Part shown: positions 1 to 58,142 of the stretch, in pieces | How positions within the stretch are numbered: the first letter of the stretch is position 1 | Layout: each line of letters starts with the position of its first letter | From: a virus | Taxonomy: Duplodnaviria > Caudoviricetes | Direction: 5' to 3' (one strand) | DNA length: 58,142 nt | IMG/VR virus record: IMGVR_UViG_3300013129_000001 | Coordinates: 1-58,142 of that record | Made by a program: the position numbers and the translations under genes | Notes under the pieces: generated by a model | Told to the model about the DNA's origin: nothing | The model's database searches: none | What the model saw: only the letters and a program-made list of their open reading frames with translations

Positions 1-1
1 C

Positions 2-535
2 ACTACAACCACTACGACCACTGGAACAGGAACTACCACTACAACAACAACTACTACAACTCCGGCTCCTCTATCCATAGTACAAACTGTGCTATACGAA
101 GAAGGAGTTCCATCGGAAGTAAGCAATGCCAGCGACAGCTCTCAAACCAAAGAAAACACTTTCGCACAAGCCATGAATTATGGAACAATCGCTCCGGGAG
201 AAACATCTAAAACTATAGTTGTGTCGCTCAATGTTCCCCATGTTAAAGCCATAACCAATATCAAAATAGGGATGGTAGAAACCGGAGGCATTGAATTCTC
301 CGATGATATCTTTGGCGTCATAAGTTCTATAGAGCTTCGTGACGATATAACCCCAGATAATCATTTCTCGGGAGTTAATTCGGATCGATCTTCTACGAGC
401 CCCTATAACGTTTCTATCCCCAATAAAGATAATACCACTTCTGAGTACGTTTATCTCAATGTTACACTCCCAAGAAACCAAGTTATTGGCGAAGGAATTA
501 TCAGGTATAAGTGGTGGTTTGATTTTGCAGAATAG
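2..535 (+). CDS. 5'-truncated protein with Thr-rich linker and C-terminal beta-rich domain (possible virion surface protein)
   Basis: ORF 89..535 stays open in frame to the window edge, reading TTTTTTTGTGTTTTTTTTTTPAPLSIVQTVLYEE. The function is inferred only from the mucin-like linker. Confidence 0.6.
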   Translation, partial: TTTTTTTGTGTTTTTTTTTTPAPLSIVQTVLYEEGVPSEVSNASDSSQTKENTFAQAMNYGTIAPGETSKTIVVSLNVPHVKAITNIKIGMVETGGIEFSDDIFGVISSIELRDDITPDNHFSGVNSDRSSTSPYNVSIPNKDNTTSEYVYLNVTLPRNQVIGEGIIRYKWWFDFAE

Positions 536-573
536 AATTTGATTATTTGCCTTATTCCCCTATAATATCTTAT

Positions 574-598
574 AGGTTTTTTGCCGCCCAAAATAGAA
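574..598 (+). promoter_or_regulatory. AGG-N19-GAA (sigma-H-like) promoter upstream of cca and the NWYKKA array
   Basis: AGGTTTT at 574 and GAAAT at 596, the same spacing as 11 other intergenic copies. Confidence 0.6.
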
Positions 599-608
599 AT
601 ATATACTT

Positions 609-2615
609 ATGCAAATTGACACCAATATAACGCAAAATTTGACTCCCGATGAGCAAGAAATCTTTGCCGTCATTAGAGATGTCATTCGGAAATATACGCC
701 GTCAACACAAGCTTTTGCCGTTGGTGGGTGGACAAGGGATAAGTTGATTGGAATACCCTCTGACGATCTTGACGTAATGCTTAGTAATATCAGCGGAGAA
801 GACTTTGCCCGAATGGTAACAAAACATATGGGCATTAAAGACGCTCATACCATACAAAGCAACCCCGAAAAATCCAAACACATCACGACTTCAAAAGCAT
901 ACATACCCTTATCTTCTGGGAAAATTCAAGAAGTAGATTTTGCCCAAGCCAGAGCAGAGGTTTACAAAGAAGATTCAAGAATACCCGATATAAGACCGGC
1001 TACACCACAAGAAGATGCCACTAGGCGTGACCTCACTATTAACTCTCTCTTCTATAACATCAACACCGGTCAGTTAGAAGACTTTACTGGCATGGGCATA
1101 AAAGATTTACTAACTAACACAATTAGAACTCCGGCCGATCCTCTCAAGACATTTTCAGACGATCCGCTTCGAATTTTTCGTTGCATTAGATTTGCAGCAA
1201 AATATAATGGACAGATAGATCCAGAGACATACAAAGCAATGACAGACCCATCGCTTAGAAATGACATAAAGCAGAAAATATCCAAGGAACGTATTGGGCA
1301 AGAATTTATCAAGATGCTCAAAAACCCCAATGCCAATATAGCCATTCAATTACTCAAGGACACTGGGCTACTAGAAGATGTCATCTCTGGAGCAGTTAAA
1401 GGAACTCCATATGAGGGGAAAATGGCAGAATTCGGAATGAGCCAAGAGAATCCCAATCACAAATTAACTCTTTGGGCTCATACCATGGAAGTAGTCAAGG
1501 GTGTTATGGAGGGATACAAAGAGGCAGAACCCGAAAAAAGAGTTACCATGATTCTCGCAGCTCTCATGCACGATATTGGCAAACTGTACCAAGAAATATG
1601 GGCAGAAAGCAAAAGCCATCCGGGACATCGTTCCTACTACGGCCATGAGGACGAAAGCGCCAAATTAGTAGAACTTATTTTGAAATACCTAAAAATGGAA
1701 CCCTATATTCAACAGGTATCCAATTTGGCTAAATATCACATGAGGCCTCATCAGTTTATCAGGGATGAGGGGGGACAAAGAGCACTAAGAAAGTTTATAC
1801 GTCAAATGGGTGAGCAATCTCTCAATTGGTTGGACGTATTTAATATTGCCGTTTCAGATGCCTATGCGAAAGATGTCATCAAAGATCCGCGCATAACCCA
1901 AGACTATCAAGAACTAGAAAAGAAACTTCAAGAGGCACTAATATCACTTTCTCCCGCCCCCGACAAGCCTGAACTAAAACCCATTTTGAACGGCAATGAA
2001 ATTATGAGCGTATTAGGAATTAAGCCTAGTCCTGCCGTCAAAATGATTCTGGAATTTGTCAAAGAGCTTAGAGACGAGAACCCTAATATTACCAAAGAAG
2101 AAGCGATCCAAAAGGTTAAAGAAAATTACAAGAATATTACTCCCCAAAAACAAGCCAGTAAAATAGGTGGAGAACCTTCCTCATTATGTCCCATGCATCT
2201 TCTCAAGGGCAAACTAGATGAGATCAATAGATTGTTTGATGAAGAAAAGTATTATGAAATTCTGACCATAATCAATCAAATGAAAAATGAATACGGCAAT
2301 GATGAAAATGTCATTCGTCTATTGGCAGTGACAAACTTTAAGTTACTACTCAAGGGCGAGAAATACAGGCATAATGAGATGTTGCAATTCGTTTTAGATA
2401 AAGCCGAACGTAACTTTTTTGACGGAATTCTTTGCTCATATGCTGTTGGAATTTTACTACTGATAGAAACCAGCACGAAAGACGAGGTTATAGAGGAAAT
2501 TGGCTCAAGAATGGCGAAAATGTCTCCGGGAACACTAAGAAATATTCTTGAGTCTCTGCCTGCAAACATTTTCCGTCCCAATCTTAAGCATGAACTTGAA
2601 AAGAAGATAAAATGA
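609..2615 (+). CDS. cca: Class II CCA-adding tRNA nucleotidyltransferase with HD domain and C-terminal helical extension
   Basis: Motifs VGGWTRD..DDLD, RRDLTINSL, DDPLRIFR and KISKERI. The HD domain shows H..LMHDIGK..GHE. An extra ~150 aa follows KQAS. Confidence 0.9.
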   Translation: MQIDTNITQNLTPDEQEIFAVIRDVIRKYTPSTQAFAVGGWTRDKLIGIPSDDLDVMLSNISGEDFARMVTKHMGIKDAHTIQSNPEKSKHITTSKAYIPLSSGKIQEVDFAQARAEVYKEDSRIPDIRPATPQEDATRRDLTINSLFYNINTGQLEDFTGMGIKDLLTNTIRTPADPLKTFSDDPLRIFRCIRFAAKYNGQIDPETYKAMTDPSLRNDIKQKISKERIGQEFIKMLKNPNANIAIQLLKDTGLLEDVISGAVKGTPYEGKMAEFGMSQENPNHKLTLWAHTMEVVKGVMEGYKEAEPEKRVTMILAALMHDIGKLYQEIWAESKSHPGHRSYYGHEDESAKLVELILKYLKMEPYIQQVSNLAKYHMRPHQFIRDEGGQRALRKFIRQMGEQSLNWLDVFNIAVSDAYAKDVIKDPRITQDYQELEKKLQEALISLSPAPDKPELKPILNGNEIMSVLGIKPSPAVKMILEFVKELRDENPNITKEEAIQKVKENYKNITPQKQASKIGGEPSSLCPMHLLKGKLDEINRLFDEEKYYEILTIINQMKNEYGNDENVIRLLAVTNFKLLLKGEKYRHNEMLQFVLDKAERNFFDGILCSYAVGILLLIETSTKDEVIEEIGSRMAKMSPGTLRNILESLPANIFRPNLKHELEKKIK

Positions 2616-4600
2616 GCGACAAAAAACAAAAATCTGACAAAGCAATGAGCAATTTCTCCATATGGCTTCACACTCAGCTGGTCAAGGAAACGAATAATTT
2701 CCAAATTGAGTCGCCTCTTTTCCCAGCGCAGATAGATATGATTGCGGATTGGTTTGAAGCAACTAGTTCAACATTGCTCAACCCAGATCTAGAAAAATTG
2801 AGCCTATTAAATGCCTACGAAATGGCACTGCAATGGCAAAAACAACAATTATCCAAACAATACAAAACAAATGATGTAGTCTACCAATGGAAAGATAAAT
2901 GGAAAATAGTCAGATTGCCATTATCCTCCTTCTCTAGTAAAACTCCTGCCAAAGAACATATCACCGATTTGGAAATAGAACGAGAAATAATGTCTACAGA
3001 TGAGGCACAGGAAGAGTTCATCAAATCATATGGCAAAGAGGATTCATTTTTTGCAGGAGAAAGAACTGGAGAAGATTCAAAAGGCAAAATCTTTTATTCC
3101 CTGAGAGATCCGTCCAATATCCCCAAGGCCACAATGGAATTAGGTACATCAGAAAAAGATCCATCCAAACTATATGTTGTTGAGGTTTTCTCTTCCGATC
3201 CGCTAGATAACGACGGAATGCACCTTTATAGAAATAGAATAAAGGAATTCTTCAACTATCTAAAAAATGAGGGATACCGGTTTCTGCCAGTAGAAGCTCC
3301 AGATACAAATAAAGTCAAACCTCAGGATTTAGACGAGATAGAATGCGACGATCAATTTGGAATGCCGTATGAATTTTGGGGAATAGGTGGAAGTTCAGAA
3401 CAATATTTTGACAGCGTACAAGAAGCCTATCAGTCGGGATGGTCAGGAGCATATTGGTATGAAAGTGCAGCTAAAAATGTATTGGATGATTTAATAACAT
3501 ATGCCCAAGACAGAGATGAGTTGGATTTATTGCAAAGTGCCTTCGAAGGATTCTCTGTTGAAACAAAAGATAAATATGGAAAATCCGTTACTGTACATAA
3601 GGGGTTTAATGATTTGGCATGGCAATGGTGGATAGAGCAAGAAGACTATATAACATGGGAACATGAAAATCCCGACGATCCTCCGGATGAAGAAGACTTT
3701 ACGACTAAACCAGACCCAAACCAGCAATCTCTTCCCGGCATACCACCGCCAGTTCCAGTGCTTGATAAAAAAGCATATGATGAAGCAATGAAGGCATATG
3801 ATGAAGCACTGAAGGCGTATGAAAAAGAAAGAGGAGAAAGAGAAGAAGAATTTGAAGCCTATAAGTTTGAAAACTATGCCTATAACGAAATAGAAAAAGC
3901 TAAAAAAGACTTGGAATCAAAAAGAAAATCAAAAAAACGAACGGTAGCCTGCATGAAAACACATATACATAAAATTGCCGACAAAAAGACAGAGCATATG
4001 CCAGACGGTGAAGCCTTGGCACTCTATGTACAAACGCTCAAACAGTATCTTAAGGACAATCCAAATATTTGCGACGAATGGAAAGATCTGATTTCCAAGA
4101 TGCCGGCACCACGAAAAGTAAGACAAGATTTTTCTCTTCAGGAATGCAAGATACTTTATGAGTCTCTCGAATATTTGTGGGAAAAAATAACTGGCGAGAG
4201 AATTATACCAGAAAAAGAAATCATCCTAGCACCAGAAAGTCTAACCGGCAACTATTGGATGTTGAATAATGGCGTTCTCCTTAGCGGCGTCAATCATTAT
4301 ACCATTATCAAACAGAATACCAATCTCATATGCTCTTTATTGGGTATTGGAGGAATGACACTTCAAGAATACTTATGTTCTCGTCCCAATAAGCTTATAG
4401 CTTACATCATACGGAATGGTGGAGTTAGATTATTCATCACCCAAGACAAGAGACTCTATGCCCAAATGAATCCTAAAACCTATGGGGATTGGGGGAGAAA
4501 CAAAATAAGAAAACTAGACTTTCCTCTTAAGGCTGTAAAACTCATTGACATCAAGGCTCCCTATGAAGGATGGGCATCAGGGATAACAGTCAAATTATGA
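2612..4600 (+). CDS. Multidomain hypothetical protein with a PcfJ-like segment
   Basis: 662-aa ORF with ATGA overlaps at both ends. FYSLRDPSNIPKATMEL resembles PcfJ-like domains. Contains a YDEAMKA/YDEALKA heptad repeat and a separate C-terminal domain after KIAD. Confidence 0.65.
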   Translation: MSDKKQKSDKAMSNFSIWLHTQLVKETNNFQIESPLFPAQIDMIADWFEATSSTLLNPDLEKLSLLNAYEMALQWQKQQLSKQYKTNDVVYQWKDKWKIVRLPLSSFSSKTPAKEHITDLEIEREIMSTDEAQEEFIKSYGKEDSFFAGERTGEDSKGKIFYSLRDPSNIPKATMELGTSEKDPSKLYVVEVFSSDPLDNDGMHLYRNRIKEFFNYLKNEGYRFLPVEAPDTNKVKPQDLDEIECDDQFGMPYEFWGIGGSSEQYFDSVQEAYQSGWSGAYWYESAAKNVLDDLITYAQDRDELDLLQSAFEGFSVETKDKYGKSVTVHKGFNDLAWQWWIEQEDYITWEHENPDDPPDEEDFTTKPDPNQQSLPGIPPPVPVLDKKAYDEAMKAYDEALKAYEKERGEREEEFEAYKFENYAYNEIEKAKKDLESKRKSKKRTVACMKTHIHKIADKKTEHMPDGEALALYVQTLKQYLKDNPNICDEWKDLISKMPAPRKVRQDFSLQECKILYESLEYLWEKITGERIIPEKEIILAPESLTGNYWMLNNGVLLSGVNHYTIIKQNTNLICSLLGIGGMTLQEYLCSRPNKLIAYIIRNGGVRLFITQDKRLYAQMNPKTYGDWGRNKIRKLDFPLKAVKLIDIKAPYEGWASGITVKL

Positions 4601-5253
4601 ACTGGTACAAAAAGGCACAAAGCAAACAGAATTTCAACGTATGGCTGTCTAACCAAATACAACAGCTAACGGAGAACTTTTCCAAGGGCATGGGACACTA
4701 CGAATACTATATACCCAAAATAGAAGAATGGGTGAAAGATACAAATCCCAATCTGGATGACTTTGATTTTAATAAGGCGGCAGCATCAGCATTGGCTCAT
4801 GAACATAAGGAGTATCAAGATTGGTCACCAGAACAAATTAAAAGGAATATGAACCGATTCCGATTTAAAAGCCAACGAATAAACCCCGATGCTCCCAACT
4901 TTGCAGTGGATATCAGAGATAAATCAATAAAAATACCTCAGCGATCTAGAAAAACCATAAATGACGCTCTATATGATTTGGGTAACTATCATACCGAAAT
5001 TCCGTTACAAAGCATATTTGATATTTGTAGAAAAGAAAATGTAATAGCCATACAAGAAGATGGGACACCGTGGAGTGGATTCCTAACAGGCGGTGCAGAA
5101 TGTGGATCGGAAAAAGCAAAAAATCAAAACGCAAAATTCGATCTAGCTATACAAGGTGTTGATGGAGAATATGTTCCGGCTGAAAATATGATTATTCTGA
5201 ACTGGTGTAAAATGCAAAGCGGAAAATACGAAATAGTCTGTTATGTGAGTTAA
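4597..5253 (+). CDS. MNWYKKA-leader hypothetical protein
   Basis: Start re-called to ATG 4597 (ATGA overlap with the upstream stop); begins MNWYKKAQ. Confidence 0.8.
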   Translation: MNWYKKAQSKQNFNVWLSNQIQQLTENFSKGMGHYEYYIPKIEEWVKDTNPNLDDFDFNKAAASALAHEHKEYQDWSPEQIKRNMNRFRFKSQRINPDAPNFAVDIRDKSIKIPQRSRKTINDALYDLGNYHTEIPLQSIFDICRKENVIAIQEDGTPWSGFLTGGAECGSEKAKNQNAKFDLAIQGVDGEYVPAENMIILNWCKMQSGKYEIVCYVS

Positions 5254-5256
5254 GAT

Positions 5257-5523
5257 GTGAACTGGTATAAAAGAGCAAAGACAGATATTCTAGATTGCGA
5301 TGATTGCAGTAAGTCCACAATCTACGAAGGCTATATGCTCAAGGATGAAATATGGGATTCCGTGGCAGATAGGAATACAAATCTGTGCGTAGACTGTATT
5401 GAGAAGAGACTAAAACGCAAACTGACAAAAGACGATTTTCAGCCAATAGGATTCAATTTTTGGGAAGACATGAGGAAGTTCAAAAGCCCACAATTACTTA
5501 ATCGAATGGGAATAGTAAAATGA
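5257..5523 (+). CDS. NWYKRA-leader small zinc-finger-like protein
   Basis: GTG start; two CxxC pairs (CDDC, CVDC). Confidence 0.75.
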   Translation: MNWYKRAKTDILDCDDCSKSTIYEGYMLKDEIWDSVADRNTNLCVDCIEKRLKRKLTKDDFQPIGFNFWEDMRKFKSPQLLNRMGIVK

Positions 5524-5876
5524 ACTGGTATAGAAGAGCACAATATCAAATACATCTTTGGCTGGATGACGAAAGAGATCCCAAAGACCCCAAAATACAA
5601 AAAGATTTTGGAGCCAAGGGAGATGAACTCTGGGTCAAAACAGTAGAAGAGGCTATCCCCCATATAGAAAGTGGAGGGGTAACTTCTATCTCATTTGATA
5701 ACGACTTAGGAGAGGGTCTGAAAGAAGGGCGTCACTTGGCCGAATGGATAGAATCAATGGCATATCATAAGAAAATACCACAAATGCAATGGACTGTACA
5801 TAGTAAAAATTATCCAGCCAGTATGAGCATTATAATGGCAATGAAAAATGCAGATAAATACTGGAATGAAAAATGA
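5520..5876 (+). CDS. MNWYRRA-leader cyclic-phosphate-processing receiver-like domain protein
   Basis: LWLDDERDP...WVKTVEEA...ISFDNDLG...G..LAEWI...VHSKN matches the receiver-fold family associated with RNA repair genes. Confidence 0.7.
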   Translation: MNWYRRAQYQIHLWLDDERDPKDPKIQKDFGAKGDELWVKTVEEAIPHIESGGVTSISFDNDLGEGLKEGRHLAEWIESMAYHKKIPQMQWTVHSKNYPASMSIIMAMKNADKYWNEK

Positions 5877-6676
5877 ATATCCTGAAAACCAACTGGTATA
5901 AAAAAGCATCCAGAACCATCAAAGAACATGTTAGGGATGTTGTAGATGCGGACATGGATAGCCCCATATTCATAACGGAAAAATATGAAATCATTGATGG
6001 GGCTCACAGAACTTGCAAGGCATTTTTAACTGGACAGACCGTAGAGGCAATCATTTTATCGCAGAATGACATCAATAAAGCACTTCTGCCTGACGACTCT
6101 AAGTATGTTGGGCAAATATACAGAGATGATCAAAAGGATGAATACTCTGTCACAAAACTCTTGGAACTCTACGGCAATAAAAAAACAGTAACAATGCAAC
6201 CCGAAATTATCATTAAGCAATCTCAAGATGTATGGGGTAAAAAAGTAGACATCTATGAAATAATGGCAATGGCGAAAAAGAGAATGGAACAATCCAAAAA
6301 AGCCCGTCAAAAAGCAAAATTCCCATTCTCATTAGATATCCTTTGGCAGGAAATATCTAGACACTTTTCCAGTATCAATACCAAAACATCTCTACCTAAA
6401 AAAATTGGCTCTATCAATAATATATCCATTCGTCTGGTCGACGGGGACAAAATTAAGAAGACAAAAAATATGGATTTCGTAGAGGGAGGACATGATCGTG
6501 CTTGGGACTTTATACCCAAAAATGAAATATGGGTTGATGCCTCTATGGATAACGCAAATATCCTGCATATCATCTACCATGAATATATAGAGCGATACCT
6601 GATGAAAACCTACAATATGGCATACGATGACGCCCATGACATAGCCAATGACAAAGAAAAAGAGAGAATCAAATGA
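5873..6676 (+). CDS. NWYKKA-leader protein with ParB/Srx-like N-terminal domain and zincin-like C-terminal domain
   Basis: PIFIT..EIIDGAHR is ParB-like. The C-terminal part has DFVEGGH..EIWVD..YHEYIERYLM..YDDAH. Confidence 0.65.
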   Translation: MNILKTNWYKKASRTIKEHVRDVVDADMDSPIFITEKYEIIDGAHRTCKAFLTGQTVEAIILSQNDINKALLPDDSKYVGQIYRDDQKDEYSVTKLLELYGNKKTVTMQPEIIIKQSQDVWGKKVDIYEIMAMAKKRMEQSKKARQKAKFPFSLDILWQEISRHFSSINTKTSLPKKIGSINNISIRLVDGDKIKKTKNMDFVEGGHDRAWDFIPKNEIWVDASMDNANILHIIYHEYIERYLMKTYNMAYDDAHDIANDKEKERIK

Positions 6677-7338
6677 ACTGGTATAAGAAAGCCACTCTTA
6701 AAATAGCAAAGCATGTATCTGAAACCTCCCATACATGTCTTTACTGCGATTCTATTTTGTCCCCTGTTGGATTTGAAAGAAATGGACGCCATCATTTTCC
6801 TTGGGGTATAACCTACAAATGTACTTGCGGTAAATCGGGAGTGTGGACAAATTCAATACGAGGACCAAAAGAATTTATGGATGTAGTTTTTGGGAATGTA
6901 CCACCAGAAAATGATACGTCATGGGAAGGCTTTTGCAATGACCCCTTCTGTCCCTTCTGTTTTCAGTATATAATGGTTCTTAAAAACGGCGTATATATGA
7001 CAGTTGATAAGAAGCCGGTTGCCATTGTCGGAAAAGATAATAAGTGGTTCTTGCATGAGATAACTAACCTAGACTTATATCTTGCCGAATACAATCAAGG
7101 CACAGAATCATCAAGGTCATACAATGCTAAGTTTATGGGCAAAAGGGTCAATCGTGATACGGTTTCCAGATCGGTTGACGTTTATGGTTGTCGCTCCCTG
7201 AAACACAACATGGGAATACTCAAGAATTCAAGTTTAGAATATGGCGAAGGCGAATACAAGCCCATCTACGAATGGATAATTAAAAACAAAGCCAAAATAC
7301 CAACTGCCATGATTGACGAACTTAAGAGCGAGATCTAA
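6673..7338 (+). CDS. MNWYKKA-leader Cys-rich hypothetical protein
   Basis: Contains CLYC, CTC and CPFC motifs; ATGA-coupled to the upstream gene. Confidence 0.75.
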   Translation: MNWYKKATLKIAKHVSETSHTCLYCDSILSPVGFERNGRHHFPWGITYKCTCGKSGVWTNSIRGPKEFMDVVFGNVPPENDTSWEGFCNDPFCPFCFQYIMVLKNGVYMTVDKKPVAIVGKDNKWFLHEITNLDLYLAEYNQGTESSRSYNAKFMGKRVNRDTVSRSVDVYGCRSLKHNMGILKNSSLEYGEGEYKPIYEWIIKNKAKIPTAMIDELKSEI

Positions 7339-7340
7339 TA

Positions 7341-7661
7341 ATGAACTGGTATAAAAAAGCACAGAATAATGAGCCATACGTGGATTTGTTTTCAAAAGAA
7401 TTCGAAGAAGAACATAATAAACGAATGCAAAAAGTCTATGAGAAAACAATAGAATATCAAAATCAATTGGCTAAAGAGAGCAATATCTTTAGGAAAATAT
7501 TAGAAAGCGAAAGAAAGGGGAAAACTATAAAAGAATGGTATGAAAGCACAAACAATCCAAAATCTAAAACCAGAAATGCCCTTCTTAGTCGTCATATATA
7601 TAAAACTACAAACGAATGGGAAAATGACCTGAAAACTAACCCATTCTATCAAGTGAAATAA
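7341..7661 (+). CDS. MNWYKKA-leader hypothetical protein
   Basis: 106-aa ORF beginning MNWYKKAQ, tightly packed with its neighbours. Confidence 0.75.
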   Translation: MNWYKKAQNNEPYVDLFSKEFEEEHNKRMQKVYEKTIEYQNQLAKESNIFRKILESERKGKTIKEWYESTNNPKSKTRNALLSRHIYKTTNEWENDLKTNPFYQVK

Positions 7662-7662
7662 T

Positions 7663-8010
7663 ATGAACTGGTATAAAAAAGCAAAAGCAGAAACACTATG
7701 GCATCTCTCTAACCAAAAATTTGATGCCTTTGACCCCTACATGACTGCTCAAGGTATCATATGGTTTTCAAAAGATAAAAATGACCTGTTGCAAAATTTA
7801 CACGGAGCATCTATTAACAAAAACAAACCCGTCTACCTATATGAATGCAAGGTCAATATGATAAAAACAGCTGGATGGGACGAATACGATAAATACGGAA
7901 TATCACAATTAAGATCTATGGGATTTGATTCTATTAACCTAGATGACGATGTTGCCGTACTGAATGTTAAGAATATAACCATATCTAACCTCCAAGAAGT
8001 AATAATATGA
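7663..8010 (+). CDS. MNWYKKA-leader ADP-ribosyltransferase-fold-like protein
   Basis: Pattern LWH..FDAFD..G.IWFS..VYLYE..L..MGFDSI..VAVL resembles the small ART domains of polyvalent phage proteins. Confidence 0.5.
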   Translation: MNWYKKAKAETLWHLSNQKFDAFDPYMTAQGIIWFSKDKNDLLQNLHGASINKNKPVYLYECKVNMIKTAGWDEYDKYGISQLRSMGFDSINLDDDVAVLNVKNITISNLQEVII

Positions 8011-8213
8011 ACTGGTATAAAAAAGCTACAGACATCAAGAACTTCCTATGTATTGTATATGACCCAATAACCAGCATAACACTACAAGAATATACTGTCG
8101 AAGCAGCAGACTTCTATTACGCCAGCCATATAGCCGCTAATAAATTTGAAAAAGAACAACCCACCCTGTCTAAAGAACATCCTAATTGGAAAGTGGATTA
8201 TCTAGAACTATGA
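8007..8213 (+). CDS. MNWYKKA-leader small hypothetical protein
   Basis: 68 aa with ATGA overlaps on both sides. Confidence 0.7.
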   Translation: MNWYKKATDIKNFLCIVYDPITSITLQEYTVEAADFYYASHIAANKFEKEQPTLSKEHPNWKVDYLEL

Positions 8214-8683
8214 ACTGGTATAAAAAAGCACAGAATAAGAAAACCCTTTATATCATGAGGGGCATTGCTGGATCTGGCAAAAGCACCCTAGCCAATGAAC
8301 TAGGACAAAATGGCATAGTCCTTGGTTCTGATGATTTTTTCATGGTTAACGGCAAATACGAATTCGATCCTGATGCCCTTGATTATGCTCACTGGTGGAA
8401 TCAAGGCAGAGTAAAAGAAGCAATGAAAAAAGGCATATCACCAATAGTAGCAGATAATACCAATACTCAGGCATGGGAAATGAAGCCCTATGTTCTTCTG
8501 GCTCAAAAATACAATTACGACGTACAAATCAGGGAGCCTAATACGCCTTGGAAATTTGACGTAGAAGAATTAGCCAAGAGAAATACCCACGGAGTTCCCA
8601 AGGATATCATAGAAAAAATGATACAAAAGTGGGAGCCAGATGTTACCCTAGATGATATAATGAAATCGGAGAAACCTAAATGA
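8210..8683 (+). CDS. MNWYKKA-leader P-loop polynucleotide kinase (N4BP2/AAA_33-like)
   Basis: Start re-called to ATG 8210. Motifs YIMRGIAGSGKST, SDDFF, DNTN..WEMKPY and RNTHGVP. Confidence 0.85.
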   Translation: MNWYKKAQNKKTLYIMRGIAGSGKSTLANELGQNGIVLGSDDFFMVNGKYEFDPDALDYAHWWNQGRVKEAMKKGISPIVADNTNTQAWEMKPYVLLAQKYNYDVQIREPNTPWKFDVEELAKRNTHGVPKDIIEKMIQKWEPDVTLDDIMKSEKPK

Positions 8684-9665
8684 ATAATTTAGCCTTTAAT
8701 TTTTTTGCCTGCTCTTCAGTAAGTAAAAACATCTTCCCTCCCGGACTCTTAGAACACTCTACCTTCCCCGTCTTACAGTAGTATTGCGCCATCCATTTCT
8801 GCCTGTCATTCTCCACAATATCAGATAAACGAATAAGCCTAAGCCATTCAGGAATAGCAAACTTACGATCGTAGCAAGAGATGGGAGATTTATGACCAAT
8901 AATATCAAAAAATTTACCGATAGAAGCAGCACAAATATGAATATCATTTTTAGACTTGTCTCTATTGCATTCAATACCTAAAGATCTTAACTTGGGCATG
9001 AGAATATTTTCAATATCTTCTATCGCAAATGCACAAGTAGCTAATCGCACAACATAAGTATTACAATCCTCAATATAAGTTAAACTACCATCACCTAAAT
9101 ACCATAAAAGAATACTGGTAGGAGTAATACGAACATCTGAGGGAACTTTCTTGGTTTGATTAGGTCCGGAATACCAACGCTCTGCCTGATGAACTATATC
9201 GGGATGAGTGAGAGTTTGTCCCATATAAATAGTGTTGGGGCATTTTTCTGTTACTTTACCGTAAACATTAGGATCGCTTGGTTTATAATCAATTAATTTA
9301 GAAAGTCCAAAAGAAACCCACTCTTTATTTGAAGAATCTAACCTAAATCTTGAAGATGCATATGTCGGCTTCCTAAAATTTATATATCCATCTCCAAGCA
9401 TTAAACCATCCACCCATTCAATTAGAGTCTCCGTCATATGGATTTTATTTTTATCTAACTCTCCCATAACCAAAGAAACACTCTCAGATTTTGTTCTTAA
9501 GGGAATATTATTATTAACAATGTCTTTGTATATTGTTGACGCACTAACAGAAAAACCAAATATATTAATGCTTTCTTTAGATATATCTGTGGTTGATTTT
9601 TTGTCTATTATATATGCCTGCTTTAATTTTTCAACATATAAAGTATCGTATGTTTTTTTCTTCAT
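8676..9665 (-). CDS. Free-standing double-motif LAGLIDADG homing endonuclease
   Basis: Two motifs, WVDGLMLGDGYI and LLWYLGDGSL. More AT-rich than the adjacent capsid gene. Confidence 0.85.
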   Translation of the reverse strand: MKKKTYDTLYVEKLKQAYIIDKKSTTDISKESINIFGFSVSASTIYKDIVNNNIPLRTKSESVSLVMGELDKNKIHMTETLIEWVDGLMLGDGYINFRKPTYASSRFRLDSSNKEWVSFGLSKLIDYKPSDPNVYGKVTEKCPNTIYMGQTLTHPDIVHQAERWYSGPNQTKKVPSDVRITPTSILLWYLGDGSLTYIEDCNTYVVRLATCAFAIEDIENILMPKLRSLGIECNRDKSKNDIHICAASIGKFFDIIGHKSPISCYDRKFAIPEWLRLIRLSDIVENDRQKWMAQYYCKTGKVECSKSPGGKMFLLTEEQAKKLKAKLFI

Positions 9666-9694
9666 ATTTCACCCCTTTATTCTATTCTTCCTAC

Positions 9695-9723
9695 ATTATA
9701 CATACGAACCCAATAATTTTCAA
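9695..9723 (-). promoter_or_regulatory. Sigma70-type promoter of the homing endonuclease
   Basis: Minus strand TTGAAA-17 nt-TATAAT, about 30 nt upstream of the ATG at 9665. Confidence 0.7.
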
Positions 9724-9734
9724 GATAAAAGTGC

Positions 9735-9768
9735 AAAAAAGAACCCCTAGATTTCTCTAGGGGTTCTT
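9735..9768 (-). terminator. Rho-independent terminator after the major capsid gene
   Basis: 13-bp stem AAGAACCCCTAGA/TCTAGGGGTTCTT with a GAAA loop and a U tract on the minus strand. Confidence 0.85.
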
Positions 9769-9794
9769 GGTTTTCAACTATAGATTACTGACGA

Positions 9795-10667
9795 TTAGCT
9801 ACCAGCCGTTACGAGAACTTCAGCAAGAGCGTAATCGTTAATGATTACAATACCGACTTCCTCATAGATGACCCAACCTAGCCTGAGCTTCTTGGGGTCA
9901 TCAGCAGGTAGAACAGTGATGTCCTGACGAATCGGGAATGCACCAACGTACTCAGCCGGAGCGAGCAACATGACTTTGGTGGTCGGGCAACGAGAGCTGA
10001 CATGAATATCAGCCGTGAACAGATGTCCGAACAAACCAGTCGTTAGAACTTCCTTCTGAGTGGCTTCATCGTATACCGTCTTACCGAAGTTACGAATGTC
10101 GGCATAACGAAGAGCGTGGCAAACGATCTTGCCAACGGTCAGGTCATGCTGTTCAATCGTAGCAAACGCCTGATTAAGGGCGTTCAAGCTGAGGGCACCA
10201 CCAGTAGAAACTACGATATTCGCCGGATTGCCAGCAATGGCAGCGAGAATAGCGTTGAAGATGTTGAGGTCTTCTTCCTTCTGGATGGCTTCCTTAGCCT
10301 TAATTTGGGCGCGGTCTACAATGTAGAACCTACGAGCCTTGACTTCCGACAAACGAATCGTCGGGTTAGTAGCAATTTCGAAAGTAGGAACAAGAATTTC
10401 CTCGCCTTCCGTAATCATGTCCGGTACAGCACCGCGTCTTGAAATGACGGCTGCGGTAGCGCGAACGTCTTTTTCATAACGAGCATAAGCACCCTGAGGT
10501 AGTTCGTCTACCATGAGGAGTTTACGACCAACTGCTTGATACTCTAGAGCCCTACGAATCGGTTCAACCATTGCCTGAGCAAGAGCGACACGACCTTCGG
10601 GGGTATCGAGAGCCTGAGCGATCAGGGCTTCTCTCTCTGCGTTTACTGCTTTCTTATCAATAGCCAT
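9795..10667 (-). CDS. Major capsid protein (HK97 fold)
   Basis: 290 aa with a strong AAGGAG RBS, followed by a terminator and downstream of the protease and decoration genes. Motifs such as LEYQAVGRKLLMVDELPQG, VPTFEIA and GWVIYEEVGIVIIN fit HK97/encapsulin-like shells. Confidence 0.85.
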   Translation of the reverse strand: MAIDKKAVNAEREALIAQALDTPEGRVALAQAMVEPIRRALEYQAVGRKLLMVDELPQGAYARYEKDVRATAAVISRRGAVPDMITEGEEILVPTFEIATNPTIRLSEVKARRFYIVDRAQIKAKEAIQKEEDLNIFNAILAAIAGNPANIVVSTGGALSLNALNQAFATIEQHDLTVGKIVCHALRYADIRNFGKTVYDEATQKEVLTTGLFGHLFTADIHVSSRCPTTKVMLLAPAEYVGAFPIRQDITVLPADDPKKLRLGWVIYEEVGIVIINDYALAEVLVTAGS

Positions 10668-10731
10668 TTTAATTCTCCTTTAGTTGTTCTATAGGGTTTT
10701 GATGCCTATAAAATGAACCTTTTTCCTTAAC

Positions 10732-11292
10732 TTAGACAACCAGCTTGAATTCGATGTACTGATTCGTGATTGCAGGCGTTAGACCGTTATTCCCGCCGAG
10801 AGCGATGTCACCGTTAATGTCGGTGCCCGGAACTCCCGAAGGATACGGACCAGCAGCCTGAGTCAGATACGCAACTACGAATGCCGCACCAGCGTCTTCG
10901 CCAGCACCAGCAGCCAGCCTACCCTTAACCGCATAGAGAGCCGAGTAAGGAACAGCAGAAGCGACGTTAGCCGCAAACTGATCCGTAGCGAACTCGCCAC
11001 CGGAGTGGTATACTGTCATCTTGCCAGATGCCTTGGTTTCATCGAAATAGTCCGAAACCCTGTTCTGCCAGCCAGCGGCGATGCCGGGCATTGCAGACTG
11101 AGTTGTGGACTTCGTATCACCCGCGATACCGTAGGTGATGTAATAGGTTGTATTGGTTGTAGTATCAGCTACACCTTCTAGCACAACCTGTCCCAGAGAG
11201 TTCAGGCATACGCACTGACCTTCAAGGATAGTCTGTCCAGCAGCAACGGGTCTTTCGGCCGCTACTACATGAAATTTTTCAACAAGAGCCAT
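10732..11292 (-). CDS. Probable capsid decoration/cement protein
   Basis: 186-aa Gly/Ala-rich ORF immediately upstream of the capsid gene, with a strong RBS and the motif ASGKMTVYHSGGEFATDQF. Confidence 0.65.
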   Translation of the reverse strand: MALVEKFHVVAAERPVAAGQTILEGQCVCLNSLGQVVLEGVADTTTNTTYYITYGIAGDTKSTTQSAMPGIAAGWQNRVSDYFDETKASGKMTVYHSGGEFATDQFAANVASAVPYSALYAVKGRLAAGAGEDAGAAFVVAYLTQAAGPYPSGVPGTDINGDIALGGNNGLTPAITNQYIEFKLVV

Positions 11293-11451
11293 GTTTATTC
11301 TCCTTATTTATTTTCTTTTAACTACTACTTATTGGCCTGTTCTAAATCAACTTGGTATGTGTATCTTTGAATCGTTGTTTCTGCTTTTCTTATTCATCTT
11401 GTTCTAGCAATCATTTCTTCGATGGTATGCCAATTTTACATGTGATACTTA

Positions 11452-11476
11452 TTCTATATTCACTCTCTAAATTCCT
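11452..11476 (-). promoter_or_regulatory. AGG-N19-GAA promoter for the decoration and capsid genes
   Basis: Minus strand AGGAATT...GAATAA with GAA at position 23. Confidence 0.7.
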
Positions 11477-11491
11477 CTTTTTATTTTCGAA

Positions 11492-11525
11492 AGAATAAGC
11501 CCCTGATTTCTCAGGGGCTTATTCT
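11492..11525 (-). terminator. Terminator hairpin after the protease/scaffold gene
   Basis: Perfect 15-bp stem AGAATAAGCCCCTGA/TCAGGGGCTTATTCT with a GAAA loop on the minus strand. Confidence 0.8.
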
Positions 11526-11546
11526 GTATTCTTTCAATCTAGAATC

Positions 11547-14500
11547 TTACTTCTCGCCATAACGAGTCAAACTCTCGTCAAACGACTTATTGCCAATCGT
11601 AAAGGCTGAAGCAATCCTCTTGCTGAGTTCGTTAACGGGGTCGGAAGCCTTGATGTCCTTGGATTCCATAACAATCGCAGGACCCGCATGGACTTCCTTT
11701 GATTCCTGAGTTTCAGCCTGTTTCTTAATCTTAGGATACATACTATCGGCTACCGAGGCGATCTTATCAATTTCAACCTTGGACAGAGCCTCGACAACGT
11801 GTTCATAGGCTTCTTCAGTAATTCTCTTCGTAGCGAGTAACTTAGCAGCAATTTCAACAGCCTTCATCCTTCTGGCAACCGCTATTCTCTCTAACTGAAC
11901 GTCCTTCTTTTGTTGGACGGTCTTGAGCATTTCATCATTGATACCCGGCATACCCTTCTGAACTTCCTTTTCGTGACCCATATAGGCACTGTCAATCGGA
12001 ACATCCGGTCCCTTTAGATCCTTATTAATCGCAGAGTCGGCTTCCTTTTCTTTGCCCATATAAGCGTCCTTACGAGAAACATCCGGTCCCTTGTTAGGTT
12101 CATTGATGAGGGAATCAGCCTTAGATTCCTCGCCCAACTTCTGATCATTGCGAGGAACTTTAGCTTCTACATCTTTTTCTACCGTTTCAACTTCCTTCAT
12201 CTGCTTGGCTTTCTTAACCACCTTTTCTTCCTTGGCGATTACGGTGCCTTTGATTTCGTTGTTGATTGCAGGCATACCCTTTTGAACTTCTTTTTCCTTG
12301 CCCATGAATGCCGAATCTACAGCAACATCGGGGAGCTTCAATTCTTTATTGATCGCAGAATCAGCTTCTTTTTCCTTGCCCATGTAGGCATCCTTGCGAG
12401 GAACATCCGGTCCCTTGTTAGGTTCATTGATGAGCGAATCGGCCTTGGATTCCTCGCCCAACTTCTGATCATTGCGAGGAACTTTAGCTTCTACATTGCC
12501 TTCAATATCCTTAACCTTGGTAGGAGTAGCTGCGATTTTAACAACTTCCTCACCGACCCTCATGATTTTATGAGTTTGCATAGCTATTGCCATTTCTTTA
12601 TCTCCTGTTTTATCTGAAGATACAGCGTCTGAAGATACAGCAGCCGAAGATGCCGTATCGGAAGAAACTGCACTAGATGATTTTGCGTCTGACAAAGCAG
12701 CGTCCGATGAAGCTGCGTCTTTTCCAACCTCAGCAACTTCAGGAACAACCGGGGCTTCTCCGGTAGCTTCCTTGGCAGCATTGGCTAATTCTTCTGCGGT
12801 CTCCTTTGAAACCTCAATAGTCACTGTTTCAGCAGCCTCGTCAATAGAAGATCCAATATCAATATCAATCTCCTCTTCTGGAACTGCATCAACCGGAGCA
12901 GATTCTTCAACGAAGATATCATTAATAGCATCGAGGTCTTGAGCCGTAAGGACTTTTTCCTTGCCAGACTTGACATCATCTGCGAAAGCCATCAAGAATA
13001 CGTTGTCGTCCTCTGTCGATGCAAACTTCTTCTTCATGCACTTACAGGTTGTTTCTGCTTCCTTCTTAGTGAAACCGTGTAATTTCATTTGATCTTCGAC
13101 GCATTCGTCCATAGGATCTTTCTGCGTATAAACAGAGGCTAGTTTTTCCAGATGACGAACCTTGTTTAGTCCCAGTTTTTCCAATTGACTGCAAACGCAA
13201 TCGGCCAACGGCTTACCCTTGCAAGGTCCGAATGAGGCTACTGCATTTCCGCCCCACTTCCTAGCAATTCTCTCGATGCAATTAGCCATCGGGAATTTGG
13301 TCGTGCCGTTAGTGGCGTTCTTAATCATTCCCTGAACTTTCATCAGTGAAGCAAACTTGGCAACGGCCTGTTTGCAATTTGAGCATCCCTCGACGTTGGG
13401 AACCAAATCCCATTTAACTCTGAGATAATTTTGTTCAGGGTTATTGACATTAACGAACACATCCTTTTCTACTGCCGTCTTGCAAGCGGGGCAAGTAAAC
13501 TCGGTATGTCCTGCGTTTTCCTTGGACGCCTTGCAGTGCTTCATTCCGCAAGCAGGGCAAACATTTCCGTGTTTGGCGGCGTTAGCTGCTATTCTAACCA
13601 GACTTCCCTTGTCCCACTTGGTTTGAGCAGCAACTGGAAGGGCAGGAACTTCTGGGGCTTCAGGAGCTCCGGTAGCTTCGTCCTTACCAACGCTTCTGGT
13701 AGGCTTTGTAATCTTGAATTCAATTTCCTTCTTGACAAGAGCCTCATACTCAGCTCCGCAAGCATTACAAGTACCCTTGCCATTTCCACCCTCTTCGGTG
13801 GTTACGTCAACATCCGAGCTGCCGCATTCGGGACAAATTGACCACGGAGGCTGTTGCTGTCCAGCCGTGGGGATTTCGTCGGGAATTTCGGTGTCAACTT
13901 CGTCGGTTGTCAATGCCTGTATCGGTTGCTCTGTCGGAGCGGGGCCGGGAAGACCAGCTTCGGGGGCTCCGGGGGCAGTTACGCCACCGGGAGTTCCGGG
14001 AATTCCACCACCAGCTCCACCGATTTGAGCCTGCTTCTTTACACCTTTCTGGGATGCCGCGGCCGCATTATACGTAGGAAGTCCGGTTTCAGGAGAGATT
14101 TCTCCGCTTGAACCGGCCGGAGGCATATTTGCTTCCAATCCTTCGCCCGTCATATCTGCCTCGGGAACTGTTTCGCCCGTTGCAGGGGCAATTTCTTCGC
14201 CAACAGGAATTTCTACTGCCTGTTCGCCTGCGTCGGTCTGAACAGCTATAGAAATAGTATCGCCGCTAATGGTTACATTCGTGATTGCAGCCAATTTAAT
14301 GTTTTGAGAAGCAAGTGCTCCCCTTGCGAAACTCTTCAGTGTCGACTTGAAGCTGGGATCATCCTTAGATTTGCAACCAACTTCTGCGAAGGTCGTTTCA
14401 ACAATCGTATCAGCCTTTTTCTTCATAGCCTTTTTCTTCATATCAATGGACTTCGACAGAATGGCCCTTTCTGCCTCACGAGTAATTTTCGCATCTTCCT

Positions 14501-17075
14501 TGCCAACGGCAGCTAGAATTTCTTTTCTTTCCGTCTCTCTGGCTTCCTTGGACTTATCTTCGGAAGCACCCTTCAGAGCACTCCTCAGTTCGTCCTTCTT
14601 ACTTACCTTGATCGTCTGAGTCTTGGCTTCGGCCAGTTTCTCATCAACCTTCTTGCTGATAGCAGCCGGTCCTTGACCATCTTCAGTAGCAACGTCAAGA
14701 GCATCAATAATAACTTCAGGATTAATAGTTACGTCAGCAGCGACCTTCCTAAGTCCCCTTACGAGGGTTTCGGCAATCTCTTTGCTTCCAACGCCAGCTA
14801 CTTTAATATTCTTCTTGCTCCAATAAGCAAGTCTCTTGCTATAATCAACATCCTCGTCCTTGGAGGTATCAAGAATAGCATTGCCAAGATCATAACGATC
14901 CTTGGTTGATCCAACGAGAGAAGCGCCAACCTGACAAGCTTCTTCCGGAGTGCATCCAGTAGCAATAACGGTATTAGCGATAACATCGAGAACCGACTTC
15001 ATATGATCGCCGGCACTCTTGAACATGGCAGAGTCCCTCTTAGCAGCTCTGCCCCAAGGCGTATCGACGGCGTCGAGTTGCCTTTCGGTAATCTGCTGAG
15101 GCTCGGTACCAGTCCTATTTCCCTCTAACTGAGCCTGAGTTACTACATTCGGTGCATTTCCCTTGCGAGGAGAAACGCCATCGGAATGATTTTCCAATTG
15201 CGCCTCTGTAATAACATCACGCCCATCACCATCACGGCGAGGGTTGAGTTTGTTGGTTTTAGCCTGAAGTTGAGCTTCAGTAATGACTTCCTGCTCACCT
15301 TGGCGAAGACCCTTTAGCTGGTCCTCGGTAATCGTGTTCTTCTCTTCTTCGGTCCTAGAATGATAAAGACCCTTTTCAACAAGTTGGGCCTCAGTCACAA
15401 CTTCGGGAGCCTTATTAACTGACTTGGCCCCAGCTTCTTTAGTATTGTTTGTCATTACTGTCTCTCCTTCTTTTATTTGAGTTAAGTCCTTTGCGAATTT
15501 GCCCAAAAAGTATGAAGCCGCTTCCTTCGGATTATTTTTGATCATGTCCTTTTCATTATCTGTTAGTGTCTCGTAAGTCCAAGTCATTTTTTTTGGCGAC
15601 TCTTCATTCTTTTTCTCTGCAACAATAATAAATGAGTCGTCCCTCTTTTTTACAGACAACTTACTACTATTGTCCTGCACTGACGGGACTCTATTTATAT
15701 ACTCAAAAAACTCTTGTTTTTCCTTCCACGAATTTGATAAAACTTCAGTTGCCGTTTTTTGATGCTTCATCTTGGCATCTACTGTAAGTCTCTTACCCAT
15801 GGCATTTTCTCCCATATTATTGATTTTTTCAGTCAAATTTAACAGATTTTGAGATATGACCTGTATTCTTCGAGAATCAAAAGCTCTTGGTTTAGCCGGA
15901 GCCGTAATAGGCAATTTTGGCGATTTAACTAGAGGTGCTGTTGGGGATCCGGTCATAGTTCCAACCGCCGGAGCAGGAGCAGCGGCGCCCGGCAGCGGGC
16001 TTTCTGCCGCAACCGGTGTAGCATCCGGAGGAAGACCGGCCGGAGGAAGTTCAACGCCTCCGGGAGCAGCTCCGGCAGCTGGCGTACCCGATGCTGGGGC
16101 TTCAGCAACACCCGGTATGGAAGGCTGCATATTTCCAAAACCAGCACCAACCAACTCATCAACAAATGTTTGAAGTTCAGACAAAATATTAACCAAATCA
16201 CTTGCAAACTCGACTTCAACCTGCTGTCTATTCTTGATAAGTTGAATGGCAATATTTTCTAGTGTTGACAAAACCTCATTCAGCTGTTGTACTTCTTGTT
16301 GCCCGGCTTGTTTTTCAATCGAAGCCGTTTTAACCATAAACAAACTATTCTGCAAATTGGCGACCTTCTTGACAAGATCATCATTATTTATAAGACCCTG
16401 AATACGACAGGATGGGCAAGCCGGATCAACAACGGCACTGAGTTCTATGAATTTAATCCCATAGTTGTACTCAAAAACGGGATGATTGGTGAATTCCTTA
16501 ATTTCGCCGGTAACTACATTCTTAGCTCTACCCGAAAATGTTCTTCCCTTGCGTTCCTTAATATGAGAACAATAGTCATCCGTTTTTTCAGCCTTATTTC
16601 CGCAAATATTACATACACTATACTCAACAGAACATCCCATAGATACGCCAGTTATATACTCTTCTTCAATGCTTCTACATATATGTGGGAACGCCTCTCT
16701 ATCTACAAAAGATATGGTATAAACAGATTTTTCCTCGGGAAGCCACTCTGCAAAAATAACCTTACCTCTGGCATTTTCAACATTCTGATTATCATGGTTG
16801 GTGAAAAATGGAACGCCCTCAAATGTTTTATAAGCCTTCTTGAGTTCGTCTTCCGAGAAATAGTCACCATTAGAATTAGGCTCATTGGCTTTGATGGCTT
16901 TTGATCTAAAAAACAGAGCCGTTGGGTGCTTTTGAATTTCTGATTCTATAATTTTGGCTTTATCACTGCCGGGTTCTATGCAAATAGTTCCAGAAGCCAA
17001 TTTAACAAGCCCAACTTTCCCATCAAAATCTATGGGAAGTAACTTATTGTCACATAAGGCAAATTTGTAGATCAT
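11547..17075 (-). CDS. Giant prohead protease/scaffold polyprotein (1842 aa)
   Basis: N-terminal capsid-maturation protease motifs N.NGD.F, NHD, VSMGC and ELSAVVDPA, with a CNICG..CSH insert. These are followed by low-complexity linkers, zinc ribbons and repeats. Lies between the portal and capsid genes. Confidence 0.8.
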   Translation of the reverse strand: MIYKFALCDNKLLPIDFDGKVGLVKLASGTICIEPGSDKAKIIESEIQKHPTALFFRSKAIKANEPNSNGDYFSEDELKKAYKTFEGVPFFTNHDNQNVENARGKVIFAEWLPEEKSVYTISFVDREAFPHICRSIEEEYITGVSMGCSVEYSVCNICGNKAEKTDDYCSHIKERKGRTFSGRAKNVVTGEIKEFTNHPVFEYNYGIKFIELSAVVDPACPSCRIQGLINNDDLVKKVANLQNSLFMVKTASIEKQAGQQEVQQLNEVLSTLENIAIQLIKNRQQVEVEFASDLVNILSELQTFVDELVGAGFGNMQPSIPGVAEAPASGTPAAGAAPGGVELPPAGLPPDATPVAAESPLPGAAAPAPAVGTMTGSPTAPLVKSPKLPITAPAKPRAFDSRRIQVISQNLLNLTEKINNMGENAMGKRLTVDAKMKHQKTATEVLSNSWKEKQEFFEYINRVPSVQDNSSKLSVKKRDDSFIIVAEKKNEESPKKMTWTYETLTDNEKDMIKNNPKEAASYFLGKFAKDLTQIKEGETVMTNNTKEAGAKSVNKAPEVVTEAQLVEKGLYHSRTEEEKNTITEDQLKGLRQGEQEVITEAQLQAKTNKLNPRRDGDGRDVITEAQLENHSDGVSPRKGNAPNVVTQAQLEGNRTGTEPQQITERQLDAVDTPWGRAAKRDSAMFKSAGDHMKSVLDVIANTVIATGCTPEEACQVGASLVGSTKDRYDLGNAILDTSKDEDVDYSKRLAYWSKKNIKVAGVGSKEIAETLVRGLRKVAADVTINPEVIIDALDVATEDGQGPAAISKKVDEKLAEAKTQTIKVSKKDELRSALKGASEDKSKEARETERKEILAAVGKEDAKITREAERAILSKSIDMKKKAMKKKADTIVETTFAEVGCKSKDDPSFKSTLKSFARGALASQNIKLAAITNVTISGDTISIAVQTDAGEQAVEIPVGEEIAPATGETVPEADMTGEGLEANMPPAGSSGEISPETGLPTYNAAAASQKGVKKQAQIGGAGGGIPGTPGGVTAPGAPEAGLPGPAPTEQPIQALTTDEVDTEIPDEIPTAGQQQPPWSICPECGSSDVDVTTEEGGNGKGTCNACGAEYEALVKKEIEFKITKPTRSVGKDEATGAPEAPEVPALPVAAQTKWDKGSLVRIAANAAKHGNVCPACGMKHCKASKENAGHTEFTCPACKTAVEKDVFVNVNNPEQNYLRVKWDLVPNVEGCSNCKQAVAKFASLMKVQGMIKNATNGTTKFPMANCIERIARKWGGNAVASFGPCKGKPLADCVCSQLEKLGLNKVRHLEKLASVYTQKDPMDECVEDQMKLHGFTKKEAETTCKCMKKKFASTEDDNVFLMAFADDVKSGKEKVLTAQDLDAINDIFVEESAPVDAVPEEEIDIDIGSSIDEAAETVTIEVSKETAEELANAAKEATGEAPVVPEVAEVGKDAASSDAALSDAKSSSAVSSDTASSAAVSSDAVSSDKTGDKEMAIAMQTHKIMRVGEEVVKIAATPTKVKDIEGNVEAKVPRNDQKLGEESKADSLINEPNKGPDVPRKDAYMGKEKEADSAINKELKLPDVAVDSAFMGKEKEVQKGMPAINNEIKGTVIAKEEKVVKKAKQMKEVETVEKDVEAKVPRNDQKLGEESKADSLINEPNKGPDVSRKDAYMGKEKEADSAINKDLKGPDVPIDSAYMGHEKEVQKGMPGINDEMLKTVQQKKDVQLERIAVARRMKAVEIAAKLLATKRITEEAYEHVVEALSKVEIDKIASVADSMYPKIKKQAETQESKEVHAGPAIVMESKDIKASDPVNELSKRIASAFTIGNKSFDESLTRYGEK
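11935..12500 (-). repeat. Two-copy coding direct repeat in the scaffold, period 324 nt
   Basis: VEAKVPRNDQKLGEESKADSLINEPNKGPDV.RKDAYMGKEKEADSAINK...EKEVQKGMP.IN occurs twice. GGCATACCCT is at 11947 and 12271. Confidence 0.9.
15075..15404 (-). repeat. Six [IV]TExQL-like peptide repeats in the scaffold
   Basis: VTEAQL, ITEDQL, ITEAQL, ITEAQL, VTQAQL, ITERQL. Confidence 0.85.
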
Positions 17076-18848
17076 TTAGAGCGTCCTCCCCGCATATTTG
17101 CGAATAATTTTATGAACCTCTTCGGCATCAGCATATTTGCCGTTATTATCAAGATCTTCAGCTATTTTAATTAGATTTTGCAACGTATTACCAAGTAATT
17201 CTTCTAGTGAGGCTTTGTCTTCTTCTGACATTTCAGGAGCCGGAGACTGAGCAGGGGATGGGACTGCGGGTTGGGGAGCGGGGGCTTTCTTTTCCTTCTT
17301 TGGTTCGGGCATATCCTCGCCAATATCTTTTACCATTTGCTCTGGGGTTGCCTGTTCTTTGCCTTCTTGTACCGCCTGTTCTTGACCAGCTTTTGCTATT
17401 CTGAAGTTCTTAAGTTCATCAGTTGTGAAATTCTTGAAATTTTCAGGAGGGTCAAAAATAATAGGTGGAAGATCGCCAACCTTAGCATGTGTTTCTTTAT
17501 CAAGTGTTGTGCCGGCAAAATAAAGAGCGCACATCTCAAACGCACTCTTTAAATCATCATATCCTCTGCCTGCCCCCAATTGAGTAATGGCATCTGAAGA
17601 CGATTGGATAAGATCCTGTAAGCTTTCACCTTTTTCCTGCATTTCTGTATTAGATTTATCAAGAACACGCTGGACTTCTTCGGTAGTAATAAGAATCGGA
17701 TCTTTGCCCTGCTTGGACCTCTTCTTATTTACCTCAAGTCTGATAGGCTTATTGTTCATAACTTCTGCTATTGCCGTCGCTGATAATGCTCCCTGCTGTA
17801 ACGTCTTCAGAATTTCAACCTTAAGTGCAATTTGATAAGATTGATCTTTATTGGTCGGTATTTCTCTCCAATTATTCTGCCCAGACGTAAAAGCAAGAGA
17901 CTTATCCTTGAATTTAGGAGGTGGAACCATCCCTACGGCAGCAGCTTCGCCCGTTTTTTTTGCCTCTAACCACTTCTGATAGGCTTTGTCATAAACATCT
18001 TCGAGCATGGCAAGATTAATATAGGCATTGTTGGCTATTTCATTGGGATTTTTACCCTGAGCCTTGGCAATTTCCATAATGGTTTTTTCATACCAAGGAC
18101 CCATCATCTGCTTAAGTATTTTTACATACCCCTGACTGCCCAATGTTATTTTGACACCCTCAGTCAACATAGGCTTAGTATGGAAAAATTGTTTCACTTG
18201 AGGATTAGAAGGATCTAGGCTATCGATATATTCCTGAACCTTCCTTCTCGGCTGTCTTGATTTTTTGCCGGGGACCTTGCTTTGTCGGGTTGGATCATAG
18301 GGTTCGGGAGGCTTAAATTCTAACGCAAAATCACCATCTTCAAAAGTAACACCAAATGCAGTCTTATAATAATCAATATTTTTACTAATGCTTTTGGCTA
18401 CATCTTCTACGGTTGCCTTTTTCTTTCTCCATATGTAATAATGGAACTTGTCAAAACATTCAGTTTTGATGTGCTCTATTCCATGACCTCCACCCTGACT
18501 TCTATAAGGTCCAATCTGGCATAGATAACCGCCATAGGAAGGATGGTACCCGATATAGGATTTTACTAGCTGAGCAGCGGTTTCATAAGGTATGGCGTAT
18601 TCTTTCTGAGCCCAGTGAAGATCTTTAGCCCTGTTAAATTGAGCTTCGTGCAGTAAATTTGCCATACTAGGGTCATCAAGAAGCCACTCATTCCAATCTT
18701 CGTCTGGACCGGCCGATAACTTATCTACTTCCCACCACTTATATGGATCTCTGTTAACTTGGTGGGTAAACCCCATTGCTTCAACATATCTTTTAACAAA
18801 ATCACTATGCTTATTCTCTTCCCATCTCTGTAGATTGAAAATAGTCAT
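17076..18848 (-). CDS. Hypothetical head-region protein
   Basis: 590-aa ORF abutting the protease start. It ends in ELLGNTLQNLIKIAEDLDNNGKYADAEEVHKII after a Pro/Ala linker. Confidence 0.75.
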   Translation of the reverse strand: MTIFNLQRWEENKHSDFVKRYVEAMGFTHQVNRDPYKWWEVDKLSAGPDEDWNEWLLDDPSMANLLHEAQFNRAKDLHWAQKEYAIPYETAAQLVKSYIGYHPSYGGYLCQIGPYRSQGGGHGIEHIKTECFDKFHYYIWRKKKATVEDVAKSISKNIDYYKTAFGVTFEDGDFALEFKPPEPYDPTRQSKVPGKKSRQPRRKVQEYIDSLDPSNPQVKQFFHTKPMLTEGVKITLGSQGYVKILKQMMGPWYEKTIMEIAKAQGKNPNEIANNAYINLAMLEDVYDKAYQKWLEAKKTGEAAAVGMVPPPKFKDKSLAFTSGQNNWREIPTNKDQSYQIALKVEILKTLQQGALSATAIAEVMNNKPIRLEVNKKRSKQGKDPILITTEEVQRVLDKSNTEMQEKGESLQDLIQSSSDAITQLGAGRGYDDLKSAFEMCALYFAGTTLDKETHAKVGDLPPIIFDPPENFKNFTTDELKNFRIAKAGQEQAVQEGKEQATPEQMVKDIGEDMPEPKKEKKAPAPQPAVPSPAQSPAPEMSEEDKASLEELLGNTLQNLIKIAEDLDNNGKYADAEEVHKIIRKYAGRTL

Positions 18849-18850
18849 AA

Positions 18851-19294
18851 TTATGCCTTCTCCTTTTCCAAATCGCCTGCTTCAGATTTTTCTCTTTCTT
18901 TCTTCCATGATTCGATTTTGTCAGCTATTCCATAGAGACTGGCCGAAGTATAAGGTTTAAGTCCATGAGGAGTTGGAACGCCCCACGTCTCTCTGGCATA
19001 TTTAGCTGCACCATCCATACTATCAAAATATTTTCCACCCGCTGAATATATCGCAGGCAACTTTCTGACACCGGTAAAAAACTTAGCACGAGGCTTATGT
19101 ACTTTTGCCGGACCTATAATACAATAGTAGCTATCGCCGCTTCCGGTATCATAGCCCTCGAATCTAAAGTAACTACCCGCACCAACAACAGACTCAAATT
19201 GTTCTTTGAGAAAAAGAGTCTTATCCGTATAAGACTCTTTCCATTCAATATCCTTTTCTACAAGTTTTTCTCTGGCAACAACCTGTTTCATCAT
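18851..19294 (-). CDS. Hypothetical protein
   Basis: 147-aa ORF, the first gene downstream of an AGG-N19-GAA motif. Confidence 0.75.
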   Translation of the reverse strand: MMKQVVAREKLVEKDIEWKESYTDKTLFLKEQFESVVGAGSYFRFEGYDTGSGDSYYCIIGPAKVHKPRAKFFTGVRKLPAIYSAGGKYFDSMDGAAKYARETWGVPTPHGLKPYTSASLYGIADKIESWKKEREKSEAGDLEKEKA

Positions 19295-19337
19295 GCCCCT
19301 AAATTAAATATATGAATGCAACTTCTTTCACTAATTT

Positions 19338-19362
19338 TTCAAGAAAAGCAGTTTCAAATCCT
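19338..19362 (-). promoter_or_regulatory. AGG-N19-GAA promoter
   Basis: Minus strand AGGATTT...GAAAAAT. Confidence 0.65.
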
Positions 19363-19366
19363 CTAT

Positions 19367-22300
19367 TTATTTTACCAGTGTCTTCTGCTTTTCTAGGGAT
19401 GCTTCTTTTTGCATGATGGTCTTAAGGATAGTACTCATGACACGTTCGGATTGATCTTCTATTTCTGAATCAGTGAATCGTAAGACCGTCCATCCAACCT
19501 GTGCCAGCTTTATATCTCTTTCTTTGTCATGAGCCAATTGTTTTGGTGATGAATGGAAGGTCTCTCCGTCCGCTTCAATGGCTATCTTAAGGTGTGGGAA
19601 TGCAAAGTCTATTGGATATTCAATTGAACCGAATTTTACGGGAAATTGAGGAGTCATTGGGTAACGAATAAGTCCGTTCTGAGAATACTCAGATATACGA
19701 TCCATTAATTGTCTTTCGCACTTTGTAAATACTATTCTACCCTTGGCGTCTCTAGCTCCCATCATTCCCGGAGCCTCTGGAACATCGGGTCTAGATTGTA
19801 CCTGCTTATAAGTTTTCTGCTTCTCTGCATCCATTCTTTCTCTGGTTTTCTTTTTCAAAATTCTACCACCATAGTTAGACGGATCGGCCATATTGTTTTC
19901 GGATGTTATGGTATTTTTGGTCGTCGCCATTGGAGGGGCTCCGGGTGCTGCTCCTGCCCCCACATCTCCCCCGGGCGCAGAAATAGGAGCTTCTCCCATA
20001 CCTCCTCCCGGTGGACCGCCAAGACCGCCAGCTTCTCCTCCGGGCATAGGAGGCATACCGCCACCAAACCCACCGCCCATGGCTCCTCCCGGCATTCCTC
20101 CGGCTCCACCAGCTGCGCCCATACCTTGACCCAAAGCCGCCATTTGAATGGCATCATATCTCTTTCTTTCAATTTCTTGGTCGGGGTCAAAATCAAAAGC
20201 TTCTAGAACCGTTTGAGCACTAAGAAGACCCTTCTCGTAAAGTTGCAATACAAATGTTCTAAATTGCTGTTGATCCCTAAGATGCATTGAGTTCCATTTG
20301 ATCTTGGGATAAATATATTCTTCTTCTTCTGACTCTGCATTTTCATCAATAAATCCCTGTCTCTGGGCTTCTGGCAAATAGATTTTTTGCTCGACCCAGT
20401 TAGCAACTTCTCTTCTGAAGGTCTGCAACCTTTCAATCATGGCTTCAATACCAACTGCGGCGTTAGAATTACCATGAATACCAAATAAACCACTTCTTTC
20501 GGTTATTATGAAATGATTGGGCACTTCAACGCACCATACTTTTCCAATATAGTCCTCGTCAGTAATAACTTCATTTTGTGATTGAGGCTTATTATAGCCA
20601 TTCCATTTTCTTGAGTCTAAAACTGGAAACTTGCCATTCTCCGTATCTGTCCAACTTATAGTATATTGAGTTTGCAAATTAGGACTATCAAATTTTATAG
20701 TTGCAAATCTGGGACTGTATCCAATCTTAAACAATATTTCTATAACATCGTCTCTTAATTGGGTTGAAACCGTTGTATAGCTATAATATTTTTTATCAGT
20801 TGCCTTCTTTTTGGTTGCAGGTCTTTCGCTTCCGTCGCATTCTACCAAAGCTCCCAAAAGAATCTTAAGTGCATCAACAGACATATTCTTAATATCTTTT
20901 GGGATATGTTTCTCGTTTGAAAGTTGACCACAGTTATTAACCAAATAAGAAACCAAATCTCTATTATCGCTATTTGAAATTGCGAAACTATTTTTGACTG
21001 ATGGATATATTTTACAAACATTATTGGCACTAAGAACTTTTTTCATTTTTTCATATACGTCTGGGTTTGCGGTTGGACTTTGGGAAATGTCAACACTATA
21101 TATCTTATTATTTCTTTGAGAATCCTTATGTCTTGACCCTTCGCTTATATACCACCCAATAATCTGAAGGAAGTCTTCTGTCTTTATTCCAAAATATTCT
21201 ACCTTATCATCCGTCTTACTTTCCCACTTATCCACACATGCTCTAAACTTTCCTCTTAATTTAACATCAGAAGCCTCAATAACTGACCATTTACCAAATC
21301 CTTCTTTTCTATTATGTATCTCTCTGGGGGCATATAACATCCTATGATTATCTGTTACAAGCATATCAATTCTATTAGTCTTAAAATGCTTAAGTGGTTT
21401 ACTATCGCCATTTATAGAATCATGGTCATATTCATACCTCTTTGTGGCTTTCTGATACTCAAGTGCTCCGGTATCTTTATTAAATGTGGCTATTAAATCT
21501 TTTTCAATATCTAATTCTTTTCTATATTTAAGTCCATTATCAGTAAGTATTCTGGTATCATCGCTCAGGCAAAAATTCGGTCCTTCGCCATTTAACAAAG
21601 CATTATTGATCATCATGCCGTCAAGTATTTCCTGATTGATCAACTCAAATTCATTAGATAGAGTAAGAACTTTACCAGCAGCGCCATACCAATCTAATTC
21701 AAATGCATGATGGGTAACAATAGTGAGATTTGGATCATTAGCGGTTTGTGCTAGTTGCTCTTGGACAGCAGCTATATCGGCAGGTCCGGCGGGACGCTCA
21801 TCGCTACCAACCTTAACGATTTTGATAGGAACAATAAGTCTTTCGGCCACTATCCATTGAGCAACCATTAACTTGGTCTTATAAGATAGGATGGGGAAAA
21901 GACGACGAACCATACCAACGCCATAACGAGTATATCCACCTTCGCCATATTTCAAGTGATATACATTGCGGTTATCCAAACGAATGGGTTTACCGGCCGC
22001 TACAAGAGTTCTAACTTCTGGCGTAAGTCTTTCATATCCCGGAGTTCTTCGCTGAACCATATTTACAAGCTCTTCGTCTGGCTTGAGTGCAATAACGGGC
22101 TCGGGGTTCATGGGAGACGTATAAACTTCAACATAGTCCGGATTAAGAATTACAATACGACGAACAGTGCCTCCCAAGTGCTCGCATAGCTCATCTCCGG
22201 TTCTACCAGATCCACCACAGTGTTCGCACGATATTTCGATGAAGGGGAAACAATCGCCCAAAAGATGAACCTCATGGCTAACCAGTCTCAACCACTTTGA

Positions 22301-22753
22301 CAATTCTATTCTCTTCTTCATCTTGTCAAAGTATTTTTTTACCTCTCTGTCCTTGCATTCGTTTTCAAAATCATTCATCGAGAAATAGCTATAAAAATCA
22401 ATAGAGGCAGCAACCTTGGGTTCATTCTCATAGAAGAATCTAGCCCACTGATATTGCTCTAACCTCTTGGACGGAATTTGCCAATTGATCGGAGTATGAA
22501 CCGGAGAGAAAAACTGAGGCTGACCGTAAACGATGCCAGAATTAGCACCGGCAAAACGATTAAAACCAGAGCCAAAAGCCCCGTGAACAGAGGTTGTAGG
22601 AGCATAATTCTGGTTAGGAATAGACTTATAATCGGGGGTATACGGAACACCATTCTCCCTCATTTTAGAGGGATCTTGATTCCTTATGGCTCGGAATGTA
22701 GAATCCAAATCATTAGTTTGGATGACTGGACCATTACTACCGCTGTCTGCCAT
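19367..22753 (-). CDS. Portal protein with intein and C-terminal DUF559/Vsr-like nuclease domain
   Basis: Portal-like segments FYENEPKVAASIDFY, HLLGDCF, IVILNPDYVEV, VYHLK..YG.G and IVPIKIVKVG, upstream of the protease and capsid genes. The C-terminus reads IDFAFPHLKIAIEADG..FH..DKERD..L...GWTVLRF. Confidence 0.85.
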   Translation of the reverse strand: MADSGSNGPVIQTNDLDSTFRAIRNQDPSKMRENGVPYTPDYKSIPNQNYAPTTSVHGAFGSGFNRFAGANSGIVYGQPQFFSPVHTPINWQIPSKRLEQYQWARFFYENEPKVAASIDFYSYFSMNDFENECKDREVKKYFDKMKKRIELSKWLRLVSHEVHLLGDCFPFIEISCEHCGGSGRTGDELCEHLGGTVRRIVILNPDYVEVYTSPMNPEPVIALKPDEELVNMVQRRTPGYERLTPEVRTLVAAGKPIRLDNRNVYHLKYGEGGYTRYGVGMVRRLFPILSYKTKLMVAQWIVAERLIVPIKIVKVGSDERPAGPADIAAVQEQLAQTANDPNLTIVTHHAFELDWYGAAGKVLTLSNEFELINQEILDGMMINNALLNGEGPNFCLSDDTRILTDNGLKYRKELDIEKDLIATFNKDTGALEYQKATKRYEYDHDSINGDSKPLKHFKTNRIDMLVTDNHRMLYAPREIHNRKEGFGKWSVIEASDVKLRGKFRACVDKWESKTDDKVEYFGIKTEDFLQIIGWYISEGSRHKDSQRNNKIYSVDISQSPTANPDVYEKMKKVLSANNVCKIYPSVKNSFAISNSDNRDLVSYLVNNCGQLSNEKHIPKDIKNMSVDALKILLGALVECDGSERPATKKKATDKKYYSYTTVSTQLRDDVIEILFKIGYSPRFATIKFDSPNLQTQYTISWTDTENGKFPVLDSRKWNGYNKPQSQNEVITDEDYIGKVWCVEVPNHFIITERSGLFGIHGNSNAAVGIEAMIERLQTFRREVANWVEQKIYLPEAQRQGFIDENAESEEEEYIYPKIKWNSMHLRDQQQFRTFVLQLYEKGLLSAQTVLEAFDFDPDQEIERKRYDAIQMAALGQGMGAAGGAGGMPGGAMGGGFGGGMPPMPGGEAGGLGGPPGGGMGEAPISAPGGDVGAGAAPGAPPMATTKNTITSENNMADPSNYGGRILKKKTRERMDAEKQKTYKQVQSRPDVPEAPGMMGARDAKGRIVFTKCERQLMDRISEYSQNGLIRYPMTPQFPVKFGSIEYPIDFAFPHLKIAIEADGETFHSSPKQLAHDKERDIKLAQVGWTVLRFTDSEIEDQSERVMSTILKTIMQKEASLEKQKTLVK
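20468..21571 (-). mobile_element. 368-aa intein with LAGLIDADG homing endonuclease, inside the portal gene
   Basis: N-junction GPNF|CLSDDTRILT, block B VTDNHRM, endonuclease motifs IIGWYISEG and LGALVECDG, C-junction VWCVEVPNH..GIHGN|S. Confidence 0.9.
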
Positions 22754-22826
22754 GCTACTCTCCCATACGGCAATTCTATTTCTGCCATAGCTATTATACA
22801 GAACTGTGGCAAAAATATGTGATTAA

Positions 22827-24083
22827 TTATGCTTCAACCACTGGAAACTCATCGGTCTCGGCAGCAGACGGGCTAGAATCATTAAGTCCAAGTTCTTCGG
22901 CAGCATCTTGTATTTTGTCATCACCCTCGTCCTCTATCCCAAAACCATCAACTGCATCATTGGCATTTTTCAGGGTGAAATTGACGCCCGCTGCCGGGCC
23001 TCCTGTTACATGGAATACAGGATTTTCACCATTACTAACGATAACTACGGGAGTTTCCATTTTCAAAATACTCTCTTGACCATTATCAACAATCTTTATC
23101 TGCATGTCTTTCTTGGTAACAAGAGTTGATTTTTCCGGAAGACTAACTTGTGCTGTCTTCACTATTTTTGAATCTGTTTTTGATGCCTCTACAACATCGT
23201 GGGCATAAACAATCCCGTTATATCTTTCCATCATAGCAGATGCAGCCTTATGAATGCAGGCAACCCTAGGTATATCAACATTATAATGCTCAGCAACCTT
23301 GGATATAATATCCTCTTCGTTAAGTCCAGATTGCTTCATTTCAATAATATCATCAAACATCTGATAATTATCATCTTTTTCCTTGGGAGTATCAATAGAT
23401 GCCAACTTAACAAAGGAAACCTTAGAGGAAGCCGTCAAATCGCTTGTCTCTTCGCCCCTGCCTTCTGACAATCTTCTTTCAATGGAGTACTGATGGGGTC
23501 TTGGCTTTCGAGTCCTTTCGCCATGAGCTAATTCCATTTGATTCCCACCGTCATCGGTGAATACTTGGAATCTTTGGTTGATATAACCACCAACCCATTT
23601 CCCATTTTTATCCTTGAACTCTCTAGAAAACTTATCCATGATATGTCTGCGCCACATAGCTTCATGACAATATACCCTACTAGGATCATCGTCAAAAACA
23701 ATACCATCAAGGCAATAGTGACGACAGTTATACGTGCTAATTAATCCATGTCCGGCAGACTGCTTCGGCAGCTTGGGGCAAATCCTCATGTCCATATTGC
23801 TATATAGGGCATCTTGCCTCATAACCGCTTGGGCTTCCCTAATGATTTTTTCTTTCATTTTACCCTCTCTTATTTGCGTTATATTATGCTTGGATAAAAC
23901 CCCAAACAAAACTTCTGCCGCATTACCTGAATTTTCTTTCGTGAATATAGCCCGGCATGTGTCAACTATATCCTTTTCTTCATTTTTACCAGCAACCTCA
24001 ATGAGACTCATAGAAGCTTCTTCGGCTGATTTCTGAGCCCTAACCCAATTCTTCAAATCATCTGGACTGGTAAAAAATTGCAT
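22827..24083 (-). CDS. Hypothetical head-region protein with a Cys/His cluster
   Basis: Likely start is ATG 24083 (MQFF). Contains CPK..CRHYC..CHE and internal VKLAS and VKTAQ motifs. Confidence 0.75.
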   Translation of the reverse strand: MQFFTSPDDLKNWVRAQKSAEEASMSLIEVAGKNEEKDIVDTCRAIFTKENSGNAAEVLFGVLSKHNITQIREGKMKEKIIREAQAVMRQDALYSNMDMRICPKLPKQSAGHGLISTYNCRHYCLDGIVFDDDPSRVYCHEAMWRRHIMDKFSREFKDKNGKWVGGYINQRFQVFTDDGGNQMELAHGERTRKPRPHQYSIERRLSEGRGEETSDLTASSKVSFVKLASIDTPKEKDDNYQMFDDIIEMKQSGLNEEDIISKVAEHYNVDIPRVACIHKAASAMMERYNGIVYAHDVVEASKTDSKIVKTAQVSLPEKSTLVTKKDMQIKIVDNGQESILKMETPVVIVSNGENPVFHVTGGPAAGVNFTLKNANDAVDGFGIEDEGDDKIQDAAEELGLNDSSPSAAETDEFPVVEA

Positions 24084-24084
24084 A

Positions 24085-24291
24085 TTACTCTTTTCTCTCA
24101 AACCCACTTGGTGACGGCCTATCCTTATATTTCAAATGAGGTCTTATATCCTCTAACTTTTTGATAACCTTTTTAATGGCCGTTTTTGTCTTTCCTATAT
24201 TATTCCTATCTAAATGCTCTAAAGCCTCTTTTAGGCCATCGTATGCCTTTTCCATGTCATCGGCTAGGGTGGCTATACGATAGATCTTCAT
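24085..24291 (-). CDS. Small MKIYRIA-leader helical protein
   Basis: 68-aa ORF whose start overlaps the upstream stop (TAATG). Confidence 0.7.
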   Translation of the reverse strand: MKIYRIATLADDMEKAYDGLKEALEHLDRNNIGKTKTAIKKVIKKLEDIRPHLKYKDRPSPSGFERKE

Positions 24292-25271
24292 TAATCGATC
24301 TGTCCCAAATGCTTTTTGAGTTCCTCGCCAAAATCTTCAGAAATTCCCATAGTTGGATTCTTATGAAGAACGAATTCAAATCTTCCCTTTTCCTTGCCGC
24401 GAATTTTTTCTTTTCGATCCTCATTAGCCTGTTTGATTTGTTCCCCAACAGTCTTATCGGGAACATTACCGAAATCAAAAACTTCTCCCTTGATTCCGGG
24501 CTGGGCATTCATGGATTCTGTCGGGAATACTTTACGGCCGGGAAGGATTTCTTTACCTTCCATAGCAGCTATCTTTTCCTTTTGCCACTCCTCATGCCTT
24601 GTCTTTTTTGAAGCTTCTTTTTCGGCATTTTCTCTCTTTAGTCTCGATCCAGTATCTTCTACTGTGCTTTCGGCTAATTTTTCAATAGCTAAAGGATCTG
24701 AAATACTATTCTGTCCTCTGGCAACCTTAAATTCGGAATTAGCAAAATAATCTTCTCCTCCGCGAATGGGTACGATTCCGCTCATGGTCGGCTTCTCTGC
24801 CAACCTAGAGGCATCCTTACCCTCTGCCTTCCACTTAGTCTTTTCATGACTGACGGCTATCTTTTCGTCAATCTTAAAAGCATCAACAACTAGTTTTGGG
24901 GCTTCGGCTTCAACGGTCGATGCAGTCTTAATCATACCCGAAGAAGATGCTTCAACGACCAAATCAGATGGATTAATAGACTTGAATTTAGACATATCCA
25001 TTCCACATACTATTGCATACTCTTTGAGTTCCGATTTTACAGAATTAGACCACTTTGAACTATAATGGTATGGCTTCTTACTGACAGCACAGGATTCAAT
25101 TCTGTCTTTTTCTACAACCATATCGTCGTCAGAAATATCACACGACAATGAGGCAAGTCGCTTAATCTCCTCTGTACTTACGGTTTCTTTATCAATGTAC
25201 TGAGACGCCTGTTTGTTCCGAAAAATCCACTCCGGAGCCATCTTCTCTTCTGCCATTCTACTTATTTTCAT
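24291..25271 (-). CDS. Hypothetical protein
   Basis: 326-aa ORF with an AAGGA RBS; begins MKISRMA. Confidence 0.75.
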   Translation of the reverse strand: MKISRMAEEKMAPEWIFRNKQASQYIDKETVSTEEIKRLASLSCDISDDDMVVEKDRIESCAVSKKPYHYSSKWSNSVKSELKEYAIVCGMDMSKFKSINPSDLVVEASSSGMIKTASTVEAEAPKLVVDAFKIDEKIAVSHEKTKWKAEGKDASRLAEKPTMSGIVPIRGGEDYFANSEFKVARGQNSISDPLAIEKLAESTVEDTGSRLKRENAEKEASKKTRHEEWQKEKIAAMEGKEILPGRKVFPTESMNAQPGIKGEVFDFGNVPDKTVGEQIKQANEDRKEKIRGKEKGRFEFVLHKNPTMGISEDFGEELKKHLGQID

Positions 25272-25313
25272 GTTGTATCCTTTTTTATTATGACCTATTA
25301 CAAAACTAAAACA

Positions 25314-28300
25314 CTACTTTGGTATAATCATTGTAAAGCCCCAATGATATGTGCAAATTCCGTTTTCATCAACGGGGGCACCCGGCCACGGAGCATCTGG
25401 CTGTTTAACATTAGTCTTGGCGAGATTCTTTGCCTCAACCTTTTTGTCTGCCTCAACAGAAAGATCAAACTCTCCCTTTTCATTAATAAAGCCATTCTTC
25501 TTCAGGTAATTGTAGAAATAATCAGTGGATGACTGAATAGTTTCTTCCTTTTGCTTTTCTTTCATCATTGATCCCGGAGACGGAACCTTCTTCTGCTTCT
25601 CTTTGCCCTTTTCCTCTGGCGATGGAGTAGCTTTGGCAGGCTCTGGTGTATCGGGAAGATCTAATTCATCTGCTTCCTCTCCCTCCGGAATCAGTGGTTT
25701 TACATCAAATCCACTTTCACTGAGATCTTTCATTTCCTGAGCCGGTGTCTTGCCTCCCTTAGGAACCCAAACTGTCTTCATCCTGCCGGTGGCAGGATCC
25801 TTTTGCTGAACATACTCTCCCTCTTCGTCTTCTTCCTTTTTCTCTCCCTCAGGAGATTCGCCCCGAGCCATTTTTTCAAACTCATCGGGCAATGTTAAAA
25901 TGGTTTTTTCGTCTTTGGTAAACGGGTTAACATATGTCTTTGGCACCAGCTGCCCACCCTTGTCAAAAAACTCCTTAAGTTTTTCATTTACTTGGGTAGA
26001 CCTTCTTGTGGACATTTGCAAAAACCCTCTGTTGATATTATTGCATCCACCAGCGGTAGTGTGAACATATTCAGCAGCCTCAATAAAATTTTCGGTTGTT
26101 GCCGGAGCTCCACTTACTGTTTTTTGTAACCCCTCTCCAATGTTCTCAACACTTAGTCTCCAAGACGCATCTTGCTGCCACATTTCAATCATCATTTGTT
26201 TCAGGGTTCGGAAGTCAACAGCTCTTTCTTCGTCATCGGATCGTGCAGCAAATATTTCGGACACCTTATCCCAATCAATTCCGGGATAAACCTTGCCGTC
26301 CTTAGACTTACCACCGAAAAGAATTAACTCCGTCGTTCTCCATCCGTCCATAACACCTTCCGGAGTATCATCAGTAATAGTAGCTGGATCTATTTCGCCA
26401 ATATCGGTGTCTGACACAAACCAAGGATGATAAGGATCCTTTCTTTTTTCAACATAGTAATTGTTCAAGAAAAACTTCTTATAATCTTTGGGCTTATTCG
26501 GCAACTTAACCTCTTGAACCTCTGCTCTTGAAACCAATGCGTTGTTGATATTCTCTAGTGCATTAGTGGTCATAACAAAATAGACATTATTCTGTTTAAA
26601 TGCCTTTTCGTTTTCAGTGTTGTCGAAAAACTTAAGAAGTTCAGCAATAATATGCTGAGTGGTTTCATGAGCTTTCTCGCCGCTTCCGGGACCAGAATTT
26701 GATACTACCTGCTTATCTATTTCGTCAAAAAGGAATATAAGATCTCTGGATGATCGCATCGTAGAAAACAATTTTCTTGCGTTAGCTTCTGTTTCTCCCA
26801 ACCACATACTCTTCTGATTTCCCATATCAACGGCCTTAATCTTAAGACCCAATAAGTTCGCCAACGCCTCAGGCCAAACAGATTTACCAGTTCCGGGACG
26901 ACCCCAAAGAATATAAAAATGAGGAAATTGATGAGCAGACAATGATTCCAATTGCAATCTCAAATTCTTGTTATAATTGGACAATGCCTGTTTCCTCTTC
27001 TGCTTTTCCTGTACTTGGGGAGTGGCTAATCTCTTTGGATCGTTCTGAGGTAGTTTCTTTTGGATATTCAATTGGTAGTCGATTTGTGCCATTTCTTCTT
27101 CATTGGCCGCAATCTGGTCAGTCAGTTTTTTGACCTTAACTCCCATGGCACCAATTTGAGGAACTCTTGTACCCCATGGACTGTCTTCACCAGTTCGATA
27201 TGAATAGTTTTCAAATAATACATTGGGCTTAACGTCCGTCAAACCAAGAGAACCAGTTCCGTGTATCTCATTAACCGTTGTTTCGAGATTATCCTTAACA
27301 ATAGCCTCGTCAAAAGAGAATTCGGGATCAATGAGATCGTCATCATATTTTAGTCCGGCCTTCAGGGACTCTCTAGTAACAGCAATAGCATCTTTTACAC
27401 TCAGTCCCTGAATGCTATTAATCATGCTTCTCATCAATTTTTCAGATATTGTTCCAAGCGATGAAGACATGGCTTCTGTTTTTTCATTGACCATCTTTTC
27501 TTCTTGATCTCTCTCCATTTTCCACTTAACTTCTTCGCTGGGATTCTCTTTTAGTTTTTGAGAGTAATCATCACTAATTTCCTTATATAGACGCCTCTTA
27601 TACTTCAGCTGTGCCTCTTTGCCATATTTTCTAAGAATATATTTTAAAATGATTCTAGCTTCGGGATCGGTAACAGCACTAACGCCCATATCTATCGGAG
27701 TAGAGTTAGAGGGCAAGTCGTCAATTGGATCTGACGAAATAACAACTACGGTTCTATTGCCCCTTTCGGTTCTGGCCTGACTATCATCTCTCAATAACCC
27801 AGAATCATTTTTACCAACGGCGGTCGATAACAATCCTCTGGTAGCATTGTCAGATAGCGTTGTTTTCTTACTGCTTGGATCTTTAACGCAGAGAGCAGAC
27901 TGGTCAAAGTCATCCAATATAAGAACCTTATTTTGTGATACCACTCCCTCTTTGATTGTATTGTGTAACTGAACAAATCTCCCCTTGATGGTCGTTATTA
28001 TGTTGTTGTAGACCTTCAATCTCTCTTCTTGAACGGGATGATCTGGACTACCCAAATACTCAACAAACTCGTCCCTAACATCAGACAAAGATTGTTTAGA
28101 AGGATTCCAGTTAATCAATTTGGTTCTAAGGGTTTGAACAGCCGTAAGCACTGCCTCTATATGTTTGGAAGCACTGCTTCCAACACCCTTGGGTCCTGCG
28201 AGAACTTTCTTGTACAAATCTTCGCCCGACTTAAGAACATCAGCCTGAGGATTAAAACTGAGAAAACCATCGTTATCTCTGGCAGACACATTGAGAACCC

Positions 28301-29210
28301 TATCTGTCGTAATATATTCACCAATATTGGTATCAAGAGCTATCCTTGCTTTTCTGGCTTGATCCATTTCAAATTCTCTTTGCCTCTTTTTGTCGTTGAT
28401 TTGTTCTTTAGTAACCCTTATCTGATCTTTCTTTTTGGCTTCCGAAAGATTGGCGTCTTCATTTATTTCCTTAATACGCTGAACAAGAGTTCTAATTTCC
28501 TGATTAACATTATTGATGTGAACAGTATGTTGATCTTTAATTCTCTGTAGTCCGGCCTCATATCGGGCAACATTTAGTCCAAGAGGAGAACGCTCTGGAG
28601 GGGTTGGGACAAAACCCTCTGGAGGATGCACTTCGTTTTGTAACTCTTTTGCATATTCTCCCGGCTTACCTATAAGTTGTGAAACTCTCGTATGTTCTGC
28701 ATCCTTATTATTGGGGTCATGATACTTATATATCGATCTGAGCCATTCTCGTGTAATCTTGGTTCTACTGCCATTAAGTAATTCATCCAGTCTAATGCGG
28801 GAAGGCTGAACGTGTTGAGCAACACCCGGAATCGGAACCCTAGTAAAATATTCTGACGGCACAAAATAATAGTCGCTATGCTCTTCGGATCGGAAAAGAT
28901 CGTTACTCTTAGCAGGAAAGGCCTTCAATAGCAATAGCTCTATCAAGGGGTGATATCCATTCCGATAAATCAAATTAACCATTCCGATGGATCCCTTTAG
29001 TTTCGAAATGATAGATTGGTAATTGGGGAGCTTTAACAACTCATTCATCATGGGAAGTTGTTCTAGCGGGTCTTGTTCTTCGGAAGCAGAAGGATCGTTG
29101 AAATCAATGAAATTTCCAAGGACAGCCGTTTTCTTTATCTTCTGATCTTTAGGTTGTGATAGAGACTGGAAAAACTTATCCAAGCTGGCATTTAAGTTAT
29201 GGCACTTCAT
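25314..29210 (-). CDS. Large AAA+ ATPase (Ycf46-like architecture)
   Basis: Walker A GRPGTGKS, SMWLGETE, Walker B FLFDEID and sensor MTTN. Also a degenerate upstream AAA (VLILDDFD), coiled-coil inserts and an acidic tail. Confidence 0.8.
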   Translation of the reverse strand: MKCHNLNASLDKFFQSLSQPKDQKIKKTAVLGNFIDFNDPSASEEQDPLEQLPMMNELLKLPNYQSIISKLKGSIGMVNLIYRNGYHPLIELLLLKAFPAKSNDLFRSEEHSDYYFVPSEYFTRVPIPGVAQHVQPSRIRLDELLNGSRTKITREWLRSIYKYHDPNNKDAEHTRVSQLIGKPGEYAKELQNEVHPPEGFVPTPPERSPLGLNVARYEAGLQRIKDQHTVHINNVNQEIRTLVQRIKEINEDANLSEAKKKDQIRVTKEQINDKKRQREFEMDQARKARIALDTNIGEYITTDRVLNVSARDNDGFLSFNPQADVLKSGEDLYKKVLAGPKGVGSSASKHIEAVLTAVQTLRTKLINWNPSKQSLSDVRDEFVEYLGSPDHPVQEERLKVYNNIITTIKGRFVQLHNTIKEGVVSQNKVLILDDFDQSALCVKDPSSKKTTLSDNATRGLLSTAVGKNDSGLLRDDSQARTERGNRTVVVISSDPIDDLPSNSTPIDMGVSAVTDPEARIILKYILRKYGKEAQLKYKRRLYKEISDDYSQKLKENPSEEVKWKMERDQEEKMVNEKTEAMSSSLGTISEKLMRSMINSIQGLSVKDAIAVTRESLKAGLKYDDDLIDPEFSFDEAIVKDNLETTVNEIHGTGSLGLTDVKPNVLFENYSYRTGEDSPWGTRVPQIGAMGVKVKKLTDQIAANEEEMAQIDYQLNIQKKLPQNDPKRLATPQVQEKQKRKQALSNYNKNLRLQLESLSAHQFPHFYILWGRPGTGKSVWPEALANLLGLKIKAVDMGNQKSMWLGETEANARKLFSTMRSSRDLIFLFDEIDKQVVSNSGPGSGEKAHETTQHIIAELLKFFDNTENEKAFKQNNVYFVMTTNALENINNALVSRAEVQEVKLPNKPKDYKKFFLNNYYVEKRKDPYHPWFVSDTDIGEIDPATITDDTPEGVMDGWRTTELILFGGKSKDGKVYPGIDWDKVSEIFAARSDDEERAVDFRTLKQMMIEMWQQDASWRLSVENIGEGLQKTVSGAPATTENFIEAAEYVHTTAGGCNNINRGFLQMSTRRSTQVNEKLKEFFDKGGQLVPKTYVNPFTKDEKTILTLPDEFEKMARGESPEGEKKEEDEEGEYVQQKDPATGRMKTVWVPKGGKTPAQEMKDLSESGFDVKPLIPEGEEADELDLPDTPEPAKATPSPEEKGKEKQKKVPSPGSMMKEKQKEETIQSSTDYFYNYLKKNGFINEKGEFDLSVEADKKVEAKNLAKTNVKQPDAPWPGAPVDENGICTYHWGFTMIIPK

Positions 29211-29241
29211 ATTAATCTCCGATACATGTTTAGTCTATTTT

Positions 29242-29312
29242 TTCTCCAAATAGAGTCGAAAATCCTCTAACTACAGATACAGATTATTTCCTTATGATTG
29301 GGTCTAAAACCT
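29242..29312 (-). promoter_or_regulatory. Tandem AGG-N19-GAA promoters (29242-29266 and 29288-29312)
   Basis: AGGATTT...GAAAAA and AGGTTTT...GAAATA, both with GAA at position 23. Confidence 0.65.
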
Positions 29313-29382
29313 CTATATACTTTGACAAAAGTATTATACAGTTTTAGTGGAAATAATGAACAGACATTTCGGAAGAAGAGCG

Positions 29383-31359
29383 TTATTTGAAGGAGGTAAC
29401 GTCTGTAAATTTCTTCAACTCGAATTTCGATGTGTAGTCATCTGCGAACGCGAATTCTTTTTGTGGATCTTCTTCTGCTTTTTTAGTCTCTTGGTCAAAA
29501 AAGCGGTCTCCAAGCACCAGTTCCCCAGTATCATCGTCACATGTAGAACCAGTGCTATTTTCTAGAACTTTTACAAAAGCTTCTGTTGTCCAAGGAATCA
29601 TAGGAATTCCACTGATATTCTTCTTGAAATAATAATCGTGCGTAGCCATTTCAATAAGAAGAGTATCTACGTCCCTGACAGTAAACCCTTTCTTAGAAGC
29701 CAGAGGAACTATCTTGTCAAGATCCAGTTTATCAATAGCCTTGGCAAAATTATCAAAACTAGCATACCCTATAGGAGCAACAACTCCACGGTTCTTCATC
29801 CGGCGAGCGGCAGAAACAAAAGTCTGCTTCATGCTCTTTTCGTCAAATTCATTAATATCAATAACCAAATCAGCACGACCAGACCTCAGAAGGGGGCCCG
29901 TAATATTTTCTTTATGGTTAGTTGTCAAAACAAGAAAAATATCATTTTTACTGAACATGTTGTCTTCTTGGCTATTTTGCAGCCAGTTCATAAATTCACT
30001 TTCAACCTGTTTATGAGCCTCATGCATACCTTGTCCAGAAGCAGCCGTAGACCCCATGGCTCTGTCATACTCATCAATTCTTACAACGACATGGCTGGCC
30101 TTAGAAATCTTCCTCAGTGCCTCTCTCATTCTTTCTGGTCCCTCTCCGACCCACTTACTATGAGATGCCGCGATATTGAAATCCCATACGTCAAAATCAA
30201 GAAGTCCGGCAAAATGAACTGGGAAGGCACTTTTACCAACGCCTCCCTTCCCATATAGAACTATAACATGTGGCATTCTGGAGCGAATAGAATCAATATC
30301 CTTTGAGACTTGAGCGTTATCGCCATTAGACTTGAGTACGTCCTTTTTCTTCTCCTTGAGCCGATTAATCTCTTCGAAGTCACGAACAATTTTTTTGACA
30401 TCGAATGTAAAATTACTGTTTTCGGGACAAATATAATCCGACCAAGGTTTAGGCGAAAGATGAGTCAATCCGGAAGCGTTTTCCATTAGATTGCGATTAA
30501 CCTTCTCCCTGAGATTTCTAACAACCTTGGAGGGGTCAATCTGCTTACTGCCAATAGATGTTTCGGCCTTGCAAGAAAGGGCTTCGGCAAATGCATCGGC
30601 AGATTCTGTGTAGGTCAGACCAGAAAGTTTTCTAACAATTTGCTTTCTCTGAGTATCATTAAGGCTTATTTTGTAGCCGCCATCGGTATAAAGCTGAATA
30701 AAACTATCGATAATATGCCCGGCTTCATAATCGTCAACCGGATCAAACCTCAGAACACGCACCTTAAATGGAAACTGAATTGGCTCATTTGTAACCAGAA
30801 GAATACGACATCCCATCTTGATACTGGGATTTCTGAAATTGTCAAAAATCCATAGGTTTCTAGCGTCAACTTGTCCGGGTTTCTGAGCACAAAAATCCAA
30901 GCAATAATCAATATTTTTGATAACCAAAAGACGATCTTTGAACTCTCCCGTAATAACTTCTTTTCGGTTTACAAATCCGTTAAGTTTCCTCTTTCTTCGT
31001 CCGCTCTGAGGATCTGTTTTTGGGGTTTTGCCCTCTACTCCCTGAGTTGTCGTGGATGTTTCTTCGCACTCGCCAAATATAAGATTTTCAAGATACGAAG
31101 ATGCCATGCCACGCCCCGGATACCCCCTTTGAAGTTCTACGGCATCTATATCAAATGTTTCATTATACAACTCGGAAGACTTAAAACAGGTTTTGAGAAA
31201 ACTATCAACAAGGCAAGGATCTTCGTAGCCGACAATAAGATTGGTAATTCCGGTAAGCGACAACCTAACGGCTACCTTGCATTCTCTTTTTAAGTCCTGA
31301 AACTTTTTGCTATTTTCAACCAAAGTCTCATAACTCAAGTTCTCAACGTTTTCGGCCAT
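29383..31359 (-). CDS. AAA+ ATPase (Ycf46-like)
   Basis: Walker A GKGGVGKS, SKWVGEG, Walker B VRIDEYD, TTN and Arg finger LLRSGRAD. N-terminal degenerate AAA (LLVIKNID). Confidence 0.85.
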   Translation of the reverse strand: MAENVENLSYETLVENSKKFQDLKRECKVAVRLSLTGITNLIVGYEDPCLVDSFLKTCFKSSELYNETFDIDAVELQRGYPGRGMASSYLENLIFGECEETSTTTQGVEGKTPKTDPQSGRRKRKLNGFVNRKEVITGEFKDRLLVIKNIDYCLDFCAQKPGQVDARNLWIFDNFRNPSIKMGCRILLVTNEPIQFPFKVRVLRFDPVDDYEAGHIIDSFIQLYTDGGYKISLNDTQRKQIVRKLSGLTYTESADAFAEALSCKAETSIGSKQIDPSKVVRNLREKVNRNLMENASGLTHLSPKPWSDYICPENSNFTFDVKKIVRDFEEINRLKEKKKDVLKSNGDNAQVSKDIDSIRSRMPHVIVLYGKGGVGKSAFPVHFAGLLDFDVWDFNIAASHSKWVGEGPERMREALRKISKASHVVVRIDEYDRAMGSTAASGQGMHEAHKQVESEFMNWLQNSQEDNMFSKNDIFLVLTTNHKENITGPLLRSGRADLVIDINEFDEKSMKQTFVSAARRMKNRGVVAPIGYASFDNFAKAIDKLDLDKIVPLASKKGFTVRDVDTLLIEMATHDYYFKKNISGIPMIPWTTEAFVKVLENSTGSTCDDDTGELVLGDRFFDQETKKAEEDPQKEFAFADDYTSKFELKKFTDVTSFK

Positions 31360-31412
31360 TGACTTCTCCTATGTTTGCCTTCTATATTATATCGATTTAT
31401 CCAGAAAACAAG

Positions 31413-31451
31413 AAAAAAAGAAGACCCGAAGAATCACTTCTTCGGGCCTTC
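31413..31451 (-). terminator. Rho-independent terminator
   Basis: Stem GAAGACCCGAAGAA/TTCTTCGGGCCTTC followed by a T7 tract on the minus strand. Confidence 0.8.
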
Positions 31452-31473
31452 AGTCTTTTCAGATTAACTACGC

Positions 31474-32184
31474 TTACTTCTCGTAGTCTTTGGTCATCAG
31501 ATTAACATAGTCCTTGGGGAAACCAAGCATGTTAATCCAGTAGTCATTGAGCTTAGCACGATTTGCCTTGCTTAACATGGCAAACTTGCAAAACTCTTCT
31601 TCTGTCGATGCCGACTTATCCATGGCAACTTCTTTCTTCTTGGCACAAGCACAGGCCATGTCGGGTTCAGACTTGACGATGATTTCGCTATCCGAAACTT
31701 CCTTTCCGGGAATGTCGGGCGTGGGCTCAACATCAAGATCGATCTCTACCGACTCAGCCTCTCCCTCTACCGCAACTTCTTTGAGATCGGCTACAGCATC
31801 TTCTACCTTCTCAATTGCTTCCTCTACCGAAGCGGGGGCAGCATCCACAGCCGGAACGGAAACGCTAGATCCACCAGCGTCACTGACCGGAGCCGAAACT
31901 TCTTCGGCGCACTGAGCGGTTTTGGCAGAAGCCGATTTCGCATCCGACTTGGAAGCAGACTTGGCATCAGAACTAGCCGAATCTGATTTTTCGCAAGAGC
32001 AAAGATTACCCGGCTTCTTGCACTTCTTACAAACACTAGCAGCCTCAATATAACTCTTAGCAGCCTCATAAAGAGGATTAATTTCTTCTTGAACTTCCGC
32101 ACCAGCAGAAGCAGTCTTGGTTAATCCCGAAACCTTGGGACTCCAATCAACCTTCTTAGAACCAGCTCTCATTATAATACTCAT
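31474..32184 (-). CDS. Acidic low-complexity protein (scaffold/core-like)
   Basis: Strong AAGGAG RBS, with its own promoter and terminator. Contains SSDAK repeats, CKKC..CSC, and KTAS/KTAQ motifs. Confidence 0.75.
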   Translation of the reverse strand: MSIIMRAGSKKVDWSPKVSGLTKTASAGAEVQEEINPLYEAAKSYIEAASVCKKCKKPGNLCSCEKSDSASSDAKSASKSDAKSASAKTAQCAEEVSAPVSDAGGSSVSVPAVDAAPASVEEAIEKVEDAVADLKEVAVEGEAESVEIDLDVEPTPDIPGKEVSDSEIIVKSEPDMACACAKKKEVAMDKSASTEEEFCKFAMLSKANRAKLNDYWINMLGFPKDYVNLMTKDYEK

Positions 32185-32243
32185 CTTTATCTCCTTGCTT
32201 AATTGTGAGCTTTTTTGCTCATTTTCGATTTACGCTTACTTAT

Positions 32244-32268
32244 TTCTTAACTAAATACCCGAAATCCT
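32244..32268 (-). promoter_or_regulatory. AGG-N19-GAA promoter
   Basis: Minus strand AGGATTT...GAAATA. Confidence 0.7.
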
Positions 32269-32288
32269 TCTTGAAAATTAGATAATGT

Positions 32289-32732
32289 TTAGCCCTTTCT
32301 AATTACCCTAATACCTTTAATCTTCGTGGTAATAGCGGCGGAATCAGCAGGATCTTTCACTTTTCCTTCTAGGGCTTCGGGCAAAGATGGCTGACCTTCC
32401 ATTTTTTCGGGAGATCCTTCGTCACTTCTAATTTTTGTCAAATACGAAGAAAGATCTCGCATGGCAGACATATAATCTTCACGCGGCGATCCTATTTCGA
32501 GCAAAGATATCAATCCGTCCATCTTTTGCAAAGCAACTGCATCGTCAGTAAGATCTTTCATCTGCTTGAGCGCCTTGGTAGCAGCTTCACGATATTTTCG
32601 TTGCTCTTCGGAATCACCCTTGAATCTCTCATACATAAAAATGGCTTTGCTCATCCTCGTAACTAGTTCTTTCCAAAGCCATCCCTGATAAATCTTGGCT
32701 TGTTTTATAACCCTAATACTTTTGATTTTCAT
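32289..32732 (-). CDS. Hypothetical protein
   Basis: Likely start is ATG 32732, just after the upstream stop (MKIKSIRVIKQA). Confidence 0.7.
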   Translation of the reverse strand: MKIKSIRVIKQAKIYQGWLWKELVTRMSKAIFMYERFKGDSEEQRKYREAATKALKQMKDLTDDAVALQKMDGLISLLEIGSPREDYMSAMRDLSSYLTKIRSDEGSPEKMEGQPSLPEALEGKVKDPADSAAITTKIKGIRVIRKG

Positions 32733-32733
32733 A

Positions 32734-33273
32734 TTAGCCGTTCCATGTTCCGTCATTAATTTCATTTAAGGCCTGCTCTATTTGCTCTCGCGTCATAGGC
32801 TTGCCAGTGATATCAGACATACTCTTGTGGATAAAAAGACGGGCGTGTTTGTCGGCAACCTTGTCCAATAATATGCCCAAAAATTGAGGACTCAGTTTTT
32901 CAAGGCCAAGATTTTTCATAGCACCACGATGCTCTCCCGAATTAATGCTCTTGGCCATAACCTCTATCTGTTGCGATTCCTTGTCCTGAACAGAAGCACT
33001 TTTTGCTATCTTCTGAGCAGCTGGAGTTTTTGCATCAAGACGTGGAGTTACCTTATCATTATCGGCACCATAATTGGTAAGCCATTTACTCTTATCTTCT
33101 GCCTTTTGATATTCTTCCATGCAGCTATTCCATACCTCTTGAGGTCCTTTCTTCTGATCGCTCTTTTGCTTATAGCAATTCATCCATGCCCTACTCTGAG
33201 TCTGCATGTAGCCCCTAGCATCATCATAGAAAGCCTGCTTGATACACTTCTTAAGATTAAAGGATTGTTTCAT
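32734..33273 (-). CDS. Hypothetical protein with FNLKK..KQA leader
   Basis: 179-aa ORF with an AGGTG RBS, downstream of a promoter motif. Confidence 0.7.
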   Translation of the reverse strand: MKQSFNLKKCIKQAFYDDARGYMQTQSRAWMNCYKQKSDQKKGPQEVWNSCMEEYQKAEDKSKWLTNYGADNDKVTPRLDAKTPAAQKIAKSASVQDKESQQIEVMAKSINSGEHRGAMKNLGLEKLSPQFLGILLDKVADKHARLFIHKSMSDITGKPMTREQIEQALNEINDGTWNG

Positions 33274-33313
33274 TTTACACCTATATGATATTTTACAAGT
33301 TCAGTTTATATAC

Positions 33314-33338
33314 TTCCTTCTTTTTTATCCAATATCCT
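33314..33338 (-). promoter_or_regulatory. AGG-N19-GAA promoter
   Basis: Minus strand AGGATAT...GAAGTA. Confidence 0.65.
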
Positions 33339-33342
33339 GCCG

Positions 33343-34044
33343 CTATTTTTTCTCTTCTAAACTCAGGATATTATCAATTAGGAAACTTTTCCATCCTCCC
33401 GATTGATTATCCCAAGCCTTGACAATAGAATCATGGTGACCATCGGCATCTTCCTCAAATTGAAATGGTGGAGAAATAACCTTTGGGGGCAAAGTTATTC
33501 CTCCCTTGGTTTGGTACATCAAAACCATGTCTTGACCCTTTAGATTGGCCTTCTCAAGCCTATCCTTATAAGAAAGATTTAACATAACCTCTGGCTGAGG
33601 CTCGGATGGCTGGGCGGGTTCACCGGGCAGAGGTTGTTCGGGGATTGCCTCGGGTACTCCGGGAACAGCCCCTGCAACTTGAGGAGTTGCCTGAGATATC
33701 TTTTTTCGGCTTCTAATACCTTCGCCATCAACTTTTGAACCAACACTAACATTATTTTCTGAAAACCATCCCCTATTAACCTCTAGGGCGTAACGACACC
33801 TGTAATTGGCACAAACAGCCCTTGTACTTAATGGCGTCATGGTCTCTATCTGTAGGATCTTGCCATGGTCATCGATAAAAGCAACGTCCAACGGTATATA
33901 TGTATCCTTCATCCAAAACGTATGAAATTCTGGATAAGGAAATCTAAAAAGCATCCCATGATTTTTAGACATATGCTTACGGCGCATAAGACCATGAGTT
34001 CTCTTTTCATGCGTATCGGCAATCTCTATGAACAATTGTTTCAT
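33343..34044 (-). CDS. DUF192-family domain fused to a WYL-like SH3-barrel domain
   Basis: EIADT..R..GLM..GMLF..FWMKDTYIPLDVAF..YALEVNRG is DUF192. After a Pro-rich linker, Y...G..P..AWD..GWKSFLIDNI is WYL-like. Confidence 0.8.
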   Translation of the reverse strand: MKQLFIEIADTHEKRTHGLMRRKHMSKNHGMLFRFPYPEFHTFWMKDTYIPLDVAFIDDHGKILQIETMTPLSTRAVCANYRCRYALEVNRGWFSENNVSVGSKVDGEGIRSRKKISQATPQVAGAVPGVPEAIPEQPLPGEPAQPSEPQPEVMLNLSYKDRLEKANLKGQDMVLMYQTKGGITLPPKVISPPFQFEEDADGHHDSIVKAWDNQSGGWKSFLIDNILSLEEKK

Positions 34045-34397
34045 TTCTCTCCTACGTAGGCAGTCATCACCTCTTTATAGGACTTTAGAGACTCGGCGTT
34101 AGCGGTAGCCATAATTGCCTTTTTGTATTTTTCAAATTCATCCTGTGGCATATCATGTTTGGTAATACGAACATCATTGCCCAAGCCCGCCCACCACAGG
34201 TTATAAACTCTCAAAAACTCTTCGCCAATCTTGATTCTGAATTTGAAATACCCCTTTAACTCATCTGCAATTTTATCGCTCAGTCTCTCATACCAATCAT
34301 GAGAGGACTCTGGTGCATAGGACAATGTAACAATTTTATCTTGAGATGAAAACATCCCAATCCATCCTACATGTGTGATTTTGCGATTTTGTACCAA
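34041..34397 (-). CDS. Hypothetical protein (start uncertain)
   Basis: Fills the gap and is ATGA-coupled to the DUF192 gene; it may start at MFSSQ. Confidence 0.55.
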   Translation of the reverse strand: MVQNRKITHVGWIGMFSSQDKIVTLSYAPESSHDWYERLSDKIADELKGYFKFRIKIGEEFLRVYNLWWAGLGNDVRITKHDMPQDEFEKYKKAIMATANAESLKSYKEVMTAYVGEK

Positions 34398-34948
34398 TTG
34401 CGTCGACTTCCCAAAAGCTCCATGTCGCTTTCGGGTATGTCATAAGATGGTTCTGGCGTCTCAATTTTTCCCTTTGCCTTAGCGGGCTGTTGGGGAGAGG
34501 GGGCAACAACCTTCTTCGGTTCAATAACAACATTGGGAGGAGTCGGAGCAGAAGTAGATTGAGCTGCCGGAGATGTAGCATCTTTTCCGGGGGCTCTTTT
34601 ATTATCGGCAACCACCTTGTAACCCTTTTTGAAACCAGTTAAAAACGCAACGATTTCGTCAAAAATATAAAACGCAGGATTCTTGTCTGCACCAAAATAT
34701 TTAGGATGAATACTTAATGTTCCACCAATGGCACCGCTCCATCCAATAAGGGAATGCTTGCCATCCGTATACCTATAGATTCTTAAGACATACTCTTTAT
34801 TCGACTGCTTACCCTCGGGATTAATGCCAATCATTGTAAGCCTAGTGCTTCGTATATATTCAGTATGGTTGTTGGGATAGCGATCCATTGGGAAACTCGG
34901 TAAATCCCCCGGCATTTTAGAAACTGCTGTTTTTATCGTCATGATCAT
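34367..34948 (-). CDS. WGR-like domain protein
   Basis: SNKEYVLRI..WSGAIG..KKGY resembles the WGR domain. Likely start is 34948 or 34942 after GGGGAG. Ends ELLGSRRNWYKIAKSHM. Confidence 0.6.
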   Translation of the reverse strand: MIMTIKTAVSKMPGDLPSFPMDRYPNNHTEYIRSTRLTMIGINPEGKQSNKEYVLRIYRYTDGKHSLIGWSGAIGGTLSIHPKYFGADKNPAFYIFDEIVAFLTGFKKGYKVVADNKRAPGKDATSPAAQSTSAPTPPNVVIEPKKVVAPSPQQPAKAKGKIETPEPSYDIPESDMELLGSRRNWYKIAKSHM

Positions 34949-35273
34949 TTTCTCCCCATGGGTCTTGGAATTCCACGAACCCACCACGCTTTGTCTTCTG
35001 CTCTTCTTTTTTCTGTTTTTCCTGTTGTTTCTTAGAACCTTCTAGATTTTCCGAAACAAATTGCCATGCTATTCTGTTGGAATTCAAAAAATCAATCAAC
35101 TCATCTTTCTTGTCTTCATCAAATTCAAAATAACATCCGCGAGATCCCCACTTGCGACTCCATTTAACTCCCGATGGAACAATCAGATCAACTCCTATTT
35201 CTTCTATTTCATGAAGAGTTTTTTGACTCAACTCTGCATAAATTTCCACTCGCATTCCCCCATATTCAATCAT
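34917..35273 (-). CDS. Hypothetical protein
   Basis: 118-aa ORF, ATGA-coupled to the upstream gene. Confidence 0.65.
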   Translation of the reverse strand: MIEYGGMRVEIYAELSQKTLHEIEEIGVDLIVPSGVKWSRKWGSRGCYFEFDEDKKDELIDFLNSNRIAWQFVSENLEGSKKQQEKQKKEEQKTKRGGFVEFQDPWGENDHDDKNSSF

Positions 35274-35737
35274 TTTCCAAGATTCAATCTATTAGTATTA
35301 TCAACGGCAAACTTTGGGTCACAATTGGCAATTCTAAATCCCTTTTTGCCTTTTTTATTCATGCTCGCAAGAATTTCAGTATAACTCTTCTTGGCTCTTT
35401 GCTTTGAAAACTGATTCGGCTCTCCTAGCGCCATGGTAGTTATAACCATTTTTCCCTTGCGAGTAAATTTTACTGTGTTCATATCGCCAACCAAAAATCC
35501 CATCGTCTTTAGCCTCATAATGTCTTTGGACGTAATGGTTGAAATGTCAACGATTTTGATAGTATCTTCCTCAACCTTCTCGCCCTTATCCCATAATTCA
35601 AAAAGCAAAGACGCATCCTTGTCACTAGCGGTAACAAGTTTCTTCGTAGGAGTCACATTGGTAAATAGAAACGAATAATCAATATTCGTTTTATTATCAC
35701 TTCTTCCATCTGGCACAAATTTTATGGGTACAGGCAT
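35270..35737 (-). CDS. Hypothetical protein (possible winged helix)
   Basis: GAGG RBS; the pattern MRLKTMGFLV..VKFTRKGK is wHTH-like. Confidence 0.65.
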   Translation of the reverse strand: MPVPIKFVPDGRSDNKTNIDYSFLFTNVTPTKKLVTASDKDASLLFELWDKGEKVEEDTIKIVDISTITSKDIMRLKTMGFLVGDMNTVKFTRKGKMVITTMALGEPNQFSKQRAKKSYTEILASMNKKGKKGFRIANCDPKFAVDNTNRLNLGK

Positions 35738-35766
35738 ATAAAACCTCTCTTCTTTTTTCGTTTTTC

Positions 35767-38682
35767 CTATCTATTTTCCCTTGTCCCATTAAAGTATACT
35801 ACAATACCCTTATGAGCAAATGACAATTGGTTATCGCCAACCCGAATGCCGGTAACTCCTAGCTTCTCTGCCATAACGCTACCCATTCTGACAATCTGAT
35901 CGTATTTACCTCCGGCAAAAACAATACCGTCACGACCCGAAGACTCACAAATAATATCCTTGAAATGATAGGCGTTGCATACGTCCTTGGAAACGTCAAT
36001 AACATCATTAATTATGGATTCTTGTTGAGGCAAACTGAATAAGTCGTCTGCAATTTTATCAATTTCTTTTTCTACGCTTTTCTTCTGAAGATGTTTTTCC
36101 ACTCGCTCAATTAACTCTTCGCTAATGTCAGGAGACGATATCCACACGGCGAAAATATCTTCTTCTCCAATATTCCCACAATGAAACACCAATATCTTAA
36201 AAGAACCGTCTGGGAAAATACTATCTATAATTGGCATAACATCTTCGGTTGCTATAAAACGAGTGCTCTTAATCTGTTTCTTTACTATCTTGGATTTTGC
36301 AACCGACAATATGGCAATAACATGGGCAACCTCCGGATCAACACTCATGGACGAAGAAGCAAATCTTTTTGCGGGGTGAGTATTGCCATAATCCCTAGTC
36401 ATATCCTCGTATAGTTGGGGCTGGAATCTCGGTTCAATCCATCGATAATAAAATCCCTTAAGATCATAAGTGGGATTATAGCGTAGCTGTTTTTTAATCC
36501 AGTCTTCTTCTTGGCTAAAATCCTCATCTCTATCGTCCCAAGCCATAACCCTATCGCCAAGTCCCGGTATTGTGTTGCCATCAGAGATAGACAGATTATT
36601 CATCCATCCAAAAAGAGTGGCAGTCTTCACCACTTTAGATTGCGCATTCTTATTCATTCTATCGTCAGCTGACGACTTTTTAAGAGGAACCATCAGGGGT
36701 TTGGGTCTCTTTTCATCTAATAGCCCCTCTATGGTCGTATATGCCCTATCTTCGTCCCACCCTTCCGACAACAGTTCTTCAATACTTGCCTTGGGATCTA
36801 ATTGCTTGTCATGTCGAGTATATTTTCGCAGTTGTTCTTCAAGGATGTCGTGCTCTTGGCTTAAATCACGTGGCAACGGAGACATATATTGTCTACTCAG
36901 CCTTTTTTCTATTGATATACTTTGATCCTGTTGGGCTATCATAGACCAAGGTGACAAACCCTCATCAGAATGTAAACCTGTTGGAAAGCGTCCCTGAATA
37001 TCAGAGCCTATAGGTCTTTCCATATAAGACTGGGGGATATAGTAGCTTAATTGTGCTGTTTTGTACCAATTTTTACTACGAGCATGTCTTTGCCTGTTAG
37101 TAACAACGAGAGGAGAAAATTCATTTCCCTTGCCCTTCGCCTCTAAATCTTTTCGGTACATCTCGTTTATCTGTGGTAGCGCCCATTTCACAAATGCCTG
37201 CTCTCCCTGCCCTGATGGTCCTTCGCCCATATTGCCCTTAGCGTGAATTGCTTCGTGTACAATAGTTCCTCCTAGATGTAAAACAGCTATCCACTGCCAA
37301 ACATCAGGATCTACAGCCTGCATTTCCATTGCATCCTGTTTCGATGCAGACAGGACAGAATTCATATTAATGCCTATCGCTGTTCCACCTTTGGATTCAA
37401 GATCGGCATACAGTGTGTCAATATCTCTCTGGATTTGTTCGGGAGTTTTATCCATGTCCTTTTTAGGAAATGCCGTTAGACCTTCTCCGGTCGTTTTTAT
37501 TTCATATCCTTGTTGCTCCAGTTTTTTTGCTAGAGCCTTTGTTTTTATCGCCCTATCAAGAGCAGATAAATAAACACCGTAAGCTCCACTCTTAGCAAAA
37601 TTAAAGATAAAAGAAATGTTCATTAACAGGGACGAGTTAAATCTATTGACCATATTAACGGCTTCATGGGCTTTGCCAAACATAGATTCGATCTGAGATG
37701 CTTCTACCGATGTAGTTCCTAAAAACTGCGTGGCATATTCTGGGACGGTACCTGTAAAATATCCCTCAAAATTTTGTGATACCTTGGTCATTCTTGTATT
37801 ATCATTGCCCAATAGCTCTGCCAAATTTTCGTCTATAGCAGAAGGGGTCTCGGATACGTCCTTGCCCTGTTCTGTCCCCTGCCAATTCTTCCAATAGTTT
37901 TTGTCAAAATCCCAATTCTCTGGTGTTGCTTCTGGAGGAATATATTCTATAGATTTATCGTCAACATATCTTTTCTTTTTGGCATTTTCGATGAAAAGAT
38001 TCAAGACCTCCATCGCTCGTGATGCACTCAGTTGCGTTCCGTCATCTTCCTTGTTTCGAATCAATTTTGGCGTATCCCGTGTTCCAGTTTCAACATGTGT
38101 AATTTGATAAAATATTTCATGACCAATAATGTTGGGTTTGGGCTCAACATGAACATCCAAAATTCTGGCATCAGCAAGTCCTATTTCCGGTATCTTCCTT
38201 CGTGTTAACCTAACGTGAGCTTGTATTTTGCTCTTCATTTTTTCAAGTTCCTGCTCGGCAATGGTATGTGGCAAAGTAATATTTAGACCAAAAACAGTAT
38301 CCAAAAAATCGTATAAATCATTCGTGACGCTTTCATTATCTGCAAATGTCCACTTAGCAACATCTTTTAGATCATTCATCGCCTTAGACATAAGTTTATT
38401 GAAAGAGAACGACACGGTTGCCCCTTCATATGTATATGGAGAAAAAGATTTTACGGAAACACTAACGAACAATTGATAAGTGGGTATGACCGAAGAAATA
38501 GTAGGAGAAGAAACTACTCCCAAAAACCTACGATACAACAGAGATTCTGTATCTACCTTGTCCCATCCCGTAGTAGCCTCTTTCCAAACAATACGACCCT
38601 GTTTTTGAGCCGTTCCAAAAAAACCGAATATTTTGGGATCAAGTATATTCTCTTGAGACTGAGATATTTTCTTGATATTCAT
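35767..38682 (-). CDS. Multidomain protein with HExxH metallopeptidase motif and internal NWYKTAQ
   Basis: TIVHEAIHAKG at about 37243-37257. Segments are delimited by KKISQ, TKVSQ, NWYKTAQ, VKTAT and KRFAS. Confidence 0.7.
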   Translation of the reverse strand: MNIKKISQSQENILDPKIFGFFGTAQKQGRIVWKEATTGWDKVDTESLLYRRFLGVVSSPTISSVIPTYQLFVSVSVKSFSPYTYEGATVSFSFNKLMSKAMNDLKDVAKWTFADNESVTNDLYDFLDTVFGLNITLPHTIAEQELEKMKSKIQAHVRLTRRKIPEIGLADARILDVHVEPKPNIIGHEIFYQITHVETGTRDTPKLIRNKEDDGTQLSASRAMEVLNLFIENAKKKRYVDDKSIEYIPPEATPENWDFDKNYWKNWQGTEQGKDVSETPSAIDENLAELLGNDNTRMTKVSQNFEGYFTGTVPEYATQFLGTTSVEASQIESMFGKAHEAVNMVNRFNSSLLMNISFIFNFAKSGAYGVYLSALDRAIKTKALAKKLEQQGYEIKTTGEGLTAFPKKDMDKTPEQIQRDIDTLYADLESKGGTAIGINMNSVLSASKQDAMEMQAVDPDVWQWIAVLHLGGTIVHEAIHAKGNMGEGPSGQGEQAFVKWALPQINEMYRKDLEAKGKGNEFSPLVVTNRQRHARSKNWYKTAQLSYYIPQSYMERPIGSDIQGRFPTGLHSDEGLSPWSMIAQQDQSISIEKRLSRQYMSPLPRDLSQEHDILEEQLRKYTRHDKQLDPKASIEELLSEGWDEDRAYTTIEGLLDEKRPKPLMVPLKKSSADDRMNKNAQSKVVKTATLFGWMNNLSISDGNTIPGLGDRVMAWDDRDEDFSQEEDWIKKQLRYNPTYDLKGFYYRWIEPRFQPQLYEDMTRDYGNTHPAKRFASSSMSVDPEVAHVIAILSVAKSKIVKKQIKSTRFIATEDVMPIIDSIFPDGSFKILVFHCGNIGEEDIFAVWISSPDISEELIERVEKHLQKKSVEKEIDKIADDLFSLPQQESIINDVIDVSKDVCNAYHFKDIICESSGRDGIVFAGGKYDQIVRMGSVMAEKLGVTGIRVGDNQLSFAHKGIVVYFNGTRENR

Positions 38683-38715
38683 AGTTATTCCCTAATTCTA
38701 TTATACTGAATATTA

Positions 38716-38740
38716 TTCACAGACAAACGGGTAATATCCT
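38716..38740 (-). promoter_or_regulatory. AGG-N19-GAA promoter
   Basis: Minus strand AGGATAT...GAATAA, a close match to the sigma-H consensus. Confidence 0.7.
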
Positions 38741-38745
38741 ATGAC

Positions 38746-38784
38746 AAAAGCAAAAAGCCGGACTAATAAATCCGGCTTTTGCTT
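38746..38784 (-). terminator. Rho-independent terminator
   Basis: Stem AAAAGCCGGA/TCCGGCTTTT with T-rich tails. Confidence 0.75.
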
Positions 38785-38804
38785 AACAAAACTAATGTCG
38801 GTAT

Positions 38805-39164
38805 TTAGACCCCGTAGCCCTGTTTTTGAGGAGCAGCGGGTGTCGGAGAGATCTTTGTCCACTCGTCTTCTTCTTTGAATGGCGTAGCTGGAATAGGAGT
38901 ATCCTTCTGCCTATGTTGCTCATAATGCTCGGCAGTATATCCAGCATCATTTACTTTGGTTGCTCCGAATCCCTCTGGGGCGTGTTCCGCTATTTGCTGA
39001 AGATTCTTGGCGTCCTTTAAATCCTCTGCCGATCCCTTGGATGGGCAAACACTTCCCGGACCTCTAACCCATTCTTCCTTCTTTTTGCCTGTCTTTAGAT
39101 CGATGGTTGTTCTTAAGATCTTGAATCCTGCTGGAATGCCAGCTGCTATCTTATATATTTTCAT
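38805..39164 (-). CDS. MKIYKIA-leader DUF2997-like protein
   Basis: TIDLKTG..EEWVRG.G..C....TAEHYEQ resembles DUF2997, and the gene directly follows a DUF1257-like gene. Confidence 0.5.
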   Translation of the reverse strand: MKIYKIAAGIPAGFKILRTTIDLKTGKKKEEWVRGPGSVCPSKGSAEDLKDAKNLQQIAEHAPEGFGATKVNDAGYTAEHYEQHRQKDTPIPATPFKEEDEWTKISPTPAAPQKQGYGV

Positions 39165-39183
39165 TTCTATCTCCTATTCGTAT

Positions 39184-39690
39184 TTACACCTTTAGTTTCT
39201 CAAATTGCGGCTTAACCATAATGGGCTCGTCTGGAACCAAGGCCTCAATAATCATTTGATCGCCAACTATTTTTTCTGTAAACGGTTTGAAACCAAGTTC
39301 TTGATTTCTTTTCACAGTGCTAAGGTGAGCCACTTCTCCGGTAACTCGATGGGCTACCTTTTGTGCAGCGGCATGTCCATACTCTGCCCCGAACATTCCC
39401 CACACGCCGTTTTCTGGTGTTCCCGATTTCAGGTAAAATCCCCAATCGTTATCAGCAGAACGAGAAGGTGGGTAAAAGGCTCCGGGATGGCCGCTTCCTG
39501 GTATTACAAGATAGAAACCTTTGTTGGCCATTTTTTCTCCACCGGCTCCACTATATCTATGAAGCGACAGATTTCCTTCCGAATCAATCAAAAGGTATTT
39601 TTCCCAATCTGGCATAACATTAATAAGGGCTCTCTTGAGATAATCTAAGCTGCACTGCAACTCCAATTGACATTCAACCCATTTGCTCAT
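39184..39690 (-). CDS. DUF1257/Ycf35-like protein
   Basis: N-terminus MSKWVECQLEL..LDYLKRAL, internal DWGF and C-terminal ELGF match the layout of Ycf35/DUF1257. Confidence 0.55.
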   Translation of the reverse strand: MSKWVECQLELQCSLDYLKRALINVMPDWEKYLLIDSEGNLSLHRYSGAGGEKMANKGFYLVIPGSGHPGAFYPPSRSADNDWGFYLKSGTPENGVWGMFGAEYGHAAAQKVAHRVTGEVAHLSTVKRNQELGFKPFTEKIVGDQMIIEALVPDEPIMVKPQFEKLKV

Positions 39691-39728
39691 AATATTTCTC
39701 CTATTGTTCTTTACTGCTTACAGACTCA

Positions 39729-40805
39729 CTATTCTTTCTCCTTGCCAACTCCAAAATCCTTTATATTTTCTTCGCAAAATCTAGATATATATTGAGGTGG
39801 AAGAGCCACATTTAATCCATATCCTCCGGCACCACTTATAATAAGAGTAACCATTCCTATGACCTTGCCATTATCAATCTTGATGACCGGACCCCCTGAA
39901 TTACCCGGAAAAACCGATAAATCAACAAACATGTATTCGGGAGCACCTTCGTAAAAATATACCCTTCTGCCCATAGAGCCAACTGTTCCAGACGAAACAT
40001 TGTTCTCAAAACTATGCGGACTTCCAATTACTATTATATCCATACCCATGACAACTTCAAGATCTATTTCAAGAGGATCGGCATCAATATTACACTTCAA
40101 TAATGCAATATCTAATTTGGGATCTACGGCCTCAACAAAAGCCTCTGTCTTCTGCCCCCTGCTAACCAAACTAACCAACGGCGAACTAAAATACTCTTTA
40201 TCTATAGACAGGTTTTTGTTGTATTTTTTTAAGACATGAGCACAGGTAACGAAATAAGTTGGGGCGACACAAAAAGCCGATCCGGTTTCCCTAACGCCAT
40301 CGACAATATTAACTGAATCAACCATAAATGTTTTGCCAATAGAATCAGAAATAACTTTGATTCTATCCTGCTCTTGAGGATTCTGAACCACCTGAGCTAT
40401 TCGCTGTACATAGGAAAATGGCAAATTTTTTTCTCTGGTATATTGTCGGGCTAATTCAAATGATATGAATGTTTTGGTTCCTCCCGGCACTTTAACTTGC
40501 CATTTTTGAGGCGTCTTTACACAATTATCTAGCAAGTTCGCAAGTATATCAGAGTCTCTTTCTTGTCGTTTGTAATCATCTCCATTTTCTCTATAGTTTT
40601 TATCTACGTCTTCGCCGGGAGCCCAATCGCCCTGAGCATGAGGATTATAATCGCGTATATTGATATTGCCGTTCATAATGTCTTGAATGGTAGGAACATT
40701 ATTAAACGGCATCACTCCCCTCTGAGTGGATGGAGATATAGAGGGCAAACCGTCAGAACCACGGTTATCAAATGGCATTGTTGATCTATAAGAAACTATC
40801 TTCAT
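39729..40805 (-). CDS. Trypsin-like (S1) serine protease with N-terminal extension
   Basis: GSAF, triad motifs TCAHV, DIALL and PGNSGGP. The start is probably ATG 40805 (MKIVSY); TTG 40832 is an alternative. Confidence 0.9.
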   Translation of the reverse strand: MKIVSYRSTMPFDNRGSDGLPSISPSTQRGVMPFNNVPTIQDIMNGNINIRDYNPHAQGDWAPGEDVDKNYRENGDDYKRQERDSDILANLLDNCVKTPQKWQVKVPGGTKTFISFELARQYTREKNLPFSYVQRIAQVVQNPQEQDRIKVISDSIGKTFMVDSVNIVDGVRETGSAFCVAPTYFVTCAHVLKKYNKNLSIDKEYFSSPLVSLVSRGQKTEAFVEAVDPKLDIALLKCNIDADPLEIDLEVVMGMDIIVIGSPHSFENNVSSGTVGSMGRRVYFYEGAPEYMFVDLSVFPGNSGGPVIKIDNGKVIGMVTLIISGAGGYGLNVALPPQYISRFCEENIKDFGVGKEKE

Positions 40806-40847
40806 TTCCAAATACGATTTAGGGTTATCCAAACAACATTACTATAT

Positions 40848-40872
40848 TTCCCTAATTCGTGCCGAAAATCCT
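40848..40872 (-). promoter_or_regulatory. AGG-N19-GAA promoter
   Basis: Minus strand AGGATTT...GAAATA. Confidence 0.7.
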
Positions 40873-40881
40873 TGTACCTTA

Positions 40882-41712
40882 TCAGATCTTAATAAAGGCA
40901 TCGCTAACATCGTCGTCGTCGTCATTGTCTTTTTCTGTGTTAACGAAAGCGTCCTTTGTTTTATCTTGTGCCTTCTCTTCTGACTTCTCTTTTCTATCAA
41001 TAAACGGGTCAACATCACGAACAGCAGCTGCCTCGGGGAGAATACTGTTGACTAATCCGACCTTTTCTGTCCCCGCCTGAGTAGAGATAACGGCTTTGCG
41101 ACCCATTTGTTCAGAGGCATCTAGTTTTGATTCATCAATCTTTGTATCTGGCAGAATAATATCCTCTTTTTCTTCTCTTTCGAGTTTCTCCATGGCCTCA
41201 AGAGACGCCTGAGTTCTTTCTGATTCGGGCAGTTCATCAATGGCACTACGAGTCATATGCCCCTCTTTTGCGCCATTAAGAGTTCCGATAACCACTCTCG
41301 ATCTCATCTGTTGCGTTCTAGACTCTGCCGCGGAAACCCTACAATGTTCTTCTTTGGCTAATGCGTCTTTTACCACAGGACCTTTAGGCTTGTTTTTGGA
41401 TCCTTTTGGACGACCACCCTTATTCTTCTTGACTTCAGCAGTCTTTGTTTCTGCATCTTGTGTCGCAGAAGGGTTGGCTGTATTTTCTTTGGCAGTTAGA
41501 GAGGACAAAGTATCTAGAAAAGATGGCCTATCGTCTGAGGATTCCACCTTAATAATATCCAGTAATCCTGCCTTGACCAGCCCGGTTAGTTCATTCATGT
41601 GGTCATCATTGGCAATATTCAAAATCGCAGTAACTTTTCCGCGTATAGGAACGCCAATTTTATTCAGATTAATGACGACATCTGTTTTACCAACAACAGT
41701 TACCTTTTTCAT
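40882..41712 (-). CDS. Hypothetical protein with an AT-hook-like motif
   Basis: Start re-called to ATG 41712 (GGAGG RBS). Contains KGGRPKGSKNK and an acidic tail. Confidence 0.7.
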   Translation of the reverse strand: MKKVTVVGKTDVVINLNKIGVPIRGKVTAILNIANDDHMNELTGLVKAGLLDIIKVESSDDRPSFLDTLSSLTAKENTANPSATQDAETKTAEVKKNKGGRPKGSKNKPKGPVVKDALAKEEHCRVSAAESRTQQMRSRVVIGTLNGAKEGHMTRSAIDELPESERTQASLEAMEKLEREEKEDIILPDTKIDESKLDASEQMGRKAVISTQAGTEKVGLVNSILPEAAAVRDVDPFIDRKEKSEEKAQDKTKDAFVNTEKDNDDDDDVSDAFIKI

Positions 41713-41974
41713 ACGCCCTCCTAGATTATAACATAATGGCTTCAATATTATACAAAAAAGTGAAACATTCAAAACATCTATTATTTTACAGAATCCAGAG
41801 TAACACCCTGAGAATCAAGGTATTTTTTGACCCTGCTTACAAACTGATAGTGTTCGGAGGGGGTAAAATGAGCGATCTGAAGAATGTCTTGAAACTCTTT
41901 ATTGGCAGATGCTAAATCGTCACCAGTAAATTTGTCAACAAAGGAGTTAAAAGCCTTGTTTACTTTTTGTTTAT

Positions 41975-43621
41975 CTAGTTTTTTTTTGAGACCGCTTCTA
42001 CAACGATATCAAAATCAGAGGATGCGACTGGATTTATTTTATCCTCTGACTTCGGCATTTCGAGAGATAATGCATCGGCTGGAATGGCAGTCTCTATCTG
42101 TGATGGTGCGTTGGATTGAGTAACTACATCGACGGGTATATCTTCATCTTCGTACACCTCAGGAGGCTTATCCTCGGCAAATTCGCCACGACCCTCAATA
42201 TAGTCCTCTTGCATTTTTGCCAGTTCCTCATCCGTCATCTGTATCTCGTCTGGGTCTGGAGGCATTTTTTCTGCTTCTTCAAGTTCTCTTTCTGTTTCGT
42301 CTAAAATTTCTTCGGCAGACATAAACCTCTCTCTTTGGATCTCGGCGTTCTGTTCAGGAGTAAGATATTCATTGTATTCGATATTGGGCATACCCTCTGA
42401 TGCTAGTTCTGGCATAGGAGTTCCAACCATAAAACTGACTTCTCCCCTAGATATATCAGTAAGGTCAAGAGATTCGGGTTCAATAAAAATACCCGGATGA
42501 TTCTTTTTAACGAAGGCAATGATACTTTCTACAATCTGAGGTTTGTTTTCTTCCGTAACCGTAGTGTTAATCCCGATTCTCCCAATAGACATGGGTGTTC
42601 CGGCTACATCTTTATCTTCAAAACTAATTTCCTCTAAAACAGGATCCTCTTCTATATCTGGAACATCTGCCATAGGAGCAGCGTGAGATTTTGGAGCCTC
42701 TTGTCCAGATTTTTCAGCAATATCAGCAAACTGTTCACCTGCCACGCGAAGCTTTATCTCTCCTCTTCCACCCTCTTCGTTCACACCGCTAAAGTCTTCT
42801 GGAGAAATAAGACGGGCGAGCTCTGGTTTTACATCTACAACTTTTTTGTAAGCAGCCTCTTTGATTTTATCTTCGTCGCCTCTGACTTCGGGGGGCAAAT
42901 CGTCAACGTCATAGGAAAGAACCATATAAACACCACTTAGGTAGGGTTTATTGGGGTTGGGTAGAAAACGAGACTTTGTTACCGTCATTGCGAAGCTTGG
43001 ATCGCCGGAAGGAGCAGTCTCTTCTACAACTTCAAAATCTTCTGGAGTCTTAGGAAGATTTTTGGGAATACCAGTATCAGTAACGCCCTCGTCTTCCTCT
43101 TCTTCGGCCTCTCCCCATCGAGGCTTATCAAACTTCATTTCGTCAACTTTGTCTTCGGGATCGTCAAAATCCTCATCGCCCTTGGCCGCTAGTGTCGTTT
43201 TTTTTTCTGTGGACGCTAATTTCAAACCATCAGGACTTTTAACGCCTTCCCACCATCGGAGCTGCTTGCCAACCTGAGATGCCGCTTCGTATTTTTCTTT
43301 TTCGGCAGGATCACCACTTAGCCTCTGCTCTTCAAGTTTATTCATGTCGCCTTCATGAGCAGCGGGGTTGCGATACTTATTGGCAAATTTAGGCTTATGA
43401 GTATCAAGTCGCTTTTCTGTTACTTCGGTTTCCTCTCCAGTGCGGTTATTCTCCAATAGTTTTTCGATGGTAACATCAGCTTCAGTAGCCCTATAAGACT
43501 CTAGTTGTTTTTCATTGATAACATCGGGAATGTTTCCCCTAGATTCATTCAATCTCATGTCAATATGCTGACTACCATCAATTTTCTGGTAGGTCTTTAA
43601 ATTGAATTTCTTTTCGCTCAT
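41975..43621 (-). CDS. Highly acidic protein with scaffold-like ExQL repeats
   Basis: 548 aa with an AAGGAG RBS. N-terminal INEKQL/TIEKLL/VTEKRL repeats; very rich in Asp and Glu. Confidence 0.75.
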   Translation of the reverse strand: MSEKKFNLKTYQKIDGSQHIDMRLNESRGNIPDVINEKQLESYRATEADVTIEKLLENNRTGEETEVTEKRLDTHKPKFANKYRNPAAHEGDMNKLEEQRLSGDPAEKEKYEAASQVGKQLRWWEGVKSPDGLKLASTEKKTTLAAKGDEDFDDPEDKVDEMKFDKPRWGEAEEEEDEGVTDTGIPKNLPKTPEDFEVVEETAPSGDPSFAMTVTKSRFLPNPNKPYLSGVYMVLSYDVDDLPPEVRGDEDKIKEAAYKKVVDVKPELARLISPEDFSGVNEEGGRGEIKLRVAGEQFADIAEKSGQEAPKSHAAPMADVPDIEEDPVLEEISFEDKDVAGTPMSIGRIGINTTVTEENKPQIVESIIAFVKKNHPGIFIEPESLDLTDISRGEVSFMVGTPMPELASEGMPNIEYNEYLTPEQNAEIQRERFMSAEEILDETERELEEAEKMPPDPDEIQMTDEELAKMQEDYIEGRGEFAEDKPPEVYEDEDIPVDVVTQSNAPSQIETAIPADALSLEMPKSEDKINPVASSDFDIVVEAVSKKN

Positions 43622-43653
43622 AATAATCTCCTTGTAACTACTGTCTTATATCT

Positions 43654-43678
43654 TTCTAAGATAAGGCTGTTTTTCCCT
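43654..43678 (-). promoter_or_regulatory. AGG-N19-GAA promoter
   Basis: Minus strand AGGGAAA...GAAAGA. Confidence 0.55.
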
Positions 43679-43692
43679 TTATCTTTTTATAC

Positions 43693-45447
43693 TTATCTCC
43701 ACCCCGTTTTAACCAGTACGGGCAAGGGAAGTGCCATATGGACGCTTTCCGAAGCCATTGCAGATGCTCCCGCAAGACAATCTACTAAATCGTCTGTTTT
43801 TACTTCGCCATGTTTATCCGTAACCAAACTTATTCCTCTCATAGTTGGACGATATTTCAAAGCCTTCATTTCCAGAATAAGCCTAGAGTCATCATATAGC
43901 CATAATTCTGGTTGTGGATAGTACGACATCATATCCTTAAGGTTTTGGTAAATCTTGTTTTTGAAAGGTCTATTGTAGGCAGTCTGGATTGTATTGACTC
44001 CGTGACTTCTTAACAACTGAAGACTATGAATGGAATTCCATTGATCGTAAGAAACCGACATAGGATGGAACGTTGCACAAATCTGGATCATTTGCCTGTC
44101 TATTTCGTTGAACAATAATCCGATTCCGGGTTCTGGCTCCCAAATCCACAAATTAGCTAGGCGAACTCTAATTCTTTGCTTTCCAAGATGGTTTGTGTAG
44201 TATTCTTTGGCTACTAAAACGGCTACATATTTGTTTCCATTATTAGCTGGGTCAACATGAAGATAATAGTTAAACCTTGGCTGAGGACGAGAATGTAACG
44301 ACAAATCAGATCGTATACATCTGTCAACAAGTCCGGCTTCAAAATAATTACCGTAGGTTCCTGATTTCGCCCATTGAGCACCATATTCAATAGCGAATCC
44401 ATCTGGATTTCTTTTTCTCTCTTCCTCCAGAGATTCGTAGGGGATATCCTTATTAACACACCATGTCGGCAGTTGAAAAGACAAAATATGATTCGCCGTC
44501 TTTGCGTTTCTATACAAATCATAGAAAATACCGGCCATGGTACTCGGAGTTGATATCTCTACTAATCTGGCATCACCGAATTTCTTGAATTTTTTAATAG
44601 AGGGTTCTAGGGCGGTATAAAAGGCTGAACCCGGAGTTTTTCCCGTTTCATCATAGAACGCCAATTCGTCAAAGAGAATAAGTACAGCACCTTTGCCACG
44701 GAGAGTATCGGGATTACTATGCCCACAGAGAACGACAACAGATCCCTTTGATTCGAGGGGTGACTTTCCCGATTTCTTAGCCTTTAGATCTTCGTCCGTA
44801 TAAAGTCGTATCTCTGTCGTAGTGGCGTTAGAAATTCGATTACGGAAGAAGGGTCCGTCCATAATACGTTGCCGAATCATACTGAATAAAGTGCCAGCCT
44901 GATCCTGCGATAGAGCCACGTTAATAATATGGATATCTTCTCCCTTGGGTATGCCATAAAACTTATGGGGATCTCCGTTGCCAATGGTCAGAAGCTTATA
45001 GGCTTCGTATGCGGAAATGATAGAGGCTAATATCGTTTTCGTGCCTCTTCGACCTACGCAGAGATGTAGTTCAGAAAAGTTAAATCCCTCTTTTTCTTTT
45101 TTGAGCAACTTGGCTATGACCTGATCAATGTTTTTTTCATAGGTAATTCCATCCCTAACCTCATCTTTGTTATTGTCATAAAGCCATTGCCACTCTTCGG
45201 GGGTTAGCTTAAGATTTTCATTTCCCCTTGTTCCCATATAGAAGGACTTCAGAATAACCCTCTGGGGCAACCATAGATCTAGATTGGACGCCGGAGTATT
45301 AAGTAAATCAGATCGATTGCAAAAGGTAATAATGTCAACAATATCATTTTTACTACCAGACTTATCCTGTATAGCATCGCCACTATTAATTTCCCGAATA
45401 GCATCCAATAAAGGATTCTTCTTAATATCATCTATTTTCTTTTTCAT
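43693..45447 (-). CDS. terL: Terminase large subunit
   Basis: Walker A VGRRGTKT, NVALSQDQA, LRG, Walker B ILFDELAF and ISTP. RNase H-like nuclease motifs HVDPA, YDQWNS and DDLVDCLAG. Confidence 0.9.
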   Translation of the reverse strand: MKKKIDDIKKNPLLDAIREINSGDAIQDKSGSKNDIVDIITFCNRSDLLNTPASNLDLWLPQRVILKSFYMGTRGNENLKLTPEEWQWLYDNNKDEVRDGITYEKNIDQVIAKLLKKEKEGFNFSELHLCVGRRGTKTILASIISAYEAYKLLTIGNGDPHKFYGIPKGEDIHIINVALSQDQAGTLFSMIRQRIMDGPFFRNRISNATTTEIRLYTDEDLKAKKSGKSPLESKGSVVVLCGHSNPDTLRGKGAVLILFDELAFYDETGKTPGSAFYTALEPSIKKFKKFGDARLVEISTPSTMAGIFYDLYRNAKTANHILSFQLPTWCVNKDIPYESLEEERKRNPDGFAIEYGAQWAKSGTYGNYFEAGLVDRCIRSDLSLHSRPQPRFNYYLHVDPANNGNKYVAVLVAKEYYTNHLGKQRIRVRLANLWIWEPEPGIGLLFNEIDRQMIQICATFHPMSVSYDQWNSIHSLQLLRSHGVNTIQTAYNRPFKNKIYQNLKDMMSYYPQPELWLYDDSRLILEMKALKYRPTMRGISLVTDKHGEVKTDDLVDCLAGASAMASESVHMALPLPVLVKTGWR

Positions 45448-46322
45448 GTTCGTTCCAGAATTAACAAATCTCTTTTAGAATTCACATCAATAGCGTCTAT
45501 ATTGGATGAGGAATAGATAACGCCATTACTCTTATCGTTTAGTGCGATGTAATGTATCTGATTGTCGTTCTTGATATATATAATTCGGTTGCTGTATTTA
45601 ATCTGAGAGGGAGAAGATAAATCCGACTTCAAAGGATGCCCTAAGACAATTTTAACGGAACGTCCAATAATTTCTCTTAGACAGTGATTACCGCAATCTG
45701 CAATATACAAAGACTTATTAATACACTTAACTCCTCTGGGATGAGATAAGGAATAAGACGAAAGATTATTCGATGTCCCAAAATTCGATCTTCCGTTTCC
45801 TACATAATTGGAAATGGTTGAAAATTCAGAATCCATTCTAAAACACCTATGTAAATCTCTGACTGACCAATATAAATTACCATATTCGTCTGCATCACAA
45901 TGTGTTTCTGATAAATTCCTGTTAGAACATTTGGAGAAATAGGAATTTAAATTATAATTTTCAGATTCCCCCAAAACAGGATCTACATAATGACGCCCCA
46001 AATCTAGGCGACGAATTCGACTACCACCCTTTTCAAGTAAATAGCAAAACTTCATATTCCTCATGTAGCAAACAGAAGATGGATACTCAAATGTCGGAAC
46101 ACTTGTATTATTATTCCCTGCAACCCCAACAACACCCATCCATGGCATATAGAACTTATTAGAACCGTCTATATATCCAATACAATGACTGTCACGGAAA
46201 AGAAATAGGAAGCCAAAACCTTCAACATATAAAAAATGCGTAATGATTAGATCGGTATCAATGTCAAAAAGTTTTTCGACTTTACTGGTGCCAAAAGGAA
46301 GTTTACACATCCTATACGACAT
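45444..46322 (-). CDS. NHL-repeat beta-propeller protein
   Basis: FEYPSSV, LSHPRGV, LYIADCGNHCLR and LSSPSQI. Confidence 0.7.
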   Translation of the reverse strand: MSYRMCKLPFGTSKVEKLFDIDTDLIITHFLYVEGFGFLFLFRDSHCIGYIDGSNKFYMPWMGVVGVAGNNNTSVPTFEYPSSVCYMRNMKFCYLLEKGGSRIRRLDLGRHYVDPVLGESENYNLNSYFSKCSNRNLSETHCDADEYGNLYWSVRDLHRCFRMDSEFSTISNYVGNGRSNFGTSNNLSSYSLSHPRGVKCINKSLYIADCGNHCLREIIGRSVKIVLGHPLKSDLSSPSQIKYSNRIIYIKNDNQIHYIALNDKSNGVIYSSSNIDAIDVNSKRDLLILERT

Positions 46323-46328
46323 TGAATA

Positions 46329-47666
46329 CTAATCTCCAAGTGGTACTATTTCAATTTGTTTTTCTGTCAACCGGGTAACACCAAGTCCCCTTCCAAAATC
46401 AACATCAATTTCTATTATGTCGGTAAGAGGAATAACCTGTATAACCGATCCTGTTCTACCATAAATTGATTTCAGATTCGCATCGGTGCAACGAACAATA
46501 GCGTTAATATAATCCTGTTCGACGTATTTGGACGGCATCTTGGATTGGGCAACTTTAATGTTTTCAGATGGTTCAAAAATCCATATTGGTTTTTCGCCCC
46601 TGATAGAAATATCTATATTTTCTGTTTTTTGTCTGAGGCAATTCCATCCTTCTAGAGTTATAGTCTTCTCGCTAGAATCTGCATCGGGCAGCATTCCTTC
46701 TTTGGCCAAAACTAGAACTGGTGGATTTCCAATGCAAAAATGGCCAATACCTTCTACAATAGGCTTCCAATATCGCTGGTAAAAAATAACCGAGTGAAAT
46801 GGACATATATCGTGTAATTTACCAACCGGCATAATACTATCAACGCTTAAATATTCATTGATTTTGATTTTCAGAATTGGCTCATTATCAAAATCAAGTA
46901 TAGTAATAACATCGCTTTCTGGTTCCTTAATGGTATAGTAAACATCACCATGCTTATCTTCAATTGCCCGACAAATCCTCTGGGCATATTCATCAACCAA
47001 CTCGTGTTTTACTTCTGGATGCGTTACGTCTATTTTTGCCATTTCCGAATCCAAACAAGAAGCAGTAACGCCTAGAGGGGGCGAGATTGGCATTCCAGCC
47101 GGAGGTGCAGCGGGGGGCGATTGTTCTTCAGATGGTTGAAGACTAGCCTCTTCCATTTCTAATTGTTCCTCTGACTCCGATAAATCTTTGTCCTTTTCTT
47201 TGGGGAAATATTTATTGATGAGTTTTTCGTATCTGCTAACCATGCGTTTAAGATGCCCTTTATCCTTGGGATCTGTTATCTGGTCAATAATGGTGTTGAT
47301 TTCAGTAACAACCATTTTTATTTCTTGATAGACATTCTTCTTTATTTCTTCATCTTCATCAACTGAACTTTTAGACTTTTCTCTTAGGTTTTTCCATATC
47401 TTCAAATAATGGTCTGTGAGCATTTCTTCCGCTGATACATCAACAATAACGGGGCTTTCCATATCTTCTCTGGCAACCAAAAGATGATAGGGTCGTTTTA
47501 GGGCTAGTTTCCATGCGTCACGGCAAGCTTCCCACGCATATTTGTAACTAGATTTTACTGACGGCGTAAGAAAGTAATGGAAAGGAGAGGAATAAACAAT
47601 ATGGTTTGAATCGGTCTTAATATCAAAACCGTATCGTCCGCCAAATCTTGTAAGCACTATTTTCAT
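46329..47666 (-). CDS. Hypothetical multidomain protein
   Basis: Likely start is ATG 47666 (MKIVLTR). A C-terminal SH3/KOW-like segment follows IKVAQ. Confidence 0.7.
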   Translation of the reverse strand: MKIVLTRFGGRYGFDIKTDSNHIVYSSPFHYFLTPSVKSSYKYAWEACRDAWKLALKRPYHLLVAREDMESPVIVDVSAEEMLTDHYLKIWKNLREKSKSSVDEDEEIKKNVYQEIKMVVTEINTIIDQITDPKDKGHLKRMVSRYEKLINKYFPKEKDKDLSESEEQLEMEEASLQPSEEQSPPAAPPAGMPISPPLGVTASCLDSEMAKIDVTHPEVKHELVDEYAQRICRAIEDKHGDVYYTIKEPESDVITILDFDNEPILKIKINEYLSVDSIMPVGKLHDICPFHSVIFYQRYWKPIVEGIGHFCIGNPPVLVLAKEGMLPDADSSEKTITLEGWNCLRQKTENIDISIRGEKPIWIFEPSENIKVAQSKMPSKYVEQDYINAIVRCTDANLKSIYGRTGSVIQVIPLTDIIEIDVDFGRGLGVTRLTEKQIEIVPLGD

Positions 47667-47678
47667 AATCACATTATA

Positions 47679-47726
47679 CAAAAAGCCCGCCTCTTACATA
47701 TTTCGTAAAAGACGGGCTTAAAACCT
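47679..47726 (-). terminator. Terminator hairpin after nrdJ, overlapping an AGG-N19-GAA motif (47702-47726)
   Basis: Stem AAGCCCG/CGGGCTT with a T tract on the minus strand. AGGTTTT...GAAATA is embedded in it. Confidence 0.6.
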
Positions 47727-47750
47727 TTAGATAGTATCTATTTTATTGCT

Positions 47751-50282
47751 CTAGGCACAATTGGAATGACCACAGATTTTACATGTAGGACATCCATTCT
47801 TATACATGACATCCTGAGAGCCACAAATAGGGCATTCAACTTCGCTCTTTTCTCCATCGGCAATATATTTTTTCAGAATTCTTGACATGGCTCTCTGGAA
47901 ACTAAATAAATCCCCAGCACAACCCACCTTAGTCACTTGTTCGCAGATATACTTAATGGGCGTTCCGTGTCTTAGCGACAAACTAGCTAAACGAGTAAAT
48001 GCCCCGTATTCTTTGTTGTTAAAATGCTTGTTGATGTCTTTGTATTGGAGTTTTTCGTTTTTGTCTTCCATGGAGCCAAGTACTAAATTGTATTGCGTGA
48101 TGCCGGCCTTATTTTTTCCGTTCTTGACAATCCATCCCGTCTTGTATTTTTGGGGAATGGTAAATGTCTTTTCAAATTTCGCGCTATCTCCACCGAAAAG
48201 TTCATAGGGCTGTCCATGCAAGAGACCGACAAAAAACAACCAATCTCCCTTACGGACTTTACTTCTATGAATTTCACATTCCAAGACAGGTGGACGCTTG
48301 GGAGCAGGGGACAAAATAATCTTAGTTGGACGATGACCCTGTTGAACTAGCTCTCTGAGTTTCAGGCTGGCTTCGTCACAATCCTCGCACTCCCTAGAAC
48401 TGCTTTCCTTGGTCAGAACGCCATCACGACTTCCATCCCTATAAATGGTCAATCCCTTACATCCTTCTTCCCATGCCAACATATAGAGTTTATCAACTGT
48501 TTCAATTTTAATATCATGTGGAAGATTAATGGTAGAACTGATAGCATGACAGGTATATTTGGTTGCGATAGCCTGCATTTTAACTCTCATCTCATAATCA
48601 ATGTCTGCCGCCTGAGAGCAAAAATAAGGGCTGTCCTTGAACTCTTTCCCCGACACTTTCTTAAATAGCTGGAGACCATGGTGTTCAATTTTATATTCCT
48701 TCCACTTGTCTCCCATTCCATCTACAAAATCGGGCTTATCCTTATCATTTTCCGTCAACTTTCTTTTGCGTATATATTCAGCGAGATAAACGGGTTCAAA
48801 ACCAGATGTAGTCCTTGTTTGAGTAGATACGGATCCGGCTGGAGCAGTAGTTAGACATGCAATATTTCTTCTTCCGACCTCTTTCATGTCTTTTTGAATA
48901 TCTTCCGGAAGTCTATTTAGAAAAGCGTTATCCTTTTCCTTCTTAGAATCCCAAACAGGAAAAGCACCTCTCTCTTTTGCCATTTCTACAGAAGAGCGAT
49001 AAGCCTCATCTCTAATGGTTGAATAAATCTTATCAACGACAGACAGAGACTCTTTAGATCCATATTTTAGATTAAGCATGGCAATACAGTCGCCAAGTCC
49101 AGTAATACCCAATCCAGTCCGCCTTCCCTTTTGACAAATATCACGAATGTTTGTCCACAAATCCATTTCGTTAGATTTGATTTTTTCATCTTCAGGATCG
49201 ATCTTGATTTTTTCAATGATTTTGTCAATAGCCTCTATTTCTAGATCTACCATATCATCAATAAGCCTCTGAGCCATTCGCGTGTTCTTTTTGAGTTTTT
49301 CTTCATCCAGTGAGGCTTTATCTAAAAATGGATTAAGAACATAAGACGTAAGATTCTGCAAAAGCAAAATACAACTACCATACGGGGCTAGTGGCAATTC
49401 TCCACATGGATTAGTTGACTTCGTTGCAAAACCCATGTCGGCATAACTATCTGAAGGGCTATTGCTAATAATAGTGTCCCAGAACAAAATACCCGGTTCG
49501 CCGGATATGTAATTGGATTTAACCAACTCGTCCCATATTTCTTTAGCCTTTACATTATGCCGAATAGAGGGCTTATCGCTATCAACCGGCCACCTCTGTT
49601 CATATGTTTCTCTCTTTTTGACAGCCTTCATAAACTCATCTGTGACACGAACGGAAATATTTGCGCCTGTAATTTTTTTCAAATCTCTTTTGGCACGGAT
49701 AAAATTAAGAACTTCGGGATGATGAACGGAAATACTAATCATTAGTGCGCCGCGACGACCATTCTGAGCAACCTCTCTTGATGTATTAGAAAATCTCTGC
49801 ATAAAGACAACTATGCCACCGGTCGTTAAGGCACTGTTCTTGGTTGGCAATCCCTTGGGACGAAGAGGCGAAACATCAATTCCAACTCCTCCCCTTCGCT
49901 TGGATATTTGTGCTATTCTTTCGTCTGAGCGACAGATACCGCCATAACTATCAACGGTATCTATGACAAAGCAATTACTCAAACTAACTCTTTGATATGG
50001 ATTTCCTATACCAAACATCGGACTCCCCTGTGGAACGACATATCTGTAATGATCGAACAAAGAGAAAATTTCCTCTTCAGACATGGGATTGGGATACTTC
50101 TTTTCAATGCGATGGAATTCTTTAGCCAGACGACGATGCATCTGATCAGGAGTTGTCTCTAATATTTCGGACTTATCATTCCTCATTGCATACTTACTTA
50201 CGAAAACTTCTGCCGCTAACTCGTCTCCTTGAAAATATTCAATTGATTTTTTAAGGACTTCCTCACGCGTATATGTTTTCAT
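47751..50282 (-). CDS. nrdJ: Class II (adenosylcobalamin-dependent) ribonucleotide reductase
   Basis: Motifs SLSNCFV, RGGVG, QNGRRGA, ANISV, STNPCGE, APAGSVS, AISSTIN and KGLTIYRDGSR, with a C-terminal CPIC..CKICG. No beta-subunit gene is adjacent. Confidence 0.93.
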   Translation of the reverse strand: MKTYTREEVLKKSIEYFQGDELAAEVFVSKYAMRNDKSEILETTPDQMHRRLAKEFHRIEKKYPNPMSEEEIFSLFDHYRYVVPQGSPMFGIGNPYQRVSLSNCFVIDTVDSYGGICRSDERIAQISKRRGGVGIDVSPLRPKGLPTKNSALTTGGIVVFMQRFSNTSREVAQNGRRGALMISISVHHPEVLNFIRAKRDLKKITGANISVRVTDEFMKAVKKRETYEQRWPVDSDKPSIRHNVKAKEIWDELVKSNYISGEPGILFWDTIISNSPSDSYADMGFATKSTNPCGELPLAPYGSCILLLQNLTSYVLNPFLDKASLDEEKLKKNTRMAQRLIDDMVDLEIEAIDKIIEKIKIDPEDEKIKSNEMDLWTNIRDICQKGRRTGLGITGLGDCIAMLNLKYGSKESLSVVDKIYSTIRDEAYRSSVEMAKERGAFPVWDSKKEKDNAFLNRLPEDIQKDMKEVGRRNIACLTTAPAGSVSTQTRTTSGFEPVYLAEYIRKRKLTENDKDKPDFVDGMGDKWKEYKIEHHGLQLFKKVSGKEFKDSPYFCSQAADIDYEMRVKMQAIATKYTCHAISSTINLPHDIKIETVDKLYMLAWEEGCKGLTIYRDGSRDGVLTKESSSRECEDCDEASLKLRELVQQGHRPTKIILSPAPKRPPVLECEIHRSKVRKGDWLFFVGLLHGQPYELFGGDSAKFEKTFTIPQKYKTGWIVKNGKNKAGITQYNLVLGSMEDKNEKLQYKDINKHFNNKEYGAFTRLASLSLRHGTPIKYICEQVTKVGCAGDLFSFQRAMSRILKKYIADGEKSEVECPICGSQDVMYKNGCPTCKICGHSNCA

Positions 50283-50323
50283 ATTTTTAAACTCCGAATC
50301 ACATAGTTTATTGCGAAAAATTC

Positions 50324-51484
50324 TTATCCCTTTTGCCTTTTTGATTTTTTGTAGTAAGAAACTATGTCTTTGATAAAAACCGATGCAACATTGCTCAAAA
50401 ACCGTTCTGATGACGCCACTAACGACTCTATATTTTCATCTTCGTAGCAACTCTTGAGTAAATTTTCCCCCTGAGTAATCATCCATTTTGACATTTTCTC
50501 ATCCATTGTCATGCTTTTAATCTTCAGAAGTCCATCTCTAATTTCATCGCCAAGATACAATCTCCACGGTTGCGATTTAAGAATGTTCGAAGCCTTAATC
50601 ATCCTTAGATCATAAAGTTGCGATCTATCACCGAAGTTTCTTGATATATAATAACTATGCGTAGTAGCAAAAATTTGGCTATCCGGAAAACATCTTTTCA
50701 TGGATTCTATTAACTGAATATGCCTTCCAGCCTCAACATGCATTTCGGCATTATCAATACAGGCAACAGAAGGCATATATTCCTTATTAAGAATAGTAGA
50801 GAATGACTTGATGATTTTTCTTTCGCCGGCACTGCATTCTTTATGGCTAATAGTTTCATCGGGCTTATGAACCCAAAACCCCAAAACATATTGCTTCAAA
50901 ATATTTGCTTGCACAGGATCATTACTTTCATCGAAGACGCCCTCTTTCTCCTCTATTGAAAATCCGGTGATTGATTCAAAAAGGTCTTTGAAGGTAGCCC
51001 AATGTTGTCTATTTAGTTGGAACTGATGGAGTTCCTGATCAAAGCGAGCGTAATAACAAAGACGATAAATAATCTCTTTTATTTCAAGTGGATGGTCTTT
51101 GATAAAACCGCTTTTGTTAATTTGAACCTCATAGTCTCCGATAGAACTCCTGATCTGAGCCGTAATCAAAAAATCATCATCATTGTAAATAGCCGCTTGA
51201 GCACCATCAACGTGGCGAACCGACTTCCCCAAAAGAGCTTTTAAATGTTTCAGTTCTCTTCCTTCTAGGCGTGAAAAGATGAGGGTAATAGCATCTAAAA
51301 TTGTAGTTTTTCCGCTTCCATTTGGTCCGTGAAAACAGATGAAATTTTTACACTTGTCTCCATCCATGAAATCAAAAAACACATCCTCGAAGGCCTTAAA
51401 TTTATGAAAGGCTATTGACTTAATCTTGGCACTAGGAATGGTTGATGGATCAATTTTAAAATTGGGTAAAACAATATTACTCAC
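50324..51484 (-). CDS. ABC-type (SbcC/AAA_15-like) ATPase
   Basis: Walker A GPNGSGKT, signature CSAGE, Walker B CIDNAEMH and H-loop TTHS. Confidence 0.8.
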   Translation of the reverse strand: MSNIVLPNFKIDPSTIPSAKIKSIAFHKFKAFEDVFFDFMDGDKCKNFICFHGPNGSGKTTILDAITLIFSRLEGRELKHLKALLGKSVRHVDGAQAAIYNDDDFLITAQIRSSIGDYEVQINKSGFIKDHPLEIKEIIYRLCYYARFDQELHQFQLNRQHWATFKDLFESITGFSIEEKEGVFDESNDPVQANILKQYVLGFWVHKPDETISHKECSAGERKIIKSFSTILNKEYMPSVACIDNAEMHVEAGRHIQLIESMKRCFPDSQIFATTHSYYISRNFGDRSQLYDLRMIKASNILKSQPWRLYLGDEIRDGLLKIKSMTMDEKMSKWMITQGENLLKSCYEDENIESLVASSERFLSNVASVFIKDIVSYYKKSKRQKG

Positions 51485-51657
51485 GGCGTTTCTCTCTTAG
51501 TAAGTTTGTCTTTTACTTCGTCTCTGTTAAAAACAACTTTTCTCTTTTCGTATGTTACCGGAGGTGGTTTCAGATTGTCATTTGTAAGATTGATTTTAGC
51601 TCCATCGGGAACATAAACCAATGGTTTCGAAATACGATCTATGGGATGTTCATTCAT
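51481..51657 (-). CDS. Small 58-aa hypothetical protein not in the ORF track
   Basis: MNEHPIDRISKPLVYVPDG...KRETP fills the gap and is GTGA-coupled to the ATPase start. Confidence 0.6.
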   Translation of the reverse strand: MNEHPIDRISKPLVYVPDGAKINLTNDNLKPPPVTYEKRKVVFNRDEVKDKLTKRETP

Positions 51658-51661
51658 ACAA

Positions 51662-52120
51662 TTAGTGCATCTTCTTCTTGAATGATTCAGTTAGAATGGA
51701 CTGAATAAGACTAATATGGAAGGTAAAGATAAACCGATCCCTAAAGATTTTCATTCCGAATTTTCTATGCTCATATTGGTTAACACGAGCAATATAATCA
51801 TCCTTTAAGTCGGTAAGAATTTTGGCAAACTTATCCATATTCTCTCTGATTAATAGTTCTCCCAAAAAGTTCGCCGTAAAATCAGAAGTTATTTCAGTCT
51901 TGTATTTCATGAGAAGTTCATAATTGATACCTAGTGATCGAATTGGACATTCAAACATAACATCCCCTTCGTCACTACACTTCTCAAGAATCTTAACTTC
52001 CGGACTAGAAGATACGATAATAGCAAACAAATCACGGAATTTACTGGATTTCTTTTCGAGATGAGATGATTGAGTTCCAATTTTACTTTGAATTTCTGTA
52101 ACAAAGTCTTCCATAAACAT
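51662..52120 (-). CDS. Hypothetical protein
   Basis: 152-aa ORF with a GGAG RBS. Confidence 0.65.
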   Translation of the reverse strand: MFMEDFVTEIQSKIGTQSSHLEKKSSKFRDLFAIIVSSSPEVKILEKCSDEGDVMFECPIRSLGINYELLMKYKTEITSDFTANFLGELLIRENMDKFAKILTDLKDDYIARVNQYEHRKFGMKIFRDRFIFTFHISLIQSILTESFKKKMH

Positions 52121-52231
52121 TTACTCCGTTTGCAGTTTTAGATATTCAAAATACATCTACAACTACCTTTTGCAGTACTATTATACATAGTCATTTTGTT
52201 TTCCGAACAATTCAATCTCATTATTAGAGCA

Positions 52232-52256
52232 AGGATTATTGCACAAAAAATAAGAA
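52232..52256 (+). promoter_or_regulatory. AGG-N19-GAA promoter of the lysozyme-domain gene
   Basis: AGGATTA...GAAGTA with GAA at position 23. Confidence 0.65.
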
Positions 52257-52299
52257 GTACATACTGTATAATTCTAATCGGAATATTGGAAAACCTGTT

Positions 52300-54327
52300 A
52301 TGAAAATTATCCGTATATCGACAACGGTATCTAAAATGCCCAATGAGGAGATTCGTGCTAAACTCATAGGTAACATTCCTGTCAATAAAGCTATACCTCT
52401 AATCAATGAGGCATTTAAACGAAATGATATGGAGTGCTTTTTCACCATAGCAAGCAACTACCATTATTCTAATCATCCGACAATATCCAAACTCATATGG
52501 AATATAATGGAAAGAAACCCACAATATCCATACAACTGGAATATTGTAACGGCATTTTTAAACTCTTTTAGTTGGAATAATAGTGCTGAATATACGGTAC
52601 TAAAGCCCAAAATGCTTTCTCTCTCGCTCGTCAATCCCAAAATAACTTCAGCCATAATACTACATTCGCAAATTCCAGCCGATCTTACCGACAGTATATT
52701 CAACAATCTACCTCTTGGCGATCCTAGAAAAACAACTCTTGAAAACAGCCCACACCTACAATCTATACTTGAGGATTTGAAATCGGGAATATCATGGGGT
52801 AATCAGCGAGCGGGACTTATCATGACTACTAGAATAGTTCGTAGTCCACAAGACAGGTTTGTAACAGAAGTAAGCAAATACAATCTGGAACCGGGATTTG
52901 CATTGGCGATAATCAATATAGGGAAGACATATAAGAATCAGAATCCAGAATTAAGCAAAAACATTAAAGGCAACAAAAATCTAGGAATACAAATAGCACA
53001 TTTCGCCACGTTAATTCCAACATCAAATCCACAAATAATAATCCCTTCCTTACTAGATATAATCAAGAGCAAAGACTATGACAACAATAAACAGTGGATG
53101 GATTTAGTATGGAACTCTGTATTTGAAAAAATGAAAGACCCATCATGGATGACGAGTTTATTTACGATTACCTATACTGGCGAAGATGTTATATCAACTA
53201 TAATAGACCATCGGCCGGATTTTATACCCAACATAATTGATTCCATTAAGCAATCTCCGAATATTGCCGACATTATATCTTCAAAAGCCTTCAAAAAACT
53301 TATCGAAACAAGCTTCCAAAATACACAATACAAAAACAAGATACTAGAACTACCCGAGGAATACTTTGACATGATTGACCTAAGCCCTATTAACAGGTCA
53401 ATCGTTCAAGAGCATTTTAATCCAATCATAGAGGACTATGAAAACCTAAAAGAACTTCTTGGAACCAAAACAAACTGGTACGTTAAATATGCCGAAGTAC
53501 AAAAATTACTCAAAGAAGCTGGGTGGTTTAATAATCTAAGCCCTAGACAGCAATCTTTTGTTATTACACTAATTTCAATATTAAGTTCTATTTCTGCTGT
53601 TTTCGAAGCTGGAGCGATAAGAAAATTTCTAGATTCAAAAAACATTCCAGAGGCACAACAGCAGGCATTGGTTCAAACCGTTAACCAGTTAACCTATCAG
53701 CAGAAAAATATAGAACAACTAACCAGTCAGGATATTGCTATGGCAAAACAGAAACTTGATGAAGTAACCAATAAGGCACTACATCAAAAAGTTGATAGAA
53801 CTGTACAAAAAATACAGACCACAAAAGAACAAAGTATAGAGGCAGGAGAACTAGATATTGAAGCCGCCAAAGATAGCATCAGAAAACATGAAGGAAAAAG
53901 TAATAAAGTATATCTAGATCCATCAAAGAAAAATTGGTGCGTTGGGTACGGATTCAACCTTAATAAGCCAAATTCAAAATTCATTATTCAATCTATCGGC
54001 GCAGACTACAATAGGGTACTTAGTGGCCAACAAATACTAACTGATAATCAAATAGAAAAACTTCTCGATATAAGTGTCAAAGAAGCCATATCTATCGCAG
54101 AAGATTTTACCATCAACTATAATGAATTACCATCAAAAGCAAAATTGGTTTTAGTCAATATGGCATTCATGGGAAGAGGAACTTTAAATGAATTCAAAGA
54201 TCTAAAAAACTCACTGTCCAATAATGATTACAATAAAGCAGCCGATGATATGTTAGATTCTCTTTGGGCTAAGCAAGTAGGTAGAAGAGCAACTGAATTA
54301 GCAGATATCATGAGGTCGCTTACTTAA
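52300..54327 (+). CDS. Large protein with C-terminal T4-type (GH24) lysozyme domain
   Basis: C-terminal KHEG...VYLD...VGYGFNL...LVNMAF.G...AADDMLDSLWAKQVGRRA. A hydrophobic segment FVITLISILSSISAVF lies upstream. Confidence 0.85.
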   Translation: MKIIRISTTVSKMPNEEIRAKLIGNIPVNKAIPLINEAFKRNDMECFFTIASNYHYSNHPTISKLIWNIMERNPQYPYNWNIVTAFLNSFSWNNSAEYTVLKPKMLSLSLVNPKITSAIILHSQIPADLTDSIFNNLPLGDPRKTTLENSPHLQSILEDLKSGISWGNQRAGLIMTTRIVRSPQDRFVTEVSKYNLEPGFALAIINIGKTYKNQNPELSKNIKGNKNLGIQIAHFATLIPTSNPQIIIPSLLDIIKSKDYDNNKQWMDLVWNSVFEKMKDPSWMTSLFTITYTGEDVISTIIDHRPDFIPNIIDSIKQSPNIADIISSKAFKKLIETSFQNTQYKNKILELPEEYFDMIDLSPINRSIVQEHFNPIIEDYENLKELLGTKTNWYVKYAEVQKLLKEAGWFNNLSPRQQSFVITLISILSSISAVFEAGAIRKFLDSKNIPEAQQQALVQTVNQLTYQQKNIEQLTSQDIAMAKQKLDEVTNKALHQKVDRTVQKIQTTKEQSIEAGELDIEAAKDSIRKHEGKSNKVYLDPSKKNWCVGYGFNLNKPNSKFIIQSIGADYNRVLSGQQILTDNQIEKLLDISVKEAISIAEDFTINYNELPSKAKLVLVNMAFMGRGTLNEFKDLKNSLSNNDYNKAADDMLDSLWAKQVGRRATELADIMRSLT

Positions 54328-54510
54328 TATCTTTTCCTATTTCTAAATGTTTCCCGAAGTAGTTTGATTTTGAAATTTCCTATATAGGACCACTTCTAAT
54401 ATATTAGAGATCTTATATTAGACTTATAATTACTAGTATATTAGGGAAAGGAATGCCAATCCATAAATGTCTATTTGTAAACGACTTATAAAAGTTCAAA
54501 TGCTCAAATT

Positions 54511-54642
54511 TGAGTTTATTTTACTCGGTATAGTATGGTTGCAAGAGTAAAATAAACTCACCATCAAAGTAAATTTTACTTACGACCATATTAGGAATAG
54601 TAAAATATACTCACTATTGTATTTTTTGAGTATAATTTACTA
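54511..54642. repeat. Five AGT(W)7ACT palindromic boxes in an AT-rich non-coding gap
   Basis: Boxes start at 54513, 54546, 54568, 54599 and 54629. The first two form a perfect 16-bp inverted repeat. Confidence 0.8.
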
Positions 54643-54665
54643 ACTTAAAAATTTTTCATTTTTTG

Positions 54666-54694
54666 TTGCGGAAAATTTTACCCATCTGTATAAT
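54666..54694 (+). promoter_or_regulatory. Sigma70-type promoter
   Basis: TTGCGG-17 nt-TATAAT with an AT-rich upstream element. Confidence 0.75.
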
Positions 54695-54769
54695 AGACTC
54701 GAACATGACAATAGGTTATGTTCCCATCCCTGATGGTTTCAGGAGAGCGTGTAGGAGAAGGAGAAAAAC

Positions 54770-55741
54770 ATGTCCACATCCACACCAGTTAGTTCAGTAG
54801 AGAGTCAGTCAAACCCCGCAACCTCAACTTACGATTCATGGGAGTCCCGTATTCAAAATGCGGCCACTTTCATGGGACTGTCGGTTAAGACAGTTGAAGG
54901 GGGTCTTAAAACCCTAGGAGTTGAGAAAGAACCAGCCGGACTGGAAATGCTTTCTGATGAGAGCATTACTCCATTTGGGGACATTAGAGCAATCTTTTGC
55001 GATAATGATATGTTCGGCAAGATACCCATCGCCAAGGTTAGAATGGCAATGAAGTATCTTAGAGGTCCAAAAGGAAGTAACAAAACAGATACCATTGATC
55101 CTGAGATTATTGAATTGAAGAATAAGTATGGTATCAAAATGAAGATGGAAGATGTTGAGCCATCTGAACTGCTTGAACATTACCATCCCGATAAACCCAA
55201 CCATCCTGTCACAGCAGCTCTTAAAAAGAGATATGGCGATAAAGCCGTTATCGCTTTTAAGCCAGACTCTAAGGCTGTTGATGTTGAAGAGACGGCGAAT
55301 TATATGGCTGACTTGGAACAGGGTTATGAAGAACAGGAAACCATTGAAGTTGATGGAGTTCTTGTTAGGCTATATCCTGTTGGAAAAATTCCTGACGAGA
55401 TGGTTGAAGAGGATCCTCTATTCCCGGGACACGCTCTTAGAAGGGGCAGATCTCAGGTAAATAGGATTAATTGGTCTAATATCGGGCAAGATGTTCGTGT
55501 GTTCTGCCGTATTATCGTTGATATGCAGACCATTGACGAGAAGAAGTTCTTCGAAGCCAGGGAGCTAATAAAGACGGCTCAGCAGGGATGGAATGAACTC
55601 AAGAAGTGCTACCCTGAAGCCGATCTCCGATATAGGGAGATGTCTAAGAGAGGCGAACTTCCCAAACTACTTCTGTCTATGGATGAATCTAATGGTAAAA
55701 AGCAAAATCCATTCGGAGTTGGCAATAACAGGAGATTCTAA
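54770..55741 (+). CDS. Hypothetical protein
   Basis: 323-aa ORF with a strong AAGGAG RBS; no family recognised. Confidence 0.8.
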   Translation: MSTSTPVSSVESQSNPATSTYDSWESRIQNAATFMGLSVKTVEGGLKTLGVEKEPAGLEMLSDESITPFGDIRAIFCDNDMFGKIPIAKVRMAMKYLRGPKGSNKTDTIDPEIIELKNKYGIKMKMEDVEPSELLEHYHPDKPNHPVTAALKKRYGDKAVIAFKPDSKAVDVEETANYMADLEQGYEEQETIEVDGVLVRLYPVGKIPDEMVEEDPLFPGHALRRGRSQVNRINWSNIGQDVRVFCRIIVDMQTIDEKKFFEARELIKTAQQGWNELKKCYPEADLRYREMSKRGELPKLLLSMDESNGKKQNPFGVGNNRRF

Positions 55742-55749
55742 TTGAGAAA

Positions 55750-55778
55750 GGGGAGGCAGAGATTTTCTCTGCCTCCCC
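55750..55778 (+). terminator. GC-rich hairpin (terminator or RNA-stabilising stem)
   Basis: Stem GGGGAGGCAGAGA/TCTCTGCCTCCCC with a weak U tract. Confidence 0.55.
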
Positions 55779-55809
55779 GATTCATTAGGAGTAGTTATGT
55801 CAACTTGGC

Positions 55810-57078
55810 TTGGGGATCCTAAAAAAAGAAATCGCCTATAGAGAGTGGAAGGAAAACATGAAAAAAGATACTAGACAAATAGAGTTTGACGGTTCAATCA
55901 GAGACTATCTGATGAGGAACAGTGGTTTTACAGTTGGTCTTAATATGCCAACAGCATTAAGTGGAGAAACGACTTTTGGTTTGCCGCCTTATTCAAAACG
56001 AATGCCGTTCTTGGTCGATAAATATCCATCCTGTCCAAAAGACTGGATGAGGAGCGAAGGTAAGATTAAGAGCTTCTTTGTCCCTGTAATAGAAGGAAGA
56101 GGCATGTGGCTAGATTTCAACGAAAACGAAAATAACTCACATCATGTTGCAATAGTTATATCGGTACAGGGCGTAAATCCAGTAACCGGAATGCCTTGTC
56201 ACGATGCCCAACTAGAACAGTATATCGAAGAGTGTCCAAAGCATAAGATTAAGTTTGGACCAGATCGTTATTGTTCCAAATGCGATTATAAATGGCCGAA
56301 ACAAAACTATATCAGTACAACGGCTACTCCCAGAGGGCTATTGTGGCTAGATGGTTTTAGAACAGTTGAAGGTGTTGTAAGGCAATACATTCTGACTGCC
56401 GAAAAAATGCGAGGAGTTGCTTCTAATGTAATAGGCAAGGATAGGGTATATGCTATTGGGTTGAGTTTCTTCGTATCAAAAGAAAAAAGACCTCCTCAGG
56501 TTGATACGGGGATTCTAAGGGGAATGACAGTTGGATCCGCATCAAGTACGACATACGGAAGCCCAATGTGGTACTCTCCAGTTCATACTCCGATTAATTG
56601 GCAAATTCCGGGAGACTCTCTAGAATCTCTTGGAGAAATTGGAGATTCATATACCGATAATTCTACTAGTGGAGGAGGAACTCAATCTAACATCAACTTT
56701 ACTTGCAGTAACTCGTCACCTCAATATGGAGAAGCAACAAAGAGCAGTAAACGCAGTAAGGGAGTACAAAAATGCTTCTCCTCTGGTTTAAACTTGGGTC
56801 AGGCTCAATTATCTAAATTGTCAAACGATCCCAACCTTAAAATAACAACTCATCATGCGATTCAAGTTCAAAAATTAGAGGTTGGAGCAGGAGCGAAAAT
56901 TAGTCAGGCTGTTTATGATGATCCGGAAAGATTGGAATTCTGGCATGATACTCCGGAATCCATCATATGCATTAATTATTGCAGCGAAGATGACGCTCGC
57001 AAAATCGTTGAACAAGGGGAGGTTAATATAGAAGGGCACAAGGAAGGGTTTTTAAAGGAAGTACCGGTTGGTAACTAA
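55810..57078 (+). CDS. Uncharacterised protein carrying two portal-like peptide blocks
   Basis: Core motifs GMWLDF, VQGVNPVTG, QNY and WLDGF..GVVRQ. The start is uncertain (55858 or frameshifted 55797). The C-terminal Ser/Gly-rich region has SPVHTPINWQIP and NDPNL...THHA. Confidence 0.8.
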   Translation: MGILKKEIAYREWKENMKKDTRQIEFDGSIRDYLMRNSGFTVGLNMPTALSGETTFGLPPYSKRMPFLVDKYPSCPKDWMRSEGKIKSFFVPVIEGRGMWLDFNENENNSHHVAIVISVQGVNPVTGMPCHDAQLEQYIEECPKHKIKFGPDRYCSKCDYKWPKQNYISTTATPRGLLWLDGFRTVEGVVRQYILTAEKMRGVASNVIGKDRVYAIGLSFFVSKEKRPPQVDTGILRGMTVGSASSTTYGSPMWYSPVHTPINWQIPGDSLESLGEIGDSYTDNSTSGGGTQSNINFTCSNSSPQYGEATKSSKRSKGVQKCFSSGLNLGQAQLSKLSNDPNLKITTHHAIQVQKLEVGAGAKISQAVYDDPERLEFWHDTPESIICINYCSEDDARKIVEQGEVNIEGHKEGFLKEVPVGN

Positions 57079-57095
57079 AAAGAAAGGATGAAGTC

Positions 57096-57848
57096 ATGAA
57101 AAAGAATTACACACATATTAGCGTAGTATTGGATAAGTCAGGTTCAATGGAGAGTTGTCTAAAAGATACTATTGGTGGATTCAATCAGTTTTTGAAGACC
57201 CAGAAAGAACTTAAGGGCGATGCTACATTCACAATGGTTCAATTTAACTGCAATTATGATATGATTGTAGATATGCTACCATTGAAGAATGTAGAAGAAT
57301 TGAGCAATGAAAATTACTGTCCCAATGGAGGTACGGCTCTTTTGGACGCTATCGGAAGAACTATTAATAATGTCGAAAGTAAAATTAATGATAAAGACGA
57401 AGATGCGAAGCCAGAAAAGGTCATTTTCGTTATCATTACCGATGGAGAGGAAAATTCTAGCAAGGAATTCAATCGTGAACAGATTATGCAAATGATTAAC
57501 AACCATAGAAGCGAACAAAAGTGGGAGTTTGTATTTATCGGTGCTAATCAGGACGCAATTCAGTCCGGAAGCGGAATGGGAGTCAGAGCGGGAAATTCTC
57601 TTAGTTATGCCGCCTCTGGTGCCGGTGTTCAAGCCATGTATTGCTCGCTAACCAAGGGTATGACAAGCTATAGAAGTTTAAGTTTTGATGAAACAAAAGA
57701 TATGGACTTCTTTGACGCAACAGATAGAGAGGCACAGGAAGATTTGGGAGCTCAGAAAAGTTCTTTCATAAAGAATCCCAAGGGTATGTTCCAAAATATG
57801 TATGCAGGAACAACAACCGATGTCAAAAAGCCCAAGTCTAAAAAATAA
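57096..57848 (+). CDS. von Willebrand factor A domain protein
   Basis: MIDAS DKSGSM, GGTALLDAIG, IITDGEENSS and FIGANQDA. Confidence 0.9.
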   Translation: MKKNYTHISVVLDKSGSMESCLKDTIGGFNQFLKTQKELKGDATFTMVQFNCNYDMIVDMLPLKNVEELSNENYCPNGGTALLDAIGRTINNVESKINDKDEDAKPEKVIFVIITDGEENSSKEFNREQIMQMINNHRSEQKWEFVFIGANQDAIQSGSGMGVRAGNSLSYAASGAGVQAMYCSLTKGMTSYRSLSFDETKDMDFFDATDREAQEDLGAQKSSFIKNPKGMFQNMYAGTTTDVKKPKSKK

Positions 57849-57861
57849 CTCCAGATAATAC

Positions 57862-57897
57862 AAAAAAAGGAGAAGATATTTGATCTTCTCCTTTTTT
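57862..57897 (+). terminator. Bidirectional rho-independent terminator
   Basis: Stem AAAAAAGGAGAAGAT/ATCTTCTCCTTTTTT with A and T tracts on either side. Confidence 0.8.
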
Positions 57898-58020
57898 GTT
57901 TTTAGAGGGTTATTTTGGAATCCAGAGAGTTGATATACTGCCAATGGTCACAGAACATCGAGGGAAAGACCTTGCCTATAGATGTCTGATATCATTGGGC
58001 TTATTTAAAGATGCTCTATA

Positions 58021-58142
58021 TGAACTACCCAAACACTAAAGATGTTTGGGTTTCGTGACTCACAGACTTGTCTTTGACTTGTGCAAAGACAAGTCTGACA
58101 ACGCCTCCTCACGTTTTTATTTATACTAAGAATGCATCCCAC
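58021..58142 (-). mobile_element. Probable IS200/IS605-family (tnpB) right end / omega-RNA scaffold 3' part
   Basis: Minus strand ends GAAACCCAAACATCTTTAGTGTTTGGGTAGTTCA (8-bp subterminal hairpin plus TAGTTCA), preceded by a 14-bp hairpin. The tnpB gene itself is not visible in the window. Confidence 0.55.

Follow-up and report, generated by a model that had tools for sequence, protein, structure and literature searches.

A short N-terminal leader on nine consecutive genes of a huge phage resembles a motif of the prohead protease and its scaffold

Nine consecutive genes of a phage-G-like huge phage, of which the 58,142-nucleotide stretch analysed here (the window) is a fragment, carry a common leader with the consensus M-N-W-Y-K-K-A. 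Judged by sequence comparison, this leader fits phi-phi-[KR]-x-A-[S/Q], a motif common to the N-terminus of the prohead protease and to the scaffold tails. The tie between a cargo leader and the head-protease/scaffold motif is new. We lean, with moderate confidence, towards the view that the leader is a T4-CTS-like propeptide, at once a site for the prohead protease and a mark of head-internal cargo. The features concerned are compiled in Table 1.

Table 1. Leader genes, head-module genes and other motif-bearing features of the window
Feature	Positions	Strand	Length (aa)	Motif sites and family matches
Array gene 1	4597..5253	+	218	leader MNWYKKAQ (4597-4620)
Array gene 2	5257..5523	+	88	GTG start; leader (V/M)NWYKRAK; two CxxC pairs
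Array gene 3	5520..5876	+	118	leader MNWYRRAQ, then cREC_REC receiver-like domain (Pfam PF20274, 6e-20)
Array gene 4	5873..6676	+	267	NWYKKAS at residues 7-13, after MNILKT
Array gene 5	6673..7338	+	221	leader MNWYKKAT; Cys-rich
Array gene 6	7341..7661	+	106	leader MNWYKKAQ
Array gene 7	7663..8010	+	115	leader MNWYKKAK; second, internal site NMIKTAG at residue 66
Array gene 8	8007..8213	+	68	leader MNWYKKAT
Array gene 9	8210..8683	+	157	leader MNWYKKAQ, then P-loop kinase, polynucleotide-kinase-like
Major capsid protein	9795..10667	-		N-terminus MAIDKKAV; phrog_2522 2e-66
Prohead protease-scaffold fusion	11547..17075	-	1842	phrog_18299 4e-15
Its N-terminus	17055-17075	-		leader-like MIYKFAL, residues 1-7
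Its second site	16992-17012	-		GLVKLAS, residues 22-28
Its protease fold	16308-16994	-		about residues 28-256
Its protease/tail junction	16320-16340	-		FMVKTAS; more sites along tail
Head-module protein adjoining portal gene	22827..24107	-	426	KIIREAQ (88), SFVKLAS (232), KIVKTAQ (315)
ORF with second leader flavour	24085..24288	-	67	start MKIYRIAT
Head-module protein	24291..25271	-	326	start MKISRMA; internal GMIKTAS at residue 113
Two AAA+ ATPases	25314-31359			PF00004, 8e-25 and 3e-19; same block
206-aa protein	34367..34987	-	206	RRNWYKIAK nine residues from C-terminus
Head-module protein	35767..38682	-	971	start MNIKKISQ; internal SKNWYKTAQ (539), KVVKTAT (684)
ORF with second leader flavour	38805..39164	-	119	start MKIYKIAAG
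Trypsin-like peptidase	39729..40832	-		Pfam Trypsin_2 4e-20; same block
675-aa protein	52300..54327	+	675	start MKIIRISTT; phrog_13211 8e-8 (residues 580-668)

Conservation and portability of the leader

Six-frame translation of the window yields exactly nine matches to NWY[KR][KR]A, all on the + strand, and the DNA pattern AAYTGGTAYARRARRGC recovers the same nine, with no match in 100 dinucleotide-preserving shuffles. The first bases of their Asn codons are 4600, 5260, 5523, 5891, 6676, 7344, 7666, 8010 and 8213, and the nine leaders are the starts of consecutive genes between 4597 and 8683, as the sequence-only reading had recognized. A start codon immediately precedes the motif in eight cases (seven ATG and one GTG, at 5257); in the ORF that starts at 5873, the ninth copy does begin at residue 7 (MNILKT-NWYKKA). 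Once the leaders are stripped, no pair among the nine proteins matches by BLASTP at E ≤ 1e-3, in keeping with their description as unrelated genes. Conserved DNA is limited to the 21 nt ATG AAC TGG TAT AAA AAA GCA, and the DNA upstream is not conserved. Eight departures from the consensus fall within N-W-Y-K-K-A, five of them synonymous (TAC, AAG twice, GCC and GCT) and three changing AAA to AGA, which bears out the earlier statement that variation is synonymous or K to R.

The leader is found on proteins of about 38 unrelated families, from 23 viral contigs. A set of 61 tagged proteins, made up of 47 of the NWY type (the nine from the window included) and 14 from phage G, separates into 46 BLASTP families after removal of the leader. 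Across 39 copies of the leader in other viral contigs, the Asn position is encoded by AAT (24), AAC (12) or AGT (3), the Tyr position by TAT (31) or TAC (8) and the Ala position by GCA (21), GCT (7), GCG (3) or GCC (1), in addition to Ser and Thr codons. Such synonymous drift between phages argues for conservation of the leader as a peptide. The residue that follows it is most commonly Q (23/54), K (8/54) or S (7/54).

Homologues of the cREC domain of array gene 3 illustrate how the leader is attached. Among 58 of them, a WY-type leader occurs in 12, a phi-phi-K-x-A/S type in 11 and an F..WLEN type in 4, while 18 have at most six residues before the first strand and 13 bear other extensions. 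Orthologous cREC domains carry MNWYKKAQ, MKIYKLAS-type leaders or none, and the leader forms align position for position; the leader is thus an optional add-on to orthologous cargo domains. The AF2 model of the gene 3 product (pLDDT 93.7) likewise places the leader outside the predicted cargo fold, the first 10 residues averaging 57 and each later 10-residue block reaching at least 94. Homologues of the gene 9 kinase also bear several leader types, in a search that recruits candidates by shared 5-residue words and is hence biased towards leader-bearing matches.

The NWY tag had been regarded as a portable, T4-CTS-like feature of the array. Its portability across unrelated families, its add-on nature, its position outside the cargo fold and its match to a head-assembly motif support this view, but it is not array-specific and is better described as one form within a wider leader family, which includes MKIYKIA-type starts in the window and in its closest complete relative, G004 (476 kb), as well as the MKRLIKK[AS] starts of phage G. 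Six-frame translation of phage G yields 22 matches to its MKRLIKK[AS]-like leader, 12 of them directly after a start codon, and 5 of 14 leader genes are in the head region (11.9 to 39 kb); genome-wide, phage G has no excess of the motif (40 sites versus 34.2 ± 5.0 in shuffles).

The motif in the protease-scaffold protein and head module

The AF2 model of the window protease (pLDDT 83) has its best Foldseek match in T4 gp21 (5jbl), with herpes proteases next; residues 1-27, which include both N-terminal motifs, score below 50 and precede the fold, which begins at residue 28. The whole 1842-aa protein has 7 motif sites versus 0.78 expected, and sites at residues 23 and 247 are found in the proteins of both the window and G004. 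In a family set of 151 sequences, consisting of the window protein and the best 150 of 3019 matches, 82 start with M-phi-x-K-x-A and 102 have [ILVFMYW][KR]xA[SAG] within residues 11-70, whereas control windows of the same length have the latter in 3/149 to 26/126 sequences. The scaffold tails of this set (178,870 residues) contain 188 phi-phi-[KR]-x-A-[SAG] sites against a shuffle expectation of 29.5 ± 6.0 (maximum 48 in 200 shuffles), an about six-fold excess that is inflated to some degree because homologous conserved sites are counted repeatedly. After the motif Ala in the tails, at a position not imposed by the search, S and Q are each enriched 3.1-fold.

A survey of 48 ORFs located the motif elsewhere in the window. 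The 426-aa and 971-aa proteins each have three sites, with 0.09 and 0.27 expected, respectively. The positional counterparts of the 971-aa and 326-aa proteins in G004 start with MKIIKVSQ and MKINRTQ, and the C-terminus of the 675-aa protein resembles a baseplate-hub/tail-lysozyme family. The terminase has one loose match, and a few further ORFs bear the motif in addition to the leader genes. No site was found in the decoration and portal proteins, both AAA+ ATPases, the ribonucleotide reductase, the CCA enzyme or a 662-aa protein, nor internally in the major capsid protein, which is 55% identical to phage G gp27 and 91% to its G004 counterpart. Within the window, the motif is limited to a subset of head-module proteins.

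Array proteins and genomic setting

The domain labels initially given to the array proteins fared unequally. The Pfam cREC_REC match confirms the receiver-like label of gene 3, and matches of gene 9 to Pfam AAA_33 (5e-18), phrog_505 (3e-15) and phrog_2071 (2.5e-31) agree with a polynucleotide-kinase-like protein. The zinc finger of gene 2 is visible as two CxxC pairs in the translation, its sole family match being to phrog_6053, of unknown function (5e-14). An ART-like nature of gene 7 is weakly indicated by a BLASTP match to an ART-PolyVal protein (E 1e-4) over residues 1-40, a stretch that includes the leader. For gene 4, the ParB+zincin label is not confirmed: the protein has no Pfam match even at E ≤ 10 and no Atlas match; it matches phrog_17560 (3e-7) across residues 14-69 and has a tagged orthologue at L014:1626-2030. 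Residues 5-83 of gene 1 are similar to the N-terminal part of the 662-aa protein encoded immediately upstream, which carries no tag (BLASTP E 8e-5), and genes 1, 5, 6 and 8 have no Pfam or PHROG match.

Among tagged proteins from elsewhere are ART-PolyVal, GNAT, a UvrD-type helicase, a 2H/Acb1-like domain and an SLT domain accompanied by a membrane segment. Some of them make unusual cargo, for instance an intein-containing helicase longer than 1000 aa and proteins that have a membrane segment. This repertoire overlaps the domains of polyvalent proteins, for which packaging and injection are predicted (PMC5512222).

The array and the head genes are on opposite strands; on the + strand, the array follows the gene for a CCA-adding enzyme within a single, tightly coupled operon, and for this reason it may instead be an early/middle cytoplasmic RNA-repair module. 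In G004, the leader begins 15 of 642 heuristic genes; 12 of these flank the capsid gene on either side, at 407-426.5 kb, and share its strand, and 21 of 60 motif sites fall into the 400-440 kb bins. Proximity to head genes is not general: tagged clusters in G001 (58.9-62 kb and 114-117.5 kb) are 40-100 kb away from its head genes (10.7-21 kb), and tagged genes in G002 and G003 are distant from the capsid gene.

Proposed role of the leader and alternatives

We propose that M-N-W-Y-K-K-A, in its general form M-x-phi-phi-[K/R]-x-[A/S] with Q or S next, acts as a short N-terminal propeptide that would copy the motif recognized, and probably also cut, by the gp21/assemblin-fold prohead protease that the phage itself encodes. 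As the leader shares the protease/scaffold motif, tagged proteins are predicted substrates of this enzyme, which works within the assembling head. As head-internal cargo, they would assemble together with the protease-scaffold core by virtue of a leader sufficient for targeting; removal of the leader inside the capsid would free them, so that they could be ejected along with the DNA. On this view, the array would be a cargo island of high variability next to the capsid gene, encoding small RNA-repair and host-modifying effectors such as the cREC receiver domain and the P-loop kinase. The trypsin-like peptidase is an alternative candidate enzyme for a motif containing Lys/Arg.

Diverse internal proteins of T4 are directed to the core by N-terminal propeptides of 10-19 residues, which gp21 cleaves off; gp21 itself carries an N-terminal site fitting its own logo (PMC9026906, PMC3012670). 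With seven residues, the window leader is shorter than any T4 CTS, and the residue following it varies.

This looseness, for a protease site, would also suit a docking peptide that binds the inner capsid surface or the scaffold and is retained on packaged cargo, a possibility we consider unlikely. The motif would then be repeated along the scaffold tail for many capsid subunits and be single on each cargo, like encapsulin cargo-loading peptides; the capsid protein (phrog_2522) belongs to the HK97-type fold family, as do encapsulins, and ties of the motif to the protease-scaffold and head-module proteins fit binding as well as cutting. Against mere docking, the window protein and that of G004 both have the motif immediately ahead of the protease fold and again where protease and tail join, the kind of places where the related T4 gp21 and herpes UL26 cut themselves. 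Furthermore, internal leader copies split fused cargo in the manner of a polyprotein site (for example, L018:854-2995). The occurrence of the motif inside proteins also makes a protease site more suitable than a purely N-terminal address label.

We deem it quite improbable that the leader is a turnover or unfoldase tag with no capsid link, an N-terminal signal to a host or phage AAA+ machine. Its polar-phi-phi-basic-x form presumably resembles ClpX N-terminal signals, and either a ClpX-type degron or the two large AAA+ ATPases of the same block could limit the lifetime of toxic effectors, ART-like, kinase and similar cargo being potentially harmful if long-lived, or pass effectors to a chaperone. 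However, such a tag leaves unexplained the motif in the disordered protease N-terminus, the six-fold enrichment in scaffold tails, the copies within large, conserved proteins of the head module and the clustering beside the capsid gene.

Within the window genome, leader uniformity exceeds what peptide selection alone needs: Asn is encoded by AAC in all nine leaders versus 25 AAC and 58 AAT (30% AAC) in the bodies of the same genes, and Ala by GCA in seven of nine. Copies also tend to identity inside one contig (three in L007), six of the nine starts form ATGA overlaps with the upstream stop (the other three lie 1-3 nt past it), no Shine-Dalgarno-like sequence is visible upstream of the nine genes, and no DNA homology links the island with its counterpart in the relative whose capsid protein is 91% identical. 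Still, that the 21 nt are a translation-initiation/coupling module or micro-homology for cassette exchange, with a functionless peptide, is the least credible reading, since codons drift between phages while the peptide stays, the motif is useless for initiation where it lies within proteins or 20-45 residues from the start of the protease, and the variants MKIYKLAS and MKRLIKKAS have chemistry rather than nucleotides in common. Recombination at the leader may nevertheless explain island shuffling, adding to a function of the peptide rather than replacing it.

A heptapeptide leader on unrelated genes

The window, a 58-kb contig, encodes a major capsid protein with 55% identity to gp27 of Bacillus phage G and 91% identity to its counterpart in the 476-kb viral contig G004, the closest complete relative of the window; this marks the contig as part of a phage-G-like huge phage. 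Its six-frame translation contains exactly nine copies of NWY[KR][KR]A, all at the positions where the sequence-only reading had placed them, and no match was obtained in 100 shuffled-sequence trials of the window. In eight of the nine array genes the leader immediately follows the start codon; in the ninth, at 5873, it begins at residue 7 behind a six-residue extension (KT-NWYKKA), and ACC replaces ATG. The genes are packed as a single operon, with an ATGA overlap with the preceding stop at six starts. Conservation does not reach beyond the 21-nt leader. The DNA ahead of it shows none among the nine genes, and no pairwise similarity was found among the nine proteins once the leader had been removed. 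Searched as DNA, the array matched nothing in the phage collection or in G004. Two of the products belong to clear families, cREC_REC and AAA_33 P-loop, in line with the receiver-like and polynucleotide-kinase labels they had been given. The ParB+zincin identity proposed for the product of 5873-6676 was dropped, because neither Pfam at E <= 10 nor the protein Atlas supported it. Pfam detected no ART-PolyVal domain in the window proteins, even at E <= 10.

Coordinates of the leader genes, the head genes and their neighbours in the window and in related sequences
Feature	Source	Coordinates	Strand	Details
Open frame running off the window start	window	2-535	+	
CCA-adding enzyme, 662-aa protein, then nine leader genes	window	609-8683	+	
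Untagged 662-aa protein	window	2612-4600	+	
Array of nine leader genes	window	4597-8683	+	
LAGLIDADG homing endonuclease gene	window	8676-9665	-	PF03161, 2.6e-12; between array and capsid gene
Head and packaging block	window	8676 to ~52 kb	-	capsid, decoration-like, 1842-aa protease protein, portal, two AAA+ ATPases, trypsin-like peptidase, large terminase
Major capsid protein	window	9795-10667	-	
1842-aa protease-scaffold fusion	window	11547-17075	-	
Portal protein	window	19367-22753	-	1128 aa
Second leader flavour	window	24085-24288		MKIYRIAT
AAA+ ATPase gene	window	25314-29210	-	1298 aa, PF00004
AAA+ ATPase gene	window	29383-31359	-	658 aa, PF00004
Second leader flavour	window	38805-39164		MKIYKIAAG
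Second leader flavour	window	52300-54327		MKIIRISTT
Three leader proteins	L060 (locus in G004)	17169-17567, 12754-13161, 9967-11724	-	132, 135, 585 aa
202-aa ORF	L060 (locus in G004)	9362-9970		overlaps CCA-enzyme gene end
Leader protein of >1000 aa	L002	3001-6018		
713-aa leader ORF	L018	854-2995	+	starts MSWYKKAQ
Stand-alone tagged protein	L018	475-849		
Leader ORF starts	phage G, NC_023719	11937, 16055, 28218, 35181, 39023, 73330, 81748, 103932, 147654, 179204(-), 245994, 254652, 401815, 446709		MKRLIKK[AS]

A scan of IMG/VR with a degenerate 20-nt pattern matched 27 stretches on 23 contigs, eight of them >200 kb; ORFs adjoining the matches often begin with the same leader or with a variant such as MSWYKKAQ, MNWYKQAQ or MNWYKRSQ. 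With the leader removed, 61 tagged proteins (47 NWY-type and 14 from phage G) fell into 46 BLASTP families. Pfam recognised 8 of 28 tagged proteins from other contigs, the domains being ART-PolyVal, GNAT, 2H/Acb1-like, DUF5661, two AAA_33 kinases, SLT behind a membrane segment, and a UvrD-type helicase with zinc ribbon and intein. ART-PolyVal is present in tagged proteins of two loci, L007 and L018 (1.2e-17). The 713-aa ORF of L018 carries a second leader copy, KTNWYKKSQ, at about residue 595, some 119 residues from its end, and this internal copy precedes a domain that occurs elsewhere as a stand-alone tagged protein (in L018 itself and in L015). The leader proteins of >1000 aa in L002 and L019 combine a Top1-type zinc ribbon, a UvrD-like helicase and an intein splicing domain.

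Among 58 homologues of the cREC protein, 12 have a WY-type leader, 11 a phi-phi-K-x-A/S leader (phi, hydrophobic; MKIYKLAS, MKIIRLAS, MNIYKLAS), 4 an F..WLEN-type extension and 13 other extensions, and 18 have at most six residues ahead of the first strand; one leaderless homologue is encoded on a contig of 3.9 Mb. Leaders of the WY and MKIYKLAS types share alignment columns. The AF2 model of the window cREC protein (pLDDT 93.7) is confident except for its first ten residues, whose mean is 57. For the kinase cargo, the best 120 homologues comprise 72 with WY-type leaders, 6 MKIYKLAS-like, 11 F..WLEN, 6 with none, 18 with other extensions and 7 truncated, in a set biased toward leader-bearing homologues since candidates were recruited by common five-residue words. 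The third extension, [ST]F..W[LI]E[NS] (MTTFRSWLENQ, MISFNLWLENQ, METFRQFLENS), is thus seen on both cREC (4/58; P0017-P0039) and kinase (11/120; P0210-P0329) homologues. It may serve as leader in a further lineage of phages, one with a protease that, like T4 gp21, cleaves behind Glu.

A second flavour of leader opens three further window genes (see table), and looser forms of it start the conserved 971-aa (MNIKKISQ) and 326-aa (MKISRMA) proteins of the head module. The three leader proteins of L060 have in common a longer N-terminal module, MKxxKxAxGKxxxKxxxKxWxxxGKKAGW, after which they diverge. The NWY leader is missing from phage G, in which at least 14 ORFs open with a leader particular to that phage, MKRLIKK[AS]. 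In six frames, 12 of the 22 matches to the loose form of this peptide lie directly after a start codon and open ORFs of at least 63 aa. Paralogues sharing an HGT[SD] motif make up six of the 14 proteins; two of these six (gp53 and gp141) map to the label 'gp336 multigene family' in the published annotation table, and five of the 14 genes lie within the head region, at 11.9-39 kb.

The leader motif in the protease-scaffold fusion

The N-terminal domain of the 1842-aa head protein matches a prohead protease family (phrog_18299, 4e-15). A Foldseek search with its AF2 model (pLDDT 83) returned T4 gp21 (5jbl) first, with E 1.2e-3 and a TM-score of 0.54 by target length, and herpesvirus proteases next; a comparison of the sequence with the PDB gave nothing meaningful, the best hit being a nitrite reductase at E 0.088. 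As judged from its model, the domain is a predicted prohead protease of the gp21/assemblin fold. In the protease alignment, H94 is invariant and S145 nearly invariant, and the two are candidates for the catalytic His and Ser.

The protein starts with MIYKFAL and carries GLVKLAS at residues 22-28. Residues 1-27 of the model have a pLDDT below 50 and the fold begins at residue 28, so both peptides, like the leader of the cargo, belong to a flexible N-terminal extension. A search with the first 260 residues against 1.84 billion representative proteins gave 3019 matches, the best 150 of which are mostly fusions of 1200-2500 aa. When these 150 are taken together with the window protein, M-phi-x-K-x-A opens 82 of 151 sequences, and [ILVFMYW][KR]xA[SAG] occurs within residues 11-70 in 102 of 151, against 3/149 to 26/126 in control windows of the same length. 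The N-terminal logo, phi-[I/V]-K-[T/L]-A-S, lies about 26 residues ahead of the conserved start of the catalytic domain. A further site closes the protease fold (FMVKTAS in the window protein, RMIKTAA at the same place in G004).

The scaffold tails of the same 151 proteins (beyond residue 270; 178,870 residues) contain 188 matches to phi-phi-[KR]-x-A-[SAG], compared with 29.5 +/- 6.0 after shuffling, and 536 matches to the shorter phi-[KR]-x-A-[SAG], compared with 118 +/- 11.5, in shuffles that ignore the relatedness of the sequences. When the residue after the motif Ala is left free (402 tail sites), Ser and Gln are each enriched 3.1-fold; the residues that most commonly follow the cargo leader are Gln, Lys and Ser.

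Across 48 window ORFs, sites are concentrated in the 1842-aa protein (7 versus 0.78 expected), the 426-aa protein encoded beside the portal gene (3 versus 0.09) and the 971-aa protein (3 versus 0.27, including an internal NWYKTAQ), and they also occur in the 326-aa protein, at the C-terminus of a 206-aa protein (NWYKIAK) and in the leader genes. The motif is absent from the capsid, decoration and portal proteins, both AAA+ ATPases, ribonucleotide reductase, the CCA enzyme and the 662-aa protein; the terminase has one loose match. In phage G, the motif occurs close to each end of the protease gp19, as GLVKTAA (residue 41) and as VLLKIAS (residue 272), and the genome as a whole shows no excess (40 sites versus 34.2 +/- 5.0 in shuffled sequence).

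Propeptide, tether or other signal

On balance, and by analogy with the capsid-targeting sequences (CTS) of T4, we take the leader to be a propeptide bearing the recognition and cleavage motif of the prohead protease, a reading to which we give somewhat better than even weight. Proteins starting with the leader would then be substrates of an enzyme acting inside the prohead. We infer that the leader is cut rather than bound, that the protease of the fusion is the enzyme, that the leader suffices for targeting, and that the cargo is present in virions and ejected.

Several points argue against the propeptide reading. The leader is very short, some of the tagged proteins would be unusual cargo, and the shuffle controls ignore relatedness. 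The array shares strand and operon with the CCA enzyme and not with the head genes, and adjacency to head genes is not general. In G004, 12 of the 15 leader genes lie at 407-426.5 kb, flanking the capsid gene on its strand, and in both genomes the island sits between the CCA-enzyme operon and the capsid gene; its orientation in the window is opposite to that in G004, and the two islands have no DNA similarity. The related contigs G001, G002 and G003 have few NWY-type genes (8, 2 and 3), clustered and far from the head genes. Adjacency as a general rule was therefore rejected: it is true for the window and G004, not for G001-G003.

A binding-only form of head targeting, in which the leader is recognised and left in place, is unlikely. 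A complex prediction for protease residues 29-256 with residues 1-36 of the cargo encoded at 7341-7661 returned scores of 0.00, 0.32 and 0.00, made without controls, and weighs on neither side as to binding.

A turnover tag or a purely nucleic-acid element is, even when the two are taken together, slightly less likely again. As the sequence-only reading had held, it is the peptide that is under selection: 39 copies outside the window keep it, with codons free at synonymous sites. In the window, the Asn codon of the leader is AAC in 9/9 cases, versus 25/83 Asn codons in gene bodies, and leader copies inside one contig tend toward identity. Such uniformity exceeds what selection for the peptide would require, and it suggests that leaders are, in addition, copied or exchanged inside a genome. 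The idea that the leader is a start signal common to the genes of the phage was rejected, as it opens only 15 of 642 heuristically called genes of G004.

A fuller model, which we put forward tentatively and hold rather less than evenly probable, builds on the propeptide reading and makes the heptapeptide an address label with which phage-G-like huge phages mark the proteins that they carry inside the head and inject. During assembly, the N-terminus of the cargo would occupy the protease domains of the giant fusion in the manner of a pseudo-substrate and so tether the cargo, which cleavage at maturation would free. The same cargo families (cREC, P-loop kinase, ART) would travel under NWYKKAQ, KIYKLAS, KRLIKKAS or F..WLEN according to lineage, with each leader matching the specificity of its own protease, and the 21-nt leader would double as a joint for the exchange of cargo cassettes.

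Among the closest known systems is that of T4. According to the available portions of PMC9026906 and PMC3012670, N-terminal propeptides of 10-19 residues bring diverse internal proteins into the core and are removed by gp21, which has an N-terminal site of its own fitting the same logo; the tagged set differs between close relatives and includes an ADP-ribosyltransferase. As in IPI, IPII, IPIII and Alt, the window has a short N-terminal peptide common to otherwise unrelated proteins. It differs in that the hosts of the leader are phage-G-like huge phages, the peptide has 7 residues, contains Lys and ends in Ala/Ser rather than Glu, up to nine tagged genes share an operon, the protease carries a giant scaffold-like tail in the same polypeptide, and the system is known from sequence alone. 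Since gp21 cuts at glutamyl bonds (PMC9026906, available part) and the leader has no Glu, it is by its sequence an analogue of the T4 CTS and not a member.

In SPN3US and phiKZ (gp245/gp175, motif AXE), head and ejection proteins have N-terminal propeptides that contain the cleavage motif several times over, and the protease is self-cleaving, as the accessible text of PMC10052503 reports. Those propeptides span 20-254 residues and differ from protein to protein, unlike one portable heptapeptide, and both motif and lineage are other. Herpesvirus UL26 resembles the fusion in having an N-terminal protease of the same fold family joined to a scaffold. Herpesvirus cleavage sites end in Ala, followed by Ser. 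Herpesviruses are, however, viruses of eukaryotes, and we know of no array of tagged cargo proteins in them. UL26 cuts itself at the protease-scaffold junction (PMC4498786, in the part available).

Polyvalent proteins (Iyer et al. 2017) and the Dar/Ddr proteins of P1 overlap with the cargo in domains (ART-PolyVal, helicases, peptidoglycan hydrolase) and in predicted delivery with the DNA, and P1 DdrB is processed and packaged in the head (PMC5512222, accessible part). There, effector domains are fused in one giant polypeptide; here, the proteins are separate and small, each with its own leader, and those of the window (68-267 aa) have at most one recognised domain, none showing the two or more fused effector domains of a polyvalent protein. 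Encapsulin cargo-loading peptides are short and terminal and steer unrelated enzymes into an HK97-fold shell; they are usually C-terminal and not removed, with no protease, portal or DNA involved. Portal-less loading of this type was rejected, because the portal, terminase and tail genes of the window mark a tailed phage.

We found no description of the leader in the literature, its motif strings matching only unrelated papers, and the available part of the polyvalent-protein paper (PMC5512222) does not mention such a leader. The principle is already known from T4; the motif, the phage lineage, the size of the arrays, the set of leader variants that head the same cargo families in different lineages and the connection with a giant protease-scaffold fusion are new. 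To our knowledge, huge phages carry genes without an assigned role by the hundred, and hardly any of these phages has been cultivated. If the address-label model is true, sequence alone would show which proteins thousands of uncultivated huge phages inject, and if the leader marks head-internal cargo, the delivered proteins would probably be first-strike counter-defence and RNA-repair enzymes. The analysis also offers a candidate cleavage motif for a family of proteases that numbers about 3000 relatives. As far as we know, recognition of the capsid-targeting peptide is unsettled even in T4; here, the receptor may be the protease itself, which is testable. A seven-residue head-loading tag would give phage engineering in laboratory strains a compact tool. 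Because phage G can be cultured and carries a leader of its own kind, it offers a bench test of the prediction. Phage G particles contain many nucleic-acid enzymes (PMC12484599, available part), and specificity thus looks low.

Neighbouring genes

The 3' end of the LAGLIDADG gene overlaps that of the last array gene by 8 nt. The gene looks like a mobile insertion, because it is absent at the matching place in G004. The untagged 662-aa protein and the first tagged protein have a common N-terminal domain (BLASTP E 8e-5), and the C-terminal part of the former resembles, by eye in translations, the separate 202-aa ORF of L060.

The capsid proteins of the window and G001-G004 begin with MAIDKKA, MINKRSV, MAFDKNG, MAYTKNN and MSLVKSY, hydrophobic at positions 2-3 and with Lys at 4-5. 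These N-termini are loosely leader-like and suggestive, too weakly to count as evidence for a shared leader on the capsid protein. The portal protein is longer than the 745-767-aa open frames of G001-G004; its matches to them cover residues 11-395 and 761-1123 and leave the middle uncovered, which indicates an insertion of about 370 residues. Pfam gave no intein match in the window portal. The C-terminus is a DUF559/REase-like domain common to the relatives. The two AAA+ ATPase genes lie between the portal region and the terminase. The open frame at the window start begins with a long Thr run, TTTTTTTGTGTTTTTTTTTT, which may be a low-complexity linker belonging to a larger protein that the end of the contig truncates.

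Follow-up and report, generated by a model that had tools for sequence, protein, structure and literature searches.

The locus examined here raises the question of why a protein encoded far from the head genes of a megaphage carries short peptides that match the portal protein of the same virus. The window, i.e., the whole 58,142-nucleotide stretch of viral DNA under analysis, is a megaphage fragment, estimated by CheckV to be 14% complete, from a lineage related to Bacillus phage G, and its major capsid protein matches the solved structure of phage G gp27 (PDB 6wkk) with an E value of 3e-92. The gene in question, referred to as the loop-display gene, is located 33 kb from the head module and adjoins nucleotide-metabolism genes; a terminase (584 aa) and a ribonucleotide reductase (843 aa) are also encoded within the window. 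The first-pass annotation of this DNA proposed that the portal-matching peptides serve as an early decoy or as an assembly regulator, and neutral capture of portal fragments was considered in addition. The changing mix of copies of the virus's own head proteins, which is carried in a long loop of this protein and its relatives, resembles deliberate self-mimicry of a previously undescribed type; literature searches at the level of abstracts returned no description of a phage protein displaying copies of its own head proteins.

Core fold, loop, and portal-matching blocks of the loop-display protein

The loop-display gene is located at 55858..57078 on the plus strand and encodes 406 residues. The longest open reading frame at this position starts at TTG 55810 and comprises 422 residues, and the gene was previously taken to begin there; however, ATG 55858 is likely the start codon rather than TTG 55810, in agreement with the database twin of the protein (P0001), which is also 406 residues long. 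In the AlphaFold2 model (mean pLDDT 80.1, pTM 0.72), two confident core parts are modelled together and are separated by a long loop. Briefly, the N-terminal beta-sandwich core (aa 1-215; 55858..56502, plus strand) has pLDDT values of mostly 84-98 and contains a Cys-rich zinc ribbon at approximately 56233-56283, the cysteines of which are invariant in the alignment; the loop that carries the copied peptides (aa 216-334; 56503..56859) is predicted to be disordered, with pLDDT values of 41-54 and no secondary structure; and the C-terminal core (aa 335-406; 56860..57075) has pLDDT values of mostly 84-97, falling to 76 in the last residues. Structural alignments obtained with VIA-align cover residues 13-387, and the best of them are to generic Ig-like or MSP-type beta-sandwiches with Z scores of at most 4.6. 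Because the alignments span both confident parts and the matches are generic beta-sandwiches only, the two parts probably form a single beta-sandwich unit, and the core is thus predicted to be a beta-sandwich with an inserted zinc ribbon, split by the long disordered loop.

Searches of the loop-display protein against Pfam, PHROG, PADLOC, and NCBIfam identified no family beyond weak zinc-ribbon matches, of the kind also seen in its relatives (e.g., Ribosomal_L32p in 15 of 112 members). Foldseek comparison of the core with the PDB yielded no match at E ≤ 0.001, and PDB sequence searches with the core yielded matches at chance level only. DUF7918 is a structural neighbour of a single homologue (P0101; TM 0.37-0.50) and is absent from the 25 of 39 Pfam families listed in the scan of members. 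The family itself is large, with 270 matches in a word-indexed search and at least 716 clusters in an exhaustive profile search (E ≤ 1e-3), on contigs of up to 548 kb; since it is of this size and lacks annotation, any function assigned to it would annotate many megaphage genomes. Among cultured phages, a tblastn search of the protein against a phage genome collection found no match, and phage G has no family member in a family profile search at E ≤ 1. A genome collection scan with the family returned five MAG contigs only, which gave no clue to the host. Across the family, the median loop length is 119.5 aa, serine makes up 13.8% of the loop residues, and collagen-like Gly-X-Y runs are found in 17 of 216 loops.

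The portal gene, from which the two blocks of the window protein are copied, is located at 19367..22753 on the minus strand and encodes 1128 residues (phrog_16240, E 4.4e-35; 36% identical to phage G gp14). Its product includes a C-terminal DUF559 nuclease domain (19415-19630, minus strand; E 2e-11) and an intein at approximately 20456-21577 (minus strand), which is evident in the translation and from a length excess of 374 aa over intein-free relatives and which the model places in the loop that follows stem helix two. Block 1 (56551..56610, plus strand; core 56575-56610) reproduces the N-terminal arm of the portal (22472..22528, minus strand), with 19 of 32 residues identical in BLASTP at an E value of 6e-10. 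Within the core, all 12 residues and 34 of 36 nucleotides are identical to portal positions 22472-22507, and both nucleotide differences are synonymous (Pro CCA/CCG and Ile ATT/ATC). Similarity at the residue level extends approximately eight residues further upstream of the identical core, and the DNA flanks of the block are unrelated between the two genes. The source segment is modelled as a coil that immediately precedes the portal's first long helix (pLDDT < 50), and its core pattern occurs in 79 portal or portal-like open reading frames among the 80 IMG/VR loci listed. Block 2 (56800..56859, plus strand; core 56824-56859) matches portal positions 21704-21739, with 16 of 34 residues identical in BLASTP (E 9e-6) and 13 of 20 in a short-word search, and directly precedes the first strand of the C-terminal core. 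Its source (21704..21757, minus strand) is positioned between two predicted stem helices and is invariant in 21 portals. In canonical portals, the clip sits between the two stem helices; by this topology, the source of block 2 presumably corresponds to the portal clip. The AlphaFold2 model of the portal is poor (mean pLDDT 53.6), so both blocks are placed on the portal by helix order only; a search by sequence for a solved relative found none.

The blocks occupy residues of approximately 232-334 of 406, and they occur in the same order in the loop-display protein and in the portal, as first noted. The protein is otherwise unrelated to the portal, which also agrees with the first description: BLASTP between the two finds nothing beyond the blocks, homology running through the wing, stem, clip, and crown regions is absent, and portal-family membership failed in a profile-profile comparison with portals, which aligns 18 columns corresponding to block 1 at a probability of 50.6%. 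The C-terminal core was also considered as a portal homologue continuing after block 2 and was rejected, since the profile comparison gives no support. A sigma70-type promoter reported upstream of the gene could not be recovered: seven sites are present in 54000-58142, compared with 10.4 expected from shuffles, none of them is located upstream of the gene, and the best sigma-70-like site of the scan falls inside block 1 itself.

Whether a chimeric assembly had joined the blocks to the gene was assessed with per-run contigs. Contigs from three sequencing runs each cover 56200-57078 without differences, and one 45.6-kb per-run contig contains both the loop-display gene and the portal block; the join is not an artefact. 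The three runs are possibly the source samples of the window itself and hence do not count as independent support, which is instead provided by the occurrence of the same blocks in dozens of homologues from other assemblies. Furthermore, the DNA shared by block 1 and the portal is confined to 36 nucleotides, the flanks being unrelated and the two differences consisting of one A/G and one T/C change; the pair does not look like the template and variable repeats of a diversity-generating retroelement.

Head-protein copies across the family and their sources

Loops were sought in 155 family members, comprising 120 database proteins and 35 IMG/VR loci, and were delimited in 139, of which 133 are distinct. 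When the 133 distinct loops were compared with all stop-to-stop open reading frames of the window by short-word search (E < 0.01), head-protein matches were found in 46 loops: to portal block 1 in 37, to portal block 2 in 11, to the major capsid protein (9795-10667) in six, and to a decoration-like protein (10732-11292) in five. Twenty shuffles of the same loops produced no match to these head-protein segments. The terminase and the ribonucleotide reductase of the window have no match among the loops, other equally invariant stretches of the portal never occur in them, and an all-against-all comparison of the loops revealed no further strongly recurrent motif. Block 1 occurs alone in 25 loops, together with block 2 in six, with the capsid block in three, and with the decoration-like block in three, and the decoration-like block precedes block 1 in some loops and follows it in others. 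A second set of 142 further family representatives was also searched, in which one loop (P0188) carries a copy of the capsid N-terminal region, another (P0130) carries a copy of a protease-scaffold repeat, and a third (P0162) carries a copy of the capsid block with 16 of 18 residues identical. At the level of sequence, the survey establishes that the peptide copies exist far beyond chance and that their sources are head-assembly proteins only. Since loops of relatives also copy capsid, decoration-like, and scaffold segments, head assembly as a whole, and not the portal alone, appears to be the subject of the copying.

The additional sources are all encoded on the minus strand of the window's head module. 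The major capsid protein (9795..10667; phrog_2522, E 2e-66) contributes two segments to the loops of relatives, i.e., residues of approximately 61-85 (10413-10487) and approximately 4-46 (10530-10658). Both are within the first 90 residues of this HK97-fold protein, a region that we take to comprise the N-arm and the E-loop, and the former segment would thus correspond to the E-loop strand and tip and the latter to the N-arm. The decoration-like protein (10732..11292), encoded directly upstream of the capsid gene, has a weak match to phrog_1731 (E 0.0038) and occupies the place that gp26, annotated as "capsid decoration", has in phage G, but shows no sequence similarity to gp26; the segment of it that is found in the five loops is encoded at 11035-11073. 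The scaffold repeat copied in the P0130 loop (15072-15152; E 1.5e-7) belongs to a protein of 1842 residues, in which a head maturation protease is fused to a long scaffold-like repeat region (11547..17075; phrog_18299, E 4.4e-15).

The loop-display gene also has recurrent neighbours. A conserved partner gene is located upstream (54770..55741, plus strand), with a homologue directly upstream of the family gene in 31 of 35 IMG/VR loci; its product has no match in Pfam, PHROG, PADLOC, NCBIfam, or the PDB. Downstream, a linked gene (57096..57848, plus strand) encodes a vWA-domain protein (phrog_7371, E 1e-63; weak VWA Pfam matches), and a vWA gene is found within 3 kb of the family gene in 11 of 35 IMG/VR loci. 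In addition, eight of the ten long family members tested have an N-terminal VWA-type Pfam match, one of them weak, and VWA is present on 41% of the members of one structural-neighbour cluster. The loop-display gene thus belongs to a vWA-associated module, by adjacency or by fusion, and a beta-sandwich combined with a vWA domain is a typical pairing in binding or adhesion. The vWA link, together with the capsid, decoration-like, and scaffold copies, was missed in the first-pass annotation.

Gain, loss, and coupling of the blocks to the portal

On the tree of 282 family members, inferred with FastTree, block 1 is present in 47 members and its presence changes at least 37 times. Homologues without a self-match (E ≤ 0.1) are encoded by three complete or near-complete genomes that carry this portal family (G018, G023, and G004), and further homologues without a self-match are found in a complete genome without this portal family (G010) and in two other records (G014 and G017). 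Absence or decay of the blocks in close homologues, which was named at the outset as a ground for refutation, holds in part: 87 of the 133 distinct loops, approximately two thirds, are without any block and some loops contain decayed remnants, whereas 46 carry blocks. Frequent gain and loss, together with block-free complete genomes, indicate that the blocks were added on within one lineage; they are therefore a dispensable add-on to a family with a separate core function. An origin of the blocks as intein scars was suggested by the portal inteins of relatives, which lie approximately ten residues after block 1 and eight residues after block 2. This origin was rejected, as the copy of block 1 stops before the intein site and no intein is present in any long loop.

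The two blocks of the window differ in their relation to the portal gene at the level of codons. In block 1, nine of 11 synonymously variable codons are the same as in the portal, compared with 4.15 expected (P = 0.0025), which suggests that a recent gene conversion, with the portal gene as donor, has refreshed the block. In block 2, three of ten such codons are the same, compared with 4.4 expected (P = 0.91); the codons are thus no more alike than expected, and the match exists at the protein level only. Similarly, in record G011 the capsid block of the loop is identical to the capsid protein of the same record over 13 residues, with only five identical codons. The retention of block 2 and of this capsid block as peptides only fits selection on the peptide. 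Furthermore, conservation among the 47 loop copies of block 1 extends to residues that the search pattern left free, although the positions that it fixed make the profile partly circular, and the copies end sharply just before the position of the portal's first helix.

The variant of block 1 carried in the loops follows the portal of the respective clade. Portals are split into two block 1 subtypes, type I and type II, and the portal type of each carrier was taken from its neighbours on the tree and not from the same genome. At the main discriminating position, I, V, or L is found in 38 of the 42 carriers nearest to type I portal genomes, and Q in none of the 42; of the five carriers nearest to type II portal genomes, Q is found in three and I, V, or L in none, and one of these carriers (P0148) is of type II at three of four discriminating positions. 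The five type II carriers form one small part of the tree and hence represent about one independent event, so that the co-variation with the portal proposed as a check is observed via the tree with about one independent event behind it. The portal and a family gene are both present in eight of the 35 IMG/VR records, and all eight lack an intact block 1: one has a degenerate remnant of block 1 (L005), one has a partial block 2 (L011), and the only clear block (L014) has the capsid protein as its source. A second DNA pattern search returned two new contigs only, neither with a block. Overall, the blocks were observed only in clades whose genomes carry this portal family.

Possible roles of the loop peptides

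The explanation that best accounts for these observations, which we regard as tenable and still somewhat short of probable, is that the loop peptides bind at the sites used by the matching segments of the head proteins. The beta-sandwich protein would work with the vWA protein and the conserved upstream partner, and its loop would display linear copies of the portal N-terminal arm and clip, the capsid N-arm and E-loop or tip, the decoration-like protein, and the scaffold repeats. Each peptide would take the site of its segment, whether on an adjacent subunit or on a partner in common (e.g., scaffold or terminase), and the loop would either anchor the beta-sandwich/vWA complex on head proteins or intermediates of assembly or act as a competitor of these. 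As the outcome, the protein may be attached or targeted to heads, or assembly may be held back or regulated. Portal and HK97 capsid elements of the kinds copied usually contact neighbouring subunits or partners, and interface mimicry is favoured for this reason; the sources are a coil before a helix, a segment flanked by the stem helices, and the beginning of the capsid protein with its HK97 fold. By contrast, an essential assembly factor is not expected to be so patchy, and the patchy distribution of the blocks counts against docking on heads or a part in assembly, as do the distance of the gene from the head module (33 kb) and a core fold without an informative match (Z 4.6). If the peptides are functional, they mark short segments of the portal, capsid, and scaffold that are important as binding sites in the heads of giant phages, and the virus would be putting motifs of its own structural proteins to a second use in trans, whether for docking on head assembly, for its regulation, or for its protection. 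Of the decoy or assembly regulator originally proposed, the peptides themselves, their position in the loop, and their coupling to the portal subtype stand; the promoter, the label "non-structural", and a portal sensor such as Avs4 as the target are not supported.

Host immunity offers a different and rather unlikely explanation, in which the loop shows the least mutable peptides of the head and thereby binds host immune sensors or the head-hijacking proteins of satellites, and the putative task of the beta-sandwich/vWA part is to block sensor activation or to inactivate the sensor. Its premise is that hosts sense conserved pieces of head proteins, as in the recognition of the Gol peptide of the T4 capsid by the Lit protease and of the portal by Avs4. 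The patchy, mosaic, and fast-changing block content resembles an arms race, the blocks are accessory and are exposed on a disordered loop, the segments copied rank with the least variable parts of the portal and the capsid protein, and the gene is outside the structural module. However, the loops contain no copy of the terminase, which is a commonly sensed phage protein and is encoded in the window; the known sensors of portal and terminase recognize folded proteins and not linear peptides; and a decoy that imitates an activating ligand might set the sensor off instead of blocking it. The lack of a PADLOC match also counts against a decoy, in a library composed of defence proteins rather than counter-defence proteins. 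To our knowledge, no phage decoy displaying its own head peptides is known, and the abstracts searched likewise mention none. In a variant that is likewise rather unlikely, the loop would be an evolvable cassette of the virus's own head epitopes, loaded with the least mutable peptides of the portal, capsid, decoration-like, and scaffold proteins, that baits host sensors or the capsid-hijacking proteins of satellites and competing phages, which the beta-sandwich/vWA part would trap or disable; this would constitute a counter-defence by bait, and an exchange of peptides would suffice to redirect it.

The peptides could also be a functionless by-product, in that a tolerant loop gains fragments of head genes by ectopic recombination and these are refreshed by gene conversion. 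The codons shared by block 1 with the portal and its sharp edges, the many loops with decayed remnants or nothing, and the dispensability of the blocks in three block-free complete or near-complete genomes are all in line with such an origin, and one loop (P0052) seems, by eye, to be a condensed copy of approximately the first 90 residues of the portal. However, the same few segments recur, while other parts of the portal and other conserved genes never do, and the variation in block order and combination implies that these segments were captured several times. In addition, block 2 and the capsid block of the G011 relative keep their residues although their synonymous sites have diverged, and the residues of block 1 outside the search pattern are conserved as well. 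Neutral capture in its pure form, which had been offered as an alternative from the beginning, is disfavoured by this protein-only conservation and by the recurrence of the same segments, and we judge it to be distinctly unlikely.

A further proposal, which we consider improbable, is that the peptides are shared processing tags, i.e., sites for an enzyme or chaperone that acts on the head proteins too, such as the scaffold-fused head maturation protease or a chaperonin or protease of the host. In that case, the loop protein would be processed, loaded, or protected together with the head proteins, or it would be a competing substrate. All of the sources are components of the procapsid that are made together with the protease-scaffold protein, and the peptides are located in an accessible loop; on the other hand, the four main blocks have no common motif, a decoration-like protein is not expected inside procapsids, and we know of no processing sites in the portal clip or the capsid E-loop. 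Finally, an assembly chimera or chance similarity is practically excluded by the contigs of the three runs, the dozens of homologues, and the absence of matches in the shuffles.

Occupation of head-protein binding sites by the loop peptides, the reading preferred here, can be set beside several systems, and each of the nearest differs from the loop-display protein in a defining respect. Short-linear-motif mimicry, which is practised mainly by viruses of eukaryotes, likewise relies on short conserved peptides in disordered regions that copy a binding motif and are quickly gained and lost; however, host proteins are copied there, whereas here the virus's own head proteins are copied, from several sources in one loop and with putative binding. 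The capsid targeting sequences of T4 internal proteins and the cargo peptides of encapsulins are also short peptides, which send a passenger to an HK97-type shell or scaffold. These tags sit at a terminus, do not reproduce shell or portal segments, and are removed in T4 by the prohead protease; by contrast, the copies of head segments described here are internal, and an N-terminal tag of the T4 type does not fit blocks in the loop at residues of approximately 232-334 of 406. Decoration proteins of the lambda gpD type resemble the loop in using an extended peptide, with which gpD adds a strand to the E-loop sheet of the capsid, although gpD is a small dedicated trimer without a capsid copy and the loop-display protein has another predicted fold and variable block content. 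Lambda CIII shields another phage protein from FtsH by competing for the same site, as loop peptides might; CIII is a small helical peptide, whereas the copies described here are assembled in a mosaic display loop.

The portal and its copied segments

In all 21 aligned portals of the group related to that of the window (19367-22753, minus strand), the C-terminus is formed by a DUF559/Vsr-like nuclease domain that a Gly-rich linker precedes, and acidic and His residues of this domain are invariant across the alignment. The retention of a portal-nuclease fusion throughout one megaphage lineage is unusual. The window portal also carries an intein (about 20456-21577, minus strand), which follows the second stem helix. 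In portals of relatives (L043, L048, and many of L115-L194), intein-like insertions are found approximately 10 residues past block 1, the segment of the portal N-terminal arm that is copied in the loop protein, and 8 residues past block 2, the copied segment assigned to the putative clip; thus, the copied portal segments adjoin favoured intein sites.

Furthermore, two megaphage records, L052 and L053, in which no portal of this family was detectable, encode small proteins of 103 aa (L052:1351-1662, plus strand; profile E 2.4e-5) and 87 aa (L053:1432-1695, plus strand; profile E 4.2e-5) that resemble a stretch of the portal. In the profile, the likeness extends from the strand preceding the clip helix to the end of block 2, and the two products may be free-standing clip-like proteins.

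Additional features of the loop-protein gene and its family

The top sigma-70-like match of the region lies at 56598-56626 (plus strand), within the loop-protein gene itself (55858-57078, plus strand). Its first hexamer falls in block 1 and, therefore, also occurs in the portal gene; this is probably a coincidence.

Collagen-like Gly-X-Y runs of at least four triplets are present in 17 of 216 family loops (e.g., P0171, P0235, and L023), the longest comprising 11 triplets, and one family member matches Pfam Collagen, which together hint that some loops form extended or trimeric stalks. A recurrent eight-residue loop motif is found in 10 of 282 family members (e.g., L014, P0084, and P0125), where it frequently adjoins block 1 or the capsid block, a loop peptide that copies the major capsid protein. 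Among the fetched genomes, the sole related version of this motif outside the loops is located at the putative capsid E-loop tip.

Capsid-like repeats, neighbouring ORFs, and relatives

A short motif resembling the E-loop tip region is repeated many times in the 1842-aa protease-scaffold protein (11547-17075, minus strand), and loop-search matches revealed a similar motif in a 548-aa protein encoded beside the terminase gene (41975-43621, minus strand). Directly downstream of the capsid gene, the ORF at 8676-9665 (minus strand) is probably a free-standing homing endonuclease, because two LAGLIDADG-like motifs were read by eye in its translation.

The closest cultured relative of the window is Bacillus phage G, whose capsid protein is 54.7% identical. 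The loop-protein gene sequence is contained exactly in five freshwater-sediment metagenome runs, and one wastewater run contains part of a relative's version of the gene.
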